From Candidatus Zipacnadia bacterium (lineage in GTDB: Bacteria; Armatimonadota; Zipacnadia; Zipacnadales; UBA5352): a DNA stretch of 64,000 bases. Below the pieces are notes generated by a model, which worked only from the letters and a program-made list of their open reading frames with translations, was not told where the DNA came from and did not search any database. A program made the position numbers and the translations under genes. Where the stretch lies: the NCBI GenBank assembly GCA_029820295.1, contig JALGVA010000001.1, positions 51,476-115,475 on the forward strand, in the 5' to 3' direction. Below, piece by piece: positions 1-64,000 of the stretch. Each line of letters begins with the position of its first letter. Positions within the stretch are counted from its first letter, which is position 1.

Positions 1-1
1 G

Positions 2-172
2 CGCGACTGCATCATGCACACCAGGCCCGGCACCACCGACTGCGTCATGTGCGGGGAATGCGTCGAGGGCTGCCCGCGCGGGATACTCAGGCTGCGGGCG
101 CGCTACGCCGCCGATCCGCCGACGGACGATGGAAACGAGGCGCCACGCGCAGCGCGTCGTGGCGCCTCGTAG
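2..172 (+). CDS. 4Fe-4S ferredoxin-type iron-sulfur domain protein, C-terminal fragment (5' end outside window)
   Basis: Open frame from window edge to TAG at 170-172; classic cluster-binding motif C-x2-C-x2-C-x3-C-P (CVMCGECVEGCP) preceded by a second Cys pair (DCIMH...TDC). Not in ORF track because no start codon lies inside the window. Confidence 0.5.
   Translation, partial: RDCIMHTRPGTTDCVMCGECVEGCPRGILRLRARYAADPPTDDGNEAPRAARRGAS
137..168 (+). terminator. GC-rich hairpin at the 3' end of the ferredoxin-like CDS (possible intrinsic terminator or structured element)
   Basis: Inverted repeat gaggcgccacgcgc / gcgcgtcgtggcgcctc (about 14 bp stem with one bulge, 3-nt loop) ending 2 nt before the stop codon; no downstream T-tract, so terminator role uncertain. 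Confidence 0.25.
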
Positions 173-206
173 CTGACGTGCGCGGACACGCAAGCGTTGG
201 TGCCGG

Positions 207-836
207 CTAACCGTGTTCCGACCCTCTGCTCGCGGTCTCGGCCGCATGGCCGCCGGCGGCCCCCGCCGCGCCGTCGGCGGTGTGTGCGCCCCCCTCGACC
301 TCCGGCGGTCCGTCCGACGGTGCCTGCGGGGCCGCAGTCACGCCGGCCAGAGCCAGCTTCGCCTCGACCAGCTCCGCCACCTCATCCCAGCTCCAGCCGC
401 CGATCTCCGTCGGCGCTGTGAACGCCACCTCGCCGGGCTCGAAGTCGCCCTGCTCGGTACGACCGCTGACCGCCACTGCCACCAGGCAGTCCAGGCTCAG
501 CTCCTCCGCGCGCGCTTCCGTTCCTTCGGCGTGCCAGGGGAGCAGTCGAAGGCATACGTACGGCGCGTAGCGGTCGGCGAGCTTGCGGGCGTCGGGCTCA
601 ATGTAGGCGTGGCAGGGGTTGTCGATCTCGTAGAACACCTCAAGGCGCACGGGTGCATCGCTGGGGCCGATCGGCGGCACCGGCTCCACCGGCTCGGCCG
701 GCTCCAGCACGATACGGCCCGGCGGCGGCGGTGGGACATCTGACACCGCCTCGTCCCCGCGCGGGAGGCTGATGTAGTTGACCGCCGCGGCCCCGGCCAG
801 CAGCACGAGGATGATCCCGACTCGAGCGTATCTCAT
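207..836 (-). CDS. hypothetical membrane-anchored protein
   Basis: ORF track; ATG at 836 lies 5 nt downstream of the stop (842-844) of the DUF1559 gene, suggesting co-transcription; N-terminal hydrophobic segment GIILVLLAGAAAV, Pro-rich linker, Gly/Ala-rich C-terminal tail; no recognisable catalytic motif. Confidence 0.5.
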   Translation of the reverse strand: MRYARVGIILVLLAGAAAVNYISLPRGDEAVSDVPPPPPGRIVLEPAEPVEPVPPIGPSDAPVRLEVFYEIDNPCHAYIEPDARKLADRYAPYVCLRLLPWHAEGTEARAEELSLDCLVAVAVSGRTEQGDFEPGEVAFTAPTEIGGWSWDEVAELVEAKLALAGVTAAPQAPSDGPPEVEGGAHTADGAAGAAGGHAAETASRGSEHG

Positions 837-841
837 GGCGC

Positions 842-1489
842 CTACTTGAAGTCGAGCACGGCCTGTCTCGGGAAGAACTTGGCATGGCCATCCACGTAGA
901 GCACGTTAAGGGCGCCGGCGTCGCCGCCGTGCACGCTGTGGCCCACCGCCCGCACGATCGGCTTGCAGAACCAGTCGGAGGCCAGCCACTGGTTGGATTC
1001 GGCCTGCACGGTCATGATGCGCGTGGTGTCGCCGAACCCGGCGCGCTGAGCGTAGAAGAACCGGTCGATCCAGCCCATGTGGTCGGGCGGCCCGGCCGGA
1101 GGTGCGGTCGAGGGCAGTTGATCGAACGAGTAGTAGTGGTAGGAGATGTTGCCGGCGGCCAGGTTGGCCGGCGTCTCGATGATGTGGGACACGCCCATCG
1201 AGCAGGCCGACGGGCAGTAGAGGATCTGGCGGTTCTGCATGTAGGGCATGAGCTGGGTGACCAGCCGCAGGTGCGGGTTGCCGATGTGGTCGTCGCACGG
1301 GAAGAAGCCGTCGTAGTCCTGTGCGTACATCATGCTGGCCAGGCCGATCTGCCTGAGGTTGGACAGGCAGGAGGCCTTCCGCGCGCTCTCACGCGCTCTC
1401 GCGAAGACCGGGAACAGGATCGCCGCCAGGATCGCGATGATCGCGATCACGACCAGCAGCTCAATGAGCGTGAACCCGCGTCTCATCAT
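842..1489 (-). CDS. prepilin-type N-terminal cleavage/methylation domain protein, DUF1559 (H-X9-DG) family, paralogue 1
   Basis: N-terminus [34 protein letters not shown] (type IV pilin-like G-F-T-L-I-E leader motif); C-terminal [16 protein letters not shown] resembling the H-x9-DG signature; GGAGGT RBS just upstream of ATG at 1489. The ORF-track start at 1603 is an Arg-rich upstream extension. Confidence 0.85.
1393..1465. repeat. 73-bp direct repeat copy A (encodes the conserved prepilin N-terminal helix)
   Basis: Plus-strand text gcgctctcgcgaagaccgggaacaggatcgccgccaggatcgcgatgatcgcgatcacgaccagcagctcaat is identical, as read, to the block at 2217-2289. Confidence 0.8.
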
Positions 1490-1659
1490 CGTACCTCCGC
1501 CGAGTGTGATGGCACCGCGGATGTCACAACCCACCTGCCATCGCTCTCGAGACGGGCGCCTGCCTGCCCGCGCTCGGGATAGCCGTCTCGTCGCGGCACA
1601 CATCGCCCCCCGGCACGGACGTAGGTCCCCGGGATCACGTCACCCCTGTCTGTGCGCGA

Positions 1660-2313
1660 TCACCCGTCCGGGTTCATTGCCCCGGCTCGATAGGCGGCGT
1701 AGATCGCGTTGCCCGCCAGCCACTTCGCGTGACCGTCAATCATCCCGATGTTGCAGCCCTCGTTGTGCGGCACCAGCCACTTGTGCGTGTCGCGCACCAT
1801 CAGCCCGCACGACCACTGACCACAGCGGGTGGAGGTCAGGATCGCGCGGATGTCGCCGAGGGCCGGGTGGTTGGAGTCGAAGATCATGAACTTCTCCGCC
1901 GGCGAGGTCACCGCCGCGAGCAGGAAGCCCGATGAGGTGCGCCACAGCTCATTCGTTACGCCGTAGCAGGGCCGCTGCGGGTAGCTTACCGCGTGGTAGG
2001 TCATCGGCCCCCGGTACGGGTTGCTGGGGCAGACGTACACCTGCCAGTTCTTGATATACGGCTGGAACTGGTGGGGCCAGAAGACCCACGGGTCCACAGT
2101 GTAGCTGCCCTGGGCGTAGTAGGGGAAGCGCTCGTCGTAGTCCTGCACGTACATCAGCGCCCCGAGGGTGATCTGCTTGACGTTGTTGAGGCACGAAGTC
2201 TGGCGCGCCTTCTCGCGCGCTCTCGCGAAGACCGGGAACAGGATCGCCGCCAGGATCGCGATGATCGCGATCACGACCAGCAGCTCAATCAGGGTGAATC
2301 CACGACGTTTCAT
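1660..2313 (-). CDS. prepilin-type N-terminal cleavage/methylation domain protein, DUF1559 (H-X9-DG) family, paralogue 2
   Basis: [41 protein letters not shown]...; C-terminal [13 protein letters not shown] (H-x9-DG); GGAGGG RBS upstream of ATG at 2313. Confidence 0.85.
2217..2289. repeat. 73-bp direct repeat copy B (identical to 1393-1465)
   Basis: Same 73-nt string inside paralogue 2; perfect identity at DNA level although the flanking codons differ. Confidence 0.8.
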
Positions 2314-2741
2314 CTGATTCCCTCCTCACGGCGTACGCGGCGGCATTGGTACGGGCCACGACACTCGATGGGCCTCAGATAGACACCCCCTACATTTGCT
2401 CTTCTCTGTGTGTGCGGGCACACCTCCCTGGGCAGCACAGAAAGTTCATTCCGCCTGCGCCATGCCATCGACGCAGCTCCTCGTCGGCGCCGGTGCAGGC
2501 TTCCGCCTCCGTCGGCCTGCGGCGGTGAGAGAAGCACTCCGGCATGCTGAGCCCGTGGCGTCGCTGCAGATCAACGGCACGCCAATGGCCGGGGTGGAGC
2601 TGCTCAACGGCGAAGGGACCCTCGCCCTGCCGGCACCGATCCCGTCGCTGCGCCCGCTGCTGCGGGTGCACCAACGGTAGAGCGCCCCACCCGCACCGCG
2701 ATGGGACGCCCTGTGTGCCTCACGCACGCGACCTTGCGGGA

Positions 2742-3392
2742 TCAGTCCAGCTTGTAGCCGTAGTCGTTGAAGCCGTCAACGATCACGTTCTCGGAATACC
2801 ACTTGGAGTGGCCGTCCTGGAAGTTGACGTTCTGGCCGCCGTTGTGCAGATAGTGGCCGTAGGTGTTCATCCAGGGCCAGTAGCAGTAGCGTCCTCGGGA
2901 CAGCTCGCTCATCAGCGCGACGCGCGAGGGATCGTACTGGTGCGTCAGCGAGTAGAACGGCGGGATGCTGCCTGAGGGCTCGTACTGGGACTGGGAGTAA
3001 CGCACGAAGACGTACCAGTTCCAGCCGTAGTCGCAGGTAACGGTCACGCCGTTGTGCCAGTCGGCGGTGTTGTGGGGCTTCGAGCTGGGGCACAGGACGA
3101 TCTGGGTGTTCTTCATGTAGGGCAGAAGCAGGCTCCATGTCGTCGGTCCGTTGTGAGAGATGCCATCGTCGTAGCCCGCGATCGGGATGTCCCAGTACAT
3201 GGGGAACTCGTCATCGTAATCGGTCGCGTACATGTTGGCTGCGAGGCCGAGCTGCTTCAGGTTGGACAGACAGCTCGTCTGGCGCGCCTTCTCCCGCGCC
3301 CGGGCGAAGACCGGGAACAGAATCGCGGCCAAGATGGCGATGATCGCGATCACGACCAGAAGCTCGATCAACGTGAATCCTCGTCGCTGCAT
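2742..3392 (-). CDS. prepilin-type N-terminal cleavage/methylation domain protein, DUF1559 (H-X9-DG) family, paralogue 3
   Basis: [41 protein letters not shown]...; C-terminal [13 protein letters not shown] (H-x9-DG); GAGGAGAGG RBS upstream of ATG at 3392. Confidence 0.85.
3305..3370. repeat. diverged third copy of the prepilin N-terminal-coding repeat
   Basis: gcgaagaccgggaacagaatcgcggccaagatggcgatgatcgcgatcacgaccagaagctcgatca: same block with about 8 substitutions. Confidence 0.6.
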
Positions 3393-3432
3393 GCCGTATT
3401 CCTCTCCTCGGATGTGGTCCTACCGTGCTGCA

Positions 3433-3461
3433 ATGGTACAACGCTGGGGGGACGGCGTCAA
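3433..3461 (-). promoter_or_regulatory. candidate sigma70-like promoter for DUF1559 paralogue 3
   Basis: On the minus strand: TTGACG - 17 nt - TACCAT, about 40 nt upstream of the RBS/ATG at 3392. The -10 match is only 4/6, so this is weak. Confidence 0.25.
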
Positions 3462-3786
3462 GTACGCCTGCCGGAATGATCAGGTGAAGTGAGCAGGCTA
3501 TTCATGCACAGAGATGGCCCTCATCATGCGGGGAGCCGAGAAGATGGTGATATGGTTCCCCGGGGACGATCGCGATGCCGGGAGGCGGTGCGGGGGGATT
3601 CACGTGCGCGCGGGTGACAGATGAGCCCCGCCGCCCAGTACCACGCAGCAACCAATGGCACCCATGGGGCAGGTCACCCACGACTCCCGCCGGCAGGTCT
3701 TCGATACCGACGGGAACGTGGTGGTGAACCGCGAGGACGTCAATGCGCACGGGAAGCCCGTGCGCACCGGTCACGAGAACTCCGGC

Positions 3787-3816
3787 TTGACAGGACCGCG
3801 ATGTCTGCTCTATAGT
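3787..3816 (+). promoter_or_regulatory. near-consensus sigma70-type promoter (TTGACA-N18-TATAGT) with no annotated downstream gene
   Basis: ttgaca ggaccgcgatgtctgctc tatagt read directly in a 660-bp intergenic region. It faces the 3' end of the convergent heparinase-like gene; no convincing plus-strand ORF follows. Confidence 0.35.
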
Positions 3817-4054
3817 CACCGACCGCAATGCCCCGAAAGCCTGACCGACCACGACTTGGGGCCACTGGTGTGCTGCTGGGTCACCCCCTCTCAGCGGCGC
3901 CCGGCGGCCCCTGATTCATTGCCGGCGGGCCCTCGATCTTCGCCACCGCCACCGTGCCCGGCCGGCCCTTCCATCGGGAAAGCCACTCGCGCTTGATCCC
4001 GGCCGGCGGCGGGTGTTCGGCGGCCTCATGCGGCGCAGTCACACAGCGCCGGCG

Positions 4055-7000
4055 CTACCCTTCCCACGTGACGGTGAGCGGAATGCGCCACATCTCGCCG
4101 CCGCGCGCCACGAAGCCGGCGCCGTCGAGCTTGGTCAGCACCCGGGTCTCACCGTCGGCGCGGGTCACGCCGCGGATCGGGTAGCCGCGCATCGTGTCGC
4201 CATCGGTGACGAACAGCGTGCTCTCGATGAGGGCGTCATCCGCGGGCAGCTCGCGGTCGATGACGAACCACGAGTCATCGCGCCCGCCGCCGACCGCCAC
4301 GATCTCCCCTTCCAGGGCGCTCTCAGGCGCCGACAGGTCGCAGGCGCCCAGGCGCAGATGCGTGCCCTCGGCCATCATCGCCGCGACCGGGCGGTCGCCG
4401 GCAAGCTGCACGACCGCCAGCCGGGCGTCAGTGGTCAGCTCACCCGCCGGCGTCGCGACGCTGATCCCGGCCGCGTCGAGCATGCTCACGATGATGTCGA
4501 GGCCATCGGGCGTCTGCACCGCCAGGGCAACGGCGCCCTCAGGCGCATCGTCCGACAGTGGCAGCCTCTCGACCGCGGTGGCCGCGGTCATGCCTTCCGG
4601 GGCGCCGGCGAAGACGGCCGTGAAGACATCGAGCGCATCGCCATTGCGCCGGCGGATGACGTAGGGCAGCGTGGCGCCGACGTCGGAGTTGCGGTGATCG
4701 CGCTGGCCCCAGCCGTCGCCGATGAGCACGCGCTCGCCGGGTGCGCCGGGGAAGAGCGCGTCGAGGCGGTAGCCGTCCTCCCAGGTCCACGCCATCCGCC
4801 ACGGCGCGCCGCCGTCGCCCTCCTCAGCGTCGGTCAGGCGTTGATCCGGCGGGTCGATGGTGAAGCTGCCCTCATAGACGACCCACTCGTCGCTGGGGGC
4901 GGGCACGGCGTCGAGCGTCACCGGCGCGTGCATGCGGTCATCGGCGGAGGTGGGGTCGGCGGGCCACGAGACCGTGCCCACGTTCACCGCGCCGACCGTG
5001 CCCCTGAGCGCGAAACGCACGCGGTAGGCCTGCCCGCGCCGGCCCGGCAGGGCGTTCGGCCCGGTGTAGCCGTTGGAGTCCCCGCAGATCAGCGCCACGT
5101 TCACACGCCCGTTCTCGTCCTCTTCCGTCGCCTCGATGCGGGCGCTGAAGGCGTCATCGCGGCCGGACGCCGTGCCCCAGACCGCGCGGCCGTTACCGAC
5201 GTACAGGCCCCAGTCAGACGGTAGCTCTGCGCCCTCAGCCACGGTGGCGCCCGGGTTGGGCACGATGTTCTCGCCCTCATTGCCCTCGGCATCGACCGGG
5301 CGGATCTCGACGTCATCCACCATCAGCTCGCCCACCTCGGCGACGTGGAAGCGCAGGGCGAAGCGCATCTGCCCGGGCGCCTCCTCGACCACCTCGGCGG
5401 GCGCGAGCCCGCTCAGCTCGTAGTCCGAGTGCGGCCCGTGGAAGACATACTCGCGCACGCGCCCGCCCTGCACGCGGAAGATGTCCGCGAGGTAGGGCCG
5501 ACCGTCGGGGCGCTGGACCTGCACGCAGGTACGCCGGTAGATGTCGCTCTCGGCGTAGGCGTTGGAGGACGCCTCCATCGCCCTGACGCGCGGGGTCGCC
5601 GCGAACAGGTGGAAGCTGCCGCCGCGCTCCCCGGAGCGCTGGTCCTTCTCGTTGACCATGACCGTGTTGTGCGCCCAGGTGCGCCGGGTCTGGTAGCTGT
5701 CGGGGTGGTCCCACAGGTAGCCAAGGTCGCTGAGCAGCTCGCGCCCGTCCTGCCAGTAGTAGAGGTCGAGGCTGTCGAGGTGATGGTGGCCGCCCCAGTG
5801 GCTGGCGTTGAGCATGACTGTGCTGTCGCGGCCGGTCTCGCCGCTGCGCAGGTAGCCCTGCGCGAGGTACGGGAAGACCACGTCGGGGAGCGTGAAGGCC
5901 GGCGCCTCGATCTGCTGCAGGTTCGGGTCGCGGTAGAAGATCGCGGCGTCGCGCGCCCCGGGGACGTCCTCGCCGCCCGCCAGCTCTTTGAGCAGCGCGA
6001 TGTGCTGCGGCGTCGGGTAGGCGAGCGCGATCAGCTCCCCGTAGTAGCCCGAGATGCCGGTGGTGCGGTAGGAGTCGGCGTCGGGTGTATGCCGCAGGTT
6101 GCCCTGCAGGGTCCAGATCAGGGCCTGCCAGCAGTCGCCGTAGAGAGTGTCGCGCGCGGCGTTGAAGTGGTCGATACGCCCGCCGTCGGGAGCCAGGTAG
6201 CCTTCGGGGTCGGAGTAGTCGCGGAAGGCCAGCGGGAAGCGGCGGATGTTACCCATGGTCATCATGGCGTAGGCGGGCGACTCCGAGGTGCCGCCATCGG
6301 GTAGGAACCACTCGTCCACCGTCCGGCGGAAGCCGTCGATGCCGAAGCGCACCAGCCCCGGGTGGCCCACGCACAGCCCGACCAGGGCGGCGGCCGTGCG
6401 GCCGCCCACCGACTTGTTGTTGATCGACCGGTCGCAGGCGAGCAGGTAGCTGCCCTCGAGCAGCACGTCGCGCTCGATGCGCAGGCGCTGATCATCGGTG
6501 TAGACCGGCACACCGTCGCGCCGCGCCAGGCAGGTCAGGTCGTAGGCCTCGGTCAGACTGCTCACCGGCCCGCCGTCCTGGCCGTTGGTGCCGAAGCGGC
6601 TCGCCGCCCAGTAGCCGGCGTAGATCCTCCGGTCGGGCTCGTTGGGCGGGTAGACCATCTCGTCTTCGGGCAGGTCGTTGATGCGCCTGGCCGCGACGTG
6701 CGGGTCCATGCCCGCGTACTCGCCGTAGCCGTAGCCCGCGCGCACCAGGTACTCGGGCACGACCTCGGCGAAGCGCAGCAGAATGTCGCGCGCCCCCTCG
6801 GCGTAGCGTGGGTCCTGAGTCAACGCATAGGCCAGCGCGATGGTGCGCACGCCACTGATCATGTAGCCGACCTTGGCGCGGCGGATCATGCCGGTGAAGC
6901 TGGGGCGCTCGTAGCGGTAGCCGAAGGTGCGGAAGGTGTCGCCGCCGTAGAAGCTGATGGTCTGCCCGCGCCCCCAGTCGGTGGTCAGCTCCACACTCTC

Positions 7001-7465
7001 CGGGTACTCGTCGTTGGGGAAGACGGTGCCGCACACCCGGCAGCGGATCTCTTCGGGCCGCTGCGGCGTCCAGGTGAACTGCCCGTTGGGGTGCCAGGGC
7101 AGGCCCTGCGCGCGGCAGGCCGGGCACGGTCCGATGCCCCCGGGCGTGGTCCACGGCACCATCTGCTCGAGGTACTCCGGGCTCAGCGGTTCGATGCGCG
7201 CGTCGGCGGCGGCGATCACCGAGTCCGCATACTCGCGCGCCCACTCGAAGCGCTCGATGTTCTGCCGCGCGCGCTCGAGGTCGGCCGGGGTGATGGTGGT
7301 GCACGGATGGTTGTCGGTGTTGCGGTACCTCTCCCAGTCCGACCAGTCGGTCGGGTCAGGCTCCTGAGCACTCACGGCAATCACCGCCAGCAGCAGGATC
7401 GATGGGATCAGTGCAGGCATGAGCAGCGCCTGCCGGCGTCGCGCCATGGCCATCAGCTCCCTCAT
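4055..7465 (-). CDS. secreted heparinase II/III-like protein (polysaccharide lyase-like, alpha/alpha toroid + beta-sandwich)
   Basis: Signal peptide MAMARRRQALLMPALIPSILLLAVIAVSA|QEP. The motif HNTVMVNEKDQ resembles the Hepar_II_III C-terminal domain signature. Start placed at an internal Met (7465, alternatives 7453/7447) because the ORF-track start 7633 precedes the signal peptide and would overlap the divergent gene. Contains an unusual Cys4 insert (see findings). Confidence 0.5.
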   Translation of the reverse strand: MRELMAMARRRQALLMPALIPSILLLAVIAVSAQEPDPTDWSDWERYRNTDNHPCTTITPADLERARQNIERFEWAREYADSVIAAADARIEPLSPEYLEQMVPWTTPGGIGPCPACRAQGLPWHPNGQFTWTPQRPEEIRCRVCGTVFPNDEYPESVELTTDWGRGQTISFYGGDTFRTFGYRYERPSFTGMIRRAKVGYMISGVRTIALAYALTQDPRYAEGARDILLRFAEVVPEYLVRAGYGYGEYAGMDPHVAARRINDLPEDEMVYPPNEPDRRIYAGYWAASRFGTNGQDGGPVSSLTEAYDLTCLARRDGVPVYTDDQRLRIERDVLLEGSYLLACDRSINNKSVGGRTAAALVGLCVGHPGLVRFGIDGFRRTVDEWFLPDGGTSESPAYAMMTMGNIRRFPLAFRDYSDPEGYLAPDGGRIDHFNAARDTLYGDCWQALIWTLQGNLRHTPDADSYRTTGISGYYGELIALAYPTPQHIALLKELAGGEDVPGARDAAIFYRDPNLQQIEAPAFTLPDVVFPYLAQGYLRSGETGRDSTVMLNASHWGGHHHLDSLDLYYWQDGRELLSDLGYLWDHPDSYQTRRTWAHNTVMVNEKDQRSGERGGSFHLFAATPRVRAMEASSNAYAESDIYRRTCVQVQRPDGRPYLADIFRVQGGRVREYVFHGPHSDYELSGLAPAEVVEEAPGQMRFALRFHVAEVGELMVDDVEIRPVDAEGNEGENIVPNPGATVAEGAELPSDWGLYVGNGRAVWGTASGRDDAFSARIEATEEDENGRVNVALICGDSNGYTGPNALPGRRGQAYRVRFALRGTVGAVNVGTVSWPADPTSADDRMHAPVTLDAVPAPSDEWVVYEGSFTIDPPDQRLTDAEEGDGGAPWRMAWTWEDGYRLDALFPGAPGERVLIGDGWGQRDHRNSDVGATLPYVIRRRNGDALDVFTAVFAGAPEGMTAATAVERLPLSDDAPEGAVALAVQTPDGLDIIVSMLDAAGISVATPAGELTTDARLAVVQLAGDRPVAAMMAEGTHLRLGACDLSAPESALEGEIVAVGGGRDDSWFVIDRELPADDALIESTLFVTDGDTMRGYPIRGVTRADGETRVLTKLDGAGFVARGGEMWRIPLTVTWEG

Positions 7466-7619
7466 CGGGATTGCGCGTCGCGTACAGCAGTGCTCCGCCC
7501 GACGGTGTTCACGCAACGGGCCGCGTCTACCTCCCGGCGCGGTGCAGGGGCGCCGACACGCCGGGACGAATCTGCCGCTCGCAGGTGCATCGACCCGACC
7601 GCGAAGAGCAGGTGGTACC

Positions 7620-9389
7620 GTGTCCGCAGGCAATCGCAGCGTGCTGGTGGTCCTGGACAGCCGGGAGCAAGCGGCGCGTCGCTCCTCCGATCACACCGTC
7701 TTCGCCGCGCTCGATCACTTCGGCGTGGCGTGGGAGGTGCTCGACGGCGGCGACTACATGGGCGCCATCCCGGCTTACGTCGCCCCGCGGGCGCTCTACG
7801 TGATCGCCCACGACGGCGCGGCCGCGTGGCTCAAGCCCGAGACCGCCCGCCAGATCGCCGACGCCGTTGCGGATGGCGCCGGGCTGGTGAGCTTCGACCG
7901 TCGTGCGCGGGAGTGGCCGCAGGCGCTGCGCGCGCTGCTGCCCGCCGAGCTGACCGAGACGCGCACCGGCGGCCTGCGCTTCGCGGAAGCCCTCCCGGGT
8001 GACCACCCCGAGAGCTTCATCACCTTCGGCCACGCGCCCGGGGAGGAGCTGGAGCTGGGCGAGGAGATCGCGGCCGTCCTCCTGCCGCCCGCCGAACGCT
8101 GGCAGCCGTTGCTGACCGACCCGGAGGGCCGCACTGTGATCGCCCGCGCCCCCACGGGGGAGGGGCGCGTCGTGGTCTTCGGCACCGGCGAGCAACTCTA
8201 CGCGGAGGGTATCTACGGCCACCTGCGCGGGATCGACGGGCTCATGTGGCGGTCGCTGGTGTGGGCGGCGGCCAAGCCCTTCCCCATGCGCTGCGTGCCG
8301 CCGTACGTGACCGCGCGCATGGATGACTGCAACGGGACCTACGGCGCTTTCGGCTACGTCGAGGTCATGAACCGCTTCGGCATCAGCCCAAACCTGGGGC
8401 TGTTCATCGACGAGATGGGCCCGAGCGACTGGGCGGCGGCGAGGCGCCTCTACGACTCCGGTGGCGCCGACTTCTCCATGCACGCCTTCCGCGATGACTT
8501 CTACATGGCGCGCCCGGACTATCGGCCCTGGGCGGTCTCTCCGGACAAGCCCGACCTGTCTCGCGACGGCACGCAGACGCTCTTCGAGGGGCTGTCGCTC
8601 GACCACGACACCGGCCTGGACCTGCCCGCCGAGACCGTCCGCCGCAACTTCGCGCGCATGGACGAGGCCTTCGCCCGCGCGGGCCTTCGCCACAGCCGCG
8701 TGCTCAACGCCCACTTCGGCGAGGTCGGCTGGCGCGCTGTGCCGCTCTTCCTCGAGAGGGGCGTGGACCTGCCCTGCAACAACTCCGTGCTCGGCCAGCT
8801 CTACAGCAACCAGCCGGTCTGGCGCCCCCGCCCCTACGGCATCCGCGGGCGCAACGGCCGCCACGGGCTGATCATCGACCGCTGCCCGCAGCACCCGGGG
8901 ATGACCTTCGTGAGCATGACCGTCTCGCACCTGGGCAGGACGCACATGGCCAGCGACATCCTCAGCGGCCGCGTGCCCTTCCTGGGTGAGGCCGAGACGC
9001 CAAGGCTGGCCGAGGCGACGCAGGCGGGCATCGACAACCTCACGCTCGGGCTGGACTCGCTGGGCTTCGGCCTGCTCATGACGCATGAGGAGCGCATCAA
9101 CGTCATCAGCCCGGAGGACTGGGAGAGCGTGGTCACCGGCGTCGTGCGTGGCCTCGCGGGCTGGGACTTCGAGGGCGCGGGCCGCGAGCAGGTCGGGGTC
9201 ATCTGCAGGCGGTTGCTTTACTCGCGGCTCGTCCGCGCCAACCTGACCGAGCGTGGCCTCGAATGCGAGCTGTGCGGGCAGACCGACGGCCCCTCGCCCC
9301 TGACGGTGTGGGACAACGAGGGTGCCCGCTGCGTTCGCCGGGTGGTCGAAGTCGAGCCCATCACGGGCTTCGCGGCGGTCACCGCGTAA
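7620..9389 (+). CDS. hypothetical cytoplasmic protein (N-terminal class I glutamine amidotransferase-like/ThuA-like region)
   Basis: In-frame GTG at 7620 preceded by AGGTGG (4-nt spacer). The upstream 67 codons of the ORF-track model (start 7419) are Arg-rich and antisense to the neighbouring gene's 5' end. No signal peptide; no specific family recognised. Confidence 0.55.
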   Translation: MSAGNRSVLVVLDSREQAARRSSDHTVFAALDHFGVAWEVLDGGDYMGAIPAYVAPRALYVIAHDGAAAWLKPETARQIADAVADGAGLVSFDRRAREWPQALRALLPAELTETRTGGLRFAEALPGDHPESFITFGHAPGEELELGEEIAAVLLPPAERWQPLLTDPEGRTVIARAPTGEGRVVVFGTGEQLYAEGIYGHLRGIDGLMWRSLVWAAAKPFPMRCVPPYVTARMDDCNGTYGAFGYVEVMNRFGISPNLGLFIDEMGPSDWAAARRLYDSGGADFSMHAFRDDFYMARPDYRPWAVSPDKPDLSRDGTQTLFEGLSLDHDTGLDLPAETVRRNFARMDEAFARAGLRHSRVLNAHFGEVGWRAVPLFLERGVDLPCNNSVLGQLYSNQPVWRPRPYGIRGRNGRHGLIIDRCPQHPGMTFVSMTVSHLGRTHMASDILSGRVPFLGEAETPRLAEATQAGIDNLTLGLDSLGFGLLMTHEERINVISPEDWESVVTGVVRGLAGWDFEGAGREQVGVICRRLLYSRLVRANLTERGLECELCGQTDGPSPLTVWDNEGARCVRRVVEVEPITGFAAVTA

Positions 9390-9392
9390 GGG

Positions 9393-12215
9393 CTACTGCT
9401 CGGCGACCGGCACCACCTGCAGCAGGTCAAGCCACGCCGTCCCGGGCGTCTCCAGCGCCAGCGCCAGCCCGGCGCGGCTCGCGTCGGCATCGGGCGTGAC
9501 CTCGAACGCGTACTCCCGCCACTCGCCGCTCAGCTCGAAGCTCTCCTCGCCGAATTGCCCGAGTGCCAGCCGCAGCCTCACCCCCGGCTGCAGCGCGCGG
9601 CCCCAGATGGAAACGCGGTAGGTGCGCCCGCCTTCGACCCGGAACGGAAAGGGTCGCAGGCGCACCCGCGAGTCCGCATCGGGCAGCGTCAGGCGCAGGC
9701 AGTGGCGGCCATGCCGGGCCAGGCGCGCGTCCACGAACGCGGTTGCGCCCGGGCCGATGTCCGCATAGCAGCCCGAGGGCGTGCCCGCGCTCGGCACCTG
9801 CTCCCAGCTCGGGTTGATGGTCAGGTTCGCGGGATCGATCGCCAGGTCATCTTCCGGCAGCGGGCCGACCGGCAGGCGGTAGGCCCGCGTGTCGAAGGCG
9901 TCGATGGACTCGGCGATGACGCCGCCCGCGACCGCGATCGTGCGGTTCTCGAAGACCACTTCCGCCTCCCCCGACCACTCGATCCCCGGCAGTCGCACCG
10001 TCAGCGCCTGCGGCTCATTGCGCGTGTTCACGGCCAGCACGGTGACCACCCCACGGTCGCGGAAGGCCGCCACGTGCACGCTGTCGGGAGCGCAGGTCAC
10101 CTCCGGCCGCGGCTCGGCCGAGGTCAGTGCGGGGGTCAGCTCCGCGGTCTCCAGCGCCAGCGCCCCGCACTCGGCCCACATGATGGGCGACTTGGGGAAG
10201 CTGATGCGCGGCGAGCGGATGAAGTACTGGATGCCGCGTGCCCCGTGGATCAGTGCCAGCCAGGTCATCACCCGCTGCTCCTGCGCCGTCGGCTCGCGCC
10301 GCCACCACTCGTTGCCGCCGAAGGCCTGCGGCACGATCCACAGCGGCTTGCGGCCGTCGTAGGCCGCGACCAGCTCATCCGACATGCGGCTGACATAAGT
10401 GACCGAGTTATGTGGGATCGGGTAGGGGTCACCCATGACGATGTCGAGACACTGCTCGAACCGCCGCGCGTGCGCCCCGCCGCGGTAGAACACGATGGTC
10501 ACCGGATGGTGCGGATCGAGTTCGCTTACCAGCGCGTACACCTGCCCGAGGATCGCGGCCCGGTCGGCCGAGGGCTCGTCGGCGATGTACCAGCTCAGCA
10601 GCGCCGGGTGCTCGCGGAAGGCCTCCACCTCGGCGCGCAGCGACTGCCACTGCTCATCGGTCAGCTCCGGGCGATTGGCCCACATGAGGTGGTAGTTCAC
10701 GCGCATGCCGATCGCGGCGCAGCGGTCCATGTACTCGCGGATGTGCGCCAGGTCCTCGGCGTCATGTGGACCGCGGTGGTAGGGCGAGAACAGCGTGAAG
10801 CCGCGCACCACCTCCTCGTCCATCACGCCCTCGCGCAGCGGGTAGTAGGTGTAGAAGCCGAACGGGATGAAGGGCAGGCCGTCCGCGATCAGCCCGCCGC
10901 TCACATGGTCGATCTTCACCTCGTTGGCCTGCGGCGCGGCGGTGCGCAGGCGCGTCGTCTCGGCCGCCAGCACGTCGTCACCCGCCAGGAGCTGGCACCT
11001 GACCTGCGTGTCGCCCGGCTGCAGGCCGGTCAGGTCAAGCGGCAGGCGCATGTCGTGCGCGGTGACGGGATGCCGTTGCGGCGTCGTCCCCCGCAGGTGC
11101 ACGAGCACGGACAGACCGTCGAGCGGCAGGTCCTCGGCCACGCGCACCAGCAGCTCGCCCTCGCGCTCGTGCGTGTAGAGCGACAGCCGCGGCATGACGC
11201 GCAGGTACGGATCGACCTCGACATCCAGCGGTCCGAGCGCCAGCAGCTCCTCACCGCTCGCCGCGTCCGCGATGACCAGCTCCAGCTTCCGCTCGCCGCG
11301 GCCCGCCACCGGCGCCGAGCAGCGCACCGAGCGCGGCTGATCCGCCAGCGCTACTTCCACGGGCGTCCCGGCCTCGCCTCCACCCGCCGCCCGCGCGTGC
11401 ACCCTGACGCGCTCCGGGCCGCCGGCCCGCTGCGCCATCGCCAGGCTGAAGGTGGCCACCCCATCGCGGACCGTGTGCGACCACTCCAGGCCGCTGAGCG
11501 CCACGCCGGTCTCGCCGGCAGGCCCGGGTTCGATGGCGAAGTCGATGCCCACCCGGTAGACGGTCCCGCGCTCGAGGGCCTGCGCCCACCACAGCGCGCT
11601 GGCAGACGGCCGGCACAGCAGATTGAGGCCGCGCTCGGCCCGGATGCTCAGCATCCCGTAGTCGGTGGTGAAGACCTGCTCGGTGGCGTCCGACCACGGG
11701 TCGGTCCGTCCCGACTCGGGCTCCGACAGCTCACCGCTTCGCTCCTGGCCGCCGATCACCGCGCGGTAGTCCGACTCGTGCAGCCACGGCCGGCCGATGC
11801 CGAAAAGCACCTGCAGCTCCGCCTGCGCGGGCTCGAGCAGCTCGTACTCGTACTCCAGGCGCAGCCTGCCATCGGCGTGGGCGATGATGCGCTTCTCCCA
11901 GCGGAACTGCTCCGATCGATCGTGGATCGTCAGCGTCGCGCCATCGTCGGTGTGGGCGAGCATGGCGGTCTGCTCGCTTTGATTGCTGCGGTAGTACACA
12001 TCCTCCCACGCGCGATGCACGATCAGCTCCGACGGGTTCGCGCGCAGCAGCGGCAGGCCGCGCCAGGTGACCGTCGCGCCCTCGTCCGAGCGCCACCGCA
12101 CGAAGAAGTCGTCGACCATGAAGCCGCAGCGGTCAGGCTCAGCCGCGTTTCCCGGCGCGGCAAGCAGTGACGACAGCACCACCAGCGTCGGCCAGGCGCT
12201 CCACATTCGCTGCAT
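9393..12215 (-). CDS. secreted glycoside hydrolase-like protein (clan GH-A-type TIM barrel with C-terminal beta-sandwich/CBM-like region)
   Basis: Signal peptide MQRMWSAWPTLVVLSSLLAAPGNA; motifs FGFYTYYP...YHLMWANRP...SWYIADEP reminiscent of the (beta/alpha)8 GH-A acid/base region. Last gene of the MT::GT2-Fkp-SBP operon. Confidence 0.55.
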   Translation of the reverse strand: MQRMWSAWPTLVVLSSLLAAPGNAAEPDRCGFMVDDFFVRWRSDEGATVTWRGLPLLRANPSELIVHRAWEDVYYRSNQSEQTAMLAHTDDGATLTIHDRSEQFRWEKRIIAHADGRLRLEYEYELLEPAQAELQVLFGIGRPWLHESDYRAVIGGQERSGELSEPESGRTDPWSDATEQVFTTDYGMLSIRAERGLNLLCRPSASALWWAQALERGTVYRVGIDFAIEPGPAGETGVALSGLEWSHTVRDGVATFSLAMAQRAGGPERVRVHARAAGGGEAGTPVEVALADQPRSVRCSAPVAGRGERKLELVIADAASGEELLALGPLDVEVDPYLRVMPRLSLYTHEREGELLVRVAEDLPLDGLSVLVHLRGTTPQRHPVTAHDMRLPLDLTGLQPGDTQVRCQLLAGDDVLAAETTRLRTAAPQANEVKIDHVSGGLIADGLPFIPFGFYTYYPLREGVMDEEVVRGFTLFSPYHRGPHDAEDLAHIREYMDRCAAIGMRVNYHLMWANRPELTDEQWQSLRAEVEAFREHPALLSWYIADEPSADRAAILGQVYALVSELDPHHPVTIVFYRGGAHARRFEQCLDIVMGDPYPIPHNSVTYVSRMSDELVAAYDGRKPLWIVPQAFGGNEWWRREPTAQEQRVMTWLALIHGARGIQYFIRSPRISFPKSPIMWAECGALALETAELTPALTSAEPRPEVTCAPDSVHVAAFRDRGVVTVLAVNTRNEPQALTVRLPGIEWSGEAEVVFENRTIAVAGGVIAESIDAFDTRAYRLPVGPLPEDDLAIDPANLTINPSWEQVPSAGTPSGCYADIGPGATAFVDARLARHGRHCLRLTLPDADSRVRLRPFPFRVEGGRTYRVSIWGRALQPGVRLRLALGQFGEESFELSGEWREYAFEVTPDADASRAGLALALETPGTAWLDLLQVVPVAEQ

Positions 12216-12285
12216 CGTCTTCGCCCCTTGACTTCGGTTTCAGGTCACGGGCAGGTCATGCTGCGCTCCGTGGCTTCCGCCGCCA

Positions 12286-13527
12286 TCACTCGCCCGCCTG
12301 CTCGGCGGCGACCTGCGCGTCCATGACGGCCGCCAGGTCGTCGAGCGCCGACTGCACATCCTGACGCCCGGTGAAGACGCGGAAGAGCATCTGCTGGGCG
12401 GCCAGCTCGATCGGCTCCCAGTCCATCAGCGGGATGAACTTGCCGTCGGGGATGATGTCCACGAAGATGCGCCAGTGCGGATCATCCTGGAAGAAGTCCG
12501 ACTGCGCCACCGCGCGCTTCTCCGGCACCATACCCAGCTCGCAGAACGCCTGGCGGTAGCGGTCCTGGTAGGCGAACTCCACGAACGCCAGCGCCAGCTC
12601 GCGCTCGGCGCAGTACTCCGGCATGACCAGGTGATCGGTGATGACCTGCGTGACGCGCCTGGGCTCAAAGGGCGCGCGGTCCGGGGCCATCGGCAGTGGC
12701 GCGACGGCCCAGGCCAGGTCGGGGTTGCTGGCCGCCGCGTCGGCGATGAGCCACGGCCCGTTGGCGTGCATCGCCACCTTGCCCTCGATGAAGTAGCGAC
12801 GGGTCTCCTTGCGCGACCACGAGGTCGGCTCCGGCTGGGTCACGTGATGGCGTCGGGCCAGGTCGCGATAGAACTTGAGGCTCGCCACGCCGATGGGCGA
12901 GTTCACCGCCGCCCGCCCGTCCTCGCCGAAGAACTCGCCGCCCGCGCTCCAGAAGAAGAAGTACCAGTTGTCGGTGCTCTCATAGGTGGGCTCGACCGGG
13001 ATGCCCAGGCCGTAGGGGCTGTCCCACCGGTGCAGCCTCTGCGCGCAGGTCAACAGCTCATCCCAGTCGCCCGGCGGGCCGCTCAGCCCCGCTTGCTCGA
13101 ACAGGTCGGTGCGGTAGAACAGCGCCTTGGTCGAGGTGGCCCACACCAGCCCCCAGTTGTGCCCGCGGTACCGGGCCTTGTTGAGCAGCACCTCGAAGAA
13201 CTGGTCCGTGAACTCGGCCGGCAGGTCGTCCACGTAGGGCACCAGCCCGTCGGCGAACTCAGTGAGCCACATATCCGGGACGACGACCAGGTCCGGGCCC
13301 TCGCCCGCCTCCAGCCACCCCGCGATGCTGTCGTGGGCCGCGTCCCACTCGCCGAACTCGAAGGCCACGCTGTCGCCGGGATGCGCCTGCTGGAAGTCGG
13401 CGATGAGTCGGTCGTAGAACTCGCGCTCCCCGGGCATGTGGTAGCTCCACGCCTGGAAGGTGATCTCGGCGGCGTGGCAGCCCGGCGCAATCAGCAGCAG
13501 GGCTGTCGCGATGGCGAGGCGCTTCAT
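12286..13527 (-). CDS. extracellular solute-binding protein (ABC-type sugar-binding protein family 1-like), probable lipoprotein
   Basis: MKRLAIATALLLIAPGC (lipobox-like A-P-G-C); overall pattern of family-1 sugar-binding proteins. ATG overlaps the Fkp stop (ATGA at 13524-13527); GGGAGGAG RBS. No permease or ATPase genes anywhere in the window. Confidence 0.75.
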   Translation of the reverse strand: MKRLAIATALLLIAPGCHAAEITFQAWSYHMPGEREFYDRLIADFQQAHPGDSVAFEFGEWDAAHDSIAGWLEAGEGPDLVVVPDMWLTEFADGLVPYVDDLPAEFTDQFFEVLLNKARYRGHNWGLVWATSTKALFYRTDLFEQAGLSGPPGDWDELLTCAQRLHRWDSPYGLGIPVEPTYESTDNWYFFFWSAGGEFFGEDGRAAVNSPIGVASLKFYRDLARRHHVTQPEPTSWSRKETRRYFIEGKVAMHANGPWLIADAAASNPDLAWAVAPLPMAPDRAPFEPRRVTQVITDHLVMPEYCAERELALAFVEFAYQDRYRQAFCELGMVPEKRAVAQSDFFQDDPHWRIFVDIIPDGKFIPLMDWEPIELAAQQMLFRVFTGRQDVQSALDDLAAVMDAQVAAEQAGE

Positions 13528-16500
13528 CGTGTTCTCCTCCCTCTCTCGAACGCAGTGTCGGGGCCGTCGTCGCAGGGGCCGACCTGCAATCCCCCGTGGG
13601 ACACCTCGAAGTCATACACCCGTGCCCCGGTGCCGGCGGTGAGCTGGCTCAGGCGTTGCCGCAGCGAGTCCACGCAGTCGGCCTTCGCGATGAGCAGGAC
13701 GAAGCCGCCGCCACCGGCGCCCGCGGCCTTGGCACCCACCACGTGGGGCTCGACGTCCGCCAGCAGCTCGTCAATCCACGGCGTGGTGCAGTGCGGGTCA
13801 AGGATCTTCTGCAGCTCCCAGTGCATCCACATCTGCCACCCCACTTCGTCCAGGTCGCCGGCCAACAGGGCGTCGCGCATGCTCACGGCGATCCGCTGCA
13901 TCTCGCGCACGCTGTGCACGATGCGGCTGTCCCGCGACAGGTAGCGGCCCATCACCGTGCGCAGGATGTTCCGGGCCAGCCGCTTCTGTCCCGTGTCCAG
14001 CAGCACACACCGCTCCTCCAAGGCCCTGATCACTTCGGGGGCGAGTGGCAGCCTCTCCACCTCGAGGGCCAACGGGTCTCTGGGATCGGAGCGGATCAGC
14101 TTGGCGCCGCCCACGACGCCGCCAACCTGGTCCTGCCAGCCGCCGCCCGCAGACAGGAGTTGCTCCAGGTAGAGCACCCGCGTGAAGATGGTCTGCTCGT
14201 CGGGCTCGGCCTCCGTGAGCCGGGCCAGGCACCCCAGCGTGGCCGCGGCCAGGATGCTGCTCGCGCCCACGCCCGAGCCTCGCGGCACCCGGCTCTCGGT
14301 CACGAGTTCGAAGCCGCCGCCCAGCTCGCGCAGTCGGTCCTGCAGCGATCCGCGGGCACCCTCGGGTACGATCTCCCACGCGACGAAGGCCGCCTTGTGC
14401 AGCCCCAGTGGCCCGGCGGGATCGTCGCAGTCGGCCAGCTCCTGCATCTCGCGTATCTCGGCCGCGAAGTCGCCATCAACCGACGTGAGGCGCAGGACCG
14501 GCTCGGCCAGACGCCTGCCCCACGCCCGCAGCGGCGGCTCGCCGAGCAGGTTCACGGCCACGTTGAGCACCGTGCCCGGGCGTTCGAGGCTGTGCGGGGG
14601 CGTGTCCGACCACCCACCCGCGAAATCCGCTCTGACCGGACAGGAGGCCTGCACCCACTGTCCTCGTCTGACTCTGATCGCCAGACGGCGTGCGGCGCGC
14701 GGCAGTTGTGAGCCGATGGCCTCATGAACGCACGCGAATGCCTGCTCGACAAGGCGGTCCGCAACATCGCCGGGGGCATCCGCCTCTGCTTCCTCCACCA
14801 GGTCGATGCCGATGGCCGCGGAGTCCTCCACCAGATCGGCGGCCATCTTGAGCAGCCGCGCGCGATGGAGCAGATCCTCCGAGCCGCCCGCGAGAGTCAA
14901 CAGATGTTTCAGCACGGCCTTCGCCAGCGGTGTGCCGCGGACGCGTCCGAACAGCACCCGTGCGTCCACGTCACTCCGCGCGGCCTCCTCGAAGCGCAGG
15001 CATTCAAGCAGCGCGAGACGCTCGCCACGGCGCTCCCGCATGGCGGCGAGGTCCACCGTCTCCAGCGCCTCCGCCATCGAGATGCGGGGCGCGCTCAGCC
15101 ACGCCTCGCGCCCCCGCGCGTCGGCGTCCGAAGCTCCGCAGAGCCAGCCCGCCAACTGCCATGAGCGGCCGCGCCGGCCGATGGGGTGGAGCCGCGCGGT
15201 CCACAGGCTCCGCTCTCCCGGGCCCTCCTCCGGCCAGATGGCCTCGCTCGGAACACCTCTGCGCTCCAGCCAGCCGCCGAGCGCTTCACCGAGGAAGCGG
15301 GCTTCCTTCGGGTTGTCGTCAACGCCGAAGACCAGCGTCACTTCGCGTGGCTGCGCAAGCACGCCATCCTCAGCGTACCTGACCGGCAGTGCGCAGGCGA
15401 CTACGCCCTCGGGCACCACCAGCTCGGCGCGCTCGGAGTCCACGCCGCCCACGATCGATCCCGCCCCGATCCGGAAGGGCGCCCCAAGGTGGCAGCCCTG
15501 CACCAGGCTCCCGGCCCCGACCGTGCCGGGAGCAGTGATGATCGTCTCATGCAGACAGGCGCCCTCCTCGACGACACATTCATCACCGCGACCCGCGACG
15601 TAGCTGTCGAGCGTGCCTGAGAAGCCGTGCAGCCTGCCGAACTCCGACCTTGTGGTCACGGTGGCGAGGTACTGACGCGTGTTCCCGATATGCGTGAACA
15701 GCGCCGGCTCGGCACACTGCACGTGGAAGGGGACATCACGGCGCTCCCGGAGGGCGCACCAGATGGCGTCGCGGGCGTCGTAGCCGCCCTCAGCGGGCGG
15801 ACCGACATCCCGCATGTACCGCTCACGCGTTGCCTCCGGCGGCAGTGCGGGCAGGATGTCCCGGTAGAGGTCCACGCGCAGGTCGGCCACGCTCTCCGCG
15901 CCGAGCGGGCGCGCAGAGATCGCCGGCCCGCCGGGCTCCACGCCGACACCGGCCATCTCCAGCAGGGCCTCCAGCCCCAGGCGGTCGAGCTTGAGCAGCC
16001 CGGTGTCAACGTGCGCGCGTCCGTCCTCGGTCAGACCATCGGCCGCGCGCAGCTCCTCGAGCGTTGGCTTCTGCAGGTAGGCCCTCACATCCGGGCACCC
16101 GCGGTCGGCGACGTAGACCCCATGTCCGGTCGCCTCGATGGCGTCTACCGACATCGAGACGCCGACCACGCCCGGCAGCGCCCAGTCGATCTCCCGAGGA
16201 TCGAAGGTGAGCGCCACGTCGCCCGACGAGAGCACCAGCCCGCTGTCGAATTGTGACGGCAGCCCGGCCAGCCCCAGGAACAGGATGTCGAAGAGCGTCG
16301 CCACCGAGCCGTCCGCCAGCGTCGTCGGCAGCATCGCGAAGACCTTACCCAGGGCCGCGCTGTGGGGAAGGCGCCGACTGTCGCCCCCGGCGTGGATCAG
16401 GAGCACGCGCAGGCCGGCGAACAGGTGCTCCGGCCGTTCCACGCCGCCCCCGCCGTCACCGATGCTCGCGAGTTCACGAGCGATCTCCCGGAGCACATGC

Positions 16501-16778
16501 AGTGTGGCGCCGCCGGTCCCCACGCGCCGCCCCTGAGGGTCGGCGTAGACGCGCACGCGGGTCGCGGCCGGGAAGACCCCGCGCTCCTCCCGCTCGGACA
16601 GCTCAGTGCGGAAGACCGACGCCTGCCCCTCAGTCCTGGCGGTCAGGATGCAGTAGTCCCAGCGCGGGGCATTGGGCGACCTCAGCGCCTCCCGGTAGGC
16701 GCGCTGGTTGTGCTCCACGGCCTCCGCCAGCCGTCGCAGGCGCTCAGCACCGTCGATGGGTCCGGGCGGCCGGTCCAT
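13524..16778 (-). CDS. fkp: bifunctional L-fucokinase / fucose-1-phosphate guanylyltransferase (Fkp-like)
   Basis: 1084 aa. The N-terminal region shows a GTGGAT-type nucleotidyltransferase glycine motif (RRVGTGGATLHVLREI) as in fucose-1-P guanylyltransferase. The C-terminal GHMP-kinase ATP motif VPRGSGVGASSILAAATLG is present. GAGGTGA RBS; stop of the upstream gene lies 10 nt before the ATG. Confidence 0.7.
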   Translation of the reverse strand: MDRPPGPIDGAERLRRLAEAVEHNQRAYREALRSPNAPRWDYCILTARTEGQASVFRTELSEREERGVFPAATRVRVYADPQGRRVGTGGATLHVLREIARELASIGDGGGGVERPEHLFAGLRVLLIHAGGDSRRLPHSAALGKVFAMLPTTLADGSVATLFDILFLGLAGLPSQFDSGLVLSSGDVALTFDPREIDWALPGVVGVSMSVDAIEATGHGVYVADRGCPDVRAYLQKPTLEELRAADGLTEDGRAHVDTGLLKLDRLGLEALLEMAGVGVEPGGPAISARPLGAESVADLRVDLYRDILPALPPEATRERYMRDVGPPAEGGYDARDAIWCALRERRDVPFHVQCAEPALFTHIGNTRQYLATVTTRSEFGRLHGFSGTLDSYVAGRGDECVVEEGACLHETIITAPGTVGAGSLVQGCHLGAPFRIGAGSIVGGVDSERAELVVPEGVVACALPVRYAEDGVLAQPREVTLVFGVDDNPKEARFLGEALGGWLERRGVPSEAIWPEEGPGERSLWTARLHPIGRRGRSWQLAGWLCGASDADARGREAWLSAPRISMAEALETVDLAAMRERRGERLALLECLRFEEAARSDVDARVLFGRVRGTPLAKAVLKHLLTLAGGSEDLLHRARLLKMAADLVEDSAAIGIDLVEEAEADAPGDVADRLVEQAFACVHEAIGSQLPRAARRLAIRVRRGQWVQASCPVRADFAGGWSDTPPHSLERPGTVLNVAVNLLGEPPLRAWGRRLAEPVLRLTSVDGDFAAEIREMQELADCDDPAGPLGLHKAAFVAWEIVPEGARGSLQDRLRELGGGFELVTESRVPRGSGVGASSILAAATLGCLARLTEAEPDEQTIFTRVLYLEQLLSAGGGWQDQVGGVVGGAKLIRSDPRDPLALEVERLPLAPEVIRALEERCVLLDTGQKRLARNILRTVMGRYLSRDSRIVHSVREMQRIAVSMRDALLAGDLDEVGWQMWMHWELQKILDPHCTTPWIDELLADVEPHVVGAKAAGAGGGGFVLLIAKADCVDSLRQRLSQLTAGTGARVYDFEVSHGGLQVGPCDDGPDTAFERGRRTR

Positions 16779-16787
16779 CGGGTCACC

Positions 16788-18383
16788 TCACGGGCCGTCC
16801 TCGTGCTCGGAATGGTCGGCCTGCGGCTCCTCGCGGGCGGCGGCCGGCCCGATGCCCACCGGCCGCGGCGGGCCGGACCACCAGCGCTTCAGCGCCCGCC
16901 ACCAGCGCGGCAGAACCAGCCGCCTGAAGCCGATCAGGCTCATGCGCAGCAGCAGCGGGGCGTGTCGGCGGTTGATGATCTTCGATTCGCCTGCGGTGCG
17001 GGCACGGTAGTGCACGGGGATGTCGAGGATGTCCAGGCCCAGGTGCGCGGCGCCGAACAGCAGATCGAAGTCACCGAAGGGGTCGAAGTCGCCGAAGTGC
17101 GAACGATTGGCCGCGATGCGCCGGTAGTCCTCGCGCCGCAGCGCCTTCGTCCCGCACAGAGTATCGCCGACGTAGCGGTCCAGCAGCCACGAGAACAGCA
17201 CACTGAAGAACTTGTTGCCGATGAGGTTGGGCAGACGCATGGCGTCCGTCTCCATCGGGTAGACCAGGCGCGAGCCGTTGGCGAACTCGGCCTTCCCGCT
17301 CGCGATGGCCTCGAAGAACCGGGGCAGGTCCTCGGGCGGCACGGTGAGGTCGGCGTCGAGGATCATGAGCACGTCTCCCTCGGCGGCGTCAAACCCCAGG
17401 CGCACGGCGTGGCCCTTGCCCTGCGGCAGCATCTTCCCGGAGCGCTGCGACGCCCCGATCGCGGCATCCTGCTCCGCCACTTCGGGCGGCAGTTGGAGGA
17501 TCAGCTTGATGTCCTTCTCGCCCTGGTACTTCGCCACCATGCGCTCGATCTCATCGCGCGTCCCGTCGGTCGAGTTGCCGTCCACGAACAGAATCTCGGT
17601 GTGGCTGCCCATGACCGGGATGCGCTCCACGCAGGCGGCCACGTTCTCGCGCTCATTGCGCGTGGGCACCAGCACAGTACATGTCAGGTCCTCAGCCTGC
17701 AGTTCGGCTCCCGTCGGCCGAGCGACCACAAGCTGGGTAATGCACAGATGGCGCAACGGTCTGAACGCCCGCGCGAGGCCATTCAGCAAGGGCGTGATGA
17801 GCGGCACGTGCTTGGGCATGATGAGCGAGTAGGACTCGTCGATCACATCGAAATCCGCGAGCCGCAGGAGCTGGCGCATAAGCTGGATAGGCACCCAGTT
17901 CTGGAACTGGTGGGGCATCTTCAGGCCGAGACGTTCCGCGGCCCGCAGCGGCAGCTCGTAGAGGAAGTTGTAGGTGACGATGACCACGCGCGTGTGGGGG
18001 GCGCACACGCCGCGCACCTGCCCGAGCGCCGCCTGTACATCCTCCAGGTGGCCGAGAAGATGCACCAGCAGCACCACGTCGAAGTCACCGTCCTCAAGCT
18101 TGAGATCCTCGGCATCGCCGACCTCGAAGCGCAGGTGGGGGTACTTCTCCCTGGCGATCTCGATCATCCTGGGACTGAGGTCCACTCCGACACCGTGCGA
18201 TGGCTCCACGGCGGCGAGGGTGTCGCCGGTCGCGCAGCCGATCTCGAGCACCCTCTGCCCCCGAGGCACAACCCGGCGCAGCTCCTCCTGCAGACTGGCG
18301 TGGTACAGCCAGTTCCGACGCTTCCAGCGCTGGAGGTCGGGAGCCAGCCGATCGAAGTGCTCGCGTACGGCGTCCTTTTTCAT
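16788..18383 (-). CDS. fusion protein: class I SAM-dependent methyltransferase (N-terminal) + family 2 glycosyltransferase (C-terminal)
   Basis: Methyltransferase motif I VLEIGCATGDTLAAV; GT2 signatures VLVPTRNERENV...FVDGNSTDGT...ILDADL. Start placed at MKKDAVREHF (18383); the ORF-track start 18461 adds 26 residues. Confidence 0.7.
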   Translation of the reverse strand: MKKDAVREHFDRLAPDLQRWKRRNWLYHASLQEELRRVVPRGQRVLEIGCATGDTLAAVEPSHGVGVDLSPRMIEIAREKYPHLRFEVGDAEDLKLEDGDFDVVLLVHLLGHLEDVQAALGQVRGVCAPHTRVVIVTYNFLYELPLRAAERLGLKMPHQFQNWVPIQLMRQLLRLADFDVIDESYSLIMPKHVPLITPLLNGLARAFRPLRHLCITQLVVARPTGAELQAEDLTCTVLVPTRNERENVAACVERIPVMGSHTEILFVDGNSTDGTRDEIERMVAKYQGEKDIKLILQLPPEVAEQDAAIGASQRSGKMLPQGKGHAVRLGFDAAEGDVLMILDADLTVPPEDLPRFFEAIASGKAEFANGSRLVYPMETDAMRLPNLIGNKFFSVLFSWLLDRYVGDTLCGTKALRREDYRRIAANRSHFGDFDPFGDFDLLFGAAHLGLDILDIPVHYRARTAGESKIINRRHAPLLLRMSLIGFRRLVLPRWWRALKRWWSGPPRPVGIGPAAAREEPQADHSEHEDGP

Positions 18384-18897
18384 GGCAGCACCACAGTCAG
18401 TCCGGATGCCGGCAGTGAGCAGGTCGCCTCGCGGCGGCGTCAGGAGCGGCAACGGCCGCAACGGCCGTCGTGCGTCAAGACTGGCCCACGGGCCGTGGGC
18501 GTGCCCTGGCGCGGGCCACCGATCGGAGAAACCGGCCGCCTGCGGCGGCGCGGCTCCGGGGCCTGCACAGGCCCGGACAGGTGGGCTTTCGAGTATTCCG
18601 TAACCGACGCGCCGCGACCTTCAGCGTCAGCCGGTGTGCCTTTGAGGGGGCGGGCCGGCGAAAGGGGGGAGGCCGGCGGCGGGCGAATGTCCCTGCCGGG
18701 CCCCGCGCCGGGCAGGCTCCGGCGCGCCGGCAGGCCGGGCATGGTCCCGGAGAAACGGGTGCGTGTAAGCGCTGTATCTGGGGCGTTCGGCCCATCGCCG
18801 CACCGGTGGGCGGGGGTAGGATCGCTGTGACGGCCAATGATGAGCGGCGCGCGCGCCTGGCCGCAGGTGGACGCGCTCGAGAAGGGGAGTGTCGCAG

Positions 18898-19395
18898 ATG
18901 CAGGTCGGAACGATGCCTCAAGCGAGTGCGGACACTCGTGTCGGCTGGCGGCTGGTGGCACCGGCGATGATCGCGGTGGCGGCGCTCGTGAGCCTCTGGG
19001 GATGCACGGAGCCGATCCGCGATGAGCCGGCGGGTGGCGGCGACGCCGCGCCTGCCGCCCACGTCTCCGCCATCAGCCACGGCGAGCGGATCAACCTGGA
19101 CGATCACGTGGTCTCCGGCAAGACCACCATCTTCGACTTCTACAGCGACTACTGCCCGCCGTGCAAGGCGATATCCCCCGAACTCGAAGGTCTGGCACGC
19201 AGGCGCGATGACCTCGTGGTGGTCAAGGTGGACATCAATCGTCCGGGCGTGAGGGGCATCGACTGGGAGTCGCCGGTGGCGCGCCAGTTCTCGCTGCAGA
19301 GCATCCCGCATTTCATCATCTGCGACGGTGACGGCCGCATCGTGGCCGAAGGCCGCGAGGCCTACAGCCGCGTCCGGCAGTGGCTGTCGCAGTAG
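18898..19395 (+). CDS. secreted thioredoxin-like protein (TlpA/ResA-like thiol-disulfide oxidoreductase), probable lipoprotein
   Basis: C-P-P-C active-site motif in FYSDYCPPCKAI; signal/lipoprotein-like N-terminus ...VAPAMIAVAALVSLWGC; GGGGAG RBS 8 nt upstream of ATG 18898 (ORF-track GTG 18889 is an alternative). Confidence 0.7.
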   Translation: MQVGTMPQASADTRVGWRLVAPAMIAVAALVSLWGCTEPIRDEPAGGGDAAPAAHVSAISHGERINLDDHVVSGKTTIFDFYSDYCPPCKAISPELEGLARRRDDLVVVKVDINRPGVRGIDWESPVARQFSLQSIPHFIICDGDGRIVAEGREAYSRVRQWLSQ

Positions 19396-19441
19396 GCGAC
19401 GGTCGCCTCGGCCATCGCCGCAGCGAACCGGAGGTGCGCGC

Positions 19442-21547
19442 GTGAAGTCGCTGCTGATCATCGCTCTCGCCATGATGCCGACAGTGCTGCTGGCCGCGTC
19501 GCTCAAGGTGGACGTGCGCACCATGCCGCGCGTGGTGTTTACCGGGGACTCGCAGACCTGCGGCCGCGTCGGCGCGTGGGACTACCCGCAGATGCTCTCC
19601 TGGGAACAGCCGGTGCACGTCATCAACACCGCGGTGGGCGGCACCAACACCGTGCACCTGCTGAACGAGCAGACCGGCGGCGACGCGGAGGTCAAGGCCG
19701 GCGAGCGCCAGGTGCACGGCCTCAACGTCGGCTGGGGCTCGGGCCCCTATCCGGGCCAGACCATCCGCCTGGGCGCGCAGAGCTACACCATCGACCGCAT
19801 CGAGGTGCACGACTATCACACGCGCGAGGTGTCGGTGTGGCTCACCGAGCCCGCGCGCGAGGACTTCAGCGGAACCGATCACGCCGTCGAGCCGGGCTGG
19901 CGGGTGCGCATCGCAGAGCGCCGCCCCGACTTCGCCTGCTTCATGTATTCGGTCAACGATACCCGCCACACCTCCGAGGAGTTCGTCGCCAACATCCGCG
20001 AGCTGGTCGAGCGCACCCGCGCCCTGGGGGCCGAGCCCATCCTGCTCAGCGGTGTGCCGCTGATGGTCGCGGACCTGGGCGGCTCGCACCCGGGTGACAA
20101 CGTCGGCGTGGACGTCCGCGCCAACGACCTGCTCGCCTGCTCCGAGCAACTGGGTGTGCCCTACGGTGACATCTTCCACTCGCTGATGCTGCTCGACGAG
20201 CACTGCACCGCCACCTGGGTGGACACCGTGCACCCCACCACCGACGGCTCGACGCTCATCCTGGTGGCGCTGCGGCGCATCTTCGCGCACCTCGGCCTGA
20301 GCGGCAACCCGTACTTCGTCCGTGGCTACCGCGTGGCCGAGCTGTGCCCGCCCGATCAGCAGGAGGCGCTGACCCCCATCGCCACCAGCCAGCCCGACTG
20401 CAACATCGCCGGGCGGCTCGACGACAACCACTTCGACCTGGCCGCCATCCACGCCCGCGACGAGTACGAGCTGATCGCCGAGGCCGATGGCGACGCGCTG
20501 GTCAGCGACCGCCCCGTCCTGCTGCGCTTCGGCGTCGGCGACCCGGCGCGCCTGCGGTCCGTCGAGGTCAGTGTGGTGCTCGCGGACGCCGCCGCGGCGT
20601 CGGCCTTCGACTGGAACACGCGCCGATGGCGTGCGCTGGCTGAGGGCGACGGCGCGCTTGCCGCCACCCTCGAAACCGAGGACCTGGACGCGCTCGTCCA
20701 CGAGCGCTGCGTCTGGCTGGCCGTGCAGGGCGACGCGGGCATCGCCCTCGACTACGCCGGGCTCACGCTCCAGGGCGATCCGCAGCCGTGGGCGCCGCGC
20801 TGCGATGCCGGGGCGATGGTCTGGCCCGAGCCGGGGTCGCTGACCTGGACCGAAGACGCCGCCGGCCTGGTCGTCAACGGCAACCTGACGGCCCTCGACG
20901 GCGCCCTGCCCGCGGGCTGGGAGATGCGCGGTGATGATGCGACGTACATCCGCGGCGGAGTCGCGGCCGAGGGCCTGGGCGAACTCAAGGTCGAGGACGG
21001 CGCCGGCGTCTTCACCTGCCCCACCGGCGAGCTGGCGGTCGCGCGGCCGCTCGACATGCTGGAGGTCATGGATGGCTCGGCCAACGAGCCCGGCCGCTAC
21101 CTCATCCGCTCCATCGACGAGGACGGCTCAGTCCGCCTGCGCCGCAGGCCCGGCCAGCCGGCCGCAGGGCTGCGCTTCCAGTTGCTGCGCTCCTCGGGGT
21201 GCCCGGCCGTGCCCGGCGACTGCGCCATCGGTTGCCGCGGGGAGAGCTACTGGCAGAGCACGGTGCGCGGCCTGCAGCCGGGCGACTACCGCCTGGGCTT
21301 CTACTTCCGCGCCTACGATCCCCCCGCCATGAAAGCCCGGGGCGGCCCCGGGCGGGCGGCGCGGGTAGACGTGGCCCTCGCCCCCGGCACCGCGCTGGCT
21401 TCCACGGGTGCGCTCGCGACCGCCTGGCACTGGCAGCGGGCATGGCTGGATGTCACCGTGCCGCAGGCCGGCGACCTGCTTGTGCGGCCGCGCGCCGAGG
21501 GCGACACACCGGTCGAGTTCACGGGCTTCAGCCTGCAGCGCCGCTGA
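19442..21547 (+). CDS. secreted SGNH/GDSL-family hydrolase with large C-terminal extension
   Basis: GTG 19442 preceded by GAGGTG (5-nt spacer); signal peptide VKSLLIIALAMMPTVLLAASL; GDSL block VVFTGDSQTCG. The ORF-track N-terminal 38 residues are Arg-rich. Confidence 0.65.
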   Translation: MKSLLIIALAMMPTVLLAASLKVDVRTMPRVVFTGDSQTCGRVGAWDYPQMLSWEQPVHVINTAVGGTNTVHLLNEQTGGDAEVKAGERQVHGLNVGWGSGPYPGQTIRLGAQSYTIDRIEVHDYHTREVSVWLTEPAREDFSGTDHAVEPGWRVRIAERRPDFACFMYSVNDTRHTSEEFVANIRELVERTRALGAEPILLSGVPLMVADLGGSHPGDNVGVDVRANDLLACSEQLGVPYGDIFHSLMLLDEHCTATWVDTVHPTTDGSTLILVALRRIFAHLGLSGNPYFVRGYRVAELCPPDQQEALTPIATSQPDCNIAGRLDDNHFDLAAIHARDEYELIAEADGDALVSDRPVLLRFGVGDPARLRSVEVSVVLADAAAASAFDWNTRRWRALAEGDGALAATLETEDLDALVHERCVWLAVQGDAGIALDYAGLTLQGDPQPWAPRCDAGAMVWPEPGSLTWTEDAAGLVVNGNLTALDGALPAGWEMRGDDATYIRGGVAAEGLGELKVEDGAGVFTCPTGELAVARPLDMLEVMDGSANEPGRYLIRSIDEDGSVRLRRRPGQPAAGLRFQLLRSSGCPAVPGDCAIGCRGESYWQSTVRGLQPGDYRLGFYFRAYDPPAMKARGGPGRAARVDVALAPGTALASTGALATAWHWQRAWLDVTVPQAGDLLVRPRAEGDTPVEFTGFSLQRR

Positions 21548-22106
21548 CGCGCTCATACGCAGCCGCCCCGGCCATCCGCCCCATCGGCGCTCACCCGCGG
21601 GTCGGCCAGCCGCCGGGCCGAAGCTCACGTCCCCCGCGACCGCGCGCAGCTCGCCGCGCAGCCGCTCCGGCGCCGATGCGTCATACTCCACGCCGAACAG
21701 GTCCGGCAGCGGCGGCGCGTCGCGCAGACTTCCGTTGGGCCGCCGCCGGCCGGGGAGTACGTCCGCGATGACCGCGCCCCCGCTCTGCGCGAAGGCGCGG
21801 ACCGCCGTCGGCGCTCGCCGGATCGTCGCAACCCACCGGGAGCCGCTGCGCCACGGCGCCCGACGCGGCCCGCACGATAGCGACCGCGAGGACCCACCCG
21901 GGTGCCGATGACCGAGCCATGACATCCCCTCCGCGCTGAGGCGAGGTGGCCTGCGGCTGTCAGGTTCGTGCGCGACGGCACGGCGCCTGCCCCGCAGGCC
22001 GGGCCGCCCGGTTGACGGCCATCAGATGAGGAGGAGTCCCACGGCACGCGGGGCAATGTCCGGATGCCGCAGGCGGCAGGCTACCTTCGAAGGGCGATGG
22101 TCGATC

Positions 22107-25100
22107 ATGCTCGACGCACGCGTCGTCGCGATTGTGCTGCTGGTGGCCGCGGGCACGCGCTGCGCGGCTCAGGAGGTCGTGGACCTCTACGTCGCACCCG
22201 CCGGGGATGACGCGCGCTCCGGGCGTTCGGCGGACGCCGCCTTCGCGACGCTCCGGCGCGCGTGCGACGAGCTGGCGGCACTCGGGCAGGCCGATGGACG
22301 TCCCGCGGGCGCCACCGTGCACGTGGCCTCGGGCGTCTACGAGCTGGCCGAGGCGCTGGTGATCGGCCCCGAGCACGGCGGGACCGCGGACGGCCCGGTG
22401 ATCTTCCGCGGCGAGGGGGGGACGCGGCCGGTGCTGGCGGGCGCGCGCCCCGTCGAGGGCTTCGAGCCCTATCAGGGCGAGGTGTTGCGCTGCTCGCTGG
22501 CGGGCACGCCGCTGGCGGGCATCGAGCCGACCGACCTTATCTTCGCCGGCGAGCCGATGGTGCGTGCCCGCTACCCGAACGTAGACCCCGAGGACCCGCA
22601 CTTCGGCACGTGGGCACATGTGCTCGACGTCCCCGGCCGGACCGTGCGCGATCGCTTCTTCTGCACCGACGACGTCATCAAGGACTGGGCGGACCTCGAG
22701 GGTGCGCAGGTGCACATCCACCCCGGCTACGACTGGGCGTGGAACATCGTCCCCATCGCCTCCGCCGACCGGGGCACCGGCGAGATCGTCCTCGGCCGCA
22801 ACACCTCCTACGACCTGCGCGTGGGCGACCGCTTCTTCGTCGAGAACCTGCTCGCGGAGCTGGACGCCCCCGGCGAGTGGTACCTCGACACCGACGCGCA
22901 GGTGCTCTACTTCTGGCCGCCCGCCGACCTCGACTCGGGCGACGTGCTCATGCCGGTCACGGATACGGTGTTGCACATGGCGGGCGCGCGCCACGTCTCC
23001 GTCCAGGGCATGACCATCGAGGCCTGCAACCGCGATGCGGTGCGCATCGAGGACTGCGAGAGCTGCACCATCGCGGCCAGCGTGATCCGCAACTGCGGCG
23101 GCTGGGGCGTCGTGATCGCCGGCGGGCATGACTCCGGGGCGCTGGGCAACGACATCTCGGCGACCGGGCAGGGCGGGATCAGCGTCGATGGGGGAGACCG
23201 CGACACGCTCGAACGCGGCCGCAACTTCGCCGACAACAACTACGTCCACCACATCGCGCGCATCTGGCGCACCTACCGACCGGGGGTGAGCTGCCGGGGC
23301 GTGGGCAACCGCGTGGCGCACAACCTGATCCACGACACCTACCACGCCGGGCTGCTGCTGGGCGGCAACGACAACGTGGTCGAACTCAACGAGGTGCATC
23401 ACACCAACCTCGGCTCGGCCGACACCGGCGGCATCTACTTCTGCTCGCGCGACTGGACGCAGCGCGGCAATGTCATCCGCCACAACATCTTCCACCACGT
23501 CGGCGGCTTCGGCAAGTCCAACTCCTGGAACCCGATCCACGACGGCAGGGTCGAGTTCGCCTACCCGCACTTCACCTGGGGCATCTACCTCGACGACCCG
23601 ACCACGGGCACGACGGTCTACGGCAATATCCTCCACTCGGTGCCGGTGTGCGCGCTGCACAACCATGGCGGACGCGACAACGCCTTCGTCAACAACGTCA
23701 TCATCGACGCGCCCGCGTTCCGCGCGGGGATGCTCTCACCGGGCTGGAGCGAGTGGCCGGCGATCCGCGAGCGCCTGCATCAGCGCGTCTACGACGGCTC
23801 GCCCTACCTGACGCTCTACCCCGAGCTGGCGCACTACCGCGACGAGGAGCCCGAGGAGATGTCCGGGCTGCGCATCGAGCGCAACATCATCTACTACCGC
23901 GACGACATCCCCGAGTGGCTGCGCGCCGGGCGCTACTGGACCGACGAGGGCATGCCGCAGGTGTTCTCGGTGACCTGCCGCGAGCAGGACTGGCCGGAGA
24001 TCGCCTTCGACCGCAACCTGATCCGCGTGCCGCAGGGGATGCGGCCCGTATTCCGCCGCCAGCTCTCCGGCGGGCAGGCGCGCAACCTGAGCTGGGACGA
24101 GTGGCGTGCCCTGGGCGCCGATCCCGGCTCGGTGCTCGGCGACCCCATGTTCGTAGACGCGGCCGCCGGCGACTTCCGCCTGCAGGAAGGCTCACGGGCG
24201 TTCGACCTGGGCTTCGAGCCGATCCCCGTGGATGAGATCGGCCCCTGCGAGGATGATCTGCGGGCGAGCTGGCCGATCGTCGAAGCGCCCGGGGCGGCGC
24301 GCCTGGGCGAGCTGCACACGCAGCGCTTCTTCGTGGTGCCCGGATACGAGCCCGTGCCGGCTGTGCCGCTGGCGGTGCGCGGCGGCGCGCCCCATGCCTT
24401 CGCGGCGCTCGCGGCCGGCGAGTCGGTGCGCGTGGCCTACTTCGGCGGCGGCATCCACCCCGCCCACGGCTGGCGCGCGCAGGTGCTGGCGGCTCTGTGC
24501 GACCGCTACCCGGACGCGCAGGTGCACGCCATCGACGCCTCGATCACCGATGCGGTGCGCGGCATCAGCTTCAGCGTCTACCGCTTCCGCCACGACGTGC
24601 TGGCCCGGCAGCCGGACCTGGTGCTGGTGGACTTCACTTCCGGCGACCACGAGCGCGACATGATCGACACCATGCGTGCCGCCGAGGGCATCGTTCGCCA
24701 GGCCCGCGCCGAGGCGCCTACGACCGACCTGGTCTTCCTCTACGCCTACCACCCCGGCCAGCAGCAGACCTACGACGGTGGGCTGTGCCCGCCGGAGGTC
24801 TCGGCGTGCGAGAAGGTCGCGGAGCACTACGGCGTGCCCTCGATCAACATGGGCCTGCGCATCGCGGAGCTGATCCGCGCGGGCGAAATGCGCGCCGCGC
24901 CCGACGCCGACGCGGCGGCGGGAGTGCCGGTCTTCTCCGAGTCAGGCCGCGTGCCGACCCCGGCTGCCTCCGACGTCTACGCGTCCGCGATTACCGATGG
25001 CCTCGACGAGATCGCGCGGGCGCAGGCCGTGGAGCCGGCCATGCCCCGCCCGCTGCGGCGCGATAACCTGGAGCGCGCCCGGCTGGTGGCGGTAACGCCC

Positions 25101-25538
25101 GGGATGCTGGCGGGCGAGTGGCAGCACACCGGGCCGGCCCTGGACGGCGCCGACTTCTCCCGGCACTTCGATGAGCTGTGGGTGACGCGCACGCCGGGCG
25201 CGCGCCTGAGCTTCCGCTTCCGCGGCACCGACGCCAGCCTGTTCAACCTGATCGGCCCCGACCACGGGCGCGTGCGCGTCACAGTCGATGGCGCCGACGC
25301 GGGCGTGCAGGGCCGCGCCGACCGCTGGTGCTACTACCATCGCCTGAGCGCCACGCCGCTGGCGAGCGGCCTCGACGACGGCGAGCATACCGTCACCGTG
25401 GAGCTGCTGCCCGAGCCGCCCGATCGCTCCGAGGCCATCGCGGAGGCGCGGCGCCTGGGCCGCTATGCCCCGGCGACCTTCGAGGGTGTGGCCCTCTACG
25501 TGGGCTGGCTGCGCATCGTCGGCGAGATCAGCGAGTGA
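22107..25538 (+). CDS. secreted right-handed beta-helix (pectate-lyase-fold) protein with C-terminal SGNH-like esterase-type domain
   Basis: Signal peptide MLDARVVAIVLLVAAGTRCAAQ|E; repeated beta-helix-like segments (NNVIIDAP, GNILHS, HNLIHDT); C-terminal region VRVAYFGGGIHPAHGW...LVLVDFTSGDHE resembles the SGNH/GDSL-like fold. Start moved to Met28 of the ORF-track model. Confidence 0.55.
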   Translation: MLDARVVAIVLLVAAGTRCAAQEVVDLYVAPAGDDARSGRSADAAFATLRRACDELAALGQADGRPAGATVHVASGVYELAEALVIGPEHGGTADGPVIFRGEGGTRPVLAGARPVEGFEPYQGEVLRCSLAGTPLAGIEPTDLIFAGEPMVRARYPNVDPEDPHFGTWAHVLDVPGRTVRDRFFCTDDVIKDWADLEGAQVHIHPGYDWAWNIVPIASADRGTGEIVLGRNTSYDLRVGDRFFVENLLAELDAPGEWYLDTDAQVLYFWPPADLDSGDVLMPVTDTVLHMAGARHVSVQGMTIEACNRDAVRIEDCESCTIAASVIRNCGGWGVVIAGGHDSGALGNDISATGQGGISVDGGDRDTLERGRNFADNNYVHHIARIWRTYRPGVSCRGVGNRVAHNLIHDTYHAGLLLGGNDNVVELNEVHHTNLGSADTGGIYFCSRDWTQRGNVIRHNIFHHVGGFGKSNSWNPIHDGRVEFAYPHFTWGIYLDDPTTGTTVYGNILHSVPVCALHNHGGRDNAFVNNVIIDAPAFRAGMLSPGWSEWPAIRERLHQRVYDGSPYLTLYPELAHYRDEEPEEMSGLRIERNIIYYRDDIPEWLRAGRYWTDEGMPQVFSVTCREQDWPEIAFDRNLIRVPQGMRPVFRRQLSGGQARNLSWDEWRALGADPGSVLGDPMFVDAAAGDFRLQEGSRAFDLGFEPIPVDEIGPCEDDLRASWPIVEAPGAARLGELHTQRFFVVPGYEPVPAVPLAVRGGAPHAFAALAAGESVRVAYFGGGIHPAHGWRAQVLAALCDRYPDAQVHAIDASITDAVRGISFSVYRFRHDVLARQPDLVLVDFTSGDHERDMIDTMRAAEGIVRQARAEAPTTDLVFLYAYHPGQQQTYDGGLCPPEVSACEKVAEHYGVPSINMGLRIAELIRAGEMRAAPDADAAAGVPVFSESGRVPTPAASDVYASAITDGLDEIARAQAVEPAMPRPLRRDNLERARLVAVTPGMLAGEWQHTGPALDGADFSRHFDELWVTRTPGARLSFRFRGTDASLFNLIGPDHGRVRVTVDGADAGVQGRADRWCYYHRLSATPLASGLDDGEHTVTVELLPEPPDRSEAIAEARRLGRYAPATFEGVALYVGWLRIVGEISE

Positions 25539-25658
25539 GCAGCGTGGCGAAGGACCGATGATGCGCCGCATCGCCTGTCCGTGGAGCATGCGTGCGCTGC
25601 TCGCGCTGCTGGAGTGAGGCGCTTCCCGCACCAGCCTCGTCCCTGCGCGGACGCCCGA

Positions 25659-28208
25659 TCAGTACCTGAGCACGCGGGTCTCGCCCCGGCGCATCTCCAG
25701 GCGCAGGCGCGGGCCCGCACCCACAGCCGTCCCGTCCAGCGCATCGACCACCGGCCGATCACGCCCCGTCGCGATCGTCACCGGGCCATCGTCCATGGCG
25801 TGGACCGACAGGTAGGGTTCCGCCGCCCAGACTGAGGCGTCCACGTCGGTGAACAGGTGCACGCCGGCGAGCCGGGCAAGCGCCCGCACCAGCGCGGGTG
25901 TCAGTTCGGGCACGCCCACGAACACGTCCAGCCCGTCCTCGGCCCGGCGCAGAGCCACCGCCGGGCTGCCGTCCGCCCATTCGGCCAGCGTCTCGTCGGG
26001 CGTCGCCTCCACCGCGAACAGCGGGGCGATCCCCGCCTGCGGCCCCCACGCGTCGGTCACCCCCAGGGCGGCGCCGGCGGGCGTCGGCGTCACCTGCGCC
26101 GTGTCGAGCGAGACCTGCCGGCAGATGAAGCCGGTCAGCTCGTCCATCGCCTGCAGGTCGGCGCCATCTTCGGTCAACCACCCCGGCGCGTAGCACCACA
26201 CGCGCGTGACCCCCGGAACGCGCGAAGCCCGAAGCCGCTCTCTCTCGGCGCGAGTGAGCGCCCACGCCGCCAGGTAGATCTGCAGTCGCGCGGGCACCGT
26301 CCCCTCCACCGCGTCGCGCAGCATGTACTGCCCGTAGGGAGCGCCACAGCGGCCCAGCGCCCAGCGGGCCTGGTAGACCAGCGGTCGCGAGACGGCGTTG
26401 CCGCCCGCGGCGAGATGGCACACGCTGTCCTCCCCGACGATGGCGGCGATCCCCGGCGTGAACGGCCGCTCGCGCACCAGCATCGCCTCGTCCACCGGCC
26501 GCAGCCTCACCAGCTCCTCCCAGATCGCCGGGTCGGCGAACCACCCGAGCCCGGGCAGATCCATCCACCACGTCGCGAAGCCCCGCAGCGCCGCCTGCGC
26601 GGTGTTGCGCAGCATCACATCGCGCGTCTGCTGCAGGTCGGCCAGGCCGCCGTAGTCGGTGGTGCCGGCCAGGTAGGTGCGCGTGTCGTCCTCGTTGAGC
26701 CACATGATCCCGGCGTCGCGGATGCTCTCGGCCGGACTCATGCATGGGGCCGTGCCCGGCCACTGCCGATCACCGTAGGAGATGGGCGAGCACAGGATGT
26801 CGATGTCTGCCGACGCCAGCACGTCGGCCAGCCCGTAGTGACCCGCGACCGCAGCGCCGTTGGGCAGCGCCCCGAACTCGTAGTGATAGCCGTAGAAGAA
26901 CACCACGAGCTTGCGCCCGTCGGTCCCGCGCCGGGCGGCGGCCGCAAGCGCCAGCACCATCTGCGCCATCTCGGCCTGCTGGAAGCGATTGAACTCGATC
27001 AGCATGCGCTCCCGGACAGGATCGCGCAGCAGGCCCAGGGGCGCCGCATGGCGCGCCGCGGCGGCCGGCACCTGCGCCTCAGCCGCGCCCGCGACGCCGC
27101 GCGCCGCGAGCCACTCCCGCCAGGCGGTCAGCGTCGCCGGATCGTAGCCGCTCAGCGGCGCCTCCCACGACGCCTCGTAGAACCACTCGCCGGTGTTCTG
27201 ACCGCAGGGGTGGATGCCGGCGAAGTGCTCCGGAAAGCGCTCGGACAGGTGGCGCGACAGGCGCTCGATGTACTCGGCCGCATCCGCCCGGTACTGCCGG
27301 CTGGAGACCGAGGCGAAACGCCCGGGTCGGTCTCCCTCGTAGACCATGCGCGCCTCAGGGTGAGCTTCGAGCCACCACGCGGGCGCGTTCGCGCTCACTC
27401 GCGGCACCAGCAGCGCCTCCGGGTTGACCGCGATGATCTGCGCGCACAGCTCATCGAAGGCGGTGAAGTCCGGCTCGGCCTCCGGCGGCCCCCAGCAGTT
27501 GGGCGTGCCGAAGGACACGAAGTCCACACCGGCATCGCGCGCGATCGCCACCTGCTCCAGGAACGGCCCCGGCGGCCCGCCCAGCGGGTGCCACACGCCC
27601 CCTTCGACGCGGTAGAGCGCCGGCGCGACCCTCCGGGCGGGCGCCGCGCGCGCGCGGAAGCTGCAGCGGTACGCGCGCCCGGCGGCGAAGCTCAGCCCGA
27701 TGCTCGAGTGCAGATGGAAGTCCGGCCATGTGGCCCCGGCCGGCGGGTCGCTCAGGGTCACGTGCAGCGCGCCATCCTCGACCCGCACGCGCCCGACCGT
27801 GTTCGCCTCCCCCGGCGGCCACAGGTTCCACAAGCGGGCGAACGCCTCCTGGGTGGCGAAGCTGCCCGCCGGCAGCACGTCCTCGCCCGTCTCCGCATCG
27901 ACCACGCGCACATCGGCCAGCCACACCTCGCCCGGCTGCTGGCCGAAGCGGAAGTGCAGCGTGCCCCCACCCTCGACGGGCGCGATCGGGGTGAACTCGA
28001 AGGACTGCTCCGACCACTCGGCTTCGGCGCGCACGCTCCCCCCGCGCACCGAGCCGAAGAACCAGCGCGGCACCACCGGCCGGCCGTCAACGTGGATCTG
28101 CGGCCCGCCGGGCGTCGGCTGTACGCGCACGACGACCTCGGCGACAGACGGCATCGGCATCACCCCCAGCAATGCGATCAGCAGAGACGCTCGCGTCCCG
28201 ATCGGCAT
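25659..28208 (-). CDS. secreted glycoside hydrolase-like protein (GH42-like TIM barrel + trimerisation-like domain architecture)
   Basis: Signal peptide MPIGTRASLLIALLGVMPMPSVA; N-terminal CBM-like beta-sandwich, central TIM-barrel-like region (DFVSFGTPNCWG...FAGIHPCGQNTGEWFYE), ThuA-like region (KLVVFFYGYHYEF). GGAGGGAGG RBS. Family assignment tentative. Confidence 0.45.
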   Translation of the reverse strand: MPIGTRASLLIALLGVMPMPSVAEVVVRVQPTPGGPQIHVDGRPVVPRWFFGSVRGGSVRAEAEWSEQSFEFTPIAPVEGGGTLHFRFGQQPGEVWLADVRVVDAETGEDVLPAGSFATQEAFARLWNLWPPGEANTVGRVRVEDGALHVTLSDPPAGATWPDFHLHSSIGLSFAAGRAYRCSFRARAAPARRVAPALYRVEGGVWHPLGGPPGPFLEQVAIARDAGVDFVSFGTPNCWGPPEAEPDFTAFDELCAQIIAVNPEALLVPRVSANAPAWWLEAHPEARMVYEGDRPGRFASVSSRQYRADAAEYIERLSRHLSERFPEHFAGIHPCGQNTGEWFYEASWEAPLSGYDPATLTAWREWLAARGVAGAAEAQVPAAAARHAAPLGLLRDPVRERMLIEFNRFQQAEMAQMVLALAAAARRGTDGRKLVVFFYGYHYEFGALPNGAAVAGHYGLADVLASADIDILCSPISYGDRQWPGTAPCMSPAESIRDAGIMWLNEDDTRTYLAGTTDYGGLADLQQTRDVMLRNTAQAALRGFATWWMDLPGLGWFADPAIWEELVRLRPVDEAMLVRERPFTPGIAAIVGEDSVCHLAAGGNAVSRPLVYQARWALGRCGAPYGQYMLRDAVEGTVPARLQIYLAAWALTRAERERLRASRVPGVTRVWCYAPGWLTEDGADLQAMDELTGFICRQVSLDTAQVTPTPAGAALGVTDAWGPQAGIAPLFAVEATPDETLAEWADGSPAVALRRAEDGLDVFVGVPELTPALVRALARLAGVHLFTDVDASVWAAEPYLSVHAMDDGPVTIATGRDRPVVDALDGTAVGAGPRLRLEMRRGETRVLRY

Positions 28209-28257
28209 CGTGGACTGGATCCTCCCTCCGGGATGGCGGGCGAGAGCCTTGCCGGGC

Positions 28258-31200
28258 TCAGCCCGCCGGCAGCACGACCGTGTTGTTGCCCTCGCAAAGC
28301 TCGGCCACCTCGCCGGCCGGATCGACGTGCACGGTGAACTGCCGCCCGCGCCGGTCGGCCGGCACCGTGAATTGCAGCTCCACCGTCCGCGGCACGCAGT
28401 CCAGCGGCGCCTCCAGCGGCCCGGCGGTCGCGGTCAGGTCGGGCCCGCCGTCATCGCCGCTGACCGTCACCGTGAACTCAGGCGCACTCCCGCCGCCCAC
28501 GTTGTGCACCACCACCGTGATCTCCCCGGCGTCCGCGGCGATCACCGTGTCTTCGGCGCAGATCGCCAGGTCGGGCCGCGCGTAGTAGTCCTCACCGTCG
28601 GCCGCGACCTGCTCCACCTGCAGCGCCACCATCCGCCCGACCGGCAGCTCCATCGCGATGGTCGAGCCCTTGGCCAGCTCAACTTGCTCCTCATGCGTGA
28701 CGCTGTCGGGGACGCCATCCTCGTCGGCGTCCGGGCCCGTGGTCACGGTGTACGTGCCCGGCTCGAGTCGCCAGAACTGCACCGCCCCGCGTTGGGGCTC
28801 ATCCGCGAAATTCCAGGCCATGAGCCGCAGACTGTGCCCGTCGCTCGCGAGCACCCACGCCGCGAACTCCGGCGAGAAGCCGCGCCAGGAGATGGCGTGC
28901 GTCGGGTAGATGAAGCTGCGGTAGCCCGGCTGCCCGCCCAGGTACATGCGATCGACCAGGTCCTTGGAGATGGCCACGCGGTCGGCCGACTGCTCGATCC
29001 ACGTATGCATCGGGAAGAGCAGCTCGATGCGCTCCCACGAGTCGCGCAGCGCCGCCAGCACGCGCTCGCGGTCACCGGTCAGCCGCCATGCCGCGTAGTC
29101 GATCTGCGTGCGCGGGTCGTTGCCCATCTGCGGGTTCAGGCTCGCGTAGCTCTGCTCGGCGGCCCTCTGCACGATCCAGTCGCGATCCGCCGACAGGTCG
29201 GTGCGCGCCGCCAGCTCCGGCAGCATCGGCGGGTTGACGGTCCGGCGCATCAGCCACAGGCGCTCAGGCAGCCAGTAGCGCTCGTCGCCGGTCCACTCGG
29301 CCAGCGCCAGGAACATCGTGGCGGAGCCGTAGCCGCGCAGATAGCTGGTGTGCCCGACCACCTCGCGGTCCTCGAAGCGCACCGCGTTCGGCAGCACCCT
29401 CTGCCCCGTGAAGGGCCCGTCCAGCTCGGCCAGCGCCTGCTCGACCAGGTCGAGCCAGGCGTCACCGTAGTCCTGCACGAGCCCGGTCGCATAGGGGTTG
29501 CGGCTCTGCCATCCGAGGATCAGCGCGGGGTGGAGCATGAGCGTGCTGGACAGGATGTCCCGATCATAGGGCGGCTCGGTGATTACCCGCGTGGCGCCGT
29601 AGAGCGTCGAGCGGAAGTGCCGGAAGCCGCCGGTGATGCCGGTGAGGCGCTCCCGCACGGTGCGGGTGGCGAGCATCAGGCGCTCGAGATACACCGGGTT
29701 GCCGTAGTACAGGTCGGCCTCGCGGCAGATGGCGTTGACGCCCTCCTCGTAGGCGTGCAGCGGGTCGGTCTGCCGGGCGTTGATGCCATCCTCCAGCTTG
29801 CCGGTGTCCCAGCAGAACTCGGCGATGCGCCGCACCGAGTCGGCGATGCGCCCGTCCGGGTCGCTGATGTTGGCCAGCGACACCCAGTCATTGATCAGGT
29901 CGGTGTCGTCGCCGTAGTTGTGCCCGAACTCCCCGTTGGGCGCCTGGCGGTGATCGATCCACCAGTAGACGAAGTCCAGGTAGCGGCGCAGCGCCGCCTG
30001 TTGGTAGACCGCCCACTCGGGCGCCCCCTCGGTGGCGGGCGGCTGCAGACCGGACCGGTCCACCGGCTCATCCGGGTGCGTCCAGATGTGCACGGCGCGC
30101 GCGTAGGGGTCGTCGGGGAAGCGCGTGTGCAGGTCCGTCAGCGCGCGATCCAGCTCGCGGAACACGCCCACGCGCTCGCCCAGGTCGGCCATCGACGTGC
30201 GCCCCCACGGCCTCGGCTCGGAGACGTCAATGAAGCGGTCCTTCACGAAGGCGAGCCGGTCGTGGCGGTACTGCTCGGCGAGCACCTCGGGGGACTCGAG
30301 CAGCAGCTCGAAGCGCGACTGGCGCTCGCCGCCGTCGAAGACCAGCTCGGCGTCCGCACCGGCCATGAGCCGCACCCACAGCGGCCGCCCGGCGGGAATG
30401 ACGGTGTCGGGCACGTCCAGCGTCAGGTCCAGGCGGCGGATGCCCGTCCAGTCGCCGGCGGTGCGCACCTCGAAGTCGGCGATCTGCCGTGTGGGGATCA
30501 ATGGGTCCGCGACGTAGGCCCACAGCACCGTGCCCGCGGGCAGGTCGCGGAAGTACAGCACGACGCGCAGCCCCCCCAGCGCCCGGTCCTGGTCGGCGGC
30601 GGGCAGCATGAAGTGCCGGAACTGCAGGGCCGGCAGCATGAAGCTGCGCGCGTCCGGCGCGGGCTGCGCCGAGCAATTCAGCGCCACGCGGTCATACGTC
30701 TCGTACTTGCTGAGCATGATGCCGCCGATCTCCGACGACCAGTCGCTCCACGGCTCGGCGCCGATCGGCCATGCCTCGGCGCGGCCGGGCAGGTCGCCGG
30801 CGTCCGCGCGGCCGGTCTCGTAGAAGCCGATCTCCCGGATCAGCGAGCGCGGCGCCTCCTCGCCGCCTTCCTCCGCGGGCGGCCGCGGTGCGTCGAAGAA
30901 GGTCATCTCAGTCTCGGTCATCGCCCCCTCGAAGCCGCGCGCGAACAGCGGCCCGTCGGACTCGATCGGCATCCACGCCTCGCCCTGCGGCTCGAAGATC
31001 TGCTCGCCGTGGTAGAGCTGCCCGCGCACCGGCCCGCAGATGCGCAGGTAGTCCCAGCGCGCATCCCGGTCGAGGCGCAGGATCAGCCCACCCTCGTCCT
31101 GGAACGAGTAGCCATGGTAGGTGAGCGGCCAGCGCGTCTCGCGGTCGCCATCGCTGACCTTCCAGGCCTGGGCGTAGATCGCACGCGCGTCCTCGAGGCC

Positions 31201-32106
31201 CGCCCGGCGCACCAGGAGCGTCTCATCGCCGGATGCAGGCTCGATGGTGAGCATCCCCGGGCATGTGGCCCACCCCAGGAACTCCGCGCGGTGGGCCGCG
31301 ATCTCGGGCGTGAACTGCGTCGGCAGCGCGGGCAGCTCGCCGGCGCCCTGGTAGACCGCGCGCACCTCCTCGTCAGTGAGCGCGCGCGAGAAGATGCGCA
31401 GCTCGTCGAAGTCGAAGGGCCGCTCGGTGCCGCCCCAGTGGTTCCAGCTCCCGATCATGATCCGGTCGGGCTCGAGGTGCTCGGTTTGCCAGGAGAGCGG
31501 CTCCTGCGTACGGGTGCGTTCGCCGTCACGATAGAGCCGGAAGCCCCGCGTCTCGTCCCAGGTGATGGCGAGGTGATACCACCTGTCGGCCTCCCACGCC
31601 CCCGCCTCCCAGTCATAGCTCGTGCCGAAGGGCCCGCCGATGAGCACGTCGCCGTAGCGTCCGCGCACTCCCAGGAGCAGCCCCGCACGCCCGGTCGGGA
31701 CGATCGAGAACAGGGAGTGATGGACCTCACCCGGCGGCATCGCCAGGCGCAGCCAGAAGGCGACCGTGCCGCGGCGCATGTTGATGTTGCCGTCGGCGCG
31801 GTAGCGGTGCGATTGCCCGGCGTCCAGGTGCAGCGCCTGACCGACTACGCCCTCGGTGCTCGTCCCGCGGTAGCCCGCAACGTCCTTGGTGATGCCGCGA
31901 TCGTACACCAGCGGGGAGAACGCCGCCGACCCGCGCGCCAGCTCGGCCTCCATGCCCGACGCGTAGTCCTCGCTCCAGCCGTCGTCGAAGCTCGCGTGCA
32001 GGATCTCCGCGGCGTCGGCAGGCGGCTCGATCACCAGCGGGTGGAAGTCCTGAGCCGCGGCGGGCAGGGACGCTGTCAGTGCGATGAGCATCAGCTGACT
32101 GCGCAT
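28258..32106 (-). CDS. secreted 1282-aa protein with N-terminal LamG/concanavalin-like domain and (alpha/alpha)-barrel-like glycoside hydrolase-like body
   Basis: Signal peptide MRSQLMLIALTASLPAAAQ; LamG-like block (AFWLRLAMPP...RWYHLAITWD...LRIFSRALTDEEV); strong AAGGAGG RBS 9 nt upstream. Confidence 0.5.
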   Translation of the reverse strand: MRSQLMLIALTASLPAAAQDFHPLVIEPPADAAEILHASFDDGWSEDYASGMEAELARGSAAFSPLVYDRGITKDVAGYRGTSTEGVVGQALHLDAGQSHRYRADGNINMRRGTVAFWLRLAMPPGEVHHSLFSIVPTGRAGLLLGVRGRYGDVLIGGPFGTSYDWEAGAWEADRWYHLAITWDETRGFRLYRDGERTRTQEPLSWQTEHLEPDRIMIGSWNHWGGTERPFDFDELRIFSRALTDEEVRAVYQGAGELPALPTQFTPEIAAHRAEFLGWATCPGMLTIEPASGDETLLVRRAGLEDARAIYAQAWKVSDGDRETRWPLTYHGYSFQDEGGLILRLDRDARWDYLRICGPVRGQLYHGEQIFEPQGEAWMPIESDGPLFARGFEGAMTETEMTFFDAPRPPAEEGGEEAPRSLIREIGFYETGRADAGDLPGRAEAWPIGAEPWSDWSSEIGGIMLSKYETYDRVALNCSAQPAPDARSFMLPALQFRHFMLPAADQDRALGGLRVVLYFRDLPAGTVLWAYVADPLIPTRQIADFEVRTAGDWTGIRRLDLTLDVPDTVIPAGRPLWVRLMAGADAELVFDGGERQSRFELLLESPEVLAEQYRHDRLAFVKDRFIDVSEPRPWGRTSMADLGERVGVFRELDRALTDLHTRFPDDPYARAVHIWTHPDEPVDRSGLQPPATEGAPEWAVYQQAALRRYLDFVYWWIDHRQAPNGEFGHNYGDDTDLINDWVSLANISDPDGRIADSVRRIAEFCWDTGKLEDGINARQTDPLHAYEEGVNAICREADLYYGNPVYLERLMLATRTVRERLTGITGGFRHFRSTLYGATRVITEPPYDRDILSSTLMLHPALILGWQSRNPYATGLVQDYGDAWLDLVEQALAELDGPFTGQRVLPNAVRFEDREVVGHTSYLRGYGSATMFLALAEWTGDERYWLPERLWLMRRTVNPPMLPELAARTDLSADRDWIVQRAAEQSYASLNPQMGNDPRTQIDYAAWRLTGDRERVLAALRDSWERIELLFPMHTWIEQSADRVAISKDLVDRMYLGGQPGYRSFIYPTHAISWRGFSPEFAAWVLASDGHSLRLMAWNFADEPQRGAVQFWRLEPGTYTVTTGPDADEDGVPDSVTHEEQVELAKGSTIAMELPVGRMVALQVEQVAADGEDYYARPDLAICAEDTVIAADAGEITVVVHNVGGGSAPEFTVTVSGDDGGPDLTATAGPLEAPLDCVPRTVELQFTVPADRRGRQFTVHVDPAGEVAELCEGNNTVVLPAG

Positions 32107-32157
32107 GGCGATTGCCTCCTTCGTGTCGAGACTACGCTGCGTGCGGCGGCCGGGGAC

Positions 32158-33285
32158 CTACGCCGACCGGAGCCGGTCAAGCAGGTAGCGGAAGTGGTCG
32201 TAGGGCACATCCTGCGGCACCGAGTGGTCCACGGCCGGGAAGTAGCGCCCCGCGCCCACCAGCCGCCGCACCTTCGCCACCTCCGCGTCGATGGCATCCC
32301 GCCCGGCGATCAGCGCCCGCTTGTCGATGTTGCCCGCCAGCACCACGCGCTCGCCGTACTCGCGCCTGAGCGCCTCCGCGTCCACACCCGCCGCCACCTC
32401 CAGCGGCGAGAAGCCGTTGATCCCGACCTCCAGCCACAGCGGGATCAGCTCGGAGATGTCGCCATCGCTGTCCACGAAGATCGTCTCGATCCCGTGTGAG
32501 CGCATCGCCTCGCACAACCGCACGTAGCGCGGCTGCAGGAACCGGCGGAACATCTCCGGCGACAGGAAGGCCCGGCCCTTGTAGGCGATGTCCTCGCCGA
32601 AGGAAGCGTAGTCGAAGGTGAACCCCTGCGCCAGATAGCGCATCGCCAGCTCGAGGAAGAACCACTCCAGGTACTCGAGCATCTCCTCGACCAGCGCCGG
32701 GTTGTCGTAGAACATGAGGCACAGGCCCTCGGTCCCGACCCAGCGCTGCAGCGTGTGCCCGAAGAAGCTCCCGGGCGCCAGGCCCATGGGCACGTCCCGC
32801 GCCTCCCACGACCGCCGCGCCGCCGCCGGGTCGGCCGGGTAGCGTCCGGGCGTCTCCGGGTCCAGCCGCTCACGCAGCCGCAGCCAGTCCTCTCTGCTCT
32901 TGATCGGGTAATCCAGCCACTGCGGCATCTTGGACCTGGTCTCGCGCTTGAACACCCGCTGGACGACCCCGAAGCCGTCGCGGAAGGTGCGCGTCTCCTC
33001 GTCTTCGGTCAGCGTCTCCTCCGGGAAGGGGGGCAGCAGCGAGTACGGGGCGCCGCCGGTCATGGCCACCGGCTGCAGACCGAAGACGGTGGCCAGGTCC
33101 GCGTCCGGCGGCAGGCCCTCGCCACGCCAGCGCTGCAGCGTCTCATCCATGAACCAGGCGTAGTTGAGATTGAGGGGCAGGAACATGTCGCCGCGCAGCT
33201 CGCCGCGAGCGATGGCGCGGAAGCGTTCGCGGTTCGTCACAGCGGGATCCCCTCCAGACGGAAGCGGCCGCTCGGGCCGCGTCAC
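32158..33285 (-). CDS. uroporphyrinogen decarboxylase (URO-D)-like family protein, paralogue A
   Basis: Overall URO-D/MtaA-like (beta/alpha)8 pattern (ERFRAIARGE...DRxP; FGEDIAYKGRAFLSPEMFRRFLQPRYVRLCEAMRSHGIETIFVDSDG...VVLAGNID). GTG start, no clear RBS. Lacks the H-x-C-G motif seen in paralogue B. Confidence 0.5.
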   Translation of the reverse strand: MTRPERPLPSGGDPAVTNRERFRAIARGELRGDMFLPLNLNYAWFMDETLQRWRGEGLPPDADLATVFGLQPVAMTGGAPYSLLPPFPEETLTEDEETRTFRDGFGVVQRVFKRETRSKMPQWLDYPIKSREDWLRLRERLDPETPGRYPADPAAARRSWEARDVPMGLAPGSFFGHTLQRWVGTEGLCLMFYDNPALVEEMLEYLEWFFLELAMRYLAQGFTFDYASFGEDIAYKGRAFLSPEMFRRFLQPRYVRLCEAMRSHGIETIFVDSDGDISELIPLWLEVGINGFSPLEVAAGVDAEALRREYGERVVLAGNIDKRALIAGRDAIDAEVAKVRRLVGAGRYFPAVDHSVPQDVPYDHFRYLLDRLRSA

Positions 33286-33449
33286 GCGGGCACGGGCGTC
33301 AGTTCTGGAAGCCGGGCCTCAACGCGTCCTGGTGGATGAAGCCGGTATCGGGATAGCTCTGCCACAGGGCCTTGCGCCTGCCGCCGGTGCGGTCGTAGTA
33401 CTCCTCGGTCGTCTCCCCGATGCACACCTCGATCAGGCGCTGATTGGCG

Positions 33450-33833
33450 TCAGACCAGCATGAGCGTGCCCTTGCGGTAGTACTCGAAGTACCGGGCGCG
33501 CTCGACGTTGTCCACCTGGGTCTCGCGCACGCTGCCCGGGTTCTCGTGCGCGCCGCGGGCCTTGCCCAGCAGCGCGTGCACCTGGTCGGGGCTCATGCCC
33601 GGCCGCAGTTGGTTGATCTGAGCGGCGCCGATGTCCGGCGTCTGTGTGGTGTGCTGCATGACGTGGCGGAAGCCCCAGTAGGCGGCGCCGCCGAAGATGC
33701 CGATGATGAGCGTCCTGATGAAGGACCAGATGCCCGCCAGGGCGTCGCTGCGCGCGCGCACCCGCGGGACACTGCGCCTGTGCCGACCGGCCGATGACGA
33801 GGGCGCTCTCGAGCCGCCGGGCCTGCGCGTCAT
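33450..33833 (-). CDS. small membrane-anchored BamE/SmpA-OmlA-like domain protein
   Basis: Start MTRRPGG at 33833 with strong GGAAGGAGGAG RBS (the ORF-track start 33971 is upstream of this RBS); TM helix GIWSFIRTLIIGIFGGAAYWGF; motif GMSPDQVHALLGKARG typical of SmpA/OmlA (BamE) domains. Confidence 0.5.
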   Translation of the reverse strand: MTRRPGGSRAPSSSAGRHRRSVPRVRARSDALAGIWSFIRTLIIGIFGGAAYWGFRHVMQHTTQTPDIGAAQINQLRPGMSPDQVHALLGKARGAHENPGSVRETQVDNVERARYFEYYRKGTLMLV

Positions 33834-33957
33834 CGCGATCTCCTCCTTCCCCCGCGCCCGAATGGAACCCCGGGGGCCCGTTGCCGCGATGTGGCGATCC
33901 ATCACAGCCCCCGCCGCACGGAGTATACGCCTTCTGCGGCCGGCACTCCACTGCGGG

Positions 33958-35100
33958 TCAGGAGAGGGCAACCGGAGCGCCGCCGGCCTCGCGGCAGCAG
34001 TCCACCACGAATCGCATCTGCTCGACCGTCCGGTGCGGGTAGCCGGCCACGCTGAGGATGAAGTGATCCCACGGTCGGGCCTCGTCGATCATCCGCTTGA
34101 TGCTCGCACGCACCGCCGCCGGGTCATCGATGGGACCGGCAAGCTGCTGCACCCCGGCCACGATGGTGATTCGATCTCCCAGCACCCGCCGACCCTCGCC
34201 CACGGTCACATCGCCGACGGGCGGGATCGTGAAGGCGTGGACGCCATCCATGCACGTCCGCCGATACAGCGGCAGCAGATCGCGGATCAGCCCGCAGGAG
34301 TGATGGAAGTAGAACTTGCCCGCGTCGTGGGCCGCACGGGCGCGCTCATTGGTGAGGTCGATGTTGCACGCCTCGAACATCGCCGGCGAGATGGCGGTGG
34401 TCGAGGTGTCATCGACGCTGACCACCACATCGATCCCGGACTGCGCGCCGATGGCCAGGCGCTGCCGGTAGTTGCGCTCCATGACCGCGAACAGATCGCG
34501 CAGCGCGTCCCGGGCGTCCGCCCACAGATAGGCCAGCGTCGCGACACCGGAGTAAACCCGGAACATCATCCCCAGCGGCGTGCCCGGCATCGATCCCAGC
34601 AGCAGGCCGTCATCCCCGATCAGCTCGCATCGCCGTTGCGTGCGCTCGACGCCCTCCGGGTCCGGCTCTATGACCTCATCCTCGAAGATCGCGGCCAGGA
34701 TCGGCAGGTCGTCCGCGCTCTTGATCGGGTGCTCGGTCCAGTTGCTGGAGACCGCCCCGGAGGCGTCGCGGCAGACCCGGATGGTCTCGTGCAGCTCGCC
34801 TGCGGGAGTGCGCCACACGCGCGTGCGCTCCACGCCCTCCACGCGCTCCTCGACCGTCACCTCGCGCCGGGTGACGCGCACCGGCATCCCGTGCCAGTCC
34901 ATGATGTCGAGGCCGAGGTAACGGGACAGCGTCACCGTTGCCTCGCCACCCCAGCGCACCTCGCCGAGCGCCTCCGCCAGCTCCGGGTCCATCCCCTCGC
35001 GGCTCGGCTGGTTGTACGGGTCGCAGTGGCCTGTGAGCGGCAGCCACTCGGGTATCTCATGGCGCAGAACCCGCAGCAGATTCTCGCGTGGTGTCGTCAT
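33958..35100 (-). CDS. uroporphyrinogen decarboxylase (URO-D)/MtaA-like family protein, paralogue B
   Basis: URO-D-like pattern (ISPAMFEACNIDLTNERARAAHDAGKFYFHHSCGLIRDLLPLY...ITIVAGVQ); contains H-x-C-G (HHSCG) as in Zn-dependent MtaA/CmuA-type alkyltransferases. Confidence 0.5.
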   Translation of the reverse strand: MTTPRENLLRVLRHEIPEWLPLTGHCDPYNQPSREGMDPELAEALGEVRWGGEATVTLSRYLGLDIMDWHGMPVRVTRREVTVEERVEGVERTRVWRTPAGELHETIRVCRDASGAVSSNWTEHPIKSADDLPILAAIFEDEVIEPDPEGVERTQRRCELIGDDGLLLGSMPGTPLGMMFRVYSGVATLAYLWADARDALRDLFAVMERNYRQRLAIGAQSGIDVVVSVDDTSTTAISPAMFEACNIDLTNERARAAHDAGKFYFHHSCGLIRDLLPLYRRTCMDGVHAFTIPPVGDVTVGEGRRVLGDRITIVAGVQQLAGPIDDPAAVRASIKRMIDEARPWDHFILSVAGYPHRTVEQMRFVVDCCREAGGAPVALS

Positions 35101-35184
35101 CGCTCTCGTTGCGTCGAGTGCCTCGTGACCCCGCGACAGCCGTCGGATGGCGCACCGGGGCGTGCATCGCCCCGCACGCTGTCG

Positions 35185-37605
35185 TCAGCGCACCCGCGAC
35201 ACCAGCCACACGCGCTTCCAGATGCCCCCGCCGCCACTGCGGTCCTCCACTCGGACCGTGAAGCGCTGCTTGTCCATGTCCGGATCGAGGAAGGGATCGA
35301 TGCGGATCTCGAAGGGCGTCGCCCAGTCGTCGGGCTCCTCGAACAGGTGCTCCCCGGCGAGCTGCCCGTTCACGTACACCCGGCACGACTCATCCACGGC
35401 GCCGAAGTACAGGTAGATCTCCCGGCCCTCGAACTCCGTCGGCATCGACTGCGCGGTCGCGTACCAACCGATGCCATCGTAGTCCTTGAGCTGCGCGCGC
35501 AGCTCGTCCGAGGGGTAGGTCTCCCCGTCGTACGGGTTCTCCCAGTGGAAGTCGGTGCGCATCAGCTCCCAGTCGGTCATCTGCTCAAGGGTCAGCTCCT
35601 GCCATCTCTGCTCCAGACCCACTTCATCGGGGTCGAGCTTGAAGCGCCACGCCAGCGCCGTCGGCACCCACGGGAGCGGGTAGTCCTTGAGCCGCTCGGC
35701 GGTCTTCAGGCCGGTGATGTCCCCGAAGCGCGTCTCGTTGGCGAACAGGCCCAGCCAGGAGAACGGCAGGTCGTCGCGATATTCGGTGCGGAACTCAAGC
35801 AGCGCCCGGGAGTGCTCGAACTTCGCGATGCCCCCGGTGGCGATGGCCGCGAAGGTCAGGCGGGCGTGCCGGTTGGCCAGGATGAGCTGGTCGAGCTGCG
35901 CGCGCTGGCTCGGCTGCAGCTCGTGGGCGGCGGCCTCCTGCAGGATCGCGTCGGTGCGGTCGAAGTCCTCCGCGCGGTAGTAGTCGCCCAGCGACCACAT
36001 CAGCCCGCGCGCGAAGTTGTGGTACTTGCCTCGGGTGACGATCTCATCCAGGTCCGGGAGCAGCCGCCCCTCCCACAGCTCCTCGCGCCAGTAGCGGAAG
36101 TAGCGCTTCACGTCCTCCGCCGCCGCGCCGAACCCCGCGCAGTAGTGGTCCTCCCAGTACTCGAACGGCTTCTCCGGGTCGGACATGGCCCTGGCGAGGA
36201 TATAGTCGGCCATGCCGCACACCGGCCACATGCCGGTCAGCGAGTCGTAGTCGGCGACCACGGCCCCGTGGCGTATGGCCAGTTGCAGCACCTCGAACAT
36301 CTGCCGCTCCGCGCCGATGGGGATGGCGGTGGAGTGGTAGTACAGCGGCAGGTTGGGCCGGTGGAAGAGCTTCGTCGCCCCCGCCGCGGACCAGCCGCCG
36401 TAGAGCTGCTCCAGCTCCTCCAGGTCCACGGTCGTGGGCACGATCCCGACGACCACGTTCGGCTCGACCCGCTCGCGGCGCGGCGGCTGCTCCGCCGCGT
36501 TGTAGGCGTACATGACCGCCCCGGCCTCGGGGTCGTGCTCCCGCGCCAGGCGCGCCACCGCGTTGGTCAGATGCACGTAGCGGTCGCTGAGGTGATCGCC
36601 GAACTCCTCTCCTGCGCGGGGCACGTCGAGCGCCATGCACTGCTCGCAGCGGCAGAAGCCCCAGTCGAGATCGTTCTCGCAGACGTTGATCCACGGGCTG
36701 CGCATGCCGCCCTCGACCCAGTCGGCCACGATCTGCTCGGCCACCGCCGGGTTGCTCACGCACAGCTTGACCGTCTGCCGCTCCTGGTCGGTGAAGGCCG
36801 GCGTGGCGCTCTCCGGCCGGGCCAGCGGCTCCGGACCGCGATAGCCCCATACGTTGAGCGCGAAATACTCAGGATGGGTCTCACCGTACCTGTCCCACCA
36901 GTCGGTGAAGGCATGGCCGTAGCTGATCGACGAGTGGCCGCCCATGCGCATCCGCCGGCGCCAGTCGAGCACATCATTGGCGTACTGATCGTGCTCCTCA
37001 GGGGTGCGGGCGAAGCTCCAGAACTCGTCGATGTACTCCTTGCGCTGGGGGTACCGGCCCACGCGCGCCCCCACCCGGATGCCCCGCTGCTCCAGCACCG
37101 GCGCCCAACTGAAGGCGCCCGGCGTGAGGGTGAGCGGGCTCTGCTGCTCGTACGTGATGCCTCGATCGCCCGGCATGAGCCAGCGCACGCCGAGCTGATC
37201 CTCGAGGAAGGCATACACCGCGAACTGCGAGCCCAGGTGGCGCTCGTCATCGCCGAAGAGCCAGGTGGCCTCGGGCGTGATGGCCCAGCGCGCCTCCTCC
37301 GGCGCCGGCGGGCGGCTGTCACCCGGGGCCGGAGTGCCGATGTAGAAGCGGTAGCCGCCGGCCTCGTCGGCGGCGATGATCGGCACCTCCACCCCGGCTA
37401 TGAGCGCGAGGTGCTTCTGCAGCTCCTCGGCGGCAACGGTGTGGACTCGCTCGGGGGCCTCCGGCAGCACGATGGCGCACTCCTGCGGATCGACCGTGAT
37501 CTGCGGCTGCGCCACGGCCAACCCGGAAGCGCAGGCCAGTGCAGCCGCCACTGCGACAGTGACGAGTCGAGCTGCGCATGGTGCGCGAGCGTTCCTGATG
37601 CTCAT
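35185..37605 (-). CDS. secreted glycoside hydrolase-like protein (DUF4838-like) with C-terminal galactose-binding-like jelly-roll domain
   Basis: Start MSIRNARAPCAARLVTVAVAAALACASGLAVA|QP at 37605 (signal peptide; ORF-track start 37710 is 35 residues upstream); C-terminal block EFEGREIYLYFGAVDESCRVYVNGQLAGEH resembles the GH2 N-terminal sugar-binding jelly roll. Confidence 0.5.
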   Translation of the reverse strand: MSIRNARAPCAARLVTVAVAAALACASGLAVAQPQITVDPQECAIVLPEAPERVHTVAAEELQKHLALIAGVEVPIIAADEAGGYRFYIGTPAPGDSRPPAPEEARWAITPEATWLFGDDERHLGSQFAVYAFLEDQLGVRWLMPGDRGITYEQQSPLTLTPGAFSWAPVLEQRGIRVGARVGRYPQRKEYIDEFWSFARTPEEHDQYANDVLDWRRRMRMGGHSSISYGHAFTDWWDRYGETHPEYFALNVWGYRGPEPLARPESATPAFTDQERQTVKLCVSNPAVAEQIVADWVEGGMRSPWINVCENDLDWGFCRCEQCMALDVPRAGEEFGDHLSDRYVHLTNAVARLAREHDPEAGAVMYAYNAAEQPPRRERVEPNVVVGIVPTTVDLEELEQLYGGWSAAGATKLFHRPNLPLYYHSTAIPIGAERQMFEVLQLAIRHGAVVADYDSLTGMWPVCGMADYILARAMSDPEKPFEYWEDHYCAGFGAAAEDVKRYFRYWREELWEGRLLPDLDEIVTRGKYHNFARGLMWSLGDYYRAEDFDRTDAILQEAAAHELQPSQRAQLDQLILANRHARLTFAAIATGGIAKFEHSRALLEFRTEYRDDLPFSWLGLFANETRFGDITGLKTAERLKDYPLPWVPTALAWRFKLDPDEVGLEQRWQELTLEQMTDWELMRTDFHWENPYDGETYPSDELRAQLKDYDGIGWYATAQSMPTEFEGREIYLYFGAVDESCRVYVNGQLAGEHLFEEPDDWATPFEIRIDPFLDPDMDKQRFTVRVEDRSGGGGIWKRVWLVSRVR

Positions 37606-37657
37606 CTTCCGCTCCCTGCCCTGGCTCTTTCGTAGTGGCGACGCGGCCTCGTGGCAC

Positions 37658-38707
37658 TCAACCGGCAAACGTGCCCAGACCCAGTCCCCGCAGGTCGGCC
37701 AGTTGCCCATTCTCCTCGGCCTCGTAGAGCTTCCAGATGACCTGCAGCCCCTCCAGCGAGCCGACCGCGTCGGTCAGCGGCTTGCGGCCGGTGCGGATAC
37801 ACTCGATGAAGTGCGCCATCTCGACCTCAGTCGGCTTGGCCTGCTGCACCTCCATCAGCGTGTCCACGGCCTGCACCGGGGGCCGGCCGGGCTCGTGTGC
37901 CTCCTGGCGATGGTGCACGATAAGCTTGCCCTCGCTGATCGCGGCCTCGATCATCCCGCCCGTGCAGTGGGCGTGGAAGGAGTACTTAAGCCGGCTGCCG
38001 CGCGCACCCCACGTGCCCATATGGTAACCCAGGACTCCGCCCTCGAACTCGATGGTGACATTGCTGGTGCCCTCGCGCTCCATCCACGGGGTGCCGGTGT
38101 TGGTGCCGAAATGCGTCCCGCACACCGGCCGGCCCAGCATCCACAGCAGCAGGTCGATGTAGTGGCAGCCGTGGCTGAAGAGCTGGCCGCCACCGAGCGT
38201 CGCCGCGCTGCTCCCCCAGTGGTCGGGCGGGTACTGCGTGAGCTGCTCGGTCCACATGGAGAGCTGGAAGACGTCGCCGTAGGTCCGGTCGTCGATCAGC
38301 TCCTTCATCTTCACCACCAGCGGGTGGAAGCGCATGCAGTAGGCCACCATGAGCACGCGGTCGGCCTCCCGCGCCGCGCGGATCATGTCGAGGCACTCCT
38401 GCTCGCTGTTGGCCATGGGCTTCTCCACCAGCACGTGCTTGCCCGCGGCCAGGCAGTCGAGCGTCGCGGAGTGGTGCAGATGATGCGGCAGCACCAGCAG
38501 CGCCGCGTCGATCTCATCCAGCACGTCGTGGTAGTCGGTGGCCACGATCGGCTCGCCGGGCAGCAGGTCCGCGACCGCCTGCGCGCGCTCCTCGAGGACA
38601 TCCACCACGGCTCGCACCTCGACCTGATCGAGGATCATATCGAAACGACCGGCATGGCTCCGCGCCATGCCCCCGCAGCCGACGATGGCGATGCGTACCT
38701 TGTCCAT
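37658..38707 (-). CDS. Gfo/Idh/MocA family NAD(P)-dependent oxidoreductase
   Basis: Start MDKVRIAIVGCGGMARSH (Rossmann GxGxxG) at 38707 with GGGAG RBS; EKP motif (VLVEKPMANS). The ORF-track 94-residue N-terminal extension is Arg/Pro-rich. Confidence 0.8.
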   Translation of the reverse strand: MDKVRIAIVGCGGMARSHAGRFDMILDQVEVRAVVDVLEERAQAVADLLPGEPIVATDYHDVLDEIDAALLVLPHHLHHSATLDCLAAGKHVLVEKPMANSEQECLDMIRAAREADRVLMVAYCMRFHPLVVKMKELIDDRTYGDVFQLSMWTEQLTQYPPDHWGSSAATLGGGQLFSHGCHYIDLLLWMLGRPVCGTHFGTNTGTPWMEREGTSNVTIEFEGGVLGYHMGTWGARGSRLKYSFHAHCTGGMIEAAISEGKLIVHHRQEAHEPGRPPVQAVDTLMEVQQAKPTEVEMAHFIECIRTGRKPLTDAVGSLEGLQVIWKLYEAEENGQLADLRGLGLGTFAG

Positions 38708-38960
38708 GGCCCTACTCCCGCGAGTTAGTTGTGCTGCTGCTGTCGGCGCCGGCCGTCGCGATCCGCCCCACAGTCCGCGGACCGGCGACCACATACGAGG
38801 CCAATTCGCCGGATTCCGGGCCATACCTGCGACGTGCGGCGCCGCGAGCGGGAAGGAAGGTCGCCTCGCCCGCGGCGAATACACTGAGCGTGCGACGGCC
38901 GGACGCCGCGATCTCGATGCGGCGCCGCCCAACCATACGGGCCGCGAGGGACGGCGCGCC

Positions 38961-40979
38961 ATGATCCGGACAACTCCGGTGATCACCATGCTGCTGCTGA
39001 CGGCAATCGCGACCGCCGCCGGGGAACCGCCCGCGACCTACACCAATCCCGTGTGGGCCGGGGACTTCCCCGACCCGTTCATCATCCGCCACGGCGGCAT
39101 GTTCTACGCCTATGCCACCCAGAACTCGCCCGACGGCTTCCAGGTGATGCAGTCGCCGGACCTGGTGCACTGGACCCATCGTGGGGTGTGCTACCGGCCG
39201 CCGTGGTCGGACGGGCACTACTGGGCGCCGGAGGTCATCGAGCATGATGGTCTGTTCCACATGACCTACTCGGCCACAAACCCCGACACCGATCGCCACG
39301 ACATCGGGGTGGCGATCGCCGCCGACCCGCTTGGGCCCTTCGAGCATCGCGCCATCCTCGTTCGGGGAGACGACAGCAACGGCGGTGTCATCGACTCCAC
39401 GGTCTTCTTCGACGCCGACGGCACGCCCTACCTGCTCTACTCCGAGGAGTCGCCGCGCTGCATCGTCCTGCGGCCCATGGCCGCCGACCTGCTCGGAGTC
39501 GGCGACGAGCGCGTCGAACTCATCCGTCCGGACCGCCCGTGGGAGCGCGGGGTGACCGAGGCGCCGACCGTGCTCCTGCGCAACGGCATCTACCACCTCT
39601 TCTTCTCGGTGGGCTGGTACCAGTCGGACAAGCTCGATGCCTGCTACGCGGTCTGCCATGCCACTGCGCCCTCGATCCGCGGGCCGTGGACGAAGTCGCC
39701 CGGCGCGCTGCTCGAGACGCGGGTGGGGCGGGTCTACGGCCCAGGGCACCAGTGCGTCATCGCCCTGCCCGGTGGCGAGGTGTGGATGGCCTACCATGGC
39801 TGGGACGATCAGGACGAGCCGCGCTACGGCTCGAATCCGCTGGGGCGCACCATGCGCATCGACCGGCTGCGCTGGGAGGGCGACACGCCGATCGTCGAAG
39901 GACCGACCACCACGCCCCGGCCGGCTCCGGTGTCGGCCGCGGGCCCGTCGGCGGACGCGACTGCAGCGGACGGCGGCGATGCCATCACGCTGACCGGCTG
40001 GGGCATCGACACCAGGGACCTGGACGCCTTCATGGCGCAGGCCGCGGCGGTCGGCTTCGATGCGCTCATCTCGTGGTCAACCGATCCCGAGGTCCTCGTG
40101 GGGCTGGTCGAGGCGGGGGCCCGGCACCACATCGGCATCTTCTCCTGCATCTCGCCCATGGGGGGCCTGGCGAAGCTGTGGGCAGAGCGCTATCCCGATC
40201 GTCCCGTCCCGTGGCAGGTCATGACCCCCGACGAGGAGGCCGCCCTGAGCTTCATCACGGCCGGGCGCAACCGCTACATCATCCCCTACCAGTTCGGAGG
40301 GGAGCCGGTGATGACCAACGAGGTCCTCACCACCCGCATCATCTGCTTCAGCAACGAGGAGGCGCGGGAGTTGCTCGAGTCGCAGATCGATGCCATCGCG
40401 GCAGTGCCGGGCCTCGAGGGCCTGGCCTTCGACGGCTTCGGCTACCAGAACTACCAATGCTGCCACTGCGATCGCTGCCGGGCCATGCTGGCCGAGTACA
40501 CACAGGCGCATCCCGACCTGCCGGAGGACGAGGCCAACGTCGTCTGCTTCCGCGATGCCCTGGTCGGCTACATCAACTCCCTGGCCGACTATGCGCGCTC
40601 CCGGCGCCCGGACATCAGAACCGCCATCCACATCTGGCCGGTGTTCGCCCCCGACCCGCTCTACGGCAACCGGCTGGACGTGGACTACTGCGGTCAGACC
40701 GCGGCCTGGTATATGCCCTGGCCCGAGGAGAAGATCGCCGAGTACAGCCGGATCATCTCGGATGGCGCGCGCGACTACTTCCCACGCCAGCAGGGCGTGG
40801 GCATGATCGGCTACTACGACCGCCCCGGGCAGTTCCCGGTCAAGGACGCGGCGCGCGTGGACATGGAACTCAGGACGATGATCGACAACGGCGTGCGCCA
40901 CATCCAGGTCTGCAGCGCCGTCGATGTGGTCAGGAACCCGGAGATCGCCGAGGTCTTCACCAGCCGCTGCGAACGGTGA
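38961..40979 (+). CDS. secreted glycoside hydrolase family 43-like protein with C-terminal domain of unknown function
   Basis: Start MIRTTPVITMLLLTAIATAAG (signal peptide) at 38961; GH43 beta-propeller N-terminal motifs DFPDPFIIRHGGMFYAYAT...WAPEV; about 350-aa Cys-rich C-terminal region (YQCCHCDRCRAML) unassigned. Confidence 0.7.
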   Translation: MIRTTPVITMLLLTAIATAAGEPPATYTNPVWAGDFPDPFIIRHGGMFYAYATQNSPDGFQVMQSPDLVHWTHRGVCYRPPWSDGHYWAPEVIEHDGLFHMTYSATNPDTDRHDIGVAIAADPLGPFEHRAILVRGDDSNGGVIDSTVFFDADGTPYLLYSEESPRCIVLRPMAADLLGVGDERVELIRPDRPWERGVTEAPTVLLRNGIYHLFFSVGWYQSDKLDACYAVCHATAPSIRGPWTKSPGALLETRVGRVYGPGHQCVIALPGGEVWMAYHGWDDQDEPRYGSNPLGRTMRIDRLRWEGDTPIVEGPTTTPRPAPVSAAGPSADATAADGGDAITLTGWGIDTRDLDAFMAQAAAVGFDALISWSTDPEVLVGLVEAGARHHIGIFSCISPMGGLAKLWAERYPDRPVPWQVMTPDEEAALSFITAGRNRYIIPYQFGGEPVMTNEVLTTRIICFSNEEARELLESQIDAIAAVPGLEGLAFDGFGYQNYQCCHCDRCRAMLAEYTQAHPDLPEDEANVVCFRDALVGYINSLADYARSRRPDIRTAIHIWPVFAPDPLYGNRLDVDYCGQTAAWYMPWPEEKIAEYSRIISDGARDYFPRQQGVGMIGYYDRPGQFPVKDAARVDMELRTMIDNGVRHIQVCSAVDVVRNPEIAEVFTSRCER

Positions 40980-41046
40980 GCGCGGGGTCGTATCGCGACG
41001 TCTCAGAGCCGCCCGCCAGGACGCCCCGCCCGACAGGGAGACCGCC

Positions 41047-42282
41047 ATGCCCGACGCACGTGACCTGGACGTGCTGCGCGAACTGGCCACACGAGCCGCC
41101 GGGATAGCCGCCCTGCCCGTGCAGGAGGAGAAGCGCCGGCTGTGGCGCGCGCTGAACCGTCTCGAGCCGGTGCGCCCCATGGTCATGATCGACCAGGTGT
41201 GCTGGAACGAGATGGATGTCAACGGTGAGCTGGCCCTGCGATGCGAGGACCCTGAGTGCCGGGGCTACGAGACCGTGCTGCGGCGCATGCTCTACCAGTG
41301 GGACCATTTCCCGGTGGATATGGTGGTCGAGCCCTTCCTGCGCGTGCCCATGGCGATCCGCAACACCGGCTTCGGCGTGACCTGCCGGGAGGAGGTCGCG
41401 ATCACCGACCCCACCAACCTGGTGGTCGGCCACCACTACATCAACCAGTTCCAGACCGAGGCGGACCTCGAGAAGATCCAGATCCCGCGGATCAGCCACG
41501 ACGAGGCCGAGACCGAGCGTCGCCTCGCCTTCGCCCACGAGGTCTTCGACGGGATCATCGAGGTGCGGGCGTGGGGCCTGAGCCCGGCGATGTCGATGTG
41601 GGACCCCATCAGCACGTGGATGGGTGTCGAGGGCGTGCTGTGGGCGCTGGCCGACCGGCCGGAGTACATGCACCGGCTGATCGGCAGGATGGCCGAGGGC
41701 TATCACCGCATGCTCGACCAGCTCGAGGAGCAGGGCCTGCTGTGCGGCCCCCAGAGCGTGATCCACTGTACGGGCGCGTGGGTGGACGAGCTGCCCGCGC
41801 CCGGCTACGACCCGCAACGACCACGCTGCCGGGACATCTGGACCATGGGGCTGGCCCAGATGTTCTCGACCGTATCGCCGCGCATGTTCCGGGAGTTCGA
41901 GGTGGACTACCTCGCGCCCCTCTGCGAGCGCTTTGGCCTGGTCTACTACGGCTGCTGTGATCCGCTTGATCGGAAGATGGACGAGGTGCGCATGATCCCC
42001 AACGTGCGCAAGGTCTCCATGAGCGCGTGGACCGACCAGGAGCTGGGCGCGAGCGAGATCGGCGGGGACTTCGTGTTCTCGCGTAAGCCCAACCCGGCGT
42101 CGCTGGTAACCGATGTCTTCCACGCCGAGGCCGTGCGCGAAGACCTGCAGACCACCAGGGAGATCTGCGCGCGCCACGGCTGCCCGCTGGAGCTGATCCT
42201 CAAGGACATCAGCACCGTGCGCTACGAGCCCGAGCGGCTGACCCGCTGGGGCGAGGTCGCCATGGAGGTCGCCGCAGGATAG
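41047..42282 (+). CDS. hypothetical protein, possibly a third URO-D-like (beta/alpha)8 family member
   Basis: Start MPDARDLDVLREL with GGGAGA RBS; C-terminal half (VSPRMFREFEVDYLAPLCERFGLVYYGCCDP...KVSMSAWTD) follows the URO-D family pattern only loosely. Confidence 0.35.
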   Translation: MPDARDLDVLRELATRAAGIAALPVQEEKRRLWRALNRLEPVRPMVMIDQVCWNEMDVNGELALRCEDPECRGYETVLRRMLYQWDHFPVDMVVEPFLRVPMAIRNTGFGVTCREEVAITDPTNLVVGHHYINQFQTEADLEKIQIPRISHDEAETERRLAFAHEVFDGIIEVRAWGLSPAMSMWDPISTWMGVEGVLWALADRPEYMHRLIGRMAEGYHRMLDQLEEQGLLCGPQSVIHCTGAWVDELPAPGYDPQRPRCRDIWTMGLAQMFSTVSPRMFREFEVDYLAPLCERFGLVYYGCCDPLDRKMDEVRMIPNVRKVSMSAWTDQELGASEIGGDFVFSRKPNPASLVTDVFHAEAVREDLQTTREICARHGCPLELILKDISTVRYEPERLTRWGEVAMEVAAG

Positions 42283-42389
42283 CGACCCTTCGAGCCCGGG
42301 GCGGGTACCGCCCGGCTCGGGAGAGGCCCCCGGCCTCCTCCGCTCAGTTCGCTGCCCCGTCTGGTTGCCGACTCAGAGCACCGTGCCAC

Positions 42390-45008
42390 TCAATGCTCCA
42401 GGCCCAGGGCCAGGATGCGCTCGATGATCTCCCGGCGCACCAGCTCGAGGTCGCCCTCCGGGTCGATGGCGCCGACCCACTCCTCCGCGCGCCGCGCCTC
42501 CGCCGCGCGGTCGCCGCCGGCCGACTTGGCGGTCTCGATGGCCTCCAGCAGCGTGGTCAGGTAGCGGACGTCGTCCACCGCCTCCCGGAAGCCCTCCCAC
42601 TGCACCGTGCCGACCACGCCGTTGACCGTCGGGTAGGCCATGGTGTGGTCGCGGTAGCTGGCGTTGTCGAAGTCGTTCCATATGTGCGTGAACGAGTGCT
42701 GGTAGGCGTAGTCCATCGCGCCGTCGTAGCCGGCGTGCCACAGCAGCAGCCCGAAGTTGCGGCGGTAGGTCTCCGGCTCCTCGACCCCGCACTGCGGATG
42801 GCCGTAGTTGAGGATGCGGTGGCCGACGCTGTGCGCCTTGACCGCCTCCTCCGGATCGGGCGCGCCCGCCCACACCGGCACGTCCAGCAGGTCGCCGACC
42901 ACGTCGAAGTAGTCGCGGTAGCAGGCCACGAACACCTTCGCGCCGACATCGTGCACCGCCTGGAAGGCCATGCGCTCGGCGCGCAGCCGCTCGCCGCTGG
43001 CCTCATCGATGCCGTAGACGCACAGCTCGTCATAGCCGCGCCCCCGGATGAAGTCCAGCCACGTCTGCACGCCCTCGCGCAGCGCCGCCAGCGCCTCCTC
43101 GGTCTGCGGCGCGCCGGTGCTGATGCCCAGCGTGTAGACGCGCGGGCTGCGCATCCCGGCCGCCTCACGCAGGTCGAAGACCTGGCCGAGCAGGCGCTCG
43201 TCGAAGCTCTGGTAGATGGTCGGGTTCGTGACGCCGTGCGCCACCAGGTCCCGCATCTCGGCGGCGAACTGCTCCGGTGACTTGGCCTCCGAGGTGATGC
43301 TCCCCTGACCATCCGTGGTGAGGCGGCCCCGGTAGTAGATCGAGTACTCGAGCGCCGGCTCGGCGAGCGTGAAGGGCAGCACGCGCACGCGCACCGGCAG
43401 GTCGGTCGAGGGCCCTCCGGCGGCGGAGATGCCGATCGTCCCCTCGTAGCTGCCGGGCGCCGCGTCCGCCGGGATGTGCGCGGTCAGCCAGAACTGCTGG
43501 AGCGAACGGGCCGGGATGTCCACCGGCTGCAGCTCGTCGGCATCGCGCGGCTGCAGCTCTGCGAGGGCCGAGCTGTCCGGGCCGGAGACATCGAGGTAGA
43601 CGTCGGACCCCGGCGCGGAGCGCACGAAGTTGCGCCGCTCCTCGTGGTCAACCCGCACCAGCGTGTCGTCCTTGAGCAGCAGCTCGGGCGTCGGCAGCCG
43701 CTCCCCCAGGTCGCCGATGCCGCGACCGGCCTGGTACCAGCACTTCACCACGTAGGGGTCGATGCACGATGCGTCGAGGCTCTGCTCCCCCGAGCGCAGG
43801 TCGCCGATACTCAGCTCGACGCCGCTCAGGTCGCGGATGGCGTAGACCGAGAAGGTGGCGGATTCGTACTCCCCCGGACAGGCCGTGATCTCGATGCGGT
43901 CGTGGGAGGTGACGCCCTGCGGCCAGCGATTGCTCAGCAGGCGCCGGTTGGTCATGGCGTCGGTGACGAAGATCACCCAGGGCCGCACGCCGCCGTCGGT
44001 GGCGGCGAGCATCGCGGCTTCGTCCCGCGCGTCCTCGACATCAGCCTCGAGCCGATCCAGGCGCCCGCCCAGGGCCGGCCAGTCCTCCCGGAAGTTCCCG
44101 GGCCCCAGCCGCGCCAGGCCGAAGTACATGTTGCGCAGACGCCCCGTCAGGCGCCCGGCCTTGCGCAGGGCATCAGCGCGCACAGGCTCGGGCAGGTCGG
44201 CGGCGTCGGCCCGCAGCTCCTCAAGCGCGTCCTCGAGCCGCTGCATCTGCGGGCGGAGCACGCCGTCGCGCAGGGCGGCGAACTCCAGCTCATCGATGTG
44301 CCGCGCGGTCGCGGCGGCGTCGCGCGTGAAGACGATCTGGCCGAAGTTGGCGCGGTCGTGGAAGGTGCGCTGCAGCGGCGCCCAGGTGGAGTACTCCTTG
44401 TCGATCCACCGCGCGCGCGAGATGTTCCCCCGCCAGACATCCCCGTCACTCACGCTGACGCCGAAATCCGCGAAGGGCACCGCCACTTCAAGGTACCACG
44501 CGTCCTCGCCCTGGGTCGCGGCGGCCTGCCACTGCCCGTCAAAGGTGCCCGGCGACTGCAGCCCGATCTCGTCGTAACGCGTGCCGATGCTGTTCACGAT
44601 CAGGTGGAAGTAGCGCACGCGCTCCTCGAACTGTGCGAGGACCGGCGAATCGGGCGGCACCAGGAAGATCTCGATGCAGTCGTCACCGTAGACCGGCCCG
44701 TCGCGTTGCGTCACCTCCGCGTGGATGTGCTCGATCTCCGGCTCATCGCACCTGACGCCGATGTAGAGGTTGGCGGCGTCGTAGAGCAGATACCCGACCG
44801 ACTGGTAGTCCGCCGGCGTCCCCAGCGTGAGCTTCTGGAAGGGCTCCAGCGGCATGGCCTGGGCCCAGCAGTCGTCTCCGAGGTCGCCGTCGACCACGGG
44901 AGCTACGGACGTGCGCACCGCGGCGCCGACCACGAACGGCAGCCCCTGCGCGTCGGCGCCCGTCACCACGCAGGTGAGTGTCGCCACCAGCATCATCGCG
45001 AAGAGCAT
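42390..45008 (-). CDS. secreted hypothetical protein with N-terminal CBM9/DOMON-like carbohydrate-binding-like domain
   Basis: Signal peptide MLFAMMLVATLTCVVTGADA|QG (possible GTG start at 45023 with GGAGGGAGAG upstream); CBM9-like block DDCWAQAMPLEPFQ...ANLYIGVRCDEP. The ORF-track N-terminal 61 residues are Arg/His-rich. Confidence 0.45.
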   Translation of the reverse strand: MLFAMMLVATLTCVVTGADAQGLPFVVGAAVRTSVAPVVDGDLGDDCWAQAMPLEPFQKLTLGTPADYQSVGYLLYDAANLYIGVRCDEPEIEHIHAEVTQRDGPVYGDDCIEIFLVPPDSPVLAQFEERVRYFHLIVNSIGTRYDEIGLQSPGTFDGQWQAAATQGEDAWYLEVAVPFADFGVSVSDGDVWRGNISRARWIDKEYSTWAPLQRTFHDRANFGQIVFTRDAAATARHIDELEFAALRDGVLRPQMQRLEDALEELRADAADLPEPVRADALRKAGRLTGRLRNMYFGLARLGPGNFREDWPALGGRLDRLEADVEDARDEAAMLAATDGGVRPWVIFVTDAMTNRRLLSNRWPQGVTSHDRIEITACPGEYESATFSVYAIRDLSGVELSIGDLRSGEQSLDASCIDPYVVKCWYQAGRGIGDLGERLPTPELLLKDDTLVRVDHEERRNFVRSAPGSDVYLDVSGPDSSALAELQPRDADELQPVDIPARSLQQFWLTAHIPADAAPGSYEGTIGISAAGGPSTDLPVRVRVLPFTLAEPALEYSIYYRGRLTTDGQGSITSEAKSPEQFAAEMRDLVAHGVTNPTIYQSFDERLLGQVFDLREAAGMRSPRVYTLGISTGAPQTEEALAALREGVQTWLDFIRGRGYDELCVYGIDEASGERLRAERMAFQAVHDVGAKVFVACYRDYFDVVGDLLDVPVWAGAPDPEEAVKAHSVGHRILNYGHPQCGVEEPETYRRNFGLLLWHAGYDGAMDYAYQHSFTHIWNDFDNASYRDHTMAYPTVNGVVGTVQWEGFREAVDDVRYLTTLLEAIETAKSAGGDRAAEARRAEEWVGAIDPEGDLELVRREIIERILALGLEH

Positions 45009-45244
45009 GGCTCGTGCAGACACGCGTACTCTCTCCCTCCATCGCCGCCTGTGGCTGTGCGTGTGGAGCCTTCCCCGCGGGGCGCCGGGGTCCTTCACCA
45101 CACCACGCGGCCGAGTGCCGGACACGGTCGCGCCTTCCCGCGAGTGCTCACGGGTGCAGGAGGAGAACTCGCTTCCCTCGGCGCACATCATGCCTGTCGC
45201 CGGGGGCCGGTCACGCGCAACACCCGGCTCGAGGAGGTCATGTC

Positions 45245-47095
45245 ATGCGCTTGCCGCAGGCGGGTGTCGTCTGGACGTCTCCGAACAGGTGCGGTCCGCT
45301 CGACGACGTGGAGATCGTCTTTGTCTGGGACGGGCTGGACGGCCAGCCGGTGACCTTCCAGCTCACCGACGCCGCGCACCAGACGTACTTCGAGCGCACC
45401 GTCACCGCGCAGAAGGGCCAGGCCGAGCTGGTGGTCAAGCCCGGCGGCAGGCCCGGCGTGCACCTCATCACCGTGCGCACACCGCGGCCGGGCGAGGCCC
45501 CCTACACGCGCTACGGCAGCTTCCGCGTTCACGCACACACCACGGTCACGACGGACACGGGCGAGATCGATGAGCTGCTGGCGCTGCTCGAGGAAGGGCT
45601 GCGTCAGTGCATCGACGTCACCCAGGTCAACGGCAAGCTCCGCACCTACTACAAGGCCGCCGACAACAGCCGCCAGAATCTGGCCTATCCGGCGTTCGCC
45701 ATCGACGGCCTGCGCTACTTCCTCCAGGACGTCAAGTCCATGTTCGAGGCCATCTACGACAACCAGTGGCCCGATGGCCGCCTGCCCGACCATGTCTACG
45801 GCGACAACTACCCCTGCGCCCGGACGCCGCGCAAGCTGCGCACCTGCATGGCCGACCTTGAGATCGGCATGGCGTCCACGCTGTGCAAGGGGTGGCAGGC
45901 GCATGGCGACGACGAGTGGCTGCGGCGGATGCTCCCCGCCGTCGAGGCCGGCCTGGAGTTCGCCCTGACCGACCCGATGATGTACGATGAGACCCACGGC
46001 GCCCTCAAGCGCCCCCACACCCTCGACGAGTGGGACATCGGCTTCACCGAGAGCGGCGAGAACGCCTACACCGACGAGACCTGCAAGTTCGTGCTCATGC
46101 AGGGCGACACGTCGCAGCTCTATCTGGCGTGCACGCTGCTGGCGCAGGCCTTCGAGGCGATCGGGGATCCGGTGCGCGCCGCGCACTACCGCCTGCTGCA
46201 GACGCACTACTTCCACCACGGCAACGAGCTGTTCTGGGACGGCGTGAAGTACCGCCACCACATCCATCTCGACCCCTTCGACCACGGCGACTTCGACGAG
46301 GACGAGCAACTGACCATGAGCAACGCGGCGGCCATCACGCGCGGCTTTGCGGACCACGCCCGGGCCGTCTCGATCATCGATGAGTACGTCCGCCGTTGGG
46401 AGGAGACCGGCGACGCCTTCCCGTGGTGGAGCCTGCAGCCGGGCTACCCGGACCGGCTGGGCTACTTCCGGCGCAACTCGGGCGCGTGGACGCGCGGCGA
46501 GGGTGAGTACGCCAATGGCGGCCTCTTCCCCTGGGTCGGCGGCGAGCTGTGTCGCGGGGCGCTGCAGCACGGCCGGGAGGAGCTGGCGTACCGCCTGCTG
46601 CGCGATGTTCACGCCGTGCTCAGGCGCGATCATGGCGCGCTGTTCACCTGGTACAACCTCGACGGCAGCGCGGCCATCAATGCCCCGCACCATCAGACCA
46701 ACTACGACCCGTGGGGCTTCGGCCCGTGGGCCGCGGCGGTCGTCGAGGAGCTGGCCGGGATCAAGTCGCAGGGCAAGCTGTTCGAGCGCGTCCTGTGCGC
46801 GCCTCGCTGGCCGGCGGCGGGCGTGCGCACCGCCGCCGCTACCGCGCACTTCCCGTCCTCGGACGCCTACTTCTCCTACCGCTACCGGCGTTCGGACGAC
46901 CGCATCGGGCTGCATTTCACCGGCACCGGCCGGCACGTGTGCTTCCGCATCCTCCTGCCCGGATGGCGGGAATGCAGCGGCGTAACGCTCAACGGCGAAG
47001 ACGCGCAGTTCGCGCTCGAGAGCGTCGAGGAGTCGGTCTACGTGGTGGTCGAGTCGGAGATCGGCGGCGTCGGCGAGCTGGCGGTCGTGCGCTGA
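45245..47095 (+). CDS. cytoplasmic (alpha/alpha)6 six-hairpin glycosidase-like protein
   Basis: ATG 45245 with GAGGAGG RBS (7-nt spacer); Trp/aromatic-rich helical-hairpin pattern (WSLQPGYPDRLGYF...GEGEYANGGLFPWVGGELCRGALQHG) typical of GH63/GH78/GDE-like six-hairpin folds; no signal peptide. Confidence 0.45.
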   Translation: MRLPQAGVVWTSPNRCGPLDDVEIVFVWDGLDGQPVTFQLTDAAHQTYFERTVTAQKGQAELVVKPGGRPGVHLITVRTPRPGEAPYTRYGSFRVHAHTTVTTDTGEIDELLALLEEGLRQCIDVTQVNGKLRTYYKAADNSRQNLAYPAFAIDGLRYFLQDVKSMFEAIYDNQWPDGRLPDHVYGDNYPCARTPRKLRTCMADLEIGMASTLCKGWQAHGDDEWLRRMLPAVEAGLEFALTDPMMYDETHGALKRPHTLDEWDIGFTESGENAYTDETCKFVLMQGDTSQLYLACTLLAQAFEAIGDPVRAAHYRLLQTHYFHHGNELFWDGVKYRHHIHLDPFDHGDFDEDEQLTMSNAAAITRGFADHARAVSIIDEYVRRWEETGDAFPWWSLQPGYPDRLGYFRRNSGAWTRGEGEYANGGLFPWVGGELCRGALQHGREELAYRLLRDVHAVLRRDHGALFTWYNLDGSAAINAPHHQTNYDPWGFGPWAAAVVEELAGIKSQGKLFERVLCAPRWPAAGVRTAAATAHFPSSDAYFSYRYRRSDDRIGLHFTGTGRHVCFRILLPGWRECSGVTLNGEDAQFALESVEESVYVVVESEIGGVGELAVVR

Positions 47096-48873
47096 GGGTG
47101 CGCCCGCTCGACCTGGAAGCCGGCCCGGGCGAGGAATCCGGGGAGATTGCGCACCATCATCCGGTCCTTCTCGCGCCCCTCCTCGGACAGCTCATCCCAG
47201 CCCACCAGATCGGGATGAGTCTTGCGCCGGTCGTCGCGCACCTCGCCCCAGCGGTAGCCCTGCCCCCGGCGCTCGGCGCACCAGCGCTCGTGCTCCATGC
47301 GCGCCATGCCCTCGATCTCGTCGGCGCTGAACTCGAAGCGCTCCGCCTCCCAGTCGGTCAGCGGCGCGATGCGGTAGCCGAAGGCCGCCAGCCGCTCGGC
47401 CAGGCAGTCGGCCTGCGCCCGGTTGGCCTCGCGGTAGTGCTCGTCCAGGTCCTCCCACCGGTGCAGCGCCCCGCGCGAACCCAGCTCCGCTCCCCTGGCC
47501 AGCTCGTGGCGCAGGTAGTCCTCGTGCATCGCCTGCGCCAGGGTCTCGTTCACCCCGCGCAGCAGCAGCTCCGGACGGCAGGTCTCGTCCAGCAGTGGGA
47601 AGGCCACAATGCCCTCACACTCGGACAGCAGTGTCTGCAGGCCGCCGCGTTCGGCCACGCGCGCCACGATGGTCGCGTCGGCGCTCCCCCCCAGCCGCCG
47701 ACCCAGTGACAGCGCCGACGTGATGCTCAGCGCGTCCGCCGACAGGCAGACGAACGCCGCCGTCACCGCGCATCGCCCGTCGCCGTCCACCAGGAAGTCG
47801 GCGGTCTCGAACTCAGCCGAACGCACGTCCATCTCGTGGGCCACCAGGTCGCAGATGTCGGCGAGGTGCGGGTAGCGCGCGAGCAGCGAGCGCACCCGCG
47901 CCTGCGCCATCCGGTCCACGACGCCGATGCGCAGGCGACCCCCCGCGCCCGCCTCACGCCACTCGCGCGCGGCCTGCAGCACCAGCGCCTCGCCCAGGTC
48001 GCCCATGCCCACGATCAGCACGTGGGCGGGCCGGTCATCGGGCGCCGCGACGGGGTGCGCGGCCAGCAGCGCGCGGGCGCCGCTCTCATACACGTTGAAA
48101 AACTCCAGGCGGAAGGCCTCGGCGTGCGGCCCGGCCAGGTGCTGCTCGCGCAGCAGCCGGCACAGGGCGAGTTCGACGATGTGCGCGTAGCAGCCCAGCA
48201 CGCCCGACCGGCGCCTGACCGCCGCCGCCCGCGCGCGCACGGCGATCTCGGCGTTCACGCCATCATCGCCACATACCGCGAACAGGTAGGAGGCCGAGGC
48301 GACGTTCGCGCCATTCAGCGCTTCCGGCATCGAGGCGTCGCCCGTCAGCACCGTGACGCCCTGCTCGCGGCAGGCCGCCACGTTCGGGTTGGCCGGGTCG
48401 CTCTCGATGGCGAGCACCCGGTGGCCCTGCGCGCGGAAGCCCAGCGCCAGCCGCAAGCCCTTGTCCCCGAGCCCGCAGATGACCACATGGCCGCGGGCGA
48501 AGCGGGCGGTGAGCCGCGCGAGCTGCTCGGAGAACAGGAGCGCCAGGCCCTGCAGGGCCGTGTAGCCGGTGACCACGGGAGCGAGGAAGCGCGCCAGCTC
48601 GAACTCCCAGATCGTCCCGGGCGACGGCTGCCCGCCCTCGAGCACGAAGAGCTGCAGCGCGCGGTAGAGCACATCCCAGCCCGACCGCGGCTCGCCCAGA
48701 GCGGCGAAGTGCCGGGCGTAGCCGACAAAGCCGATGACCAGCGCCATCAGCCACGCCGCGCCGATGATCGGCCACTGATGCTCGCGCAGCCAGCGCCGGG
48801 CCCGCACGTGCCAGCGACTCGTGCCGGACCCCGGGGCGGTACTCCGCGTCGTCTCAGCCCCCGTGGCTGCCAT
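47038..48873 (-). CDS. membrane protein with two RCK/TrkA-N (NAD-binding Rossmann) domains and a C-terminal ryanodine-receptor (RyR) domain
   Basis: Start MAATGAETT... at 48873 (GAGGAGAGGG upstream; alternative Met 48900). TM segments WPIIGAAWLMALVIGFVGYA and FLAPVVTGYTALQGLALLF. Two GxGxxG Rossmann starts VVICGLGDKG and VLIVGMGDLG. RyR motif MEHERWCAERRGQGYRWGEVRDDRRKTHPDLVGWDELSEEGREKDRMMVRNLPGFLARAGFQV. Confidence 0.6.
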   Translation of the reverse strand: MAATGAETTRSTAPGSGTSRWHVRARRWLREHQWPIIGAAWLMALVIGFVGYARHFAALGEPRSGWDVLYRALQLFVLEGGQPSPGTIWEFELARFLAPVVTGYTALQGLALLFSEQLARLTARFARGHVVICGLGDKGLRLALGFRAQGHRVLAIESDPANPNVAACREQGVTVLTGDASMPEALNGANVASASYLFAVCGDDGVNAEIAVRARAAAVRRRSGVLGCYAHIVELALCRLLREQHLAGPHAEAFRLEFFNVYESGARALLAAHPVAAPDDRPAHVLIVGMGDLGEALVLQAAREWREAGAGGRLRIGVVDRMAQARVRSLLARYPHLADICDLVAHEMDVRSAEFETADFLVDGDGRCAVTAAFVCLSADALSITSALSLGRRLGGSADATIVARVAERGGLQTLLSECEGIVAFPLLDETCRPELLLRGVNETLAQAMHEDYLRHELARGAELGSRGALHRWEDLDEHYREANRAQADCLAERLAAFGYRIAPLTDWEAERFEFSADEIEGMARMEHERWCAERRGQGYRWGEVRDDRRKTHPDLVGWDELSEEGREKDRMMVRNLPGFLARAGFQVERAHPQRTTASSPTPPISDSTTT

Positions 48874-49063
48874 CCCAGGCCCTCTCCTCTGACCCGCCAT
48901 CTCGCGTGGCTGCAGGCTTCTCCCCGGCCGACCGTGCACCTCCAACGCCCGTCGTGCGCGGGGCACGATCCGCGCGCCGAGGCGTCCCTGCTCGAAGGCC
49001 CCGTCGGCCATCGCGTGGAAAGGGCCCGCCACTGCGTGCAGGCCGACTGAGGAGGTCGGGGCG

Positions 49064-52000
49064 ATGGCCGACACCGGGCACAGGATGGTCGTGGTGACGG
49101 GCGACGTCACGATGGACTGGAATCTGGCGCGACTGGCCAGCGATGACGACACCCGCTTCCGCTGGGACCCGAACGATGTCGCACGCGTCTCCCTGTCGCG
49201 GGGCGGCGCCGCCATGCTCGCCGATGTCATCGCGGCCCTGTGCTCCCTGCCCGGTGACGAGAGCGCGCTGGCCTGCTCGGCCACGGCGATCGGACCGCAG
49301 ACCGACCGGCCGCTGCCCGGCGGTGAGGCCTACGAGCGCTACCACCACTCCTACGCCCTGTGGACGCCCCACCGCAGGCGCGCCGGTGACCGGGGCGGGC
49401 CATGGGTGTGGCGGGTCAGGCAGTACCTCGGCCTCGACCGGGCGCGCGCGGGCGCGGCGCCGCCCGGGCTCGAGGCCGAGCCCGGGCCGGGCGCGGCCGA
49501 CCTCATCGTGCTCGACGACGCGAACCTGGGTTTCCGCGACGACCCGGCCGTGTGGCCCCCATCGATCACCGACGGCACCCACGCCGGCTGGACGGTCATC
49601 AAGATGGCCGAGCCGGTGGCGCACGGCGGCCTGTGGGAGCGGCTCGTCGGGAGCTGCGCCGAGCGCCTCGTGGCCGTGACCACCGTCGGCGACCTGCGCC
49701 GCCAGGCGGTGCACATCAGCCGCGGACTGTCGTGGGAGCGCACCGCCCAGGACCTGTTCTGGGAGCTGACCAACAACCCCGATGTCAACTCGCTGTCGGC
49801 ATGCGCCCACACCGTGGTCTCGCTCGGGCCGGCGGGTGCGCTGGTGCTTTCGCGCGCCGGGGGCTCGCCCGCCGACGGCGACCAGGGCTGGCGTTGCCGG
49901 CTCATCTTCGATCGCATGGTGACCGAGGGTGGCTGGGAGGGCGACTACCCGGGAGGCATGATCGGTTACACGGTGTCGCTGACCGCCGGGATCGTGGCCC
50001 AGATCCTGCGCGACCCGTCCGACCTGGAGGCCGGCGTCCGCTCGGGCATCGCGGCCATGCGCGCCCTGCACGTGGCAGGCCTGGGGGAGCAGGAGCTGGG
50101 GGGCGGCGACGGCGAGCAGCCGGAGCTGTCCCCGCTCGCCTTCCCGACCGAGATGATCGCGCGCACCGCGGTCGCGCCCTGTGAGTACCTCGACGCGACC
50201 GACGTGCAGAACCCGGCGCGTTACCTGACCTCGTCCGCGCCCGAGGCCGCGGGACGTCGCCGGGCCGCCTTCTGGACGATCCTCGACGGCGTCTGCGAGG
50301 GCGACGAGCGCCGGGCCGCCGAGACGCTGCCGGGCGAGTTCGACAGTCCGCTGGCTGTGAAGGCGGCGGAGGTGGCGCGCTGGGGCGTCGCCAGTCGGCT
50401 GGCCGGCGTACCGATTTGCCGTATCGGCGCCCTGACCACGGTGGACCGCCGCGAGACCGAGGGCTACCGCCGGGTGCAGAACCTGATCGAGCAATACTGG
50501 CGCGGGTCCGACAGCAAGCCGCTGGCCATCGCGGTCTTCGGCCCGCCCGGGGCGGGGAAGTCCTTCGGGGTCAAGCAGGTGGTCAAGTCGGTCCGCAGGC
50601 TGATGGGTGACGAGGATGACGAGGGCGAGCTGGAGTTCAACCTGTCGCAGTTCGCCGACCCGCACGATCTGGTCGCGGCGCTGCATCGCGTGCGCGACAT
50701 CGGCCTCAGCGGCGCCATGCCGCTGGTCTTCTGGGATGAGTTCGACAGCGAGGGCCTGAGGTGGCTGCAGCACTTCCTGGCGCCCATCCAGGACGGCGCC
50801 TTCCGCGACGCCGCCAGCGAACACCACGTGGGGCGCGCCATCTTCGTGTTCGCCGGCGGCACCGCCTCGAGCATGGCCGAGTTCGACCGCAGTCAGGCGT
50901 CCGACGAGGCGGTGCACGCGCATTTCATCAGCATGAAAGGCCCCGACTTCGTCAGCCGCCTCAAGGGCTACGTGGACATCATGGGCCCGAACCGCCACGG
51001 CGAGGACGACCGGCACTTCCTGCTGCGCCGCGCGATCCTGCTGCGCTCGCTGCTCGAGCGCAACGCCGGCACGCTGATTCGCGCCGACGGCGACGGCGAC
51101 ACGCTGCACATCGACGAGGGCGTGCTGCGCGCCTTCCTGCACGTCTCTGCGTACAAGCATGGCGTGCGCTCGATGGAGGCCATCATCGCCATGAGCAGCC
51201 TGGCGGGCAAGGACCACTTCGAGCGCTCCTGCCTGCCCGACGTCAGCCAGCTCGACCTGCACGTGGACGGCGATGAGTTCATGGCGCTCGTCCAGCTCCT
51301 CGACTTCGACCTGGCGGGCTCGGACCCGGATGCCCCGCGCCGGGCGCTCCTGGAGCGACTGGCCGCGGCCGTGCACGACAACTACCGGGGCGCCATGGCC
51401 GACTACAGTGACCGACCGGAGTGGGCCCAGGCCGGCTACCAGGCGCTGCCCGAGGAGGCGAAGGAGCAGAACCGCGACTTCGTGCGCCACATCGCCCCCA
51501 AGCTGGCCAGCATCGGCTACCAGATGGTGCCCGCGCGCAGCGACGATCCCCCCTTCGGCTTCCCGGGGCAGCACCTGGACTTCCTCGCTGAGGTCGAGCA
51601 TGAGCGCTGGCTCGCCCTCAAGCTCGAACAGGGCTACCGCTACGGCCCGGAGCGGGATGAGGCGCAGCGCATCAACCCGAACATGATCCCATGGCACGCG
51701 CTGTCGGACGAGGAGAAACGGCGGCGCTACGGCGACAGGGCCGACCGGGTCGGCCCCGGGCCGATGACCGAGGAGCAGAAGGACTGGGATCGTGACCTGA
51801 TCCGAGCCATCCCCAACGTGCTCGCCACCGCGGGCTACACGCTGGTGCACGTGCGCCACATCAGTCCCGAAGAGGAGCGCCGGGCCGGCGTGACGCCGCA
51901 CGTCCGCGTCGGCGTGACCGGCCACCGCTTCCTGGCCGAGGTGCCCAGGCTCCGGGCCGCGATCGAGCGCGCGCTGGACATCGTGCGCGCGCTGCATCCT

Positions 52001-52450
52001 GATCGCGAGCTGGCGGTGATCTCGCCACTGGCGGAGGGCGCCGACCGGCTGGTGGCCCAGGCGGCGCTGGCGGGCGGCGCCCGGCTGATCGCGCCGCTGC
52101 CCCTGCCGGAGGAGGACTACCTCACCGACTTCGCGACCGACCGGTCGAAGCAGGAGTTCCGCGCGCTGCTCGAACAGGCGACGTCGGTCCCCGTGCTGCC
52201 TCAGACCGCGAGCCGCGATGAGGCCTACGAGCAGGCCGGGCAATACGTGCTCGACGAGTCCGACGTGCTGATCGCGATCTGGGACGGCGCGCCCTCCCGG
52301 GGGCAGGGCGGCACCGCCGAGATCGTCGAGCGGGCGCTGAGCCGCGGCATGCCGGTGCTGCACATCAAGGCCGGCAACCGCGAGCCCGGAGCGACCACGC
52401 CCACCTCCCTCGGGGCGCAGCAGGGCAAGCTGGTGGCCCACAACCTGTGA
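49064..52450 (+). CDS. 1128-aa multidomain protein: N-terminal Rossmann-like region + AAA+ ATPase + RyR domain + C-terminal SLOG (DprA/LOG-like) domain
   Basis: ATG 49064 with GGAGGT RBS (7-nt spacer). Walker A IAVFGPPGAGKSFG and Walker B LVFWDEFDSEG. RyR motif EVEHERWLALKLEQGYRYGPERDEAQRINPNMIPWHALSDEEKRRRYGD...IRAIPNVLATAGYTLV. C-terminal SLOG-like blocks VRVGVTGHRF, ISPLAEGADRLVAQAALAGGARLI, LIAIWDGAPSRGQGGTAEIVERALSRGMPV. Confidence 0.6.
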   Translation: MADTGHRMVVVTGDVTMDWNLARLASDDDTRFRWDPNDVARVSLSRGGAAMLADVIAALCSLPGDESALACSATAIGPQTDRPLPGGEAYERYHHSYALWTPHRRRAGDRGGPWVWRVRQYLGLDRARAGAAPPGLEAEPGPGAADLIVLDDANLGFRDDPAVWPPSITDGTHAGWTVIKMAEPVAHGGLWERLVGSCAERLVAVTTVGDLRRQAVHISRGLSWERTAQDLFWELTNNPDVNSLSACAHTVVSLGPAGALVLSRAGGSPADGDQGWRCRLIFDRMVTEGGWEGDYPGGMIGYTVSLTAGIVAQILRDPSDLEAGVRSGIAAMRALHVAGLGEQELGGGDGEQPELSPLAFPTEMIARTAVAPCEYLDATDVQNPARYLTSSAPEAAGRRRAAFWTILDGVCEGDERRAAETLPGEFDSPLAVKAAEVARWGVASRLAGVPICRIGALTTVDRRETEGYRRVQNLIEQYWRGSDSKPLAIAVFGPPGAGKSFGVKQVVKSVRRLMGDEDDEGELEFNLSQFADPHDLVAALHRVRDIGLSGAMPLVFWDEFDSEGLRWLQHFLAPIQDGAFRDAASEHHVGRAIFVFAGGTASSMAEFDRSQASDEAVHAHFISMKGPDFVSRLKGYVDIMGPNRHGEDDRHFLLRRAILLRSLLERNAGTLIRADGDGDTLHIDEGVLRAFLHVSAYKHGVRSMEAIIAMSSLAGKDHFERSCLPDVSQLDLHVDGDEFMALVQLLDFDLAGSDPDAPRRALLERLAAAVHDNYRGAMADYSDRPEWAQAGYQALPEEAKEQNRDFVRHIAPKLASIGYQMVPARSDDPPFGFPGQHLDFLAEVEHERWLALKLEQGYRYGPERDEAQRINPNMIPWHALSDEEKRRRYGDRADRVGPGPMTEEQKDWDRDLIRAIPNVLATAGYTLVHVRHISPEEERRAGVTPHVRVGVTGHRFLAEVPRLRAAIERALDIVRALHPDRELAVISPLAEGADRLVAQAALAGGARLIAPLPLPEEDYLTDFATDRSKQEFRALLEQATSVPVLPQTASRDEAYEQAGQYVLDESDVLIAIWDGAPSRGQGGTAEIVERALSRGMPVLHIKAGNREPGATTPTSLGAQQGKLVAHNL

Positions 52451-52505
52451 CCGGAGGCGCGAGCGCAGCACACACCCCGGGCGCCCGGCGATTGGAGTGA
52501 GCGGC

Positions 52506-53931
52506 ATGCGCACCGTTGCGCTGCTGGCGGCGCTGGCGGCGACGTCGGTGGCGCAGGCGGAGACCATCGCGCAGTACCTGGCCACACCGGCAACCGCGCC
52601 GGAGCGCGTGGAGGACCTGGGAGCGGGCGACCCCTGGGTGATTGAGGGCGGCATGCACGACGGCCATGCTTCGCTGCGCTGGCCCGCGCTGGCGCTCCCC
52701 GATACCGACCCACAGTACACCCTCACCTACCACGTCTGCGTCGAGCGCGCGGCCCATCCCGACATGCTCGAGGTGTGGCCGCGCGAGGGCGGCCTGGGAG
52801 TCGGGATGATCGCCCCCACCGGCTGCAACTTCTACGCCGGCGGCTTCATCGACCTGCTCATCGACGGCGCCTCCATCGGCGGCAACCAGGCGACCATCGA
52901 GCGGCTCACCTGGCCCGCCGCGACCGGCTACCGGCTCACCTGGCAGATCCCCGGCGCAACCGTTGCCCTGACCTTCGTCGGCGCCGATGGCGACGACCAC
53001 CTGACGCTACACGGCGCCGTGCAGTCCGAGGAGATCATCAACACGGTCGAGGTGCGGCTCCGCTGCTTCCCGTCGAGCTTCACCGAGCCGCGTGAACGCT
53101 TCGTCGCCACCGCCGGCCGGGAGCTTGAGGCCGGTGCGCGCGTCGTCCTGCCCCCGGATGAGTGCTGGGCGCTGTTCGCGGATCGGCACTTCGACGAGGC
53201 GACGCTGCCCGCGCAGTCGCGCGGCCCGTGCGCGCTGCTGTTCGAGCCGATGCAGATGTCGCGGGCGATGCTGGATGTCGGCGCCTGCCAGATCGAGGCG
53301 CAGTTCGAGCTGATGCCCGGTCAGACGAGCTTCGACCTGGCGCTGTGGGAGTTCCCCGACCTGGCGAACGCCGCGGCGCTCGCGGCCATGCGGCAGGTGA
53401 CCGCCGACCTCGAGCCCGCCGGCGCGCAGCAGCAGATGGTCGCTGCGCCGCCGCGCGTGCTGGTGAGCGACGGGCGGCCCGCCGCCCGTGCCCGTCGGCG
53501 AGAAGCTGCGCGACCTGCCGCTGCAGTGGCGCTTCGCGCTCGACCCCGACGACGTGGGGCTGGCCGAGGGATGGTTCGCGACCGACTTCGATGACGCCCG
53601 GTGGGCGACCATCGAGGTCGGCCGGCACTGGGAGCGCCAGGGCTACGAGGGCTTCGACGGCATCGCCTGGTACCGGCTCGCGGTCGAGATTACGGCAGAG
53701 GACGTCGCCGCGCCGCTGCTGCTGGCCTTCGGCGGCGTAGACTCCGATGCCCGGGTGTTCCTGAACGGGCGCGAGGTGGGGCGGCACGAGGGCTGGGACG
53801 AGCCGTTCGCGATCGAGCTGCCGCGGGGCCAGGTGCGCGTGGGCGAGCCCAACCTGATCGCGGTGCGCGTGCGCGACACCGGCGCCGACGGCGGCATCTA
53901 CGGCACCGTCAGCCTCGGCCGGCCCAGGTAG
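52506..53931 (+). pseudogene. secreted protein with C-terminal galactose-binding-like jelly roll; apparent +1 frameshift near 53480-53500 (pseudogene or sequencing error)
   Basis: Signal peptide MRTVALLAALAATSVAQA|E (ATG 52506, GGAG upstream). Frame 0 (52497-53594) degenerates into an Arg-rich tail after ...RVLVSDGRPA. Frame +1 (53488-53931) continues with a well-formed domain (GWFATDFDDARWATIEVGRHWERQGYEGFDGIAWYRLAV...VFLNGREVGRHEG) homologous to the C-terminus of the 35185-37605 gene. Confidence 0.45.
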
Positions 53932-53951
53932 TCGCGCCCCCGGGGCGCGAC
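53931..53951 (+). terminator. GC-rich hairpin immediately after the stop codon (candidate intrinsic terminator)
   Basis: gtcgcgcc-cccgg-ggcgcgac: 8-bp perfect stem, 5-nt loop starting at the last base of TAG (53929-53931), followed by the A/T-containing cattcattaccc. Confidence 0.35.
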
Positions 53952-54125
53952 CATTCATTACCCACATCTCGTGCGCGGTCGCTACATCTGGGCCGTACGT
54001 CGTTGTCGTGCGCAGGGTGAGGCGCGTCGGCGCCTCAGCTTCTATGCCGGCCCGATCGTTGCGTCGTGGGCCGCTGGCGCTGCCGTCGTGCGCGGGCGGC
54101 GATGGAGTTCGCGCAGCGGACTCCC

Positions 54126-54152
54126 ATGAGAAGCCCAGGGGGCTTCTGCATG
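54126..54152. other. intergenic hairpin, copy A of a GAGAAGCC...GGCTTCT palindromic motif
   Basis: catgAGAAGCCC-agg-GGGCTTCTgcatg: 8-bp inner stem plus 4-bp outer CATG/CATG stem with a 1-nt bulge, in the 700-bp region upstream of the 54639 gene. Confidence 0.3.
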
Positions 54153-54638
54153 GAACCTGACGCCTGCGGAACACAGCCGCGCAGACGTCCCTCCTCCGTA
54201 CGACAAAGCGGCGTATCGCCCGGCCGTCGCGTGGCCTCGCCGCAGGCGTCCCGACTTGTGGATGATGCATGGGGAGCGCGCGGGGAGGCAGGATCGAGAT
54301 GCGCGCAGTGCGCCTGCCGGTTGGGCAATCACGAATGCCAGGGGAGCCCGCGATGCGGCGCGCGGCGACGGCGACGTGCATCCGCCTGGCGCTCTACCCG
54401 CAGGCGCCGGAGCGCATCGAGCTGGCTGCGGACGCCGAGGCGCACCGGCCGGGACAGGGCCGTGTATCGGTGACCGTTTCGGCCGCTGCAAGTTCGCGAT
54501 CGGCTTCGGGCGCAACGATGCGCCCGGCCCCCGGCGCATCGATGTCCGCGAGAACACCACCGGCCCGGCCGCCCCGGGCGACATCACGGTACGCCGGCGA
54601 CGCCCTGCCGACGCGCCGACAGAAGAGGAGCTGGCTGG

Positions 54639-57600
54639 ATGAGGATCACCGGTGCAATCACTCTCGTGCTGATGCTGCTGCCGGGGACGGCGGTCCTCGG
54701 TGACGTCACGCATAGCCCCGACGCCAACACCCTCTGGGTCGAGGACTTCGACCCGTTCGAGGCCGCGCCCGACTCGCGCGCCGGGTGGTTCGCCTTCGAG
54801 CCCGCGGAGGTCAGCGCCGAGCAGGTCGGCGGCCTCGTGCGCTTCCGCGAGGTATCGGAGTTCGCCGGGGGGTCCATCCAGCGCATCCTGCCCCTCGGCG
54901 GCGCCGACTACCGCTACCTGCAGATTCGCATCGCCGCGGTCGAGAACCCCGAGCACTACTTCAAGGCCTGGCTGCGCCTGCCCGCCGAGGGCAACCCCCA
55001 ACTCGGGCGCATGGGCCCGGGCATCAGCACTGTCGATCTCGGCCGGTTCCCCTTCCTGGCGGCGATGAACGAGGTGCCGCTCGACCTCGCGGTCATCGGC
55101 CCCCGCGGGCGACTCCCCAGCGGCGCCGTGGACGTGGACTGGGTGCGCCTCGTCAAGTCACCGGTCGGCGGCCTCACCGTCGAGCTGATCGACGAGGGCG
55201 AGGCCGACGGCATCGCGCAGATCGGCGACACGCTCGCCTTCACCTACACCGCGGACCGGCCCGTCGATGGCCCGATCGCCGTCACCTGCCACCTCGCGGC
55301 GGATCGCACTACGATCAGCCTGACCGCCAGGGAGCAGGTGCTGCTCACCGATGATGGGCAGGGGGGCGACGCCGCCGCCGGCGATGGCATCTTCACCCGG
55401 CGCGTGACCATCTCACCGCAGGCCACCGAGCTGACCGCGCGGGCCGCCGACGTCATCGCCACTGCGGGCGTAGCCGGTGAGTCGCGCAACGCTCCCGCGC
55501 TCTTCGCCTTCAGCATTCTCCCGGCCCCATGGCGCGCGGCGCGCGCGGCTGAAAGCGTCGGCGTCGGCGAGGAGATCTTCAGCGAGGACTTCGCAACCTC
55601 CGACGCGCACAACTGGCGCGCGTGGAGTGGCGGCTGGGAGGTCGTGCGCCCGGAGGAGGGCGCCGAAGGAACCATCGGCCTGGGCAACCGCACGTACGAC
55701 CGCCCCCGGCCCGAGGGCCACTGGATCGAGTTGCCCACCGCGCCGGTGGATGACGCAGCCCTGAGCGCGGCGCTCCGCCCCCAGGGCGGGGCCGGCCCGA
55801 TCATGCTCGCGCTGCGCTTCCAGGACCCGTGGAACCACTACCGCCTGCGCATCGCCGGCTCGACGCAGGTCGCGATCGAGCGCGTCTGCGCGGGCTGGCA
55901 GGAGGTCCTGGCTGAGACCACGCTGGCGGAGGGGATCCGCCGACCCGCGGGCGAGCCGGCGCCGCTCGTGACCTTCACCGCGGCCGGCTCAACGCTCATC
56001 GCCAGCGTCGAGGGCGCGCCCGTCCTGCATGCGTACGACAACACCTTCACCACCGGGCGCGCGGCGCTGGGCCTGAACCGCCTGAACGGCCGGTTCGACA
56101 GCGTCGCGCTCCATGCGGCCTCAGCGCATGAGCCCCCCGCCGACTTCCCCTGGGCGGGCCTGCGGCTTCGCCTCGGCCTGCGCGAGCGCGACCGCGCCTT
56201 CGGGCGCGATGCCGGCACGATCGGCGTGCCCGCGAGCATCGAGAACTGGACCGCCGGTCCCGTCGGCCCGCTGCGCGTCGTCGCCACGCTCATCCGGCAG
56301 AGCCTGTACGCCGACCCGGTCGCGGAGGTAGCGGTGAATCCGCTCGCGGCCGGCGAGTCAACGAACCTCCGCGTTCCGCTCGACCCCGCCCGCTACCGCT
56401 CCGGGCGCTACGCGCTCGTGCTGAGGCTGCGTGCGGGTGAGGAGACAGTGGCCACCGACGCGGTTGCGCTCGAGATCGGCCCGCCGGTCCCGGCTGAACG
56501 CATGGACGTGCTGTGGTGGGGCGGTGCCAACGTCGCCGAGCAGGTCGAGGCCGTGGCCGCGGCGGGCGTGACTGTGATGCACGAGTTCGGTCAGCGCTCG
56601 CCCGACCTGCTGGCTCTGGGCACTCGGTTGGGTCTGACTTACTACTCCTATCCGCCGCGTATCGACACCGCGCCCGCTGAGATCAAGGCGAACTTCGAGA
56701 ACCCGCACGCCTCGCCCCACGCGCCGATGGTCGATGAACTCGACCCGGAGGCCCGCGAGTGGGCGTTGCAGGTCGCGCGCGACCACGCCCGCTCATGGCG
56801 CTCCAACCGCCGCCTGCGCTACATCCTGCTCAACACCGAGTACGAGGGCCACTCCTACCCGAACCTGTCGGCGGAGGCCGAGGCCCGCTACCGCGAGCGC
56901 CTGGGCTTCCCGCGGCCGGCGGAGGCGGTCGCCCCCTACATCGCGCCGGCGACCAGCCTGGAGCTGTTCCCCGACCGCATCATCCCCGACGACGCCCCGC
57001 TCTACCGCTGGTTCCGCTTCTTCTACGCCGAGGGCGGGGGCGCGCTCAACGGCATCACCTGCGACCAGGCCCGCGCGATCGAGGAGATCTTCCCGCAGGT
57101 GACCACCTTCCATGATCCGGTCTTGCGCGGGCCGCAGTTCGCGGGCCGCTGGGACGGCATGGAGCTGCTCAACCACTGGACCTACGTCGAGCGCAACCCC
57201 CTGGACGTCGCCGCCTTCGCCGACGAGCTGGCCTGCCTGGGGCGGCGCAGCGGCTGGCGGCAGCAGATCTCGCAGATGATCCAGGTCATCGCCTACGCCG
57301 ACAGCGCCATGCCCGGCCTCCGGCCGGACGCGCCCGAGTACCTCCGCGATGCGCCCTTCGTCGCCATCCCGCCCGACATCCTCACCGAGGCGGTCTGGCT
57401 GGTGATGAGTCGGCCGGTGGACATGATCGCCTTCCACGGCCTGCAGACCGCCATCGAGACGCAGGAGCAGGAGACCTACCGCTACACCAACCCGAACACC
57501 CTCAGCGCGCTCGGTCGCGTGACCGAGGCGCTCATCGAGCCCTACGGCCCGGCGCTGCGGCGCATCAAGGACCGCCCGGGGCCGCGCGTGGCGCTGCTGC

Positions 57601-59312
57601 TCTCGGCCGCAAACACAGTCTTCGGGCGCATCGCTGAGGGCGGCGGCACGCGCTCGCTGCACAATCCGCTCACCGCCGCGCGCTTGGGCGTTGACGTGCT
57701 CTACGACGCGGACGTGCAGGAGGGCGCGCTCGCGAAGTACTCGGTGCTCGCCATCCCACAGTGCCGCTTCCTGCTCGCCAGCGTGCGCGAGCGCATCGAC
57801 GAGTTCCAGCGCGCGGGCGGCACCGTGCTGCTCGACGGCGACGCCATGCTGGAGATCCCCGGCGCCATCACGCTCCCCGAGGTCGCCGCCGATCACCAGG
57901 GCGCGACGCTGGAGCTGGTGCCCGGCGAGGTCATCGAGGTCGGCGACTCGCCGCGCGCCCGCCTCGACGCCGACCTGCGCCTGGCCGCCGCCGCCCTGCG
58001 CGAGCGGCTCCTCCCGCGCCTGGGCGAGCCGCCGTTCGTGGACTCGCCGCACCCGTACGTGGTGCTGGACGCGCGCCGATCGGGCGAGCTGAGCTACATC
58101 TTCGCCATCAACGACCGCCGGATCGCCGGACCCTACCTGGGCCGGTTCGGCGCCGTGCTCGAGCGCGGCGTGCCCATCACCGCGACGGTCGAGCTGTGCG
58201 AGGCGCCGGGCGCGCTCTATGATGCGCTGCAGCGCCGGCAACTGGGCCTCTCTGCGACCGAGAGCGGTGGCAGCGCCGTTGACGTGCAGCTCGAGCCGGG
58301 CTGGGGCGCGCTGCTGGTTGCGTGCGTCGAACCACTCGGGCCGGCGGAGCTGACGGTGTCGGACCGCACCGAGGGCAGCGGGCCGGTCACCGTCCGCGTG
58401 CAGGCGCGCTATGCCTCGGGCCGTGACGTGGCCGGCGTGGTGCCGCTGCGCGTCGATGTCTTCTCGCCCGATGGCGCGCTCAACGATTACTCGCGCTTCA
58501 CCGCCACCGAGGCCGACGGCTCGTTGGCGATGAGCGTCCCCATCGCCGACAACGAGCCCGCGGGCCTGTGGGCCGTGCGTGTCACCGAGCTGGTCGGCGG
58601 CCACGTCACCGTCGCCGGCTTCCAGGTCGTCCAGCCGCCCGCGCGCGAGCGCATCGTCGAGGTCGCCCCCGGCCTGCGGACGCTCGCACTGTGGCGCTTC
58701 GACGCCGATGCGCCGGCGCAGGAGGCCTTCGGCAGGGAGTACCAGATGACGCTGCGCGGCCGCTCGCGCTTTGCCGACGACGGCAGATCCGGCGGCTGCC
58801 TGGAGTGCTTCGCCTCGATCGGCGACGACCCGGAGGGCGTGGCGATCGCACAGACCCCGGCGCTGTCTCCGACCGGCCGGTTCGCGGCCGAGCTGTGGCT
58901 GCGGCCGAAGCCGGAGATGGCCGACGCCGAGTTTACCATGCTGCTGGACTGCAACTACTACCTGAACACCCGCGAGCTGCCGGGCGCCAACACGGGCTAC
59001 GCCTTCTTCCTCAGGCGCGACCCGGAGGGCGTGCGGCCCACCCTCGTCCTGGGCTTCGGCGACCGGACCGTCACCATCAAGGCGCAGCCCGTGGCCCTGG
59101 AGGCGGGGGCCTGGCGCCGGCTGGGCTTCGCGTACGACGGCGCGGGCGGCGTGAGCATCTCGCTTGATGGCCGGGAGGTGGGGAGGGGCAGGATCGAGGA
59201 TGCCGGCGACATCGCGCCGGCGCGCCTTCCCCTGATCATCGGCGGGCGCGTGGGCAGCACGCACTACGGCTGCGCCGGCGCCATCGATGACGTGCGCCTG
59301 TCGGGCGAGTGA
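54639..59312 (+). CDS. secreted 1557-aa protein with TIM-barrel glycoside-hydrolase-like core and C-terminal LamG/concanavalin-like domain
   Basis: ATG 54639 with AGAAGAGGAG RBS; signal peptide MRITGAITLVLMLLPGTAVLG; central block MDVLWWGGANVAEQVEAVAAAGVTVMHEFG...; C-terminal LamG-like block (GGCLECFASIGDDPEGVAIAQTPALSPTGRFAAELWLRPKP...LGFAYDGAGGVSISLDGREVG). Confidence 0.55.
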   Translation: MRITGAITLVLMLLPGTAVLGDVTHSPDANTLWVEDFDPFEAAPDSRAGWFAFEPAEVSAEQVGGLVRFREVSEFAGGSIQRILPLGGADYRYLQIRIAAVENPEHYFKAWLRLPAEGNPQLGRMGPGISTVDLGRFPFLAAMNEVPLDLAVIGPRGRLPSGAVDVDWVRLVKSPVGGLTVELIDEGEADGIAQIGDTLAFTYTADRPVDGPIAVTCHLAADRTTISLTAREQVLLTDDGQGGDAAAGDGIFTRRVTISPQATELTARAADVIATAGVAGESRNAPALFAFSILPAPWRAARAAESVGVGEEIFSEDFATSDAHNWRAWSGGWEVVRPEEGAEGTIGLGNRTYDRPRPEGHWIELPTAPVDDAALSAALRPQGGAGPIMLALRFQDPWNHYRLRIAGSTQVAIERVCAGWQEVLAETTLAEGIRRPAGEPAPLVTFTAAGSTLIASVEGAPVLHAYDNTFTTGRAALGLNRLNGRFDSVALHAASAHEPPADFPWAGLRLRLGLRERDRAFGRDAGTIGVPASIENWTAGPVGPLRVVATLIRQSLYADPVAEVAVNPLAAGESTNLRVPLDPARYRSGRYALVLRLRAGEETVATDAVALEIGPPVPAERMDVLWWGGANVAEQVEAVAAAGVTVMHEFGQRSPDLLALGTRLGLTYYSYPPRIDTAPAEIKANFENPHASPHAPMVDELDPEAREWALQVARDHARSWRSNRRLRYILLNTEYEGHSYPNLSAEAEARYRERLGFPRPAEAVAPYIAPATSLELFPDRIIPDDAPLYRWFRFFYAEGGGALNGITCDQARAIEEIFPQVTTFHDPVLRGPQFAGRWDGMELLNHWTYVERNPLDVAAFADELACLGRRSGWRQQISQMIQVIAYADSAMPGLRPDAPEYLRDAPFVAIPPDILTEAVWLVMSRPVDMIAFHGLQTAIETQEQETYRYTNPNTLSALGRVTEALIEPYGPALRRIKDRPGPRVALLLSAANTVFGRIAEGGGTRSLHNPLTAARLGVDVLYDADVQEGALAKYSVLAIPQCRFLLASVRERIDEFQRAGGTVLLDGDAMLEIPGAITLPEVAADHQGATLELVPGEVIEVGDSPRARLDADLRLAAAALRERLLPRLGEPPFVDSPHPYVVLDARRSGELSYIFAINDRRIAGPYLGRFGAVLERGVPITATVELCEAPGALYDALQRRQLGLSATESGGSAVDVQLEPGWGALLVACVEPLGPAELTVSDRTEGSGPVTVRVQARYASGRDVAGVVPLRVDVFSPDGALNDYSRFTATEADGSLAMSVPIADNEPAGLWAVRVTELVGGHVTVAGFQVVQPPARERIVEVAPGLRTLALWRFDADAPAQEAFGREYQMTLRGRSRFADDGRSGGCLECFASIGDDPEGVAIAQTPALSPTGRFAAELWLRPKPEMADAEFTMLLDCNYYLNTRELPGANTGYAFFLRRDPEGVRPTLVLGFGDRTVTIKAQPVALEAGAWRRLGFAYDGAGGVSISLDGREVGRGRIEDAGDIAPARLPLIIGGRVGSTHYGCAGAIDDVRLSGE

Positions 59313-59689
59313 AGGCGCGAGGGCCGGGTGGTGTGCCACGTGACCGCGAGCAGGGCCCCGACGTAGCAGGCGCCCTCGGCCGGGCCCGAGATGTGCGCGC
59401 CGGCGAAGAGCGTTGCCACGACGCCGAGGCGGGTGCCCGGCCCGAACGTCACGCGGTTGGCCCCGCGGACGGTCAGCCGGCCGGTCGATGGCCACTTCGG
59501 CGGACGCGCTCTGGCCCGGGACGCACTCGACGGCCGTGACGCGCCACCTGCCTGCGGGGGCGTTGAGCGCCGGGACGAAGGTCCACGCGTCCTCGCCGCG
59601 CGGGAGGTAGACGATCTCCGCGAGATACTCCGGCGCCGAGCCATCCGGGGGCGTCATCTGCACGTGAACCGTCTGCGGGGCTGGCCGCA

Positions 59690-60214
59690 CGGCGCCGGCG
59701 CCGACCGACAGGCGGACCTGCGCCTCATCCCGCCGCGCAACGGCCGGCCGGGGCTTGCAGCGACAGCCTCTCGACGCGGTAGGGCATCCGCCGCGCGAAC
59801 CGGGTGAGCAGGTGCGGTCGGTGATGAAGGCGGCCTATCGGCTCGACCCGGAGCAGGGCATGGCCAGGCTCAAGCAGCAGGCGCGCTGGCTGGAGAGCGA
59901 GTACCGCTCGGCCGCGGCCGGCCTGCTGGAGGGTTTGGCCGAGTCCTTCACCGTCAATCGGCTGGGCCTGCCCGCCGACCTTGCGGCGCCGCCCGGGGCC
60001 CACCAACATGGTGGAGAGCCCCACTGCGGGTGTGCGCCTGGGCACGCGGCGGGTGACTAACTGCCGGGACGGGGCGACGGTACTGCGGTGGGCGGCCGCT
60101 GCCTACCTGGATACGGAGAAGAGCTTCCGCCGCATCATGGGCTACCGCGACCTGTGGCTCCTGCACGCCGCTCTCAACGACGCCACGCAATCTGAGGAGG
60201 TGAGGGTGGCCTGA
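59690..60214 (+). mobile_element. IS256-family (Mutator-type) transposase gene remnant: 5'-truncated and frameshifted (pseudogene)
   Basis: Two overlapping frames (59755-60060 and 59981-60214) together read ...MKAAYRLDPEQGMARLKQQARWLESEYRSAAAGLLEGLAESFTVNRLGLP / RRRPGPTNMVESPTAGVRLGTRRVTNCRDGATVLRWAAAAYLDTEKSFRRIMGYRDLWLL. This matches the conserved C-terminal block of IS256/IS1081-type transposases (TNxIESxxxxxRxRTxxV...). Only about the last 150-170 residues are present. There is a one-base frame change at the cccgcc run near 59975. Confidence 0.55.
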
Positions 60215-60273
60215 ACGCCGCATTCTGAGAGAGCCGCCTCACTTCACACCGAAAACGGGACATATCCGAAGTC

Positions 60274-61413
60274 GTGCTTGCACCGGCATCTCCGGCGGAG
60301 ACCAAGTCCGTGCCGCCGCCTCGAATCGACCTTCTCTCCGCCCTCAACCTGCCTGGAGCAGGGGCGACCGATGCGAGCTGGCAACGGTTGCCCGTAGCGT
60401 CTCTCACGAGCGCGTCAGACGGCGACGGTGCCCCGCTTCCGTCGGCAATCGCCAGTCCCCGCGTGCTGACGAACGCGATGACGCCCCACAGGGCGATGGT
60501 CAGCGCTCGGTCCGTCGGCAGTCCTGACGGGGAAGTCGAACTCCTCTATCGGTTTCTCGCCCCTGGATCCTCCGCGGTCATAATCCAGGACACTCTCACG
60601 CCTCTGCATATCGCTCCGGAGATGTTGATCGATACGGTGCTGCCGCCGATGACCACGGAGAGCCTCGCCATGGACTTGCAGTTGCTGCTTCTCGCGTACG
60701 GCTGTGACGTGAGCAGCGCAGGACTCGAGGACGGGAATCTGACGTCAATGCCCCTCGCTCTTGAGCTTCGGGGCGCCGCGCGCCAGACCGAGTTCGCAGG
60801 AGCCGACAGCGTGAATGTCTTCGCGTCATTGAGCAACTTCGCCGATCGGTTCCTGACACCCACCATCGAGGTTGAGGTCGCCGATGGTGGTGGCCGTGTT
60901 GTCTACTCAGAAATGCGCACAATCAGGCTGGGGGCCCGGAGTTACTCGTCGTTTGCCGCGCACCCCGACATTCCGGGGCCGGGGAACTACGTGATGACCA
61001 CACGCGCGGTCGTGGATGATCGGAGTCTCGCTACCTCGCTCTTCTCGTTCCGCGTGGTCGAGGCCGACCGAGACCTGCCCGACTGGCGATTGCGGGAGTT
61101 CTTCGTCGCGGTCCGCGGAGCTGCCGGGCGGACGGTGTTCCCGGAGGTGGACGATGTCAGCATCTTCATCTCAGCCATCAGCAACACCGACGCCCAGATC
61201 GCGCCTGACGCAGAGATGACGGTGGTAGATGCTGACGGCGACCGCGTCGCACATGAGACTTGGCGGATACGGATCGCCCCCCGGCGCGCGGCGCATTCTC
61301 CCTTCAACCCGACGGTCCGAGGACGAGGCCCTTACCGGTTCGAGGTGCAGTCCCACGTAGGAGAGCGGGACCCTGGGTCAGGTCAGTTCCAGTTCCGTAT
61401 AGGACCCGATTGA
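60274..61413 (+). CDS. hypothetical protein in lower-GC DNA (about 58-60% GC versus about 70% elsewhere), likely horizontally acquired
   Basis: ORF track (GTG start); composition Ser/Thr/Ala/Leu-rich with balanced charge; no recognisable motif; lies immediately downstream of the IS256 remnant. Confidence 0.45.
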   Translation: MLAPASPAETKSVPPPRIDLLSALNLPGAGATDASWQRLPVASLTSASDGDGAPLPSAIASPRVLTNAMTPHRAMVSARSVGSPDGEVELLYRFLAPGSSAVIIQDTLTPLHIAPEMLIDTVLPPMTTESLAMDLQLLLLAYGCDVSSAGLEDGNLTSMPLALELRGAARQTEFAGADSVNVFASLSNFADRFLTPTIEVEVADGGGRVVYSEMRTIRLGARSYSSFAAHPDIPGPGNYVMTTRAVVDDRSLATSLFSFRVVEADRDLPDWRLREFFVAVRGAAGRTVFPEVDDVSIFISAISNTDAQIAPDAEMTVVDADGDRVAHETWRIRIAPRRAAHSPFNPTVRGRGPYRFEVQSHVGERDPGSGQFQFRIGPD

Positions 61414-61607
61414 GCCCGGTGCGCCATCCGAGGCCACCCTCACACAACCGTCGCAGCGCCGACCTCGACGAGGCCCCACACTGCGAGTGACCTGCCCCCA
61501 TGAGTGCTACCCGTTACTATGTGGTACTGGGCAGCGGGTCACGCAGCCCGGGGCTGGCGCGCCTCCGGAGCGGGGGGCGATAGCCCGGTGAGCTGTGCCG
61601 CCTCACT

Positions 61608-61626
61608 GAGAAGCCCCAGGCTTCTC
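61608..61626. other. intergenic hairpin, copy B of the GAGAAGCC...GGCTTCTC palindromic motif
   Basis: GAGAAGCC-cca-GGCTTCTC: perfect 8-bp stem, 3-nt loop, in the non-coding stretch 61414-61750. Confidence 0.3.
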
Positions 61627-62160
61627 CGTTGCAGTGTCACCTCCAGCGCGCCACCAGCACTTGCGCTGAGGGCGACAACCTACGGCTCTCGCCACGACAG
61701 CCCTGCCTTACCGGCATCGGTCTTCGTGTCTTGACAATGGGGTCCACCTCACATGCCGGACGAGCGCCTGGGCGTCGCCATCGTCACCAACCATCCTGGG
61801 ACGCACCTGCGCGAGGCGCTGCCCTGGTGGGGCTTCGACCGGCCTGCCGGGGACCTCGCCGCGACGCTCGAGCACCGGCACCATGACATCTTCCGCCTCA
61901 CCGTGGAGCCGCCGCCGTGAGAGGGCTTCGTGTACTTCGAGCGGACAGCCCAGGGCGCCATCAAGGGTCTCGACGCCGAGGACCTCGGAACACTGACGCG
62001 TGCCGCGTAGGAGGGATAGTCGGCGATGGCGAAGTTGGCGAGGGCCCCGGGGCGGGGCCACTCTCGGCCTGATCGCGCGCCGGCGGGGCGAGGGCGCTCA
62101 GGTCTGGCTCGATAACGCCGGTTCGGGGAGCTGTATGCGCTGGAGGGCGGGTGAGACGCC

Positions 62161-63750
62161 GTGCAGCGGCAATCGATGGACATCGGCTCTCGACGCGAGC
62201 TGTTCGTTGACCGGCGTCTCGTGGACCGGCTGGAGGGCGACATCTGCCTGCATCTGCACCGGCCCGCGGGCAGGGAGGTCGTGCTTGTCGGTGATGAGCC
62301 GTGGGAAGACCACCACCTGGCCTACATCGCCGTCATGCACGACGATGACCTGTACCGTATGTACTATCGCCCCTTCCACCACGGCTCAGGGCCCGAGGCG
62401 CGCGGCGAGGCGATGTGCTACGCCGAGAGCACGGATGGCATCCACTGGGTCAAGCCTCGCCTTGGCCTCTTCAGCTTCCAGGGCTCGGCGGAGAACAACA
62501 TCGTCCTGGGCGGCGACGGCCGTAAGCTGCCGGCTACGGGGAAGTGGCGCGGATACCTGGGCCTTGAGACCGGCCTGGGCTGGCGCGGCGACATGGTGCC
62601 GTTCCGGGACGCAAACCCCGACGCGCCGCCGGACGCCGCGTACAGGGCCCTCATCCGTGGCTGTCGCGGCACATGTCAGATCGACGAGGGGCGCAGCGAC
62701 TACGGCATGTACCCATTCGCGTCACCGGACGGCCTCCACTGGAGCCTGATGAGCGATCAGCCGGTGATCACGCGCGGCAAGTTCGACTCGCAGAACCTCG
62801 CGTTCTGGGACGCCCACCGCGGACGCTACGTCGCCTTCGTCCGCGACATGCGCTGGGGCACCGCCGACCGGCCGCTGTGGAACGCCCCGGCGCCGGAGCA
62901 GTTCGAGCAGTGGCGAGCATCCCTGCCTCCCAGGGAGCGCGACGCCGAGCCAACGGCCCTCCGCGCCCACGGCGCAGTGCGCGACATCCGCATGTGCACC
63001 TCCGAGGACTTCCTGAACTGGACTGAGCCCGAGTTCCTGGCCTACGAGCAGGACCCGGGCGATATCGACCACGACCTGTACACGAACGCCATCGTCCCCT
63101 ACGACCGTGCCCCGCACATCCTCCTCGGCTTCCCGACGGAGATCGTCGGCCTGTTCTCGCGGGAGGGCGCCGAGACCAATCCGCTGTTCATGGCCAGCCG
63201 CGATGGCGGACGGTCGTTCCGGCTGTGGCCGGAGCCCATCATCCCGCGCGAGGCGCCGCGGGAGCGCGACGGCAACCGCAGCAACTACATGGCCCGGGGG
63301 CTGGTGCGGGGCAACGAGCGCGAGTACTTCGTCTACGCGGATGAGGGCTACAGCCACGAGGGCGGACTGAGGCGCCTGCGGCGCTTCGTCTACCGTGTGG
63401 ATGGTTTCGTGTCGGCGCGTGCCGGGCTGGGAGGGGGGGAGCTGGTCACGCCGCCCCTCGTCTTCAGCGGCAGCCGACTGGTGGTCAACTACGTCGCCTG
63501 GCCGCACCGTGGCAGCGTGCGAGTTGAGCTGCAGGACCCGAGCGGCCGTCCGCTCGACGGGCTGGCGCTCGCGGACGCCACCGTGCTGCGCGGGGACGAG
63601 ATCGAGCAGACCGTGACCTGGCAGTCCGGGGCGAGTCCGGGCCTGTACTCAGGCCGGGCGGTGCGCCTGCGCTTCGCCCTGCGCCACGCCGACCTGTTCA
63701 GCTTCCAGTTCACGGCGCCGCAGGGCGCTCCAGTGCGTAGTGCTCAATGA
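62161..63750 (+). CDS. cytoplasmic beta-propeller glycoside hydrolase-like protein (GH43/GH117/GH130-like fold)
   Basis: GTG 62161 (GGTGAG 6 nt upstream) or ATG 62176; blocks DEPWEDHHLAYIAVMHDDDLYRMYYRP and AMCYAESTDGIHWVKP typical of 5-bladed beta-propeller glycosidases; no signal peptide. Confidence 0.45.
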   Translation: MQRQSMDIGSRRELFVDRRLVDRLEGDICLHLHRPAGREVVLVGDEPWEDHHLAYIAVMHDDDLYRMYYRPFHHGSGPEARGEAMCYAESTDGIHWVKPRLGLFSFQGSAENNIVLGGDGRKLPATGKWRGYLGLETGLGWRGDMVPFRDANPDAPPDAAYRALIRGCRGTCQIDEGRSDYGMYPFASPDGLHWSLMSDQPVITRGKFDSQNLAFWDAHRGRYVAFVRDMRWGTADRPLWNAPAPEQFEQWRASLPPRERDAEPTALRAHGAVRDIRMCTSEDFLNWTEPEFLAYEQDPGDIDHDLYTNAIVPYDRAPHILLGFPTEIVGLFSREGAETNPLFMASRDGGRSFRLWPEPIIPREAPRERDGNRSNYMARGLVRGNEREYFVYADEGYSHEGGLRRLRRFVYRVDGFVSARAGLGGGELVTPPLVFSGSRLVVNYVAWPHRGSVRVELQDPSGRPLDGLALADATVLRGDEIEQTVTWQSGASPGLYSGRAVRLRFALRHADLFSFQFTAPQGAPVRSAQ

Positions 63751-64000
63751 TCGCGTCGTTGAGGCGCGTGAGCGTCTCGGGGCGGAGATAGCCGGGCGCA
63801 TACAGCGCGAGCCCCGCCATCTCCCTGAGCACCGGGTCGGTGGCGCAGACCTCCACCTGGCGGGCCAGGAACTCGCCGTAGTCCACGGCCTCGACGTCGT
63901 CGTAGGCCCAGTCGGCGTTCTGCACCGTCCCCAGGCCCATCAGGATCTTCGGCGTGATGCCGGGCGCCGCGGCCTCCCACTCCTCGACCTTCTCGCGGAA
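63710..64000 (-). CDS. hypothetical protein, 3' part only (start lies beyond window end)
   Basis: Minus-strand frame stays open from the window edge: ...FREKVEEWEAAAPGITPKILMGLGTVQNADWAYDDVEAVDYGEFLARQVEVCATDPVLREMAGLALYAPGYLRPETLTRLNDAIIEHYALERPAAP-stop. Overlaps the 3' end of the convergent gene by about 40 bp. Confidence 0.35.
   Translation of the reverse strand, partial: FREKVEEWEAAAPGITPKILMGLGTVQNADWAYDDVEAVDYGEFLARQVEVCATDPVLREMAGLALYAPGYLRPETLTRLNDAIIEHYALERPAAP

Follow-up and report, generated by a model that had tools for sequence, protein, structure and literature searches.

We find that three proteins encoded beside secreted glycoside-hydrolase-like proteins in a Candidatus Zipacnadia bacterium (Armatimonadota), here called UroA, UroB and the third protein, belong, as cytoplasmic proteins with a non-haem role, to the superfamily that comprises UroD, corrinoid methyltransferases and MetE, and that they represent three separate families, each large, conserved and uncharacterised. 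We tentatively propose that they transfer methyl groups from polar methyl ethers derived from sugars; alkyl (methyl) transfer, the dominant chemistry of the UroD superfamily outside HemE, is the most likely one.

The locus and its genes

The window that was analysed is a stretch of 64,000 nt (GCA_029820295.1, contig JALGVA010000001.1, positions 51,476-115,475 of the forward strand), and all coordinates below are positions in it. The genes concerned are as follows.

37658..38707, minus strand: cytoplasmic NAD(P)-dependent oxidoreductase of the Gfo/Idh/MocA type, heading the co-directional run; 349 aa if read from ATG 38707
35185..37605, minus strand: secreted 806-aa protein combining DUF4838 with a sugar-binding domain of the GH2_N type
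33958..35100, minus strand: UroB, 380 aa, cytoplasmic, UroD superfamily, with HHSCG
33450..33833, minus strand: small protein with a BamE-like motif, about 127 aa, with a basic N-terminus and one hydrophobic helix; frame chosen by GC3
32158..33240, minus strand: UroA, 360 aa, cytoplasmic, UroD superfamily, with D-S-D
28258..32106, minus strand: secreted Laminin_G_3 and CARDB protein, 1282 aa (PF13385 61.8 bits, PF07705 28.5 bits)
25659..28208, minus strand: secreted 849-aa protein, weakly matching a GH42-like TIM barrel, ending the co-directional run
38708..38960, no strand: intergenic region from which the Gfo-led run and the pair of GH43 enzyme and third protein diverge, delimited by the gene starts
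38961..40979, plus strand: secreted GH43 enzyme with a C-terminal DUF4838-like region, 672 aa
41047..42282, plus strand: third protein, 411 aa, cytoplasmic, UroD fold, with motif YYGCC(D/E)P

The original prediction described the neighbours as secreted glycoside-hydrolase-like proteins together with an oxidoreductase and a GH43 gene, which is borne out by the Pfam scores: PF01408 at 90.4 bits plus C-terminal domains for the oxidoreductase, PF16126 at 84 bits and PF02837 at 49 bits for the 806-aa protein, PF02449 at 26.8 bits (cut-off 21) for the 849-aa protein, and PF04616 at 181.7 bits with a weak PF16126 match for the GH43 enzyme. The oxidoreductase scores far under all NCBIfam equivalog cut-offs, and the match of the 806-aa protein to solved GH2 structures is limited to its C-terminal sugar-binding domain. 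Signal-peptide-like N-termini are present in the large proteins, that is, the 806-aa protein (MSIRNARAP...ALACASGLAVAQP), the 1282-aa and 849-aa proteins and the GH43 enzyme (MIRTTPVITMLLL), and are absent from UroA, UroB, the third protein and the oxidoreductase. The start of the oxidoreductase and the length of the GH43 enzyme agree with gene calls of 349 and 672 aa in a near-identical sibling contig of 70.8 kb (L162). Giant LamG or GH123-type proteins are found repeatedly beside relatives of UroA and UroB.

It was also suggested that the minus-strand genes form a 13 kb operon. The genes are indeed co-directional with gaps of 49-209 nt, and it is from these two features that an operon may be inferred; neither promoter nor terminator signals were detected, the divergent intergenic region showing no sigma-70-like site, and the 64 kb window gave no cobalamin riboswitch or other Rfam match. 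The BamE-like gene had been placed in the frame 33433..33951, which has the wrong GC3 pattern, and must be redrawn: the right frame ends at 33450 and most likely begins at ATG 33833. Against the BamE model PF04355 the small protein gives 19.7 bits over 21 residues, under the cut-off of 23.2, and its orthologue in L093, where the gene order UroB-small-UroA recurs, gives 24.5 bits, above the cut-off. The start of UroA is most likely GTG 33240, not 33285, as suggested by a GGAGGGG ribosome-binding site and by homologues of 360 aa.

Three protein families and the haem reading

That UroA and UroB are two URO-D paralogues is confirmed, since both pass the PF01208 gathering cut-off of 23.9 bits (55.6 and 30.1 bits, respectively, each match being limited to the model's C-terminal half) and since they match each other by BLASTP (22% identity, E 2e-7) and, as family profiles, by hhalign over the full length (96.8%, E 2.7e-10). 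The motifs reported for them, HHSCG in UroB and VDSDG in UroA, are both present and are placed opposite each other by hhalign, with H267-x-C269 of UroB facing D257-x-D259 of UroA. The third protein, which had been put forward as a possible further member, fails PF01208 membership because it gives no match even at E<=10, but its place in the superfamily is upheld by its fold, a (beta/alpha)8 barrel of the UroD/MtaA type, and by profile comparison, which shows it to be homologous to URO-D families; its C303-C304 lies roughly opposite the H-x-C of UroB in a non-significant alignment. The third family is large and has no Pfam model, and in 9 loci the UroB homologue is immediately preceded by a relative of this family (c2). 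At least two UroD-superfamily genes are present in 16 of the 63 larger UroA loci.

The AF2 model of UroA (pLDDT 94.6) has as its best solved folds HemE and MtaA (4ay7), with TM 0.55-0.64 and 14-18% identity in a Foldseek PDB library older than the CdmB structure, and it contains a beta-rich insertion at residues 59-110. Among the UroA relatives (85 proteins, 36-82% identical to UroA) the candidate active-site residues are nearly universally conserved: the 16 residues W38, R133, E216, D217, K221, Y239, D257, D259, G260, W269, E281, D306, K307, R308, D338 and H339 form a set that is complete in all but 7 relatives, where the exceptions are the single-site changes K221H/N, R308K/I/H, W269I/M or D306N. 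In the model E216/D217, D257/D259, E281, D306 and D338/H339 lie at or just beyond the C-terminal ends of successive predicted beta-strands, which would be the catalytic face of the TIM barrel. For UroB, the best 120 homologues, from Planctomycetota and Lentisphaerae, are every one at least 71% identical, and the invariant residues include H266, H267, C269, H288 and H346.

It might be argued that one paralogue is the organism's HemE, a reading that we regard as most improbable and as effectively refuted. Although UroA and UroB match PF01208, the HemE equivalog model TIGR01464 gives UroA 21.7 bits against a cut-off of 302.95, more than 10-fold under it, and gives no match for UroB or the third protein. 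When human UROD (its sequence checked against 1R3Q before alignment) is aligned to UroA by hhalign, only UROD 181-361 is aligned; because only this C-terminal half aligns, Arg37, Arg41, Asp86 and Tyr164 of UROD are without a UroA counterpart, and there is likewise no equivalent of the RQAGR motif. The likeness to UROD thus lies in the fold, the Pfam family and the C-terminal GN(I/L)D, where UroA has GNIDKR against GNLDP in UROD, and in H339 of UroA, which matches UROD His339. The UroB profile gives no significant alignment to UROD. A search of the GC3-supported and six-frame ORFs of the 64 kb window found neither hem genes nor a B12-binding protein, in agreement with what had been stated of the vicinity. 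A CobA/HemD fusion, which would favour a haem link, adjoins one relative only (L011) among about 85, with a radical-SAM/SPASM gene also beside this homologue, and the 85 relatives stand in carbohydrate or corrinoid contexts. The non-haem role originally suggested is therefore upheld by the HemE score, the missing N-terminal residues, the lack of hem genes nearby and the recurring link with carbohydrate genes.

Carbohydrate context in other genomes

The carbohydrate context of the window recurs elsewhere. The commonest co-located family is Gfo, with a member no more than 10 kb away in 15 of the 85 UroA loci; in L001/L002, L018, L036 and L057 it is the adjoining gene and runs in the same direction. 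Tight arrangements are seen in L001 (ABC sugar transporter, 1108-aa protein, Gfo, followed after 1 nt by the UroA-like gene), in L010 (a 4-nt overlap of the UroA-like gene with a PfkB kinase gene) and in L164 (SSF transporter, GH123/CBM9 protein, URO-D, URO-D, AraC regulator, with gaps of 23 and 1 nt behind the GH123/CBM9 gene). UroB neighbourhoods are rich in GH123_N, LamG, sulfatase, GH1 and GH127 genes, and of 104 UroB neighbours about a quarter have a CAZyme or sulfatase domain, which is several-fold over the usual genome fraction. Near members of the third family there are GH141-like, GH3, fucosidase and fucose isomerase genes. Some Dehalococcoidia UroA homologues adjoin aromatic-amino-acid biosynthesis genes.

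Two further readings bear on this context. According to the first, which we consider rather unlikely, the UroA-type proteins, perhaps all three, are corrinoid-independent divalent-metal sugar or uronate enzymes paired with Gfo/Idh/MocA, the UroD barrel having been recruited to carbohydrate chemistry and the corrinoid pairing in Chloroflexota, described below, being a side branch. The candidate reactions would be decarboxylation of a beta-keto uronate arising from C4 oxidation, beta-elimination of methanol or of another 4-O-substituent from a uronate, and isomerisation of a keto-deoxy sugar acid. Such a role would accord with the frequency of Gfo, which also heads the co-directional run of the window, and with a set of uronate and sugar-acid neighbours: UxaA-, KduD- or UxaC-like genes at about 9 of the 85 UroA loci (a genuine UxaC of 291 bits in L001, UxaA-like genes in 5 loci and KduD-like genes in 3), a CE15 glucuronoyl-esterase fusion in L014, lyases of the heparinase II/III type both in the window and in L163, where two 3-keto-disaccharide-hydrolase-domain genes also come after the UroA homologue, and, in L165, a group of cupin, PfkB, IclR and SDR genes. 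The UxaA-, KduD- and UxaC-like genes and the CE15 fusion are equally part of the sugar link on which methyl transfer draws. The absence of a corrinoid protein from the window and from UroA's own clade points the same way. Moreover, the conserved site is rich in carboxylates (E216, D217, D257, D259, E281, D306 and D338), with H339 and K/R residues, and to such a D-x-D/E/D-H site sugar chemistry with a hard divalent metal is as well suited as methyl transfer, which weakens the case for the latter. However, the hexuronate genes occur near only those few UroA loci, with none in the window and only single KduD- and ExuT-like matches near UroB loci; we found no earlier example of such reactions among UroD-superfamily enzymes; and the 16 residues are also present in members translationally coupled to corrinoid proteins.

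In the second reading, which seems to us quite unlikely, the three proteins have roles independent of the hydrolases, such as general thiol alkylation, MetE-like or cofactor-related chemistry, and their siting is explained by the CAZyme-packed genomes of Armatimonadota and PVC bacteria; chance co-location is inflated because these genomes are CAZyme-dense. Across phyla, UroB and the third protein keep 69-80% identity while their neighbours differ between loci, a pattern more typical of core than of glycan-specific enzymes, so a general housekeeping role would fit too, and the L011 and Dehalococcoidia neighbourhoods are also in line with it. MetE and MetE-like proteins belong, distantly, to the same barrel superfamily, and the MetE zinc site is made of H-x-C, E and C at the C-terminal ends of barrel strands. 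The operon-like spacing in the window, L001, L010 and L164 argues against independent roles, as does the share of CAZyme and sulfatase domains among the UroB neighbours.

The corrinoid link and the proposed pathway

Assignment to the MtaA/MtbA/CmuA type is rejected by the NCBIfam scores, which lie at 15-28 bits against cut-offs of 235-600 (UroA: TIGR01463 24.0 vs 235, MtaA 19.0 vs 400, MtbA 15.1 vs 600), with UroB and the third protein giving no match to these models; for HemE and MtaA the equivalog scores fall short of the cut-offs by a factor of 10-20. From the TIGR01463 match coordinates, the D-x-D of UroA falls near profile positions 240-242, which we take to be those of MtaA His240/Cys242. 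The strand that bears H-x-C in UroB, D-x-D in UroA and C-C in the third protein is presumably the zinc-ligand strand of MtaA-type enzymes; a direct alignment of these motifs onto the MtaA zinc ligands was not obtained. The invariant H-x-C of UroB would then lie on the strand that carries His240/Cys242 in MtaA, which with MtbA and MtsA makes up the methylcobamide:coenzyme M methyltransferases (MT II, 4ay7). The D-x-D of UroA and the C-C of the third protein at this strand, the absence of a corrinoid neighbour from all 69 UroB loci and the lack of coenzyme M metabolism in the host bacteria set the three proteins apart from these enzymes.

The corrinoid O-, S- and halide-demethylases belong to the UroD superfamily (PMC10418091). 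In 12 UroA-family loci, all from one clade of Chloroflexota, a gene for a B12-binding corrinoid protein (PF02310 and PF02607, about 215 aa) lies immediately upstream on the same strand, separated by 6-24 nt or a short overlap where coordinates are listed; L078 has the order UroA-like, corrinoid protein, H-x-D UroD paralogue, MFS transporter. The coupled UroA-family members retain the 16 conserved residues, which argues for one shared corrinoid-involving chemistry. Note that the 12 loci may represent one ancestral arrangement that was inherited. The suggested (de)methylation of a sugar-derived substrate gains support from these Chloroflexota loci and none from the window, about 11 loci of UroA's Armatimonadota/Planctomycetota clade and the 69 UroB loci, where no corrinoid protein was found.

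Among known systems, the corrinoid methyltransferases I (the phenyl-methyl-ether O-demethylases OdmB/VdmB/MtvB and the chloromethane enzyme CdmB) share with UroA the UroD-type (beta/alpha)8 barrel and, in Chloroflexota, the translational coupling to a corrinoid protein. CdmB has a UroD-like barrel with extra beta-rich extensions between the first strands, as seen also in the UroA model, and CdmB and the Moorella enzyme contain no zinc, just as UroA has no Cys-based zinc site (PMC13222342). By contrast, the CdmB cavity is aromatic and hydrophobic (PMC13222342) while the conserved residues of UroA are charged or polar, the context here is glycan degradation instead of methylotrophy or acetogenesis, and general Pfam scans of the window ORFs found no RamA-type activase or pterin-type MT II domain. 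A search of PDB sequences with UroA at E<=1 returned no solved MT I, and OdmB/VdmB were compared by description only.

Based on our preferred reading, methyl transfer, the neighbouring secreted glycoside-hydrolase-like proteins would attack the glycan, and small sugar-derived products would be released and imported, on which UroA, UroB and the third protein would act inside the cell. Polar O-methyl ethers, for instance those of sugars or uronates, would be demethylated by a UroA-type enzyme with a corrinoid as methyl acceptor; the zinc-thiolate-type alkyl-transfer partners would be UroB and the third protein, given their Cys/His motifs; and the demethylated sugar would go on to oxidation by Gfo/Idh/MocA. 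For the Zipacnadia host we infer that methyl transfer takes place, that a sugar is the substrate, that there is a metal site and what part UroB and the third protein play. We found no described precedent in the literature for cleavage of an alkyl (sugar) methyl ether by cob(I)alamin. A likeness in function, hypothetical for our three proteins, is offered by the cytochrome P450 6-O-methyl-D-galactose O-demethylases, which are encoded in glycan-utilisation loci and take off a methyl ether that blocks sugar catabolism, the role we propose here, and which differ in their unrelated fold and O2-dependent oxidative mechanism (PMC6292453).

An undescribed step in glycan catabolism, as originally suggested, is thus no more than plausible: the non-haem role and the Chloroflexota corrinoid link speak for it, the absence of corrinoid proteins from the window, UroA's own clade and the UroB loci does not, and decarboxylation of uronic sugars is a serious competing reading. 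Going further, the three types could together constitute an O2-independent demethylation system for sugar or uronate methyl ethers, working by methyl transfer or by metal-assisted elimination, which we put forward as an unlikely but specific conjecture. This system would be corrinoid-linked in Chloroflexota and would use a trans-encoded or other acceptor in Armatimonadota and PVC bacteria, with 4-O-methyl-glucuronate and O-methyl-fucose, -galactose or -xylose as candidate substrates. If this is true, it would mean a new glycan-catabolism step involving three families in at least 8 bacterial phyla, one of the families being without a Pfam model.

Gene map of the cluster

It is noted that, because most mechanical ORFs are spurious at the G+C content of the window (about 70%), the true frames were picked by third-position GC. 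With these frames, the genes surrounding the three UroD-fold proteins (UroA, UroB and the third protein) are as follows.

37658-38707, minus strand: Gfo/Idh/MocA oxidoreductase (Gfo), in the co-directional run
35185-37605, minus strand: secreted DUF4838 + GH2_N protein, in the co-directional run
33958-35100, minus strand: UroB, in the co-directional run
33450-33833, minus strand: small membrane-anchored protein, in the co-directional run
32158-33240, minus strand: UroA, in the co-directional run
28258-32106, minus strand: secreted 1282-aa Laminin_G_3/CARDB protein, in the co-directional run
25659-28208, minus strand: secreted 849-aa protein with a weak GH42 match, in the co-directional run
38961-40979, plus strand: secreted GH43, directed oppositely to the minus-strand run
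41047-42282, plus strand: the 411-aa third protein, in the same direction as GH43

The minus-strand run from Gfo to the GH42-like gene has intergenic gaps of 49-209 nt, and a 253-nt intergenic region parts it from the oppositely directed GH43 and third-protein genes. Signal-peptide-like N-termini are present on the large proteins and absent from UroA, UroB, the third protein and Gfo. For the small gene, the frame proposed in the original prediction was wrong, with GC3 favouring the frame that ends at 33450; the mechanical ORF at 33433..33951 (minus strand), having a GC3 of 0.58 and an Arg/Pro/Gly-rich translation, is in the wrong frame and was rejected. The label of this protein as BamE-like is weak in the window, at 19.7 bits against a cut-off of 23.2, while its orthologue passes with 24.5 bits.

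Elsewhere, too, the window is related to glycans, with heparinase II/III-like, GH42/GH2-like, GH141-like beta-helix and GH123/CBM9-like proteins. On the minus strand at 12286-18620 are encoded a sugar-binding SBP, a 1087-aa fucose-pyrophosphorylase/GHMP-kinase protein (FKP-like bifunctional fucokinase/GDP-fucose pyrophosphorylase) and a 610-aa protein in which a SAM-methyltransferase domain is fused to a GT2 glycosyltransferase, possibly forming a module of fucose salvage and methylated-glycan biosynthesis 14 kb from the UroD cluster. The 64-kb window contains no hem genes, B12-binding protein, riboswitch or tRNA, and no genes matching the E. coli hexuronate-pathway queries UxaC, UxaA, KduD and KdgK. 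Rfam, tRNA and promoter/terminator scans of the UroD-cluster region gave no matches, and the DUF4838 and LamG giant proteins yielded, in PDB sequence searches, no pointer to the target glycan.

Armatimonadota MAGs are the source of the closest relatives, and a 70.8 kb contig of a JGI metagenome (L162) is 99.6-99.9% identical to the window. Its UroA orthologue, for which public gene calls give a 209-aa fragment, contains a run of N at L162:1847-1853 (corresponding to window 32843-32904); this run is a scaffold/assembly gap, and a truncated pseudogene was thus rejected. Note also three further regions: 842-3419 (minus strand), where three genes in tandem code for small proteins that have DUF1559 (SBP_bac_10) and, at the N-terminus, a prepilin-type methylation motif; 47038-52450, just past the glycan genes, with two neighbouring divergent large proteins with RyR domains, one also having TrkA_N; and 59400-62100, of lower G+C (about 0.66), where no ORF has the usual third-position GC bias of the genome and the sole long ORF is 60274-61413 (379 aa).

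Superfamily membership and conserved residues

UroA and UroB belong to URO-D as predicted, with 55.6 and 30.1 bits against the Pfam cut-off of 23.9, through their C-terminal halves only, and are distant paralogues of each other (hhalign 96.8%). The structure model of UroA (pLDDT 94.6) has as top solved matches HemE structures and the MtaA structure 4ay7 (TM 0.55-0.64, identity 14-18%). The third protein has no match in Pfam, NCBIfam or PDB sequences; the profile of its diverse family matches the UroA profile (95.4%, E 2e-8), and PF01208 picks up 11 of its 81 diverse homologues at E<=0.01. Because the family profile and the homologues reach the superfamily in this way, the 'two to three' UroD-type proteins proposed originally become three.

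A role as HemE is effectively excluded for all three proteins. UroA reaches 21.7 bits with the HemE equivalog (cut-off 303), 19 bits with MtaA (cut-off 400), 15 bits with MtbA (cut-off 600) and 24 bits with the mtaA_cmuA model (cut-off 235), so that it lies 10-40 times under the NCBIfam cut-offs; UroB and the third protein have no match to these models. When the human UROD sequence, identical to 1R3Q, was aligned to the family profiles, residues 181-361 were the only part aligning to UroA, with UroA H339 at His339, GNIDKR at GNLDP and the D-S-D-G strand at A262-K-D-G, while Arg37, Arg41, Asp86 and Tyr164 have no UroA counterpart in the alignment; the UroB profile gave no significant alignment to UROD. 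The HemE identity was rejected on these scores and on the missing counterparts of the N-terminal UROD residues. Among about 85 loci, the only tetrapyrrole-related neighbourhood is on an Armatimonadia contig (L011:2886-5701), where a CobA/HemD fusion (TP_methylase + HEM4) and a radical-SAM/SPASM gene are followed by a UroA homologue of 67% identity.

For UroA, 1563 homologues were detected, which in species-representative genomes are from MAGs only (Armatimonadia, Planctomycetota, Chloroflexota, Omnitrophota, Aerophobetes, Latescibacterota, Victivallaceae, Spirochaetes and KSB1). Sixteen residues (W38, R133, E216, D217, K221, Y239, D257, D259, G260, W269, E281, D306, K307, R308, D338 and H339) are unchanged in all but seven of 85 family members of 36-82% identity, the seven having single-site changes at K221, W269, D306 or R308. 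Since E216/D217, D257/D259, E281, D306 and D338/H339 lie at or just beyond the C-terminal ends of successive predicted strands, these positions would, going by the model, be the catalytic face of the barrel.

The best 120 matches of UroB are all at least 71% identical despite spanning Planctomycetota, Lentisphaerae and others, with H266, H267, C269, H288 and H346, among others, invariant. The best 120 of the 4896 matches of the third protein, which come from Armatimonadota, Planctomycetota, Chloroflexota and Hydrogenedentes, have at least 69% identity; this family, with 2867 representatives at the 50% identity level, has the hallmark YYGCC(D/E)P together with E75, D91, R321, K347 and K386. That UroB and the third protein are so extremely conserved would fit a housekeeping role with the co-location being by chance, which we nevertheless regard as improbable, the operon-like embedding of the genes speaking against it. 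In related paralogues of the fetched loci the same strand carries H-x-C, H-x-D, H-x-H, D-x-D or C-C, which looks like a radiation at a putative metal site; PDB sequence searches with UroB, its profile and an H-x-C paralogue (from locus L012) gave nothing useful for comparing H-x-C with the MtaA zinc ligands.

Genomic context and the proposed chemistry

Genes were called in 80 UroA-family loci and the neighbours clustered. The commonest partner is Gfo/Idh/MocA (15 loci), followed by a B12-binding corrinoid protein of about 215 aa (13 loci), SDR epimerase/dehydratases (11), formyltransferases (8) and UxaA-like dehydratases (5). In 12 of its 13 loci the corrinoid protein is immediately upstream on the same strand, with a gap of 6-24 nt or a short overlap where coordinates are listed; in L078 the order is UroA-like gene, corrinoid protein, H-x-D paralogue and MFS transporter. 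This translational coupling to corrinoid proteins, in members keeping the conserved UroA residues, is the strongest functional clue, and because of it we favour methyl transfer. Outside HemE the superfamily chemistry is alkyl transfer, as in corrinoid O-, S- and halide-demethylases, MtaA-type enzymes, MetE and epoxyalkane:CoM transferase (PMC10418091). The recently solved CdmB, a methyltransferase of the MT I type, has a UroD-like barrel that lacks zinc and is extended between its first strands (PMC13222342), and the UroA model likewise has a beta-rich insertion (residues 59-110). It is thus proposed, tentatively and at somewhat less than even chances, that UroA would take a methyl group from a polar methyl ether, probably sugar-derived, and that UroB and the third protein would be alkyl-transfer enzymes of the Cys/His type.

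Against methyl transfer, a corrinoid protein is found neither in the window nor in UroA's clade. In a neighbour-joining tree all corrinoid-adjacent members fall within one Chloroflexota clade, near to but separate from UroA's Armatimonadota/Planctomycetota clade, which has none, and the corrinoid signal may go back to one ancestral arrangement. Among the matches of the general Pfam scans there is no activase or pterin-type MT II domain, and the literature gave no precedent for a corrinoid-dependent cleavage of methyl ethers on sugars.

Within UroA's own clade, L001 has a sugar ABC transporter, then a 1108-aa protein, then Gfo, which ends 1 nt ahead of the UroA-like gene, with UxaC nearby; in L010 a PfkB kinase overlaps the UroA-like gene by 4 nt; L163 combines two genes for 3-keto-disaccharide-hydrolase domains with a sulfatase and a heparinase-like lyase; and in L164 two tandem URO-D genes stand between an SSF transporter and GH123/CBM9 protein on one side and an AraC regulator on the other. 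Further neighbours in this clade are a CE15 glucuronoyl-esterase fusion, an SBP and a DegT aminotransferase. Of the 63 larger UroA loci, 16 hold more than one UroD-superfamily gene. The main rival, which we consider somewhat less likely than methyl transfer, is a corrinoid-free, metal-dependent sugar or uronate enzyme partnered with the Gfo dehydrogenase and catalysing beta-keto uronate decarboxylation, 4-O-substituent elimination or isomerisation. Both the carboxylate-rich site and the neighbouring Gfo and uronate genes agree with it, but only about 9 of the 85 UroA loci have hexuronate genes close by and the window has none, so that the hexuronate link is kept as a lead only. In five Dehalococcoidia loci (L049, L056, L070, L077 and L082), the order is formyltransferase (Formyl_trans_N + C), UroA-family gene and SDR epimerase/dehydratase; the outer genes resemble a split ArnA (UDP-glucuronate decarboxylase + formyltransferase), which suggests a nucleotide-sugar context for some family members.

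None of the 69 UroB loci has a corrinoid neighbour. In these loci GH123_N/LamG giants, sulfatases, GH1, GH127 and DUF4838 abound, as do two neighbour families. The first (c1, about 470 aa, e.g. L007:1169-2587) directly adjoins UroB homologues in 15 loci (including L006/L007, L097, L100, L105, L116, L125, L139, L143-L145, L148 and L149), has three members matching a neutral/alkaline ceramidase N-terminal domain (best E 3.9e-11) and has no homologue in the window; together with the recurrent GH123-type neighbours, it hints at glycolipid or amide-linked substrates. The second (c2, about 360 aa, no Pfam match, e.g. L097:3434-4522) is directly upstream of UroB homologues in 9 metagenomic loci (including L097, L106, L123, L124, L132, L139, L144 and L145); it is distantly related to the third protein of the window (hhalign 95.3%, E 2.1e-8), with Y-H-L-D-G at the position of Y-Y-G-C-C. 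The third-family loci contain GH141-like beta-helix proteins, a GDSL esterase, GH3, fucosidase, fucose isomerase and another URO-D.

Significance for glycan degradation

Sugar methyl ethers, present in xylan, pectin RG-II, porphyran and many algal and bacterial glycans, obstruct normal sugar catabolism. The sole described sugar demethylase that we found is an O2-dependent cytochrome P450 for 6-O-methyl-galactose (PMC6292453). Already known are the superfamily itself and the NCBI label 'uroporphyrinogen decarboxylase family protein' on such proteins, and family annotations are at best this label or 'hypothetical'. Our search of the literature for links of URO-D/corrinoid methyltransferases to xylan, methylated sugars, glycoside hydrolases or polysaccharide utilisation turned up no account of such loci, nor a description of three distinct, strongly conserved subfamilies recurring in glycan-degradation loci, of the conserved UroA residue set with D-x-D where UroB has H-x-C, of the split of the UroA family between corrinoid context (Chloroflexota) and Gfo/sugar genes (other phyla), or of a large 411-aa UroD-fold family lacking a Pfam or NCBIfam model.

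The results point to UroA, UroB and the third protein as conserved, abundant families in which no member has been characterised and whose genes lie in loci for glycan degradation in uncultured Armatimonadota, Planctomycetota, Chloroflexota and other phyla. Should the demethylase idea prove mistaken, a conserved-residue set and concrete candidates for biochemistry are still gained, and the 411-aa family is seen to be covered by no Pfam or NCBIfam profile. Finally, we note that in metabolic reconstructions from MAGs these genes should not be read as haem biosynthesis.

Follow-up and report, generated by a model that had tools for sequence, protein, structure and literature searches.

MemB and BigA, a divergent pair of RyR-domain proteins that may respond to an NAD+-derived signal

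Described systems closest to the pair

Thoeris anti-phage systems, among them types I, VII and X, combine a TIR protein, ThsB, with an effector that is activated by a signal. ThsA detects 3'cADPR through its SLOG domain; the validated or candidate effectors include SLATT proteins, "ion channel" proteins and a candidate group named "SLOG and 4TM", and types VII and X use the membrane effectors SLATT and "ion channel" (10.64898/2025.12.03.692087). DUF4062, an NADase resembling TIR, produces ADPR (10.64898/2026.05.01.722283; 10.64898/2026.09.04.749371). In the published DUF4062 STAND systems (NIR, Swarozyc and Avs-type) the effector role falls to the NADase, which depletes NAD+, and the literature that we searched describes no downstream ADPR-sensing layer. 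On the phage side, RyR domains bind 2'/3'cADPR at nanomolar levels or hydrolyse it (PMC13232231; 10.64898/2026.06.04.730250; 2026 preprints), the contact residues being H75/W78/H100/D117 for cADPR in RyDEP (PMC13232231) and H129/W132/K147/H154/K170/D171 in RyR Tad (10.64898/2026.06.04.730250). On this point a preliminary description of the present locus, which regarded bacterial RyR domains as lacking an assigned function, is outdated (PMC13232231; 10.64898/2026.06.04.730250).

The 64-kb window (the whole stretch of DNA analysed) contains two divergently oriented genes, here called MemB and BigA, both of which encode RyR domains. MemB is composed of two transmembrane (TM) helices, an MthK-like linker, a TrkA_N/RCK domain, a second Rossmann-like region and a tandem RyR domain, and BigA of a PfkB-like domain, an AAA+ module, a helical region, a tandem RyR domain and a SLOG domain. 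As the preliminary description had supposed, the literature searched holds no description of such a system, and PADLOC-DB v2.0.0 (2023) returns only a weak ShosA match on the SLOG region of BigA (E 0.006) and none for MemB.

Relatives of both proteins adjoin TIR genes, which recalls Thoeris; however, the window lacks a TIR (ThsB) gene, as it does DUF4062, STAND and SLATT genes, many relatives have DUF4062-STAND proteins instead of TIR, and RyR as a host-side receptor is unreported in the literature searched. Neither the 2TM-RCK-RyR nor the PfkB-AAA+-RyR-SLOG architecture is among the Ths effectors described in the accessible part of the Thoeris source. With RyDEP and RyR Tad the pair shares the PF02026 domain, and MemB also their H-x-x-W, His(+25), Lys-Asp(+41/42) pattern. 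Those, however, are small homodimeric phage anti-defence proteins, whereas the RyR regions of MemB and BigA are host-encoded, keep the ligand site in repeat 2 only and are fused to a membrane module or an AAA+ ATPase; they form a tandem within a single chain, as in animal R12, in contrast to the homodimers of the phage and Bacteroides proteins. The nearest eukaryotic counterparts are cation channels linked to ADPR/cADPR (TRPM2, whose MHR1/2 is SLOG-like; RyR with R12), but their transmembrane parts are unrelated to that of MemB, in which nothing points to Ca2+ or ion conduction.

Architecture of MemB and BigA

The BigA frame is intact, without a frameshift split, and conserved in relatives; the minus-strand frame can be extended to 49284, and the gene call in the public data is the shorter one given in Table 1. 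Both genes had been placed correctly in the preliminary description, the large one as a single ORF, and every motif that it quoted is present, including VVVTGDV, GPPGAGKS, FWDEFD, HERW, GVTGHR, AEGADR, GGTAEIV and LFVLEGGQP. The region shared by the divergent starts has exactly the length that it reported and yielded no match to a sigma-70-like promoter or a terminator. The ribosome-binding-site hairpin proposed there exists, but it is indistinguishable from chance (z +0.56; 141 of 200 shuffled sequences fold at least as well), and a role as a regulatory element is not supported.

Table 1. Features of the MemB and BigA locus, in window coordinates
Feature	Position	Strand	Details
MemB gene	47038..48873	-	611 aa; ORF, identical to P0121
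MemB RyR repeat 2, canonical	47089..47325	-	Pfam RyR 57.6 bits; residue spacing
MemB RyR repeat 1, degenerate (HEDY ... ANR)	47326..47556	-	hhalign vs repeat 2: 98.5%, E 2.9e-15
MemB second Rossmann-like region	47614..48027	-	~residues 283-420; VGMGDLG; G289, G291, G294 invariant in family
MemB RCK/TrkA_N Rossmann domain	48223..48486	-	residues 130-217; GLGDKG; Pfam PF02254 E 1.4e-15
MemB TM2	48532..48588	-	~residues 96-114; hydropathy; followed by MthK-like linker (SEQ...)
MemB re-entrant/pore-helix-like segment	48619..48684	-	~residues 64-85; WDVLYRALQLFVLEGGQP; no TVGYG filter
MemB TM1	48712..48774	-	~residues 34-54; Kyte-Doolittle 19-residue window, peak 1.92
Divergent intergenic region	48874..49063	.	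190 bp
Small hairpin, GGAGG in loop	49043..49059	+	upstream of BigA ATG; sequence and fold z-score
BigA gene	49064..52450	+	1128 aa; ORF, identical to database protein P0001
BigA N-terminal PfkB/ribokinase-fold domain	49064..50098	+	~residues 1-345
BigA AAA+ ATPase module and helical lid	50471..51343	+	~residues 470-760; invariant columns, Pfam
BigA RyR repeat 1, degenerate (HDNY ... QNR)	51347..51571	+	hhalign vs repeat 2: 99.1%, E 1.4e-18
BigA RyR repeat 2, ~22-aa insert	51572..51859	+	Pfam RyR 40.1 bits; HERW 846-849
BigA C-terminal YpsA-like SLOG domain	51860..52447	+	residues 933-1128

The RCK domain of MemB directly follows the inner helix, as in MthK and Kch. The family profile aligns with MthK residues 98-184, comprising the linker and RCK (hhalign probability 92%, E 5e-7), and with the TrkA structure 4j9u (E 1.8e-16). 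Of the two RCK/TrkA-N-like domains proposed earlier the first thus stands, while the second finds no TrkA_N match in Pfam, though its GxGxxG glycines are invariant; this region, unrecognised as RCK, and the additional C-terminal RyR domain set MemB apart from MthK and Kch. Residues 1-121 match no Pfam model, Ion_trans_2 included, nor any ion-channel profile, and hhalign leaves the pore region unaligned to MthK. Of the pore-helix-like segment the family keeps Y70, Q74, L75 and F76, but the "filter" position is variable (LEGGQP, LESGAV, LQSGGV, MECEQP), reading LFVLEGGQP in the window copy, which bears out the earlier remark that the canonical filter is missing. Since MemB has neither a T-V-G-Y/F-G filter nor an Ion_trans_2 match, and its pore does not align with that of MthK, it should not, judged by its sequence, be filed as a K+ channel.

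Both proteins exceed the gathering cut-off of PF02026 (27.4 bits) with the scores in Table 1 (E 1.5e-15 for MemB), upholding the original RyR assignment, and the family profiles match RyR1-3 structures at E 5e-25 (BigA, RyR2) and E 4e-31 (MemB). By profile comparison each RyR region is a tandem pair of R12-like repeats, and the regions of the two proteins are close mutual relatives (hhalign probability 99.9%, E 4e-34). Repeat 2 of MemB carries the putative ligand residues H528, W531, R546, H553 and K569-D570, of which the H, W, H and K-D, mapped by spacing (+3, +25, +41/42), lie exactly as in the published cADPR contacts; R546 stands at the Lys/Arg(+18) position of that pattern. BigA repeat 2 follows this pattern in part (H846, W849, R864, N871, W908-D909). 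Because N871 occupies a phosphate-contacting position that is His in most relatives, and W908 replaces Lys, the site in the window copy of BigA may be altered. Both proteins also possess the two residues that correspond in position to the catalytic dyad of RyDEP, a His (in HERW) and an Asp (+42).

The N-terminal domain of BigA, which includes VVVTGDV (residues 9-15), has a ribokinase fold with nucleoside and ribose kinases closest, so that the pfkB-like option offered in the preliminary description proves apt; its GD..DW and GG motifs, which resemble a sugar site, are invariant, and no sequence-level alignment with PfkB kinases was obtained. Before helix 302-316, PGGMIGY302 stands, as assigned by position, at the place of GAGD (Tyr/His in the family), and the position of NxxE varies; the catalytic Asp of GAGD is apparently replaced, and the domain is probably not catalytic as a kinase. 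The AAA+ module, likewise recognised earlier, displays Walker A GPPGAGKS (493-500), Walker B LVFWDEFD (FWDEFD 556-561), FVFAGGT and DFVSRL; in the family GPPGxGKS, hhhWDEFD, FVFAGGT and DFVSRL are invariant, corresponding to Walker A/B, a sensor-1-like and an Arg-finger-like motif. Of 12 family members, 11 match Pfam AAA (best E 3e-6) and all match AAA_16, the window BigA alone giving only weak AAA_16/AAA_22 matches; PDB profile matches (Mpa, Rpt, Vps4, Cdc48) are weak. Neither the AAA+ nor the PfkB assignment points to an output activity.

The C-terminus of BigA adopts the Rossmannoid SLOG fold shared by YpsA, DprA/ShosA and LOG, YpsA being the closest SLOG structure; the proposed SLOG identity thus holds for the fold but not as a match to a curated sequence family. 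YAcAr is matched at E 0.0055 (16.9 bits, below the 28.2-bit cut-off), family-wide hits to YAcAr (6/27), DprA (4/27) and YpsA (3/27) all fall below threshold, and the PDB profile of YpsA is matched at E 0.18. As the fold lies inside the superfamily and the sequence below the Pfam thresholds, the domain is, by these comparisons, a new sequence family within the SLOG fold, with the motifs GVTGHR (950-955 in BigA), SPLAEGADR (AEGADR 990-995) and GGT (GGTAEIV 1082-1088).

Distribution and genomic neighbourhoods

The MemB and BigA families are both large and found in cellular genomes only; neither is present in IMG/VR viral contigs, which marks them as host genes. Their nearest named relatives belong to Armatimonadota, contrary to the earlier attribution to the PVC group. 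The spread of the families is patchy and crosses phyla, with 40-50% identity between bacteria and archaea, as would suit accessory systems that spread horizontally.

In 15 of 80 genome loci centred on BigA, MemB is found no more than 5 kb away, in most cases directly downstream and co-oriented; the co-localisation that the preliminary description had proposed to look for is thus found. Where both genes occur, they usually stand next to each other in one orientation, 0-700 bp apart and in the order BigA, (SLOG), MemB; this arrangement is operon-like, whereas the divergent orientation in the window precludes an operon there. A SLOG domain accompanies BigA in 38 of the 80 loci in one of three forms: fused to it, as in the window, as a separate ORF directly downstream, or in a SLOG+4TM protein with weak SLATT_1/DUF4231 matches, reminiscent of SLOG-SLATT fusions. 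This fusion and fission of SLOG with BigA is a Rosetta-stone linkage.

Partners were detected by tblastn with few queries, so that the following counts are lower bounds. Among 42 BigA loci with at least 5 kb on both flanks, 32 have a partner of any kind: SLOG in 22, DUF4062 in 17, TIR in 12 (either of the latter two in 26), SLATT-type in 11 and MemB in 8. DUF4062 STAND NADases adjoin BigA/MemB in 40-48% of well-flanked BigA loci (17/42; 20/43). From the MemB side, 19 metagenome loci with at least 3 kb on both flanks include 14 with any partner (BigA 7, TIR 8, TIR or DUF4062 12). Partners of BigA concentrate within 2 kb and become sparser with distance, these being raw counts. Counting against a role in a partnered system, about a quarter of the well-flanked BigA loci have no partner, including a whole Clostridium clade, in which BigA homologues stand alone amid metabolic genes.

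DUF4062-STAND-WD40/TPR proteins adjoin both families in other genomes. The closest relative (L081, 73% identity) has DUF4062 and STAND-TPR genes between its two RyR genes and further DUF4062-STAND-WD40 genes after them. Simple pairs of TIR and MemB occur in L082, L092, L097, L103 and L166; the TIR of L082 matches TIR_2 at E 1.2e-23 but is not BLAST-similar to type X TIRs. The window pair itself is flanked by GH123-like/CBM9, weakly MGH1-like and LamG genes, a "CAZyme island" only in a loose sense. Given these glycoside-hydrolase-like flanks and the missing TIR, DUF4062, STAND and SLATT genes, the window holds a minimal RyR pair that may be a remnant.

A candidate NAD+-derived signalling module and its alternatives

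We put at about one in two the probability that the RyR and SLOG domains are receptors for a signal of the ADP-ribose type, with MemB as a signal-gated membrane effector and BigA as a signal-regulated ATPase hub. In the fuller loci, TIR or DUF4062-STAND-WD40/TPR sensors would cleave or cyclise NAD+ when triggered, and the product would be read by the tandem RyR domains and, where present, by SLOG; a source of such a signal is presumed in this genome as well. MemB, in which a RyR ligand sensor is added C-terminally to an MthK-like 2TM-RCK layout, would likely be the membrane effector: ligand binding may open or assemble a non-K+-selective pore, and the membrane potential would then break down in the manner of abortive infection. 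BigA would be a soluble hub with three candidate nucleotide/ribose-binding modules (PfkB-like, RyR, SLOG), ligand binding controlling the assembly or activity of its AAA+ ring, and its output might be signal processing, buffering, amplification or a second effector activity. The TIR, DUF4062-STAND and SLOG-SLATT neighbours and the 2026 RyR-cADPR work lend weight to the nucleotide- or ligand-gated signalling or abortive-infection role first suggested for the pair.

A housekeeping role seems to us rather doubtful: the pair would sense metabolic state in ion homeostasis or stress physiology, with MemB as a cation transporter or channel under RCK control and BigA as an ATPase, both tuned by ordinary adenine nucleotides or NAD(H)/ADPR at their RCK, RyR, SLOG and PfkB-like sites. 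It would suit the regulation of K+ transport typical of TrkA_N/RCK domains, the cell-division function of YpsA (PMC6459960), the carbohydrate-active surroundings of the window copy, devoid of nearby immune genes, and the solitary Clostridium homologues, but it leaves aside the patchy cross-phylum distribution, the integrases and Prim-Pol gene beside one MemB homologue, and the immune-type genes that, by raw counts, seem strongly enriched beside both families, an enrichment that falls with distance. At odds with a single signalling pathway is the frequent separation of the two genes, BigA occurring without MemB in ~80% of loci and MemB without BigA in ~60%. Together with the lone Clostridium BigA and the two-gene units of MemB and TIR, this favours a reading in which BigA works on its own as an NTP-dependent conflict protein that unites sensor and effector, MemB is an independent effector sharing its RyR receptor domain, and their adjacency here reflects defence-island clustering. 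We hold that reading to be unlikely in view of the operon-like arrangement of co-present genes, the close kinship of their RyR domains and the retention of the pair in four near-identical assemblies.

Conservation in the closest relatives and repeated cross-phylum co-localisation, seen from either gene, make a chance juxtaposition of unrelated genes with a common small domain highly improbable, even though the window pair forms no operon. It is also quite improbable that the host RyR domains are cADPR glycosidases or sponges like RyDEP and RyR Tad, terminating or buffering NAD-derived signals from TIR/NIR sensors encoded elsewhere while BigA recycles the products through a PfkB-like kinase acting on a ribose moiety. 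The dyad-position residues would allow for this (PMC13232231), as would the likeness to nucleoside and ribose kinases and a NUDIX gene abutting the MemB homologue in L086/L087; however, the majority of the phage homologues tested were non-catalytic despite having these residues (PMC13232231), the GAGD Asp seems to be missing from the PfkB-like domain, there is little apparent reason to fuse a quencher to a 2TM-RCK membrane module, and the TIR-MemB operons resemble sensor-effector pairs.

Returning to the reading of MemB as effector and BigA as hub, the presence of NAD-cleaving immune sensors beside their relatives indicates that the two families are probably part of NAD-derived-signal immunity, as a branch not yet described. 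The genes in the window would then represent a reduced form of a widespread prokaryotic signalling or immune network that operates on NAD+-derived, ADP-ribose-type nucleotides.

Domain architecture of the BigA and MemB pair

The two genes are divergently oriented, with their ORFs 190 bp apart (see table), and both were recovered in four near-identical metagenome assemblies; the source, traced through P0121, is JGI metagenome 3300033141. In one of the four, BigA is found as two pieces of 494 and 615 aa (database proteins P0241 and P0242, on a 62,988-bp contig), which points to an assembly error or to a pseudogene created by a frameshift. The MemB frame can be read back to 49284, upstream of the ATG at which the public form begins. 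The GC content across the module is ~0.71-0.74 and similar in the flanks, such that the module does not stand out. The flanking genes encode a GH123-like/CBM9 protein, a weakly MGH1-like glycoside hydrolase, a 365-aa protein lacking annotation and a giant protein with LamG. The overlap between MemB and the glycoside-hydrolase-like gene is also seen in the public gene calls (locus L168). ORFs similar to the long antisense ORF are found in homologous loci; given the high GC content we regard it as an artefact rather than a gene.

Features of the BigA/MemB region and their positions in the window
Feature	Position	Strand	Remarks
BigA	49064-52450	+	1128 aa; identical to database protein P0001; intact
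MemB	47038-48873	-	611 aa; ATG start at 48873; identical to database protein P0121
RyR tandem of MemB	47089-47556		two repeats; R12-like single-chain domain
RyR tandem of BigA	51347-51859		two repeats; R12-like single-chain domain
Glycoside-hydrolase-like gene	45245-47095	+	616 aa; neighbour overlapping the MemB 3' end
Convergent 3'-end overlap	47038-47095		58 nt; MemB (-) and glycoside-hydrolase-like gene (+)
Hairpin	49043-49059		GGAGG in the loop
Antisense ORF	48854-52726	-	1290 aa; spans the whole BigA gene
ORF just 3' of BigA	52497-53594		365 aa; signal-peptide-like N-terminus; no Pfam match

The preliminary description had viewed the N-terminal region of BigA as a possible second SLOG or PfkB-like sensor; the SLOG option is ruled out, as the fold is that of the PfkB/ribokinase family. 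The domain gave no PfkB match against PDB profiles, and hhalign found nothing between it and E. coli RbsK (an approximate RbsK sequence being used). Across the BigA family, the N-terminal GD..DW and GG motifs are invariant and lie at the positions of the sugar-binding motifs, and the position of the GAGD catalytic Asp, as provisionally placed by alignment and predicted secondary structure, reads PGGMIG-Y302 in BigA. Our reading is that the domain binds ribose or nucleosides and is probably non-catalytic. The following AAA+ domain (residues ~470-760) displays invariant Walker A (GPPGxGKS), Walker B (VFWDEFD), FVFAGGT and DFVSRL motifs; the Pfam AAA model matches 11 of 12 family members, and weak matches to PDB profiles are to classical-clade AAA proteins such as Mpa, Rpt, Vps4 and Cdc48. 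Residues 762-932 form two RyR repeats in tandem (hhalign of repeat 1 against repeat 2, 99.1%), the second of which exceeds the Pfam cut-off; with the family profile, RyR2 is recovered at E 5e-25, and so is 3NRT, a RyR-like protein from Bacteroides, at 2.5e-10. The fused SLOG domain occupies the remaining residues (933-1128).

MemB begins with two hydropathy-predicted TM helices (residues ~34-54 and 96-114), which bracket a conserved amphipathic stretch of the form DLLYLxLQLFVLESG. The sequence after the second helix aligns with residues 98-184 of MthK, which comprise its inner-helix linker and RCK N-lobe (hhalign probability 92%, an approximate MthK sequence being used), and Pfam detects a TrkA_N domain (E 1.4e-15). 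The second RCK domain proposed earlier is not borne out at the profile level: its GxGxxG region is invariant across the family, yet lacks a profile match. The position corresponding to the selectivity filter has no TVGYG and is variable among relatives, and no ion-channel profile matches MemB; on these grounds it is not classed as a K+ channel. Like BigA, MemB has two RyR repeats in tandem, here at its C-terminus (residues 440-595; hhalign between the repeats, 98.5%), with repeat 2 scoring 57.6 bits and the family profile matching R12 of RyR1-3 (E 4e-31). Between the two proteins, too, the RyR repeats are close relatives (hhalign probability 99.9%, E 4e-34). The RyR pair reported in the preliminary description is confirmed, and its interpretation is supported in essentials.

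Not all of that description survived closer analysis. The hairpin with the ribosome-binding site in its loop exists, but folding of its region is no more favourable than that of shuffled sequence (z +0.56), and there is no sigma-70 promoter or terminator consensus in the hairpin and intergenic region; accordingly, the hairpin was dropped as a regulatory element and carries no weight here. Likewise, the attribution to PVC bacteria gave way to Armatimonadota, including the class Candidatus Zipacnadia, as the nearest named relatives.

A predicted ligand site in the RyR tandems

Phage RyR-domain proteins have been reported to bind, at nanomolar affinity, or to cleave 2', 3' or canonical cADPR (PMC13232231; 10.64898/2026.06.04.730250; 2026 preprints). 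The residues used are H75, W78, H100 and D117 in RyDEP (PMC13232231), and H129/W132, K147/H154 and K170/D171 in RyR Tad (10.64898/2026.06.04.730250); the two share the spacings His, +3 Trp, +25 His and +42 Asp. Mapped by spacing only, MemB retains the whole pattern, with H528, W531, R546 (+18), H553 (+25) and K569-D570 (+41/42). By the same mapping, BigA has H846, W849 and R864, followed by N871 where most relatives have a His, an insert of ~22 residues and W908-D909. The HxxW/His/Lys-Asp ligand pattern is kept in repeat 2 only; repeat 1 is degenerate in both proteins, with HxxY and NR instead of DR. Each RyR tandem is therefore predicted, from its residue pattern, to have probably a single functional site.

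Distribution and genomic neighbourhoods

A search of 1.84 billion representatives with the core of BigA (residues 1-780) yields 1,981 clusters (50% identity; E <= 1e-30). Length classes of ~700 aa (lacking RyR), ~900 aa (with RyR) and ~1,100 aa (with RyR and SLOG) are seen. The hosts, with homologues at 32-57% identity, span Chloroflexota, Acidobacteriota, Planctomycetota, Armatimonadota, Gemmatimonadota, Clostridia, Cloacimonadota and archaea, and relatives of MemB are likewise widespread. Neither family was found in the viral contigs of IMG/VR, and on this ground a phage origin or an anti-defence role was dropped.

We extracted the ORFs from 80 BigA loci of species-representative genomes, clustered them all-against-all and searched them by tblastn with a small query panel. 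Three arrangements of the SLOG domain were seen: joined to BigA, which is the case in the window; encoded by its own ORF of ~190 aa, starting within ~20 nt of the BigA stop; and in a protein of 505-622 aa, with four TM helices after the SLOG domain and weak matches to SLATT_1/DUF4231. One or another form is present in 38/80 loci. This alternation between fused and separate states is classical fusion/fission evidence that BigA and SLOG act together, with SLOG as a mobile piece of the system. In 8 of 19 adjacent BigA-SLOG pairs (L002-L005, L008, L010, L016 and L022) the two are in frame with a single intervening stop, TAG in six and TGA in two; as this does not clearly exceed the expected one-third, programmed read-through was dropped, and these junctions probably represent recent fissions.

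Large DUF4062-STAND-WD40/TPR proteins were found in 30/80 loci (Pfam DUF4062, E 2e-17). Among the 42 BigA loci with at least 5 kb on each flank, given here as raw counts, a SLOG partner is present in 22, a SLATT-type partner in 11, DUF4062 in 17, TIR in 12, either TIR or DUF4062 in 26, MemB in 8 and any partner in 32. These partners crowd close to BigA, mostly less than 2 kb away: per 2-kb bin, moving outwards, TIR is seen in 8, 3, 1 and 2 loci, and SLATT-type proteins in 8, 2, 0 and 0. MemB usually follows BigA or the SLOG gene directly on the same strand (13/15), making the divergent layout of the window a minority arrangement. In a divergent clade that includes cultured Clostridium species, BigA stands alone among metabolic genes. 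For instance, in Clostridium magnum DSM 2767 (L075:9980-12541) a PfkB-AAA-RyR homologue lies between genes for an MCP-signalling-domain protein and 5-formyltetrahydrofolate cyclo-ligase, with no defence genes nearby.

A metagenome scan furnished 80 further MemB loci. Nineteen of these are flanked by at least 3 kb on either side, and among them BigA is present in 7, SLOG in 5, TIR in 8, DUF4062 in 5, TIR or DUF4062 in 12 and any partner in 14. Four cases were looked up separately on long contigs carrying MemB homologues. In one, L082, a TIR_2 gene (E 1.2e-23) directly precedes MemB. Transmembrane segments are predicted in its product (8811-9905), whose C-terminal domain is uncharacterised. This TIR family, with a membrane anchor in L082, is conserved and adjoins MemB in L089, L092, L093, L097, L103 and L166, with 45-85% identity across at least six other MemB loci. 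More elaborate arrangements include TIR, SLATT_1, NACHT, a BigA-like gene and MemB in L084; WD40, BigA, MemB, NUDIX, WD40 and DUF4062-NACHT in L086/L087; and DUF4062-NACHT-WD40, a PfkB-AAA protein lacking RyR with a separate SLOG, DUF4062-TPR, MemB, integrases and Prim-Pol in L085. The NUDIX hydrolase gene (L086/L087:11737-12198) lies on the strand opposite the MemB homologue and overlaps its 3' end; a link to an ADP-ribose pyrophosphatase is conceivable. The RyR-less paralogue of L085 (2766-5446; 692 aa, with the AAA+ core) is followed by a 200-aa SLOG protein 61% identical to the fused SLOG of the window. Further along (11981-17598), the MemB homologue and the DUF4062-STAND genes adjoin an HTH regulator, two integrases and Prim-Pol, which suggests that this MemB homologue is carried on an integrative mobile element.

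The closest relatives of the window pair (73% and 70% identity) lie together on one 35.7-kb contig, with DUF4062 and STAND-TPR genes between BigA and MemB and three DUF4062/STAND/WD40 genes after MemB. In the 64-kb window itself, tblastn found no TIR, DUF4062, STAND, SLATT or NUDIX match elsewhere, and the window thus holds a minimal receptor/effector pair with SLOG fused and no visible signal generator.

A possible receptor layer for NAD+-derived signals

Sensor domains, namely SLOG, Macro, SAVED and CARF, are what define immunity based on nucleotide second messengers (Thoeris, CBASS, type III CRISPR). SLOG and SLATT were reportedly defined by Burroughs et al. in 2015 (NAR), a study outside our literature search, which found no paper pairing "RyR domain" with SLOG; nor did "RyR domain" appear among the top-ranked papers on TrkA, AAA, NACHT, TIR domain or SLATT. 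Kaur et al. 2020 do not mention RyR, DUF4062 or the BigA architecture. As of 2026, binding of cADPR isomers by RyR domains is known only from phage counter-defence proteins (PMC13232231; 10.64898/2026.06.04.730250). DUF4062 is a TIR-like NADase producing ADPR and nicotinamide, with roles in defence, Avs-type systems included, as well as in human TEP1 (10.64898/2026.05.01.722283; 10.64898/2026.09.04.749371; 2026). According to a study of Thoeris (10.64898/2025.12.03.692087), the ThsA receptor for 3'cADPR is a SLOG domain, SLATT proteins of type VII answer canonical cADPR, type X relies on an "ion channel" effector for which no signal is known, and "SLOG and 4TM" effectors are untested candidates. 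The TIRs beside MemB are not BLAST-similar to those of type X, and the TIR+MemB pair was not equated with that type. In the text examined, these DUF4062 and Thoeris papers mention neither a host RyR-domain receptor nor the BigA architecture.

The simplest model covering all these findings, to which we assign a probability of about one half, is a network built on an NAD+-derived signal. TIR or DUF4062-STAND sensors would make an ADPR-type molecule, which would be received by RyR and SLOG domains; BigA would serve as a ligand-controlled AAA+ hub, and MemB, along with SLOG-SLATT proteins in other genomes, would be the membrane effector. The weakest links of the model are the missing generator in the window, the putative pore, the altered RyR site of the window BigA and the raw-count basis of the neighbourhood figures.

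Several other readings were weighed against this model. The solitary clostridial homologues would fit a housekeeping role in nucleotide sensing; with partners at most of the well-flanked BigA loci, we consider it rather unlikely. That BigA and MemB are independent units that only cluster would accommodate the many BigA loci with no MemB partner; we regard this as unlikely, their RyR repeats being so closely related and MemB usually following BigA or SLOG directly. A signal-quenching role modelled on RyDEP would draw on residues of its catalytic dyad that both proteins have in equivalent positions, and appears quite unlikely for a domain fused to a membrane module. Chance adjacency, for which the divergent layout of the window might speak, is highly improbable, the two genes being found together again in their closest relatives.

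The NAD+-signal network remains our preferred model. A more specific version of it, which we put forward only tentatively, has MemB proteins as cation channels gated by TIR/NADase-derived ADP-ribose signals via R12-type RyR domains and BigA proteins as signal-driven AAA+ machines, the two jointly forming a new layer of receptors that would act after the TIR and NIR-STAND sensors of immunity. MemB would then be a bacterial counterpart, and possibly the evolutionary source, of the debated animal cADPR-ryanodine-receptor axis, and BigA a new AAA+ class integrating three nucleotide-sensor folds (PfkB-like, RyR and SLOG).

Within nucleotide-signal immunity and signalling, the architecture is new in combining a putative host-side RyR receptor domain with an uncharacterised family of large ATPases. 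Together, the observations suggest that hosts use RyR as a receptor, joined in one case to a channel-like membrane protein and in the other to a large ATPase, and that these genes are genetically tied to TIR and DUF4062-NADase sensors. Cultured carriers include Maioricimonas sp. JC845 (L010) and several Clostridium species (L075-L080). If true, this would place a new class of receptors and effectors behind the immune sensors that cleave NAD+ and point to a possible signalling role for DUF4062/NIR NADases, hitherto described as NAD+ depleters; the pair of a TIR and a 2TM-RCK-RyR protein would also offer a simple bacterial model for a long-standing question of calcium signalling, namely if, and in what way, ADPR-type ligands directly engage R12 of the ryanodine receptor.
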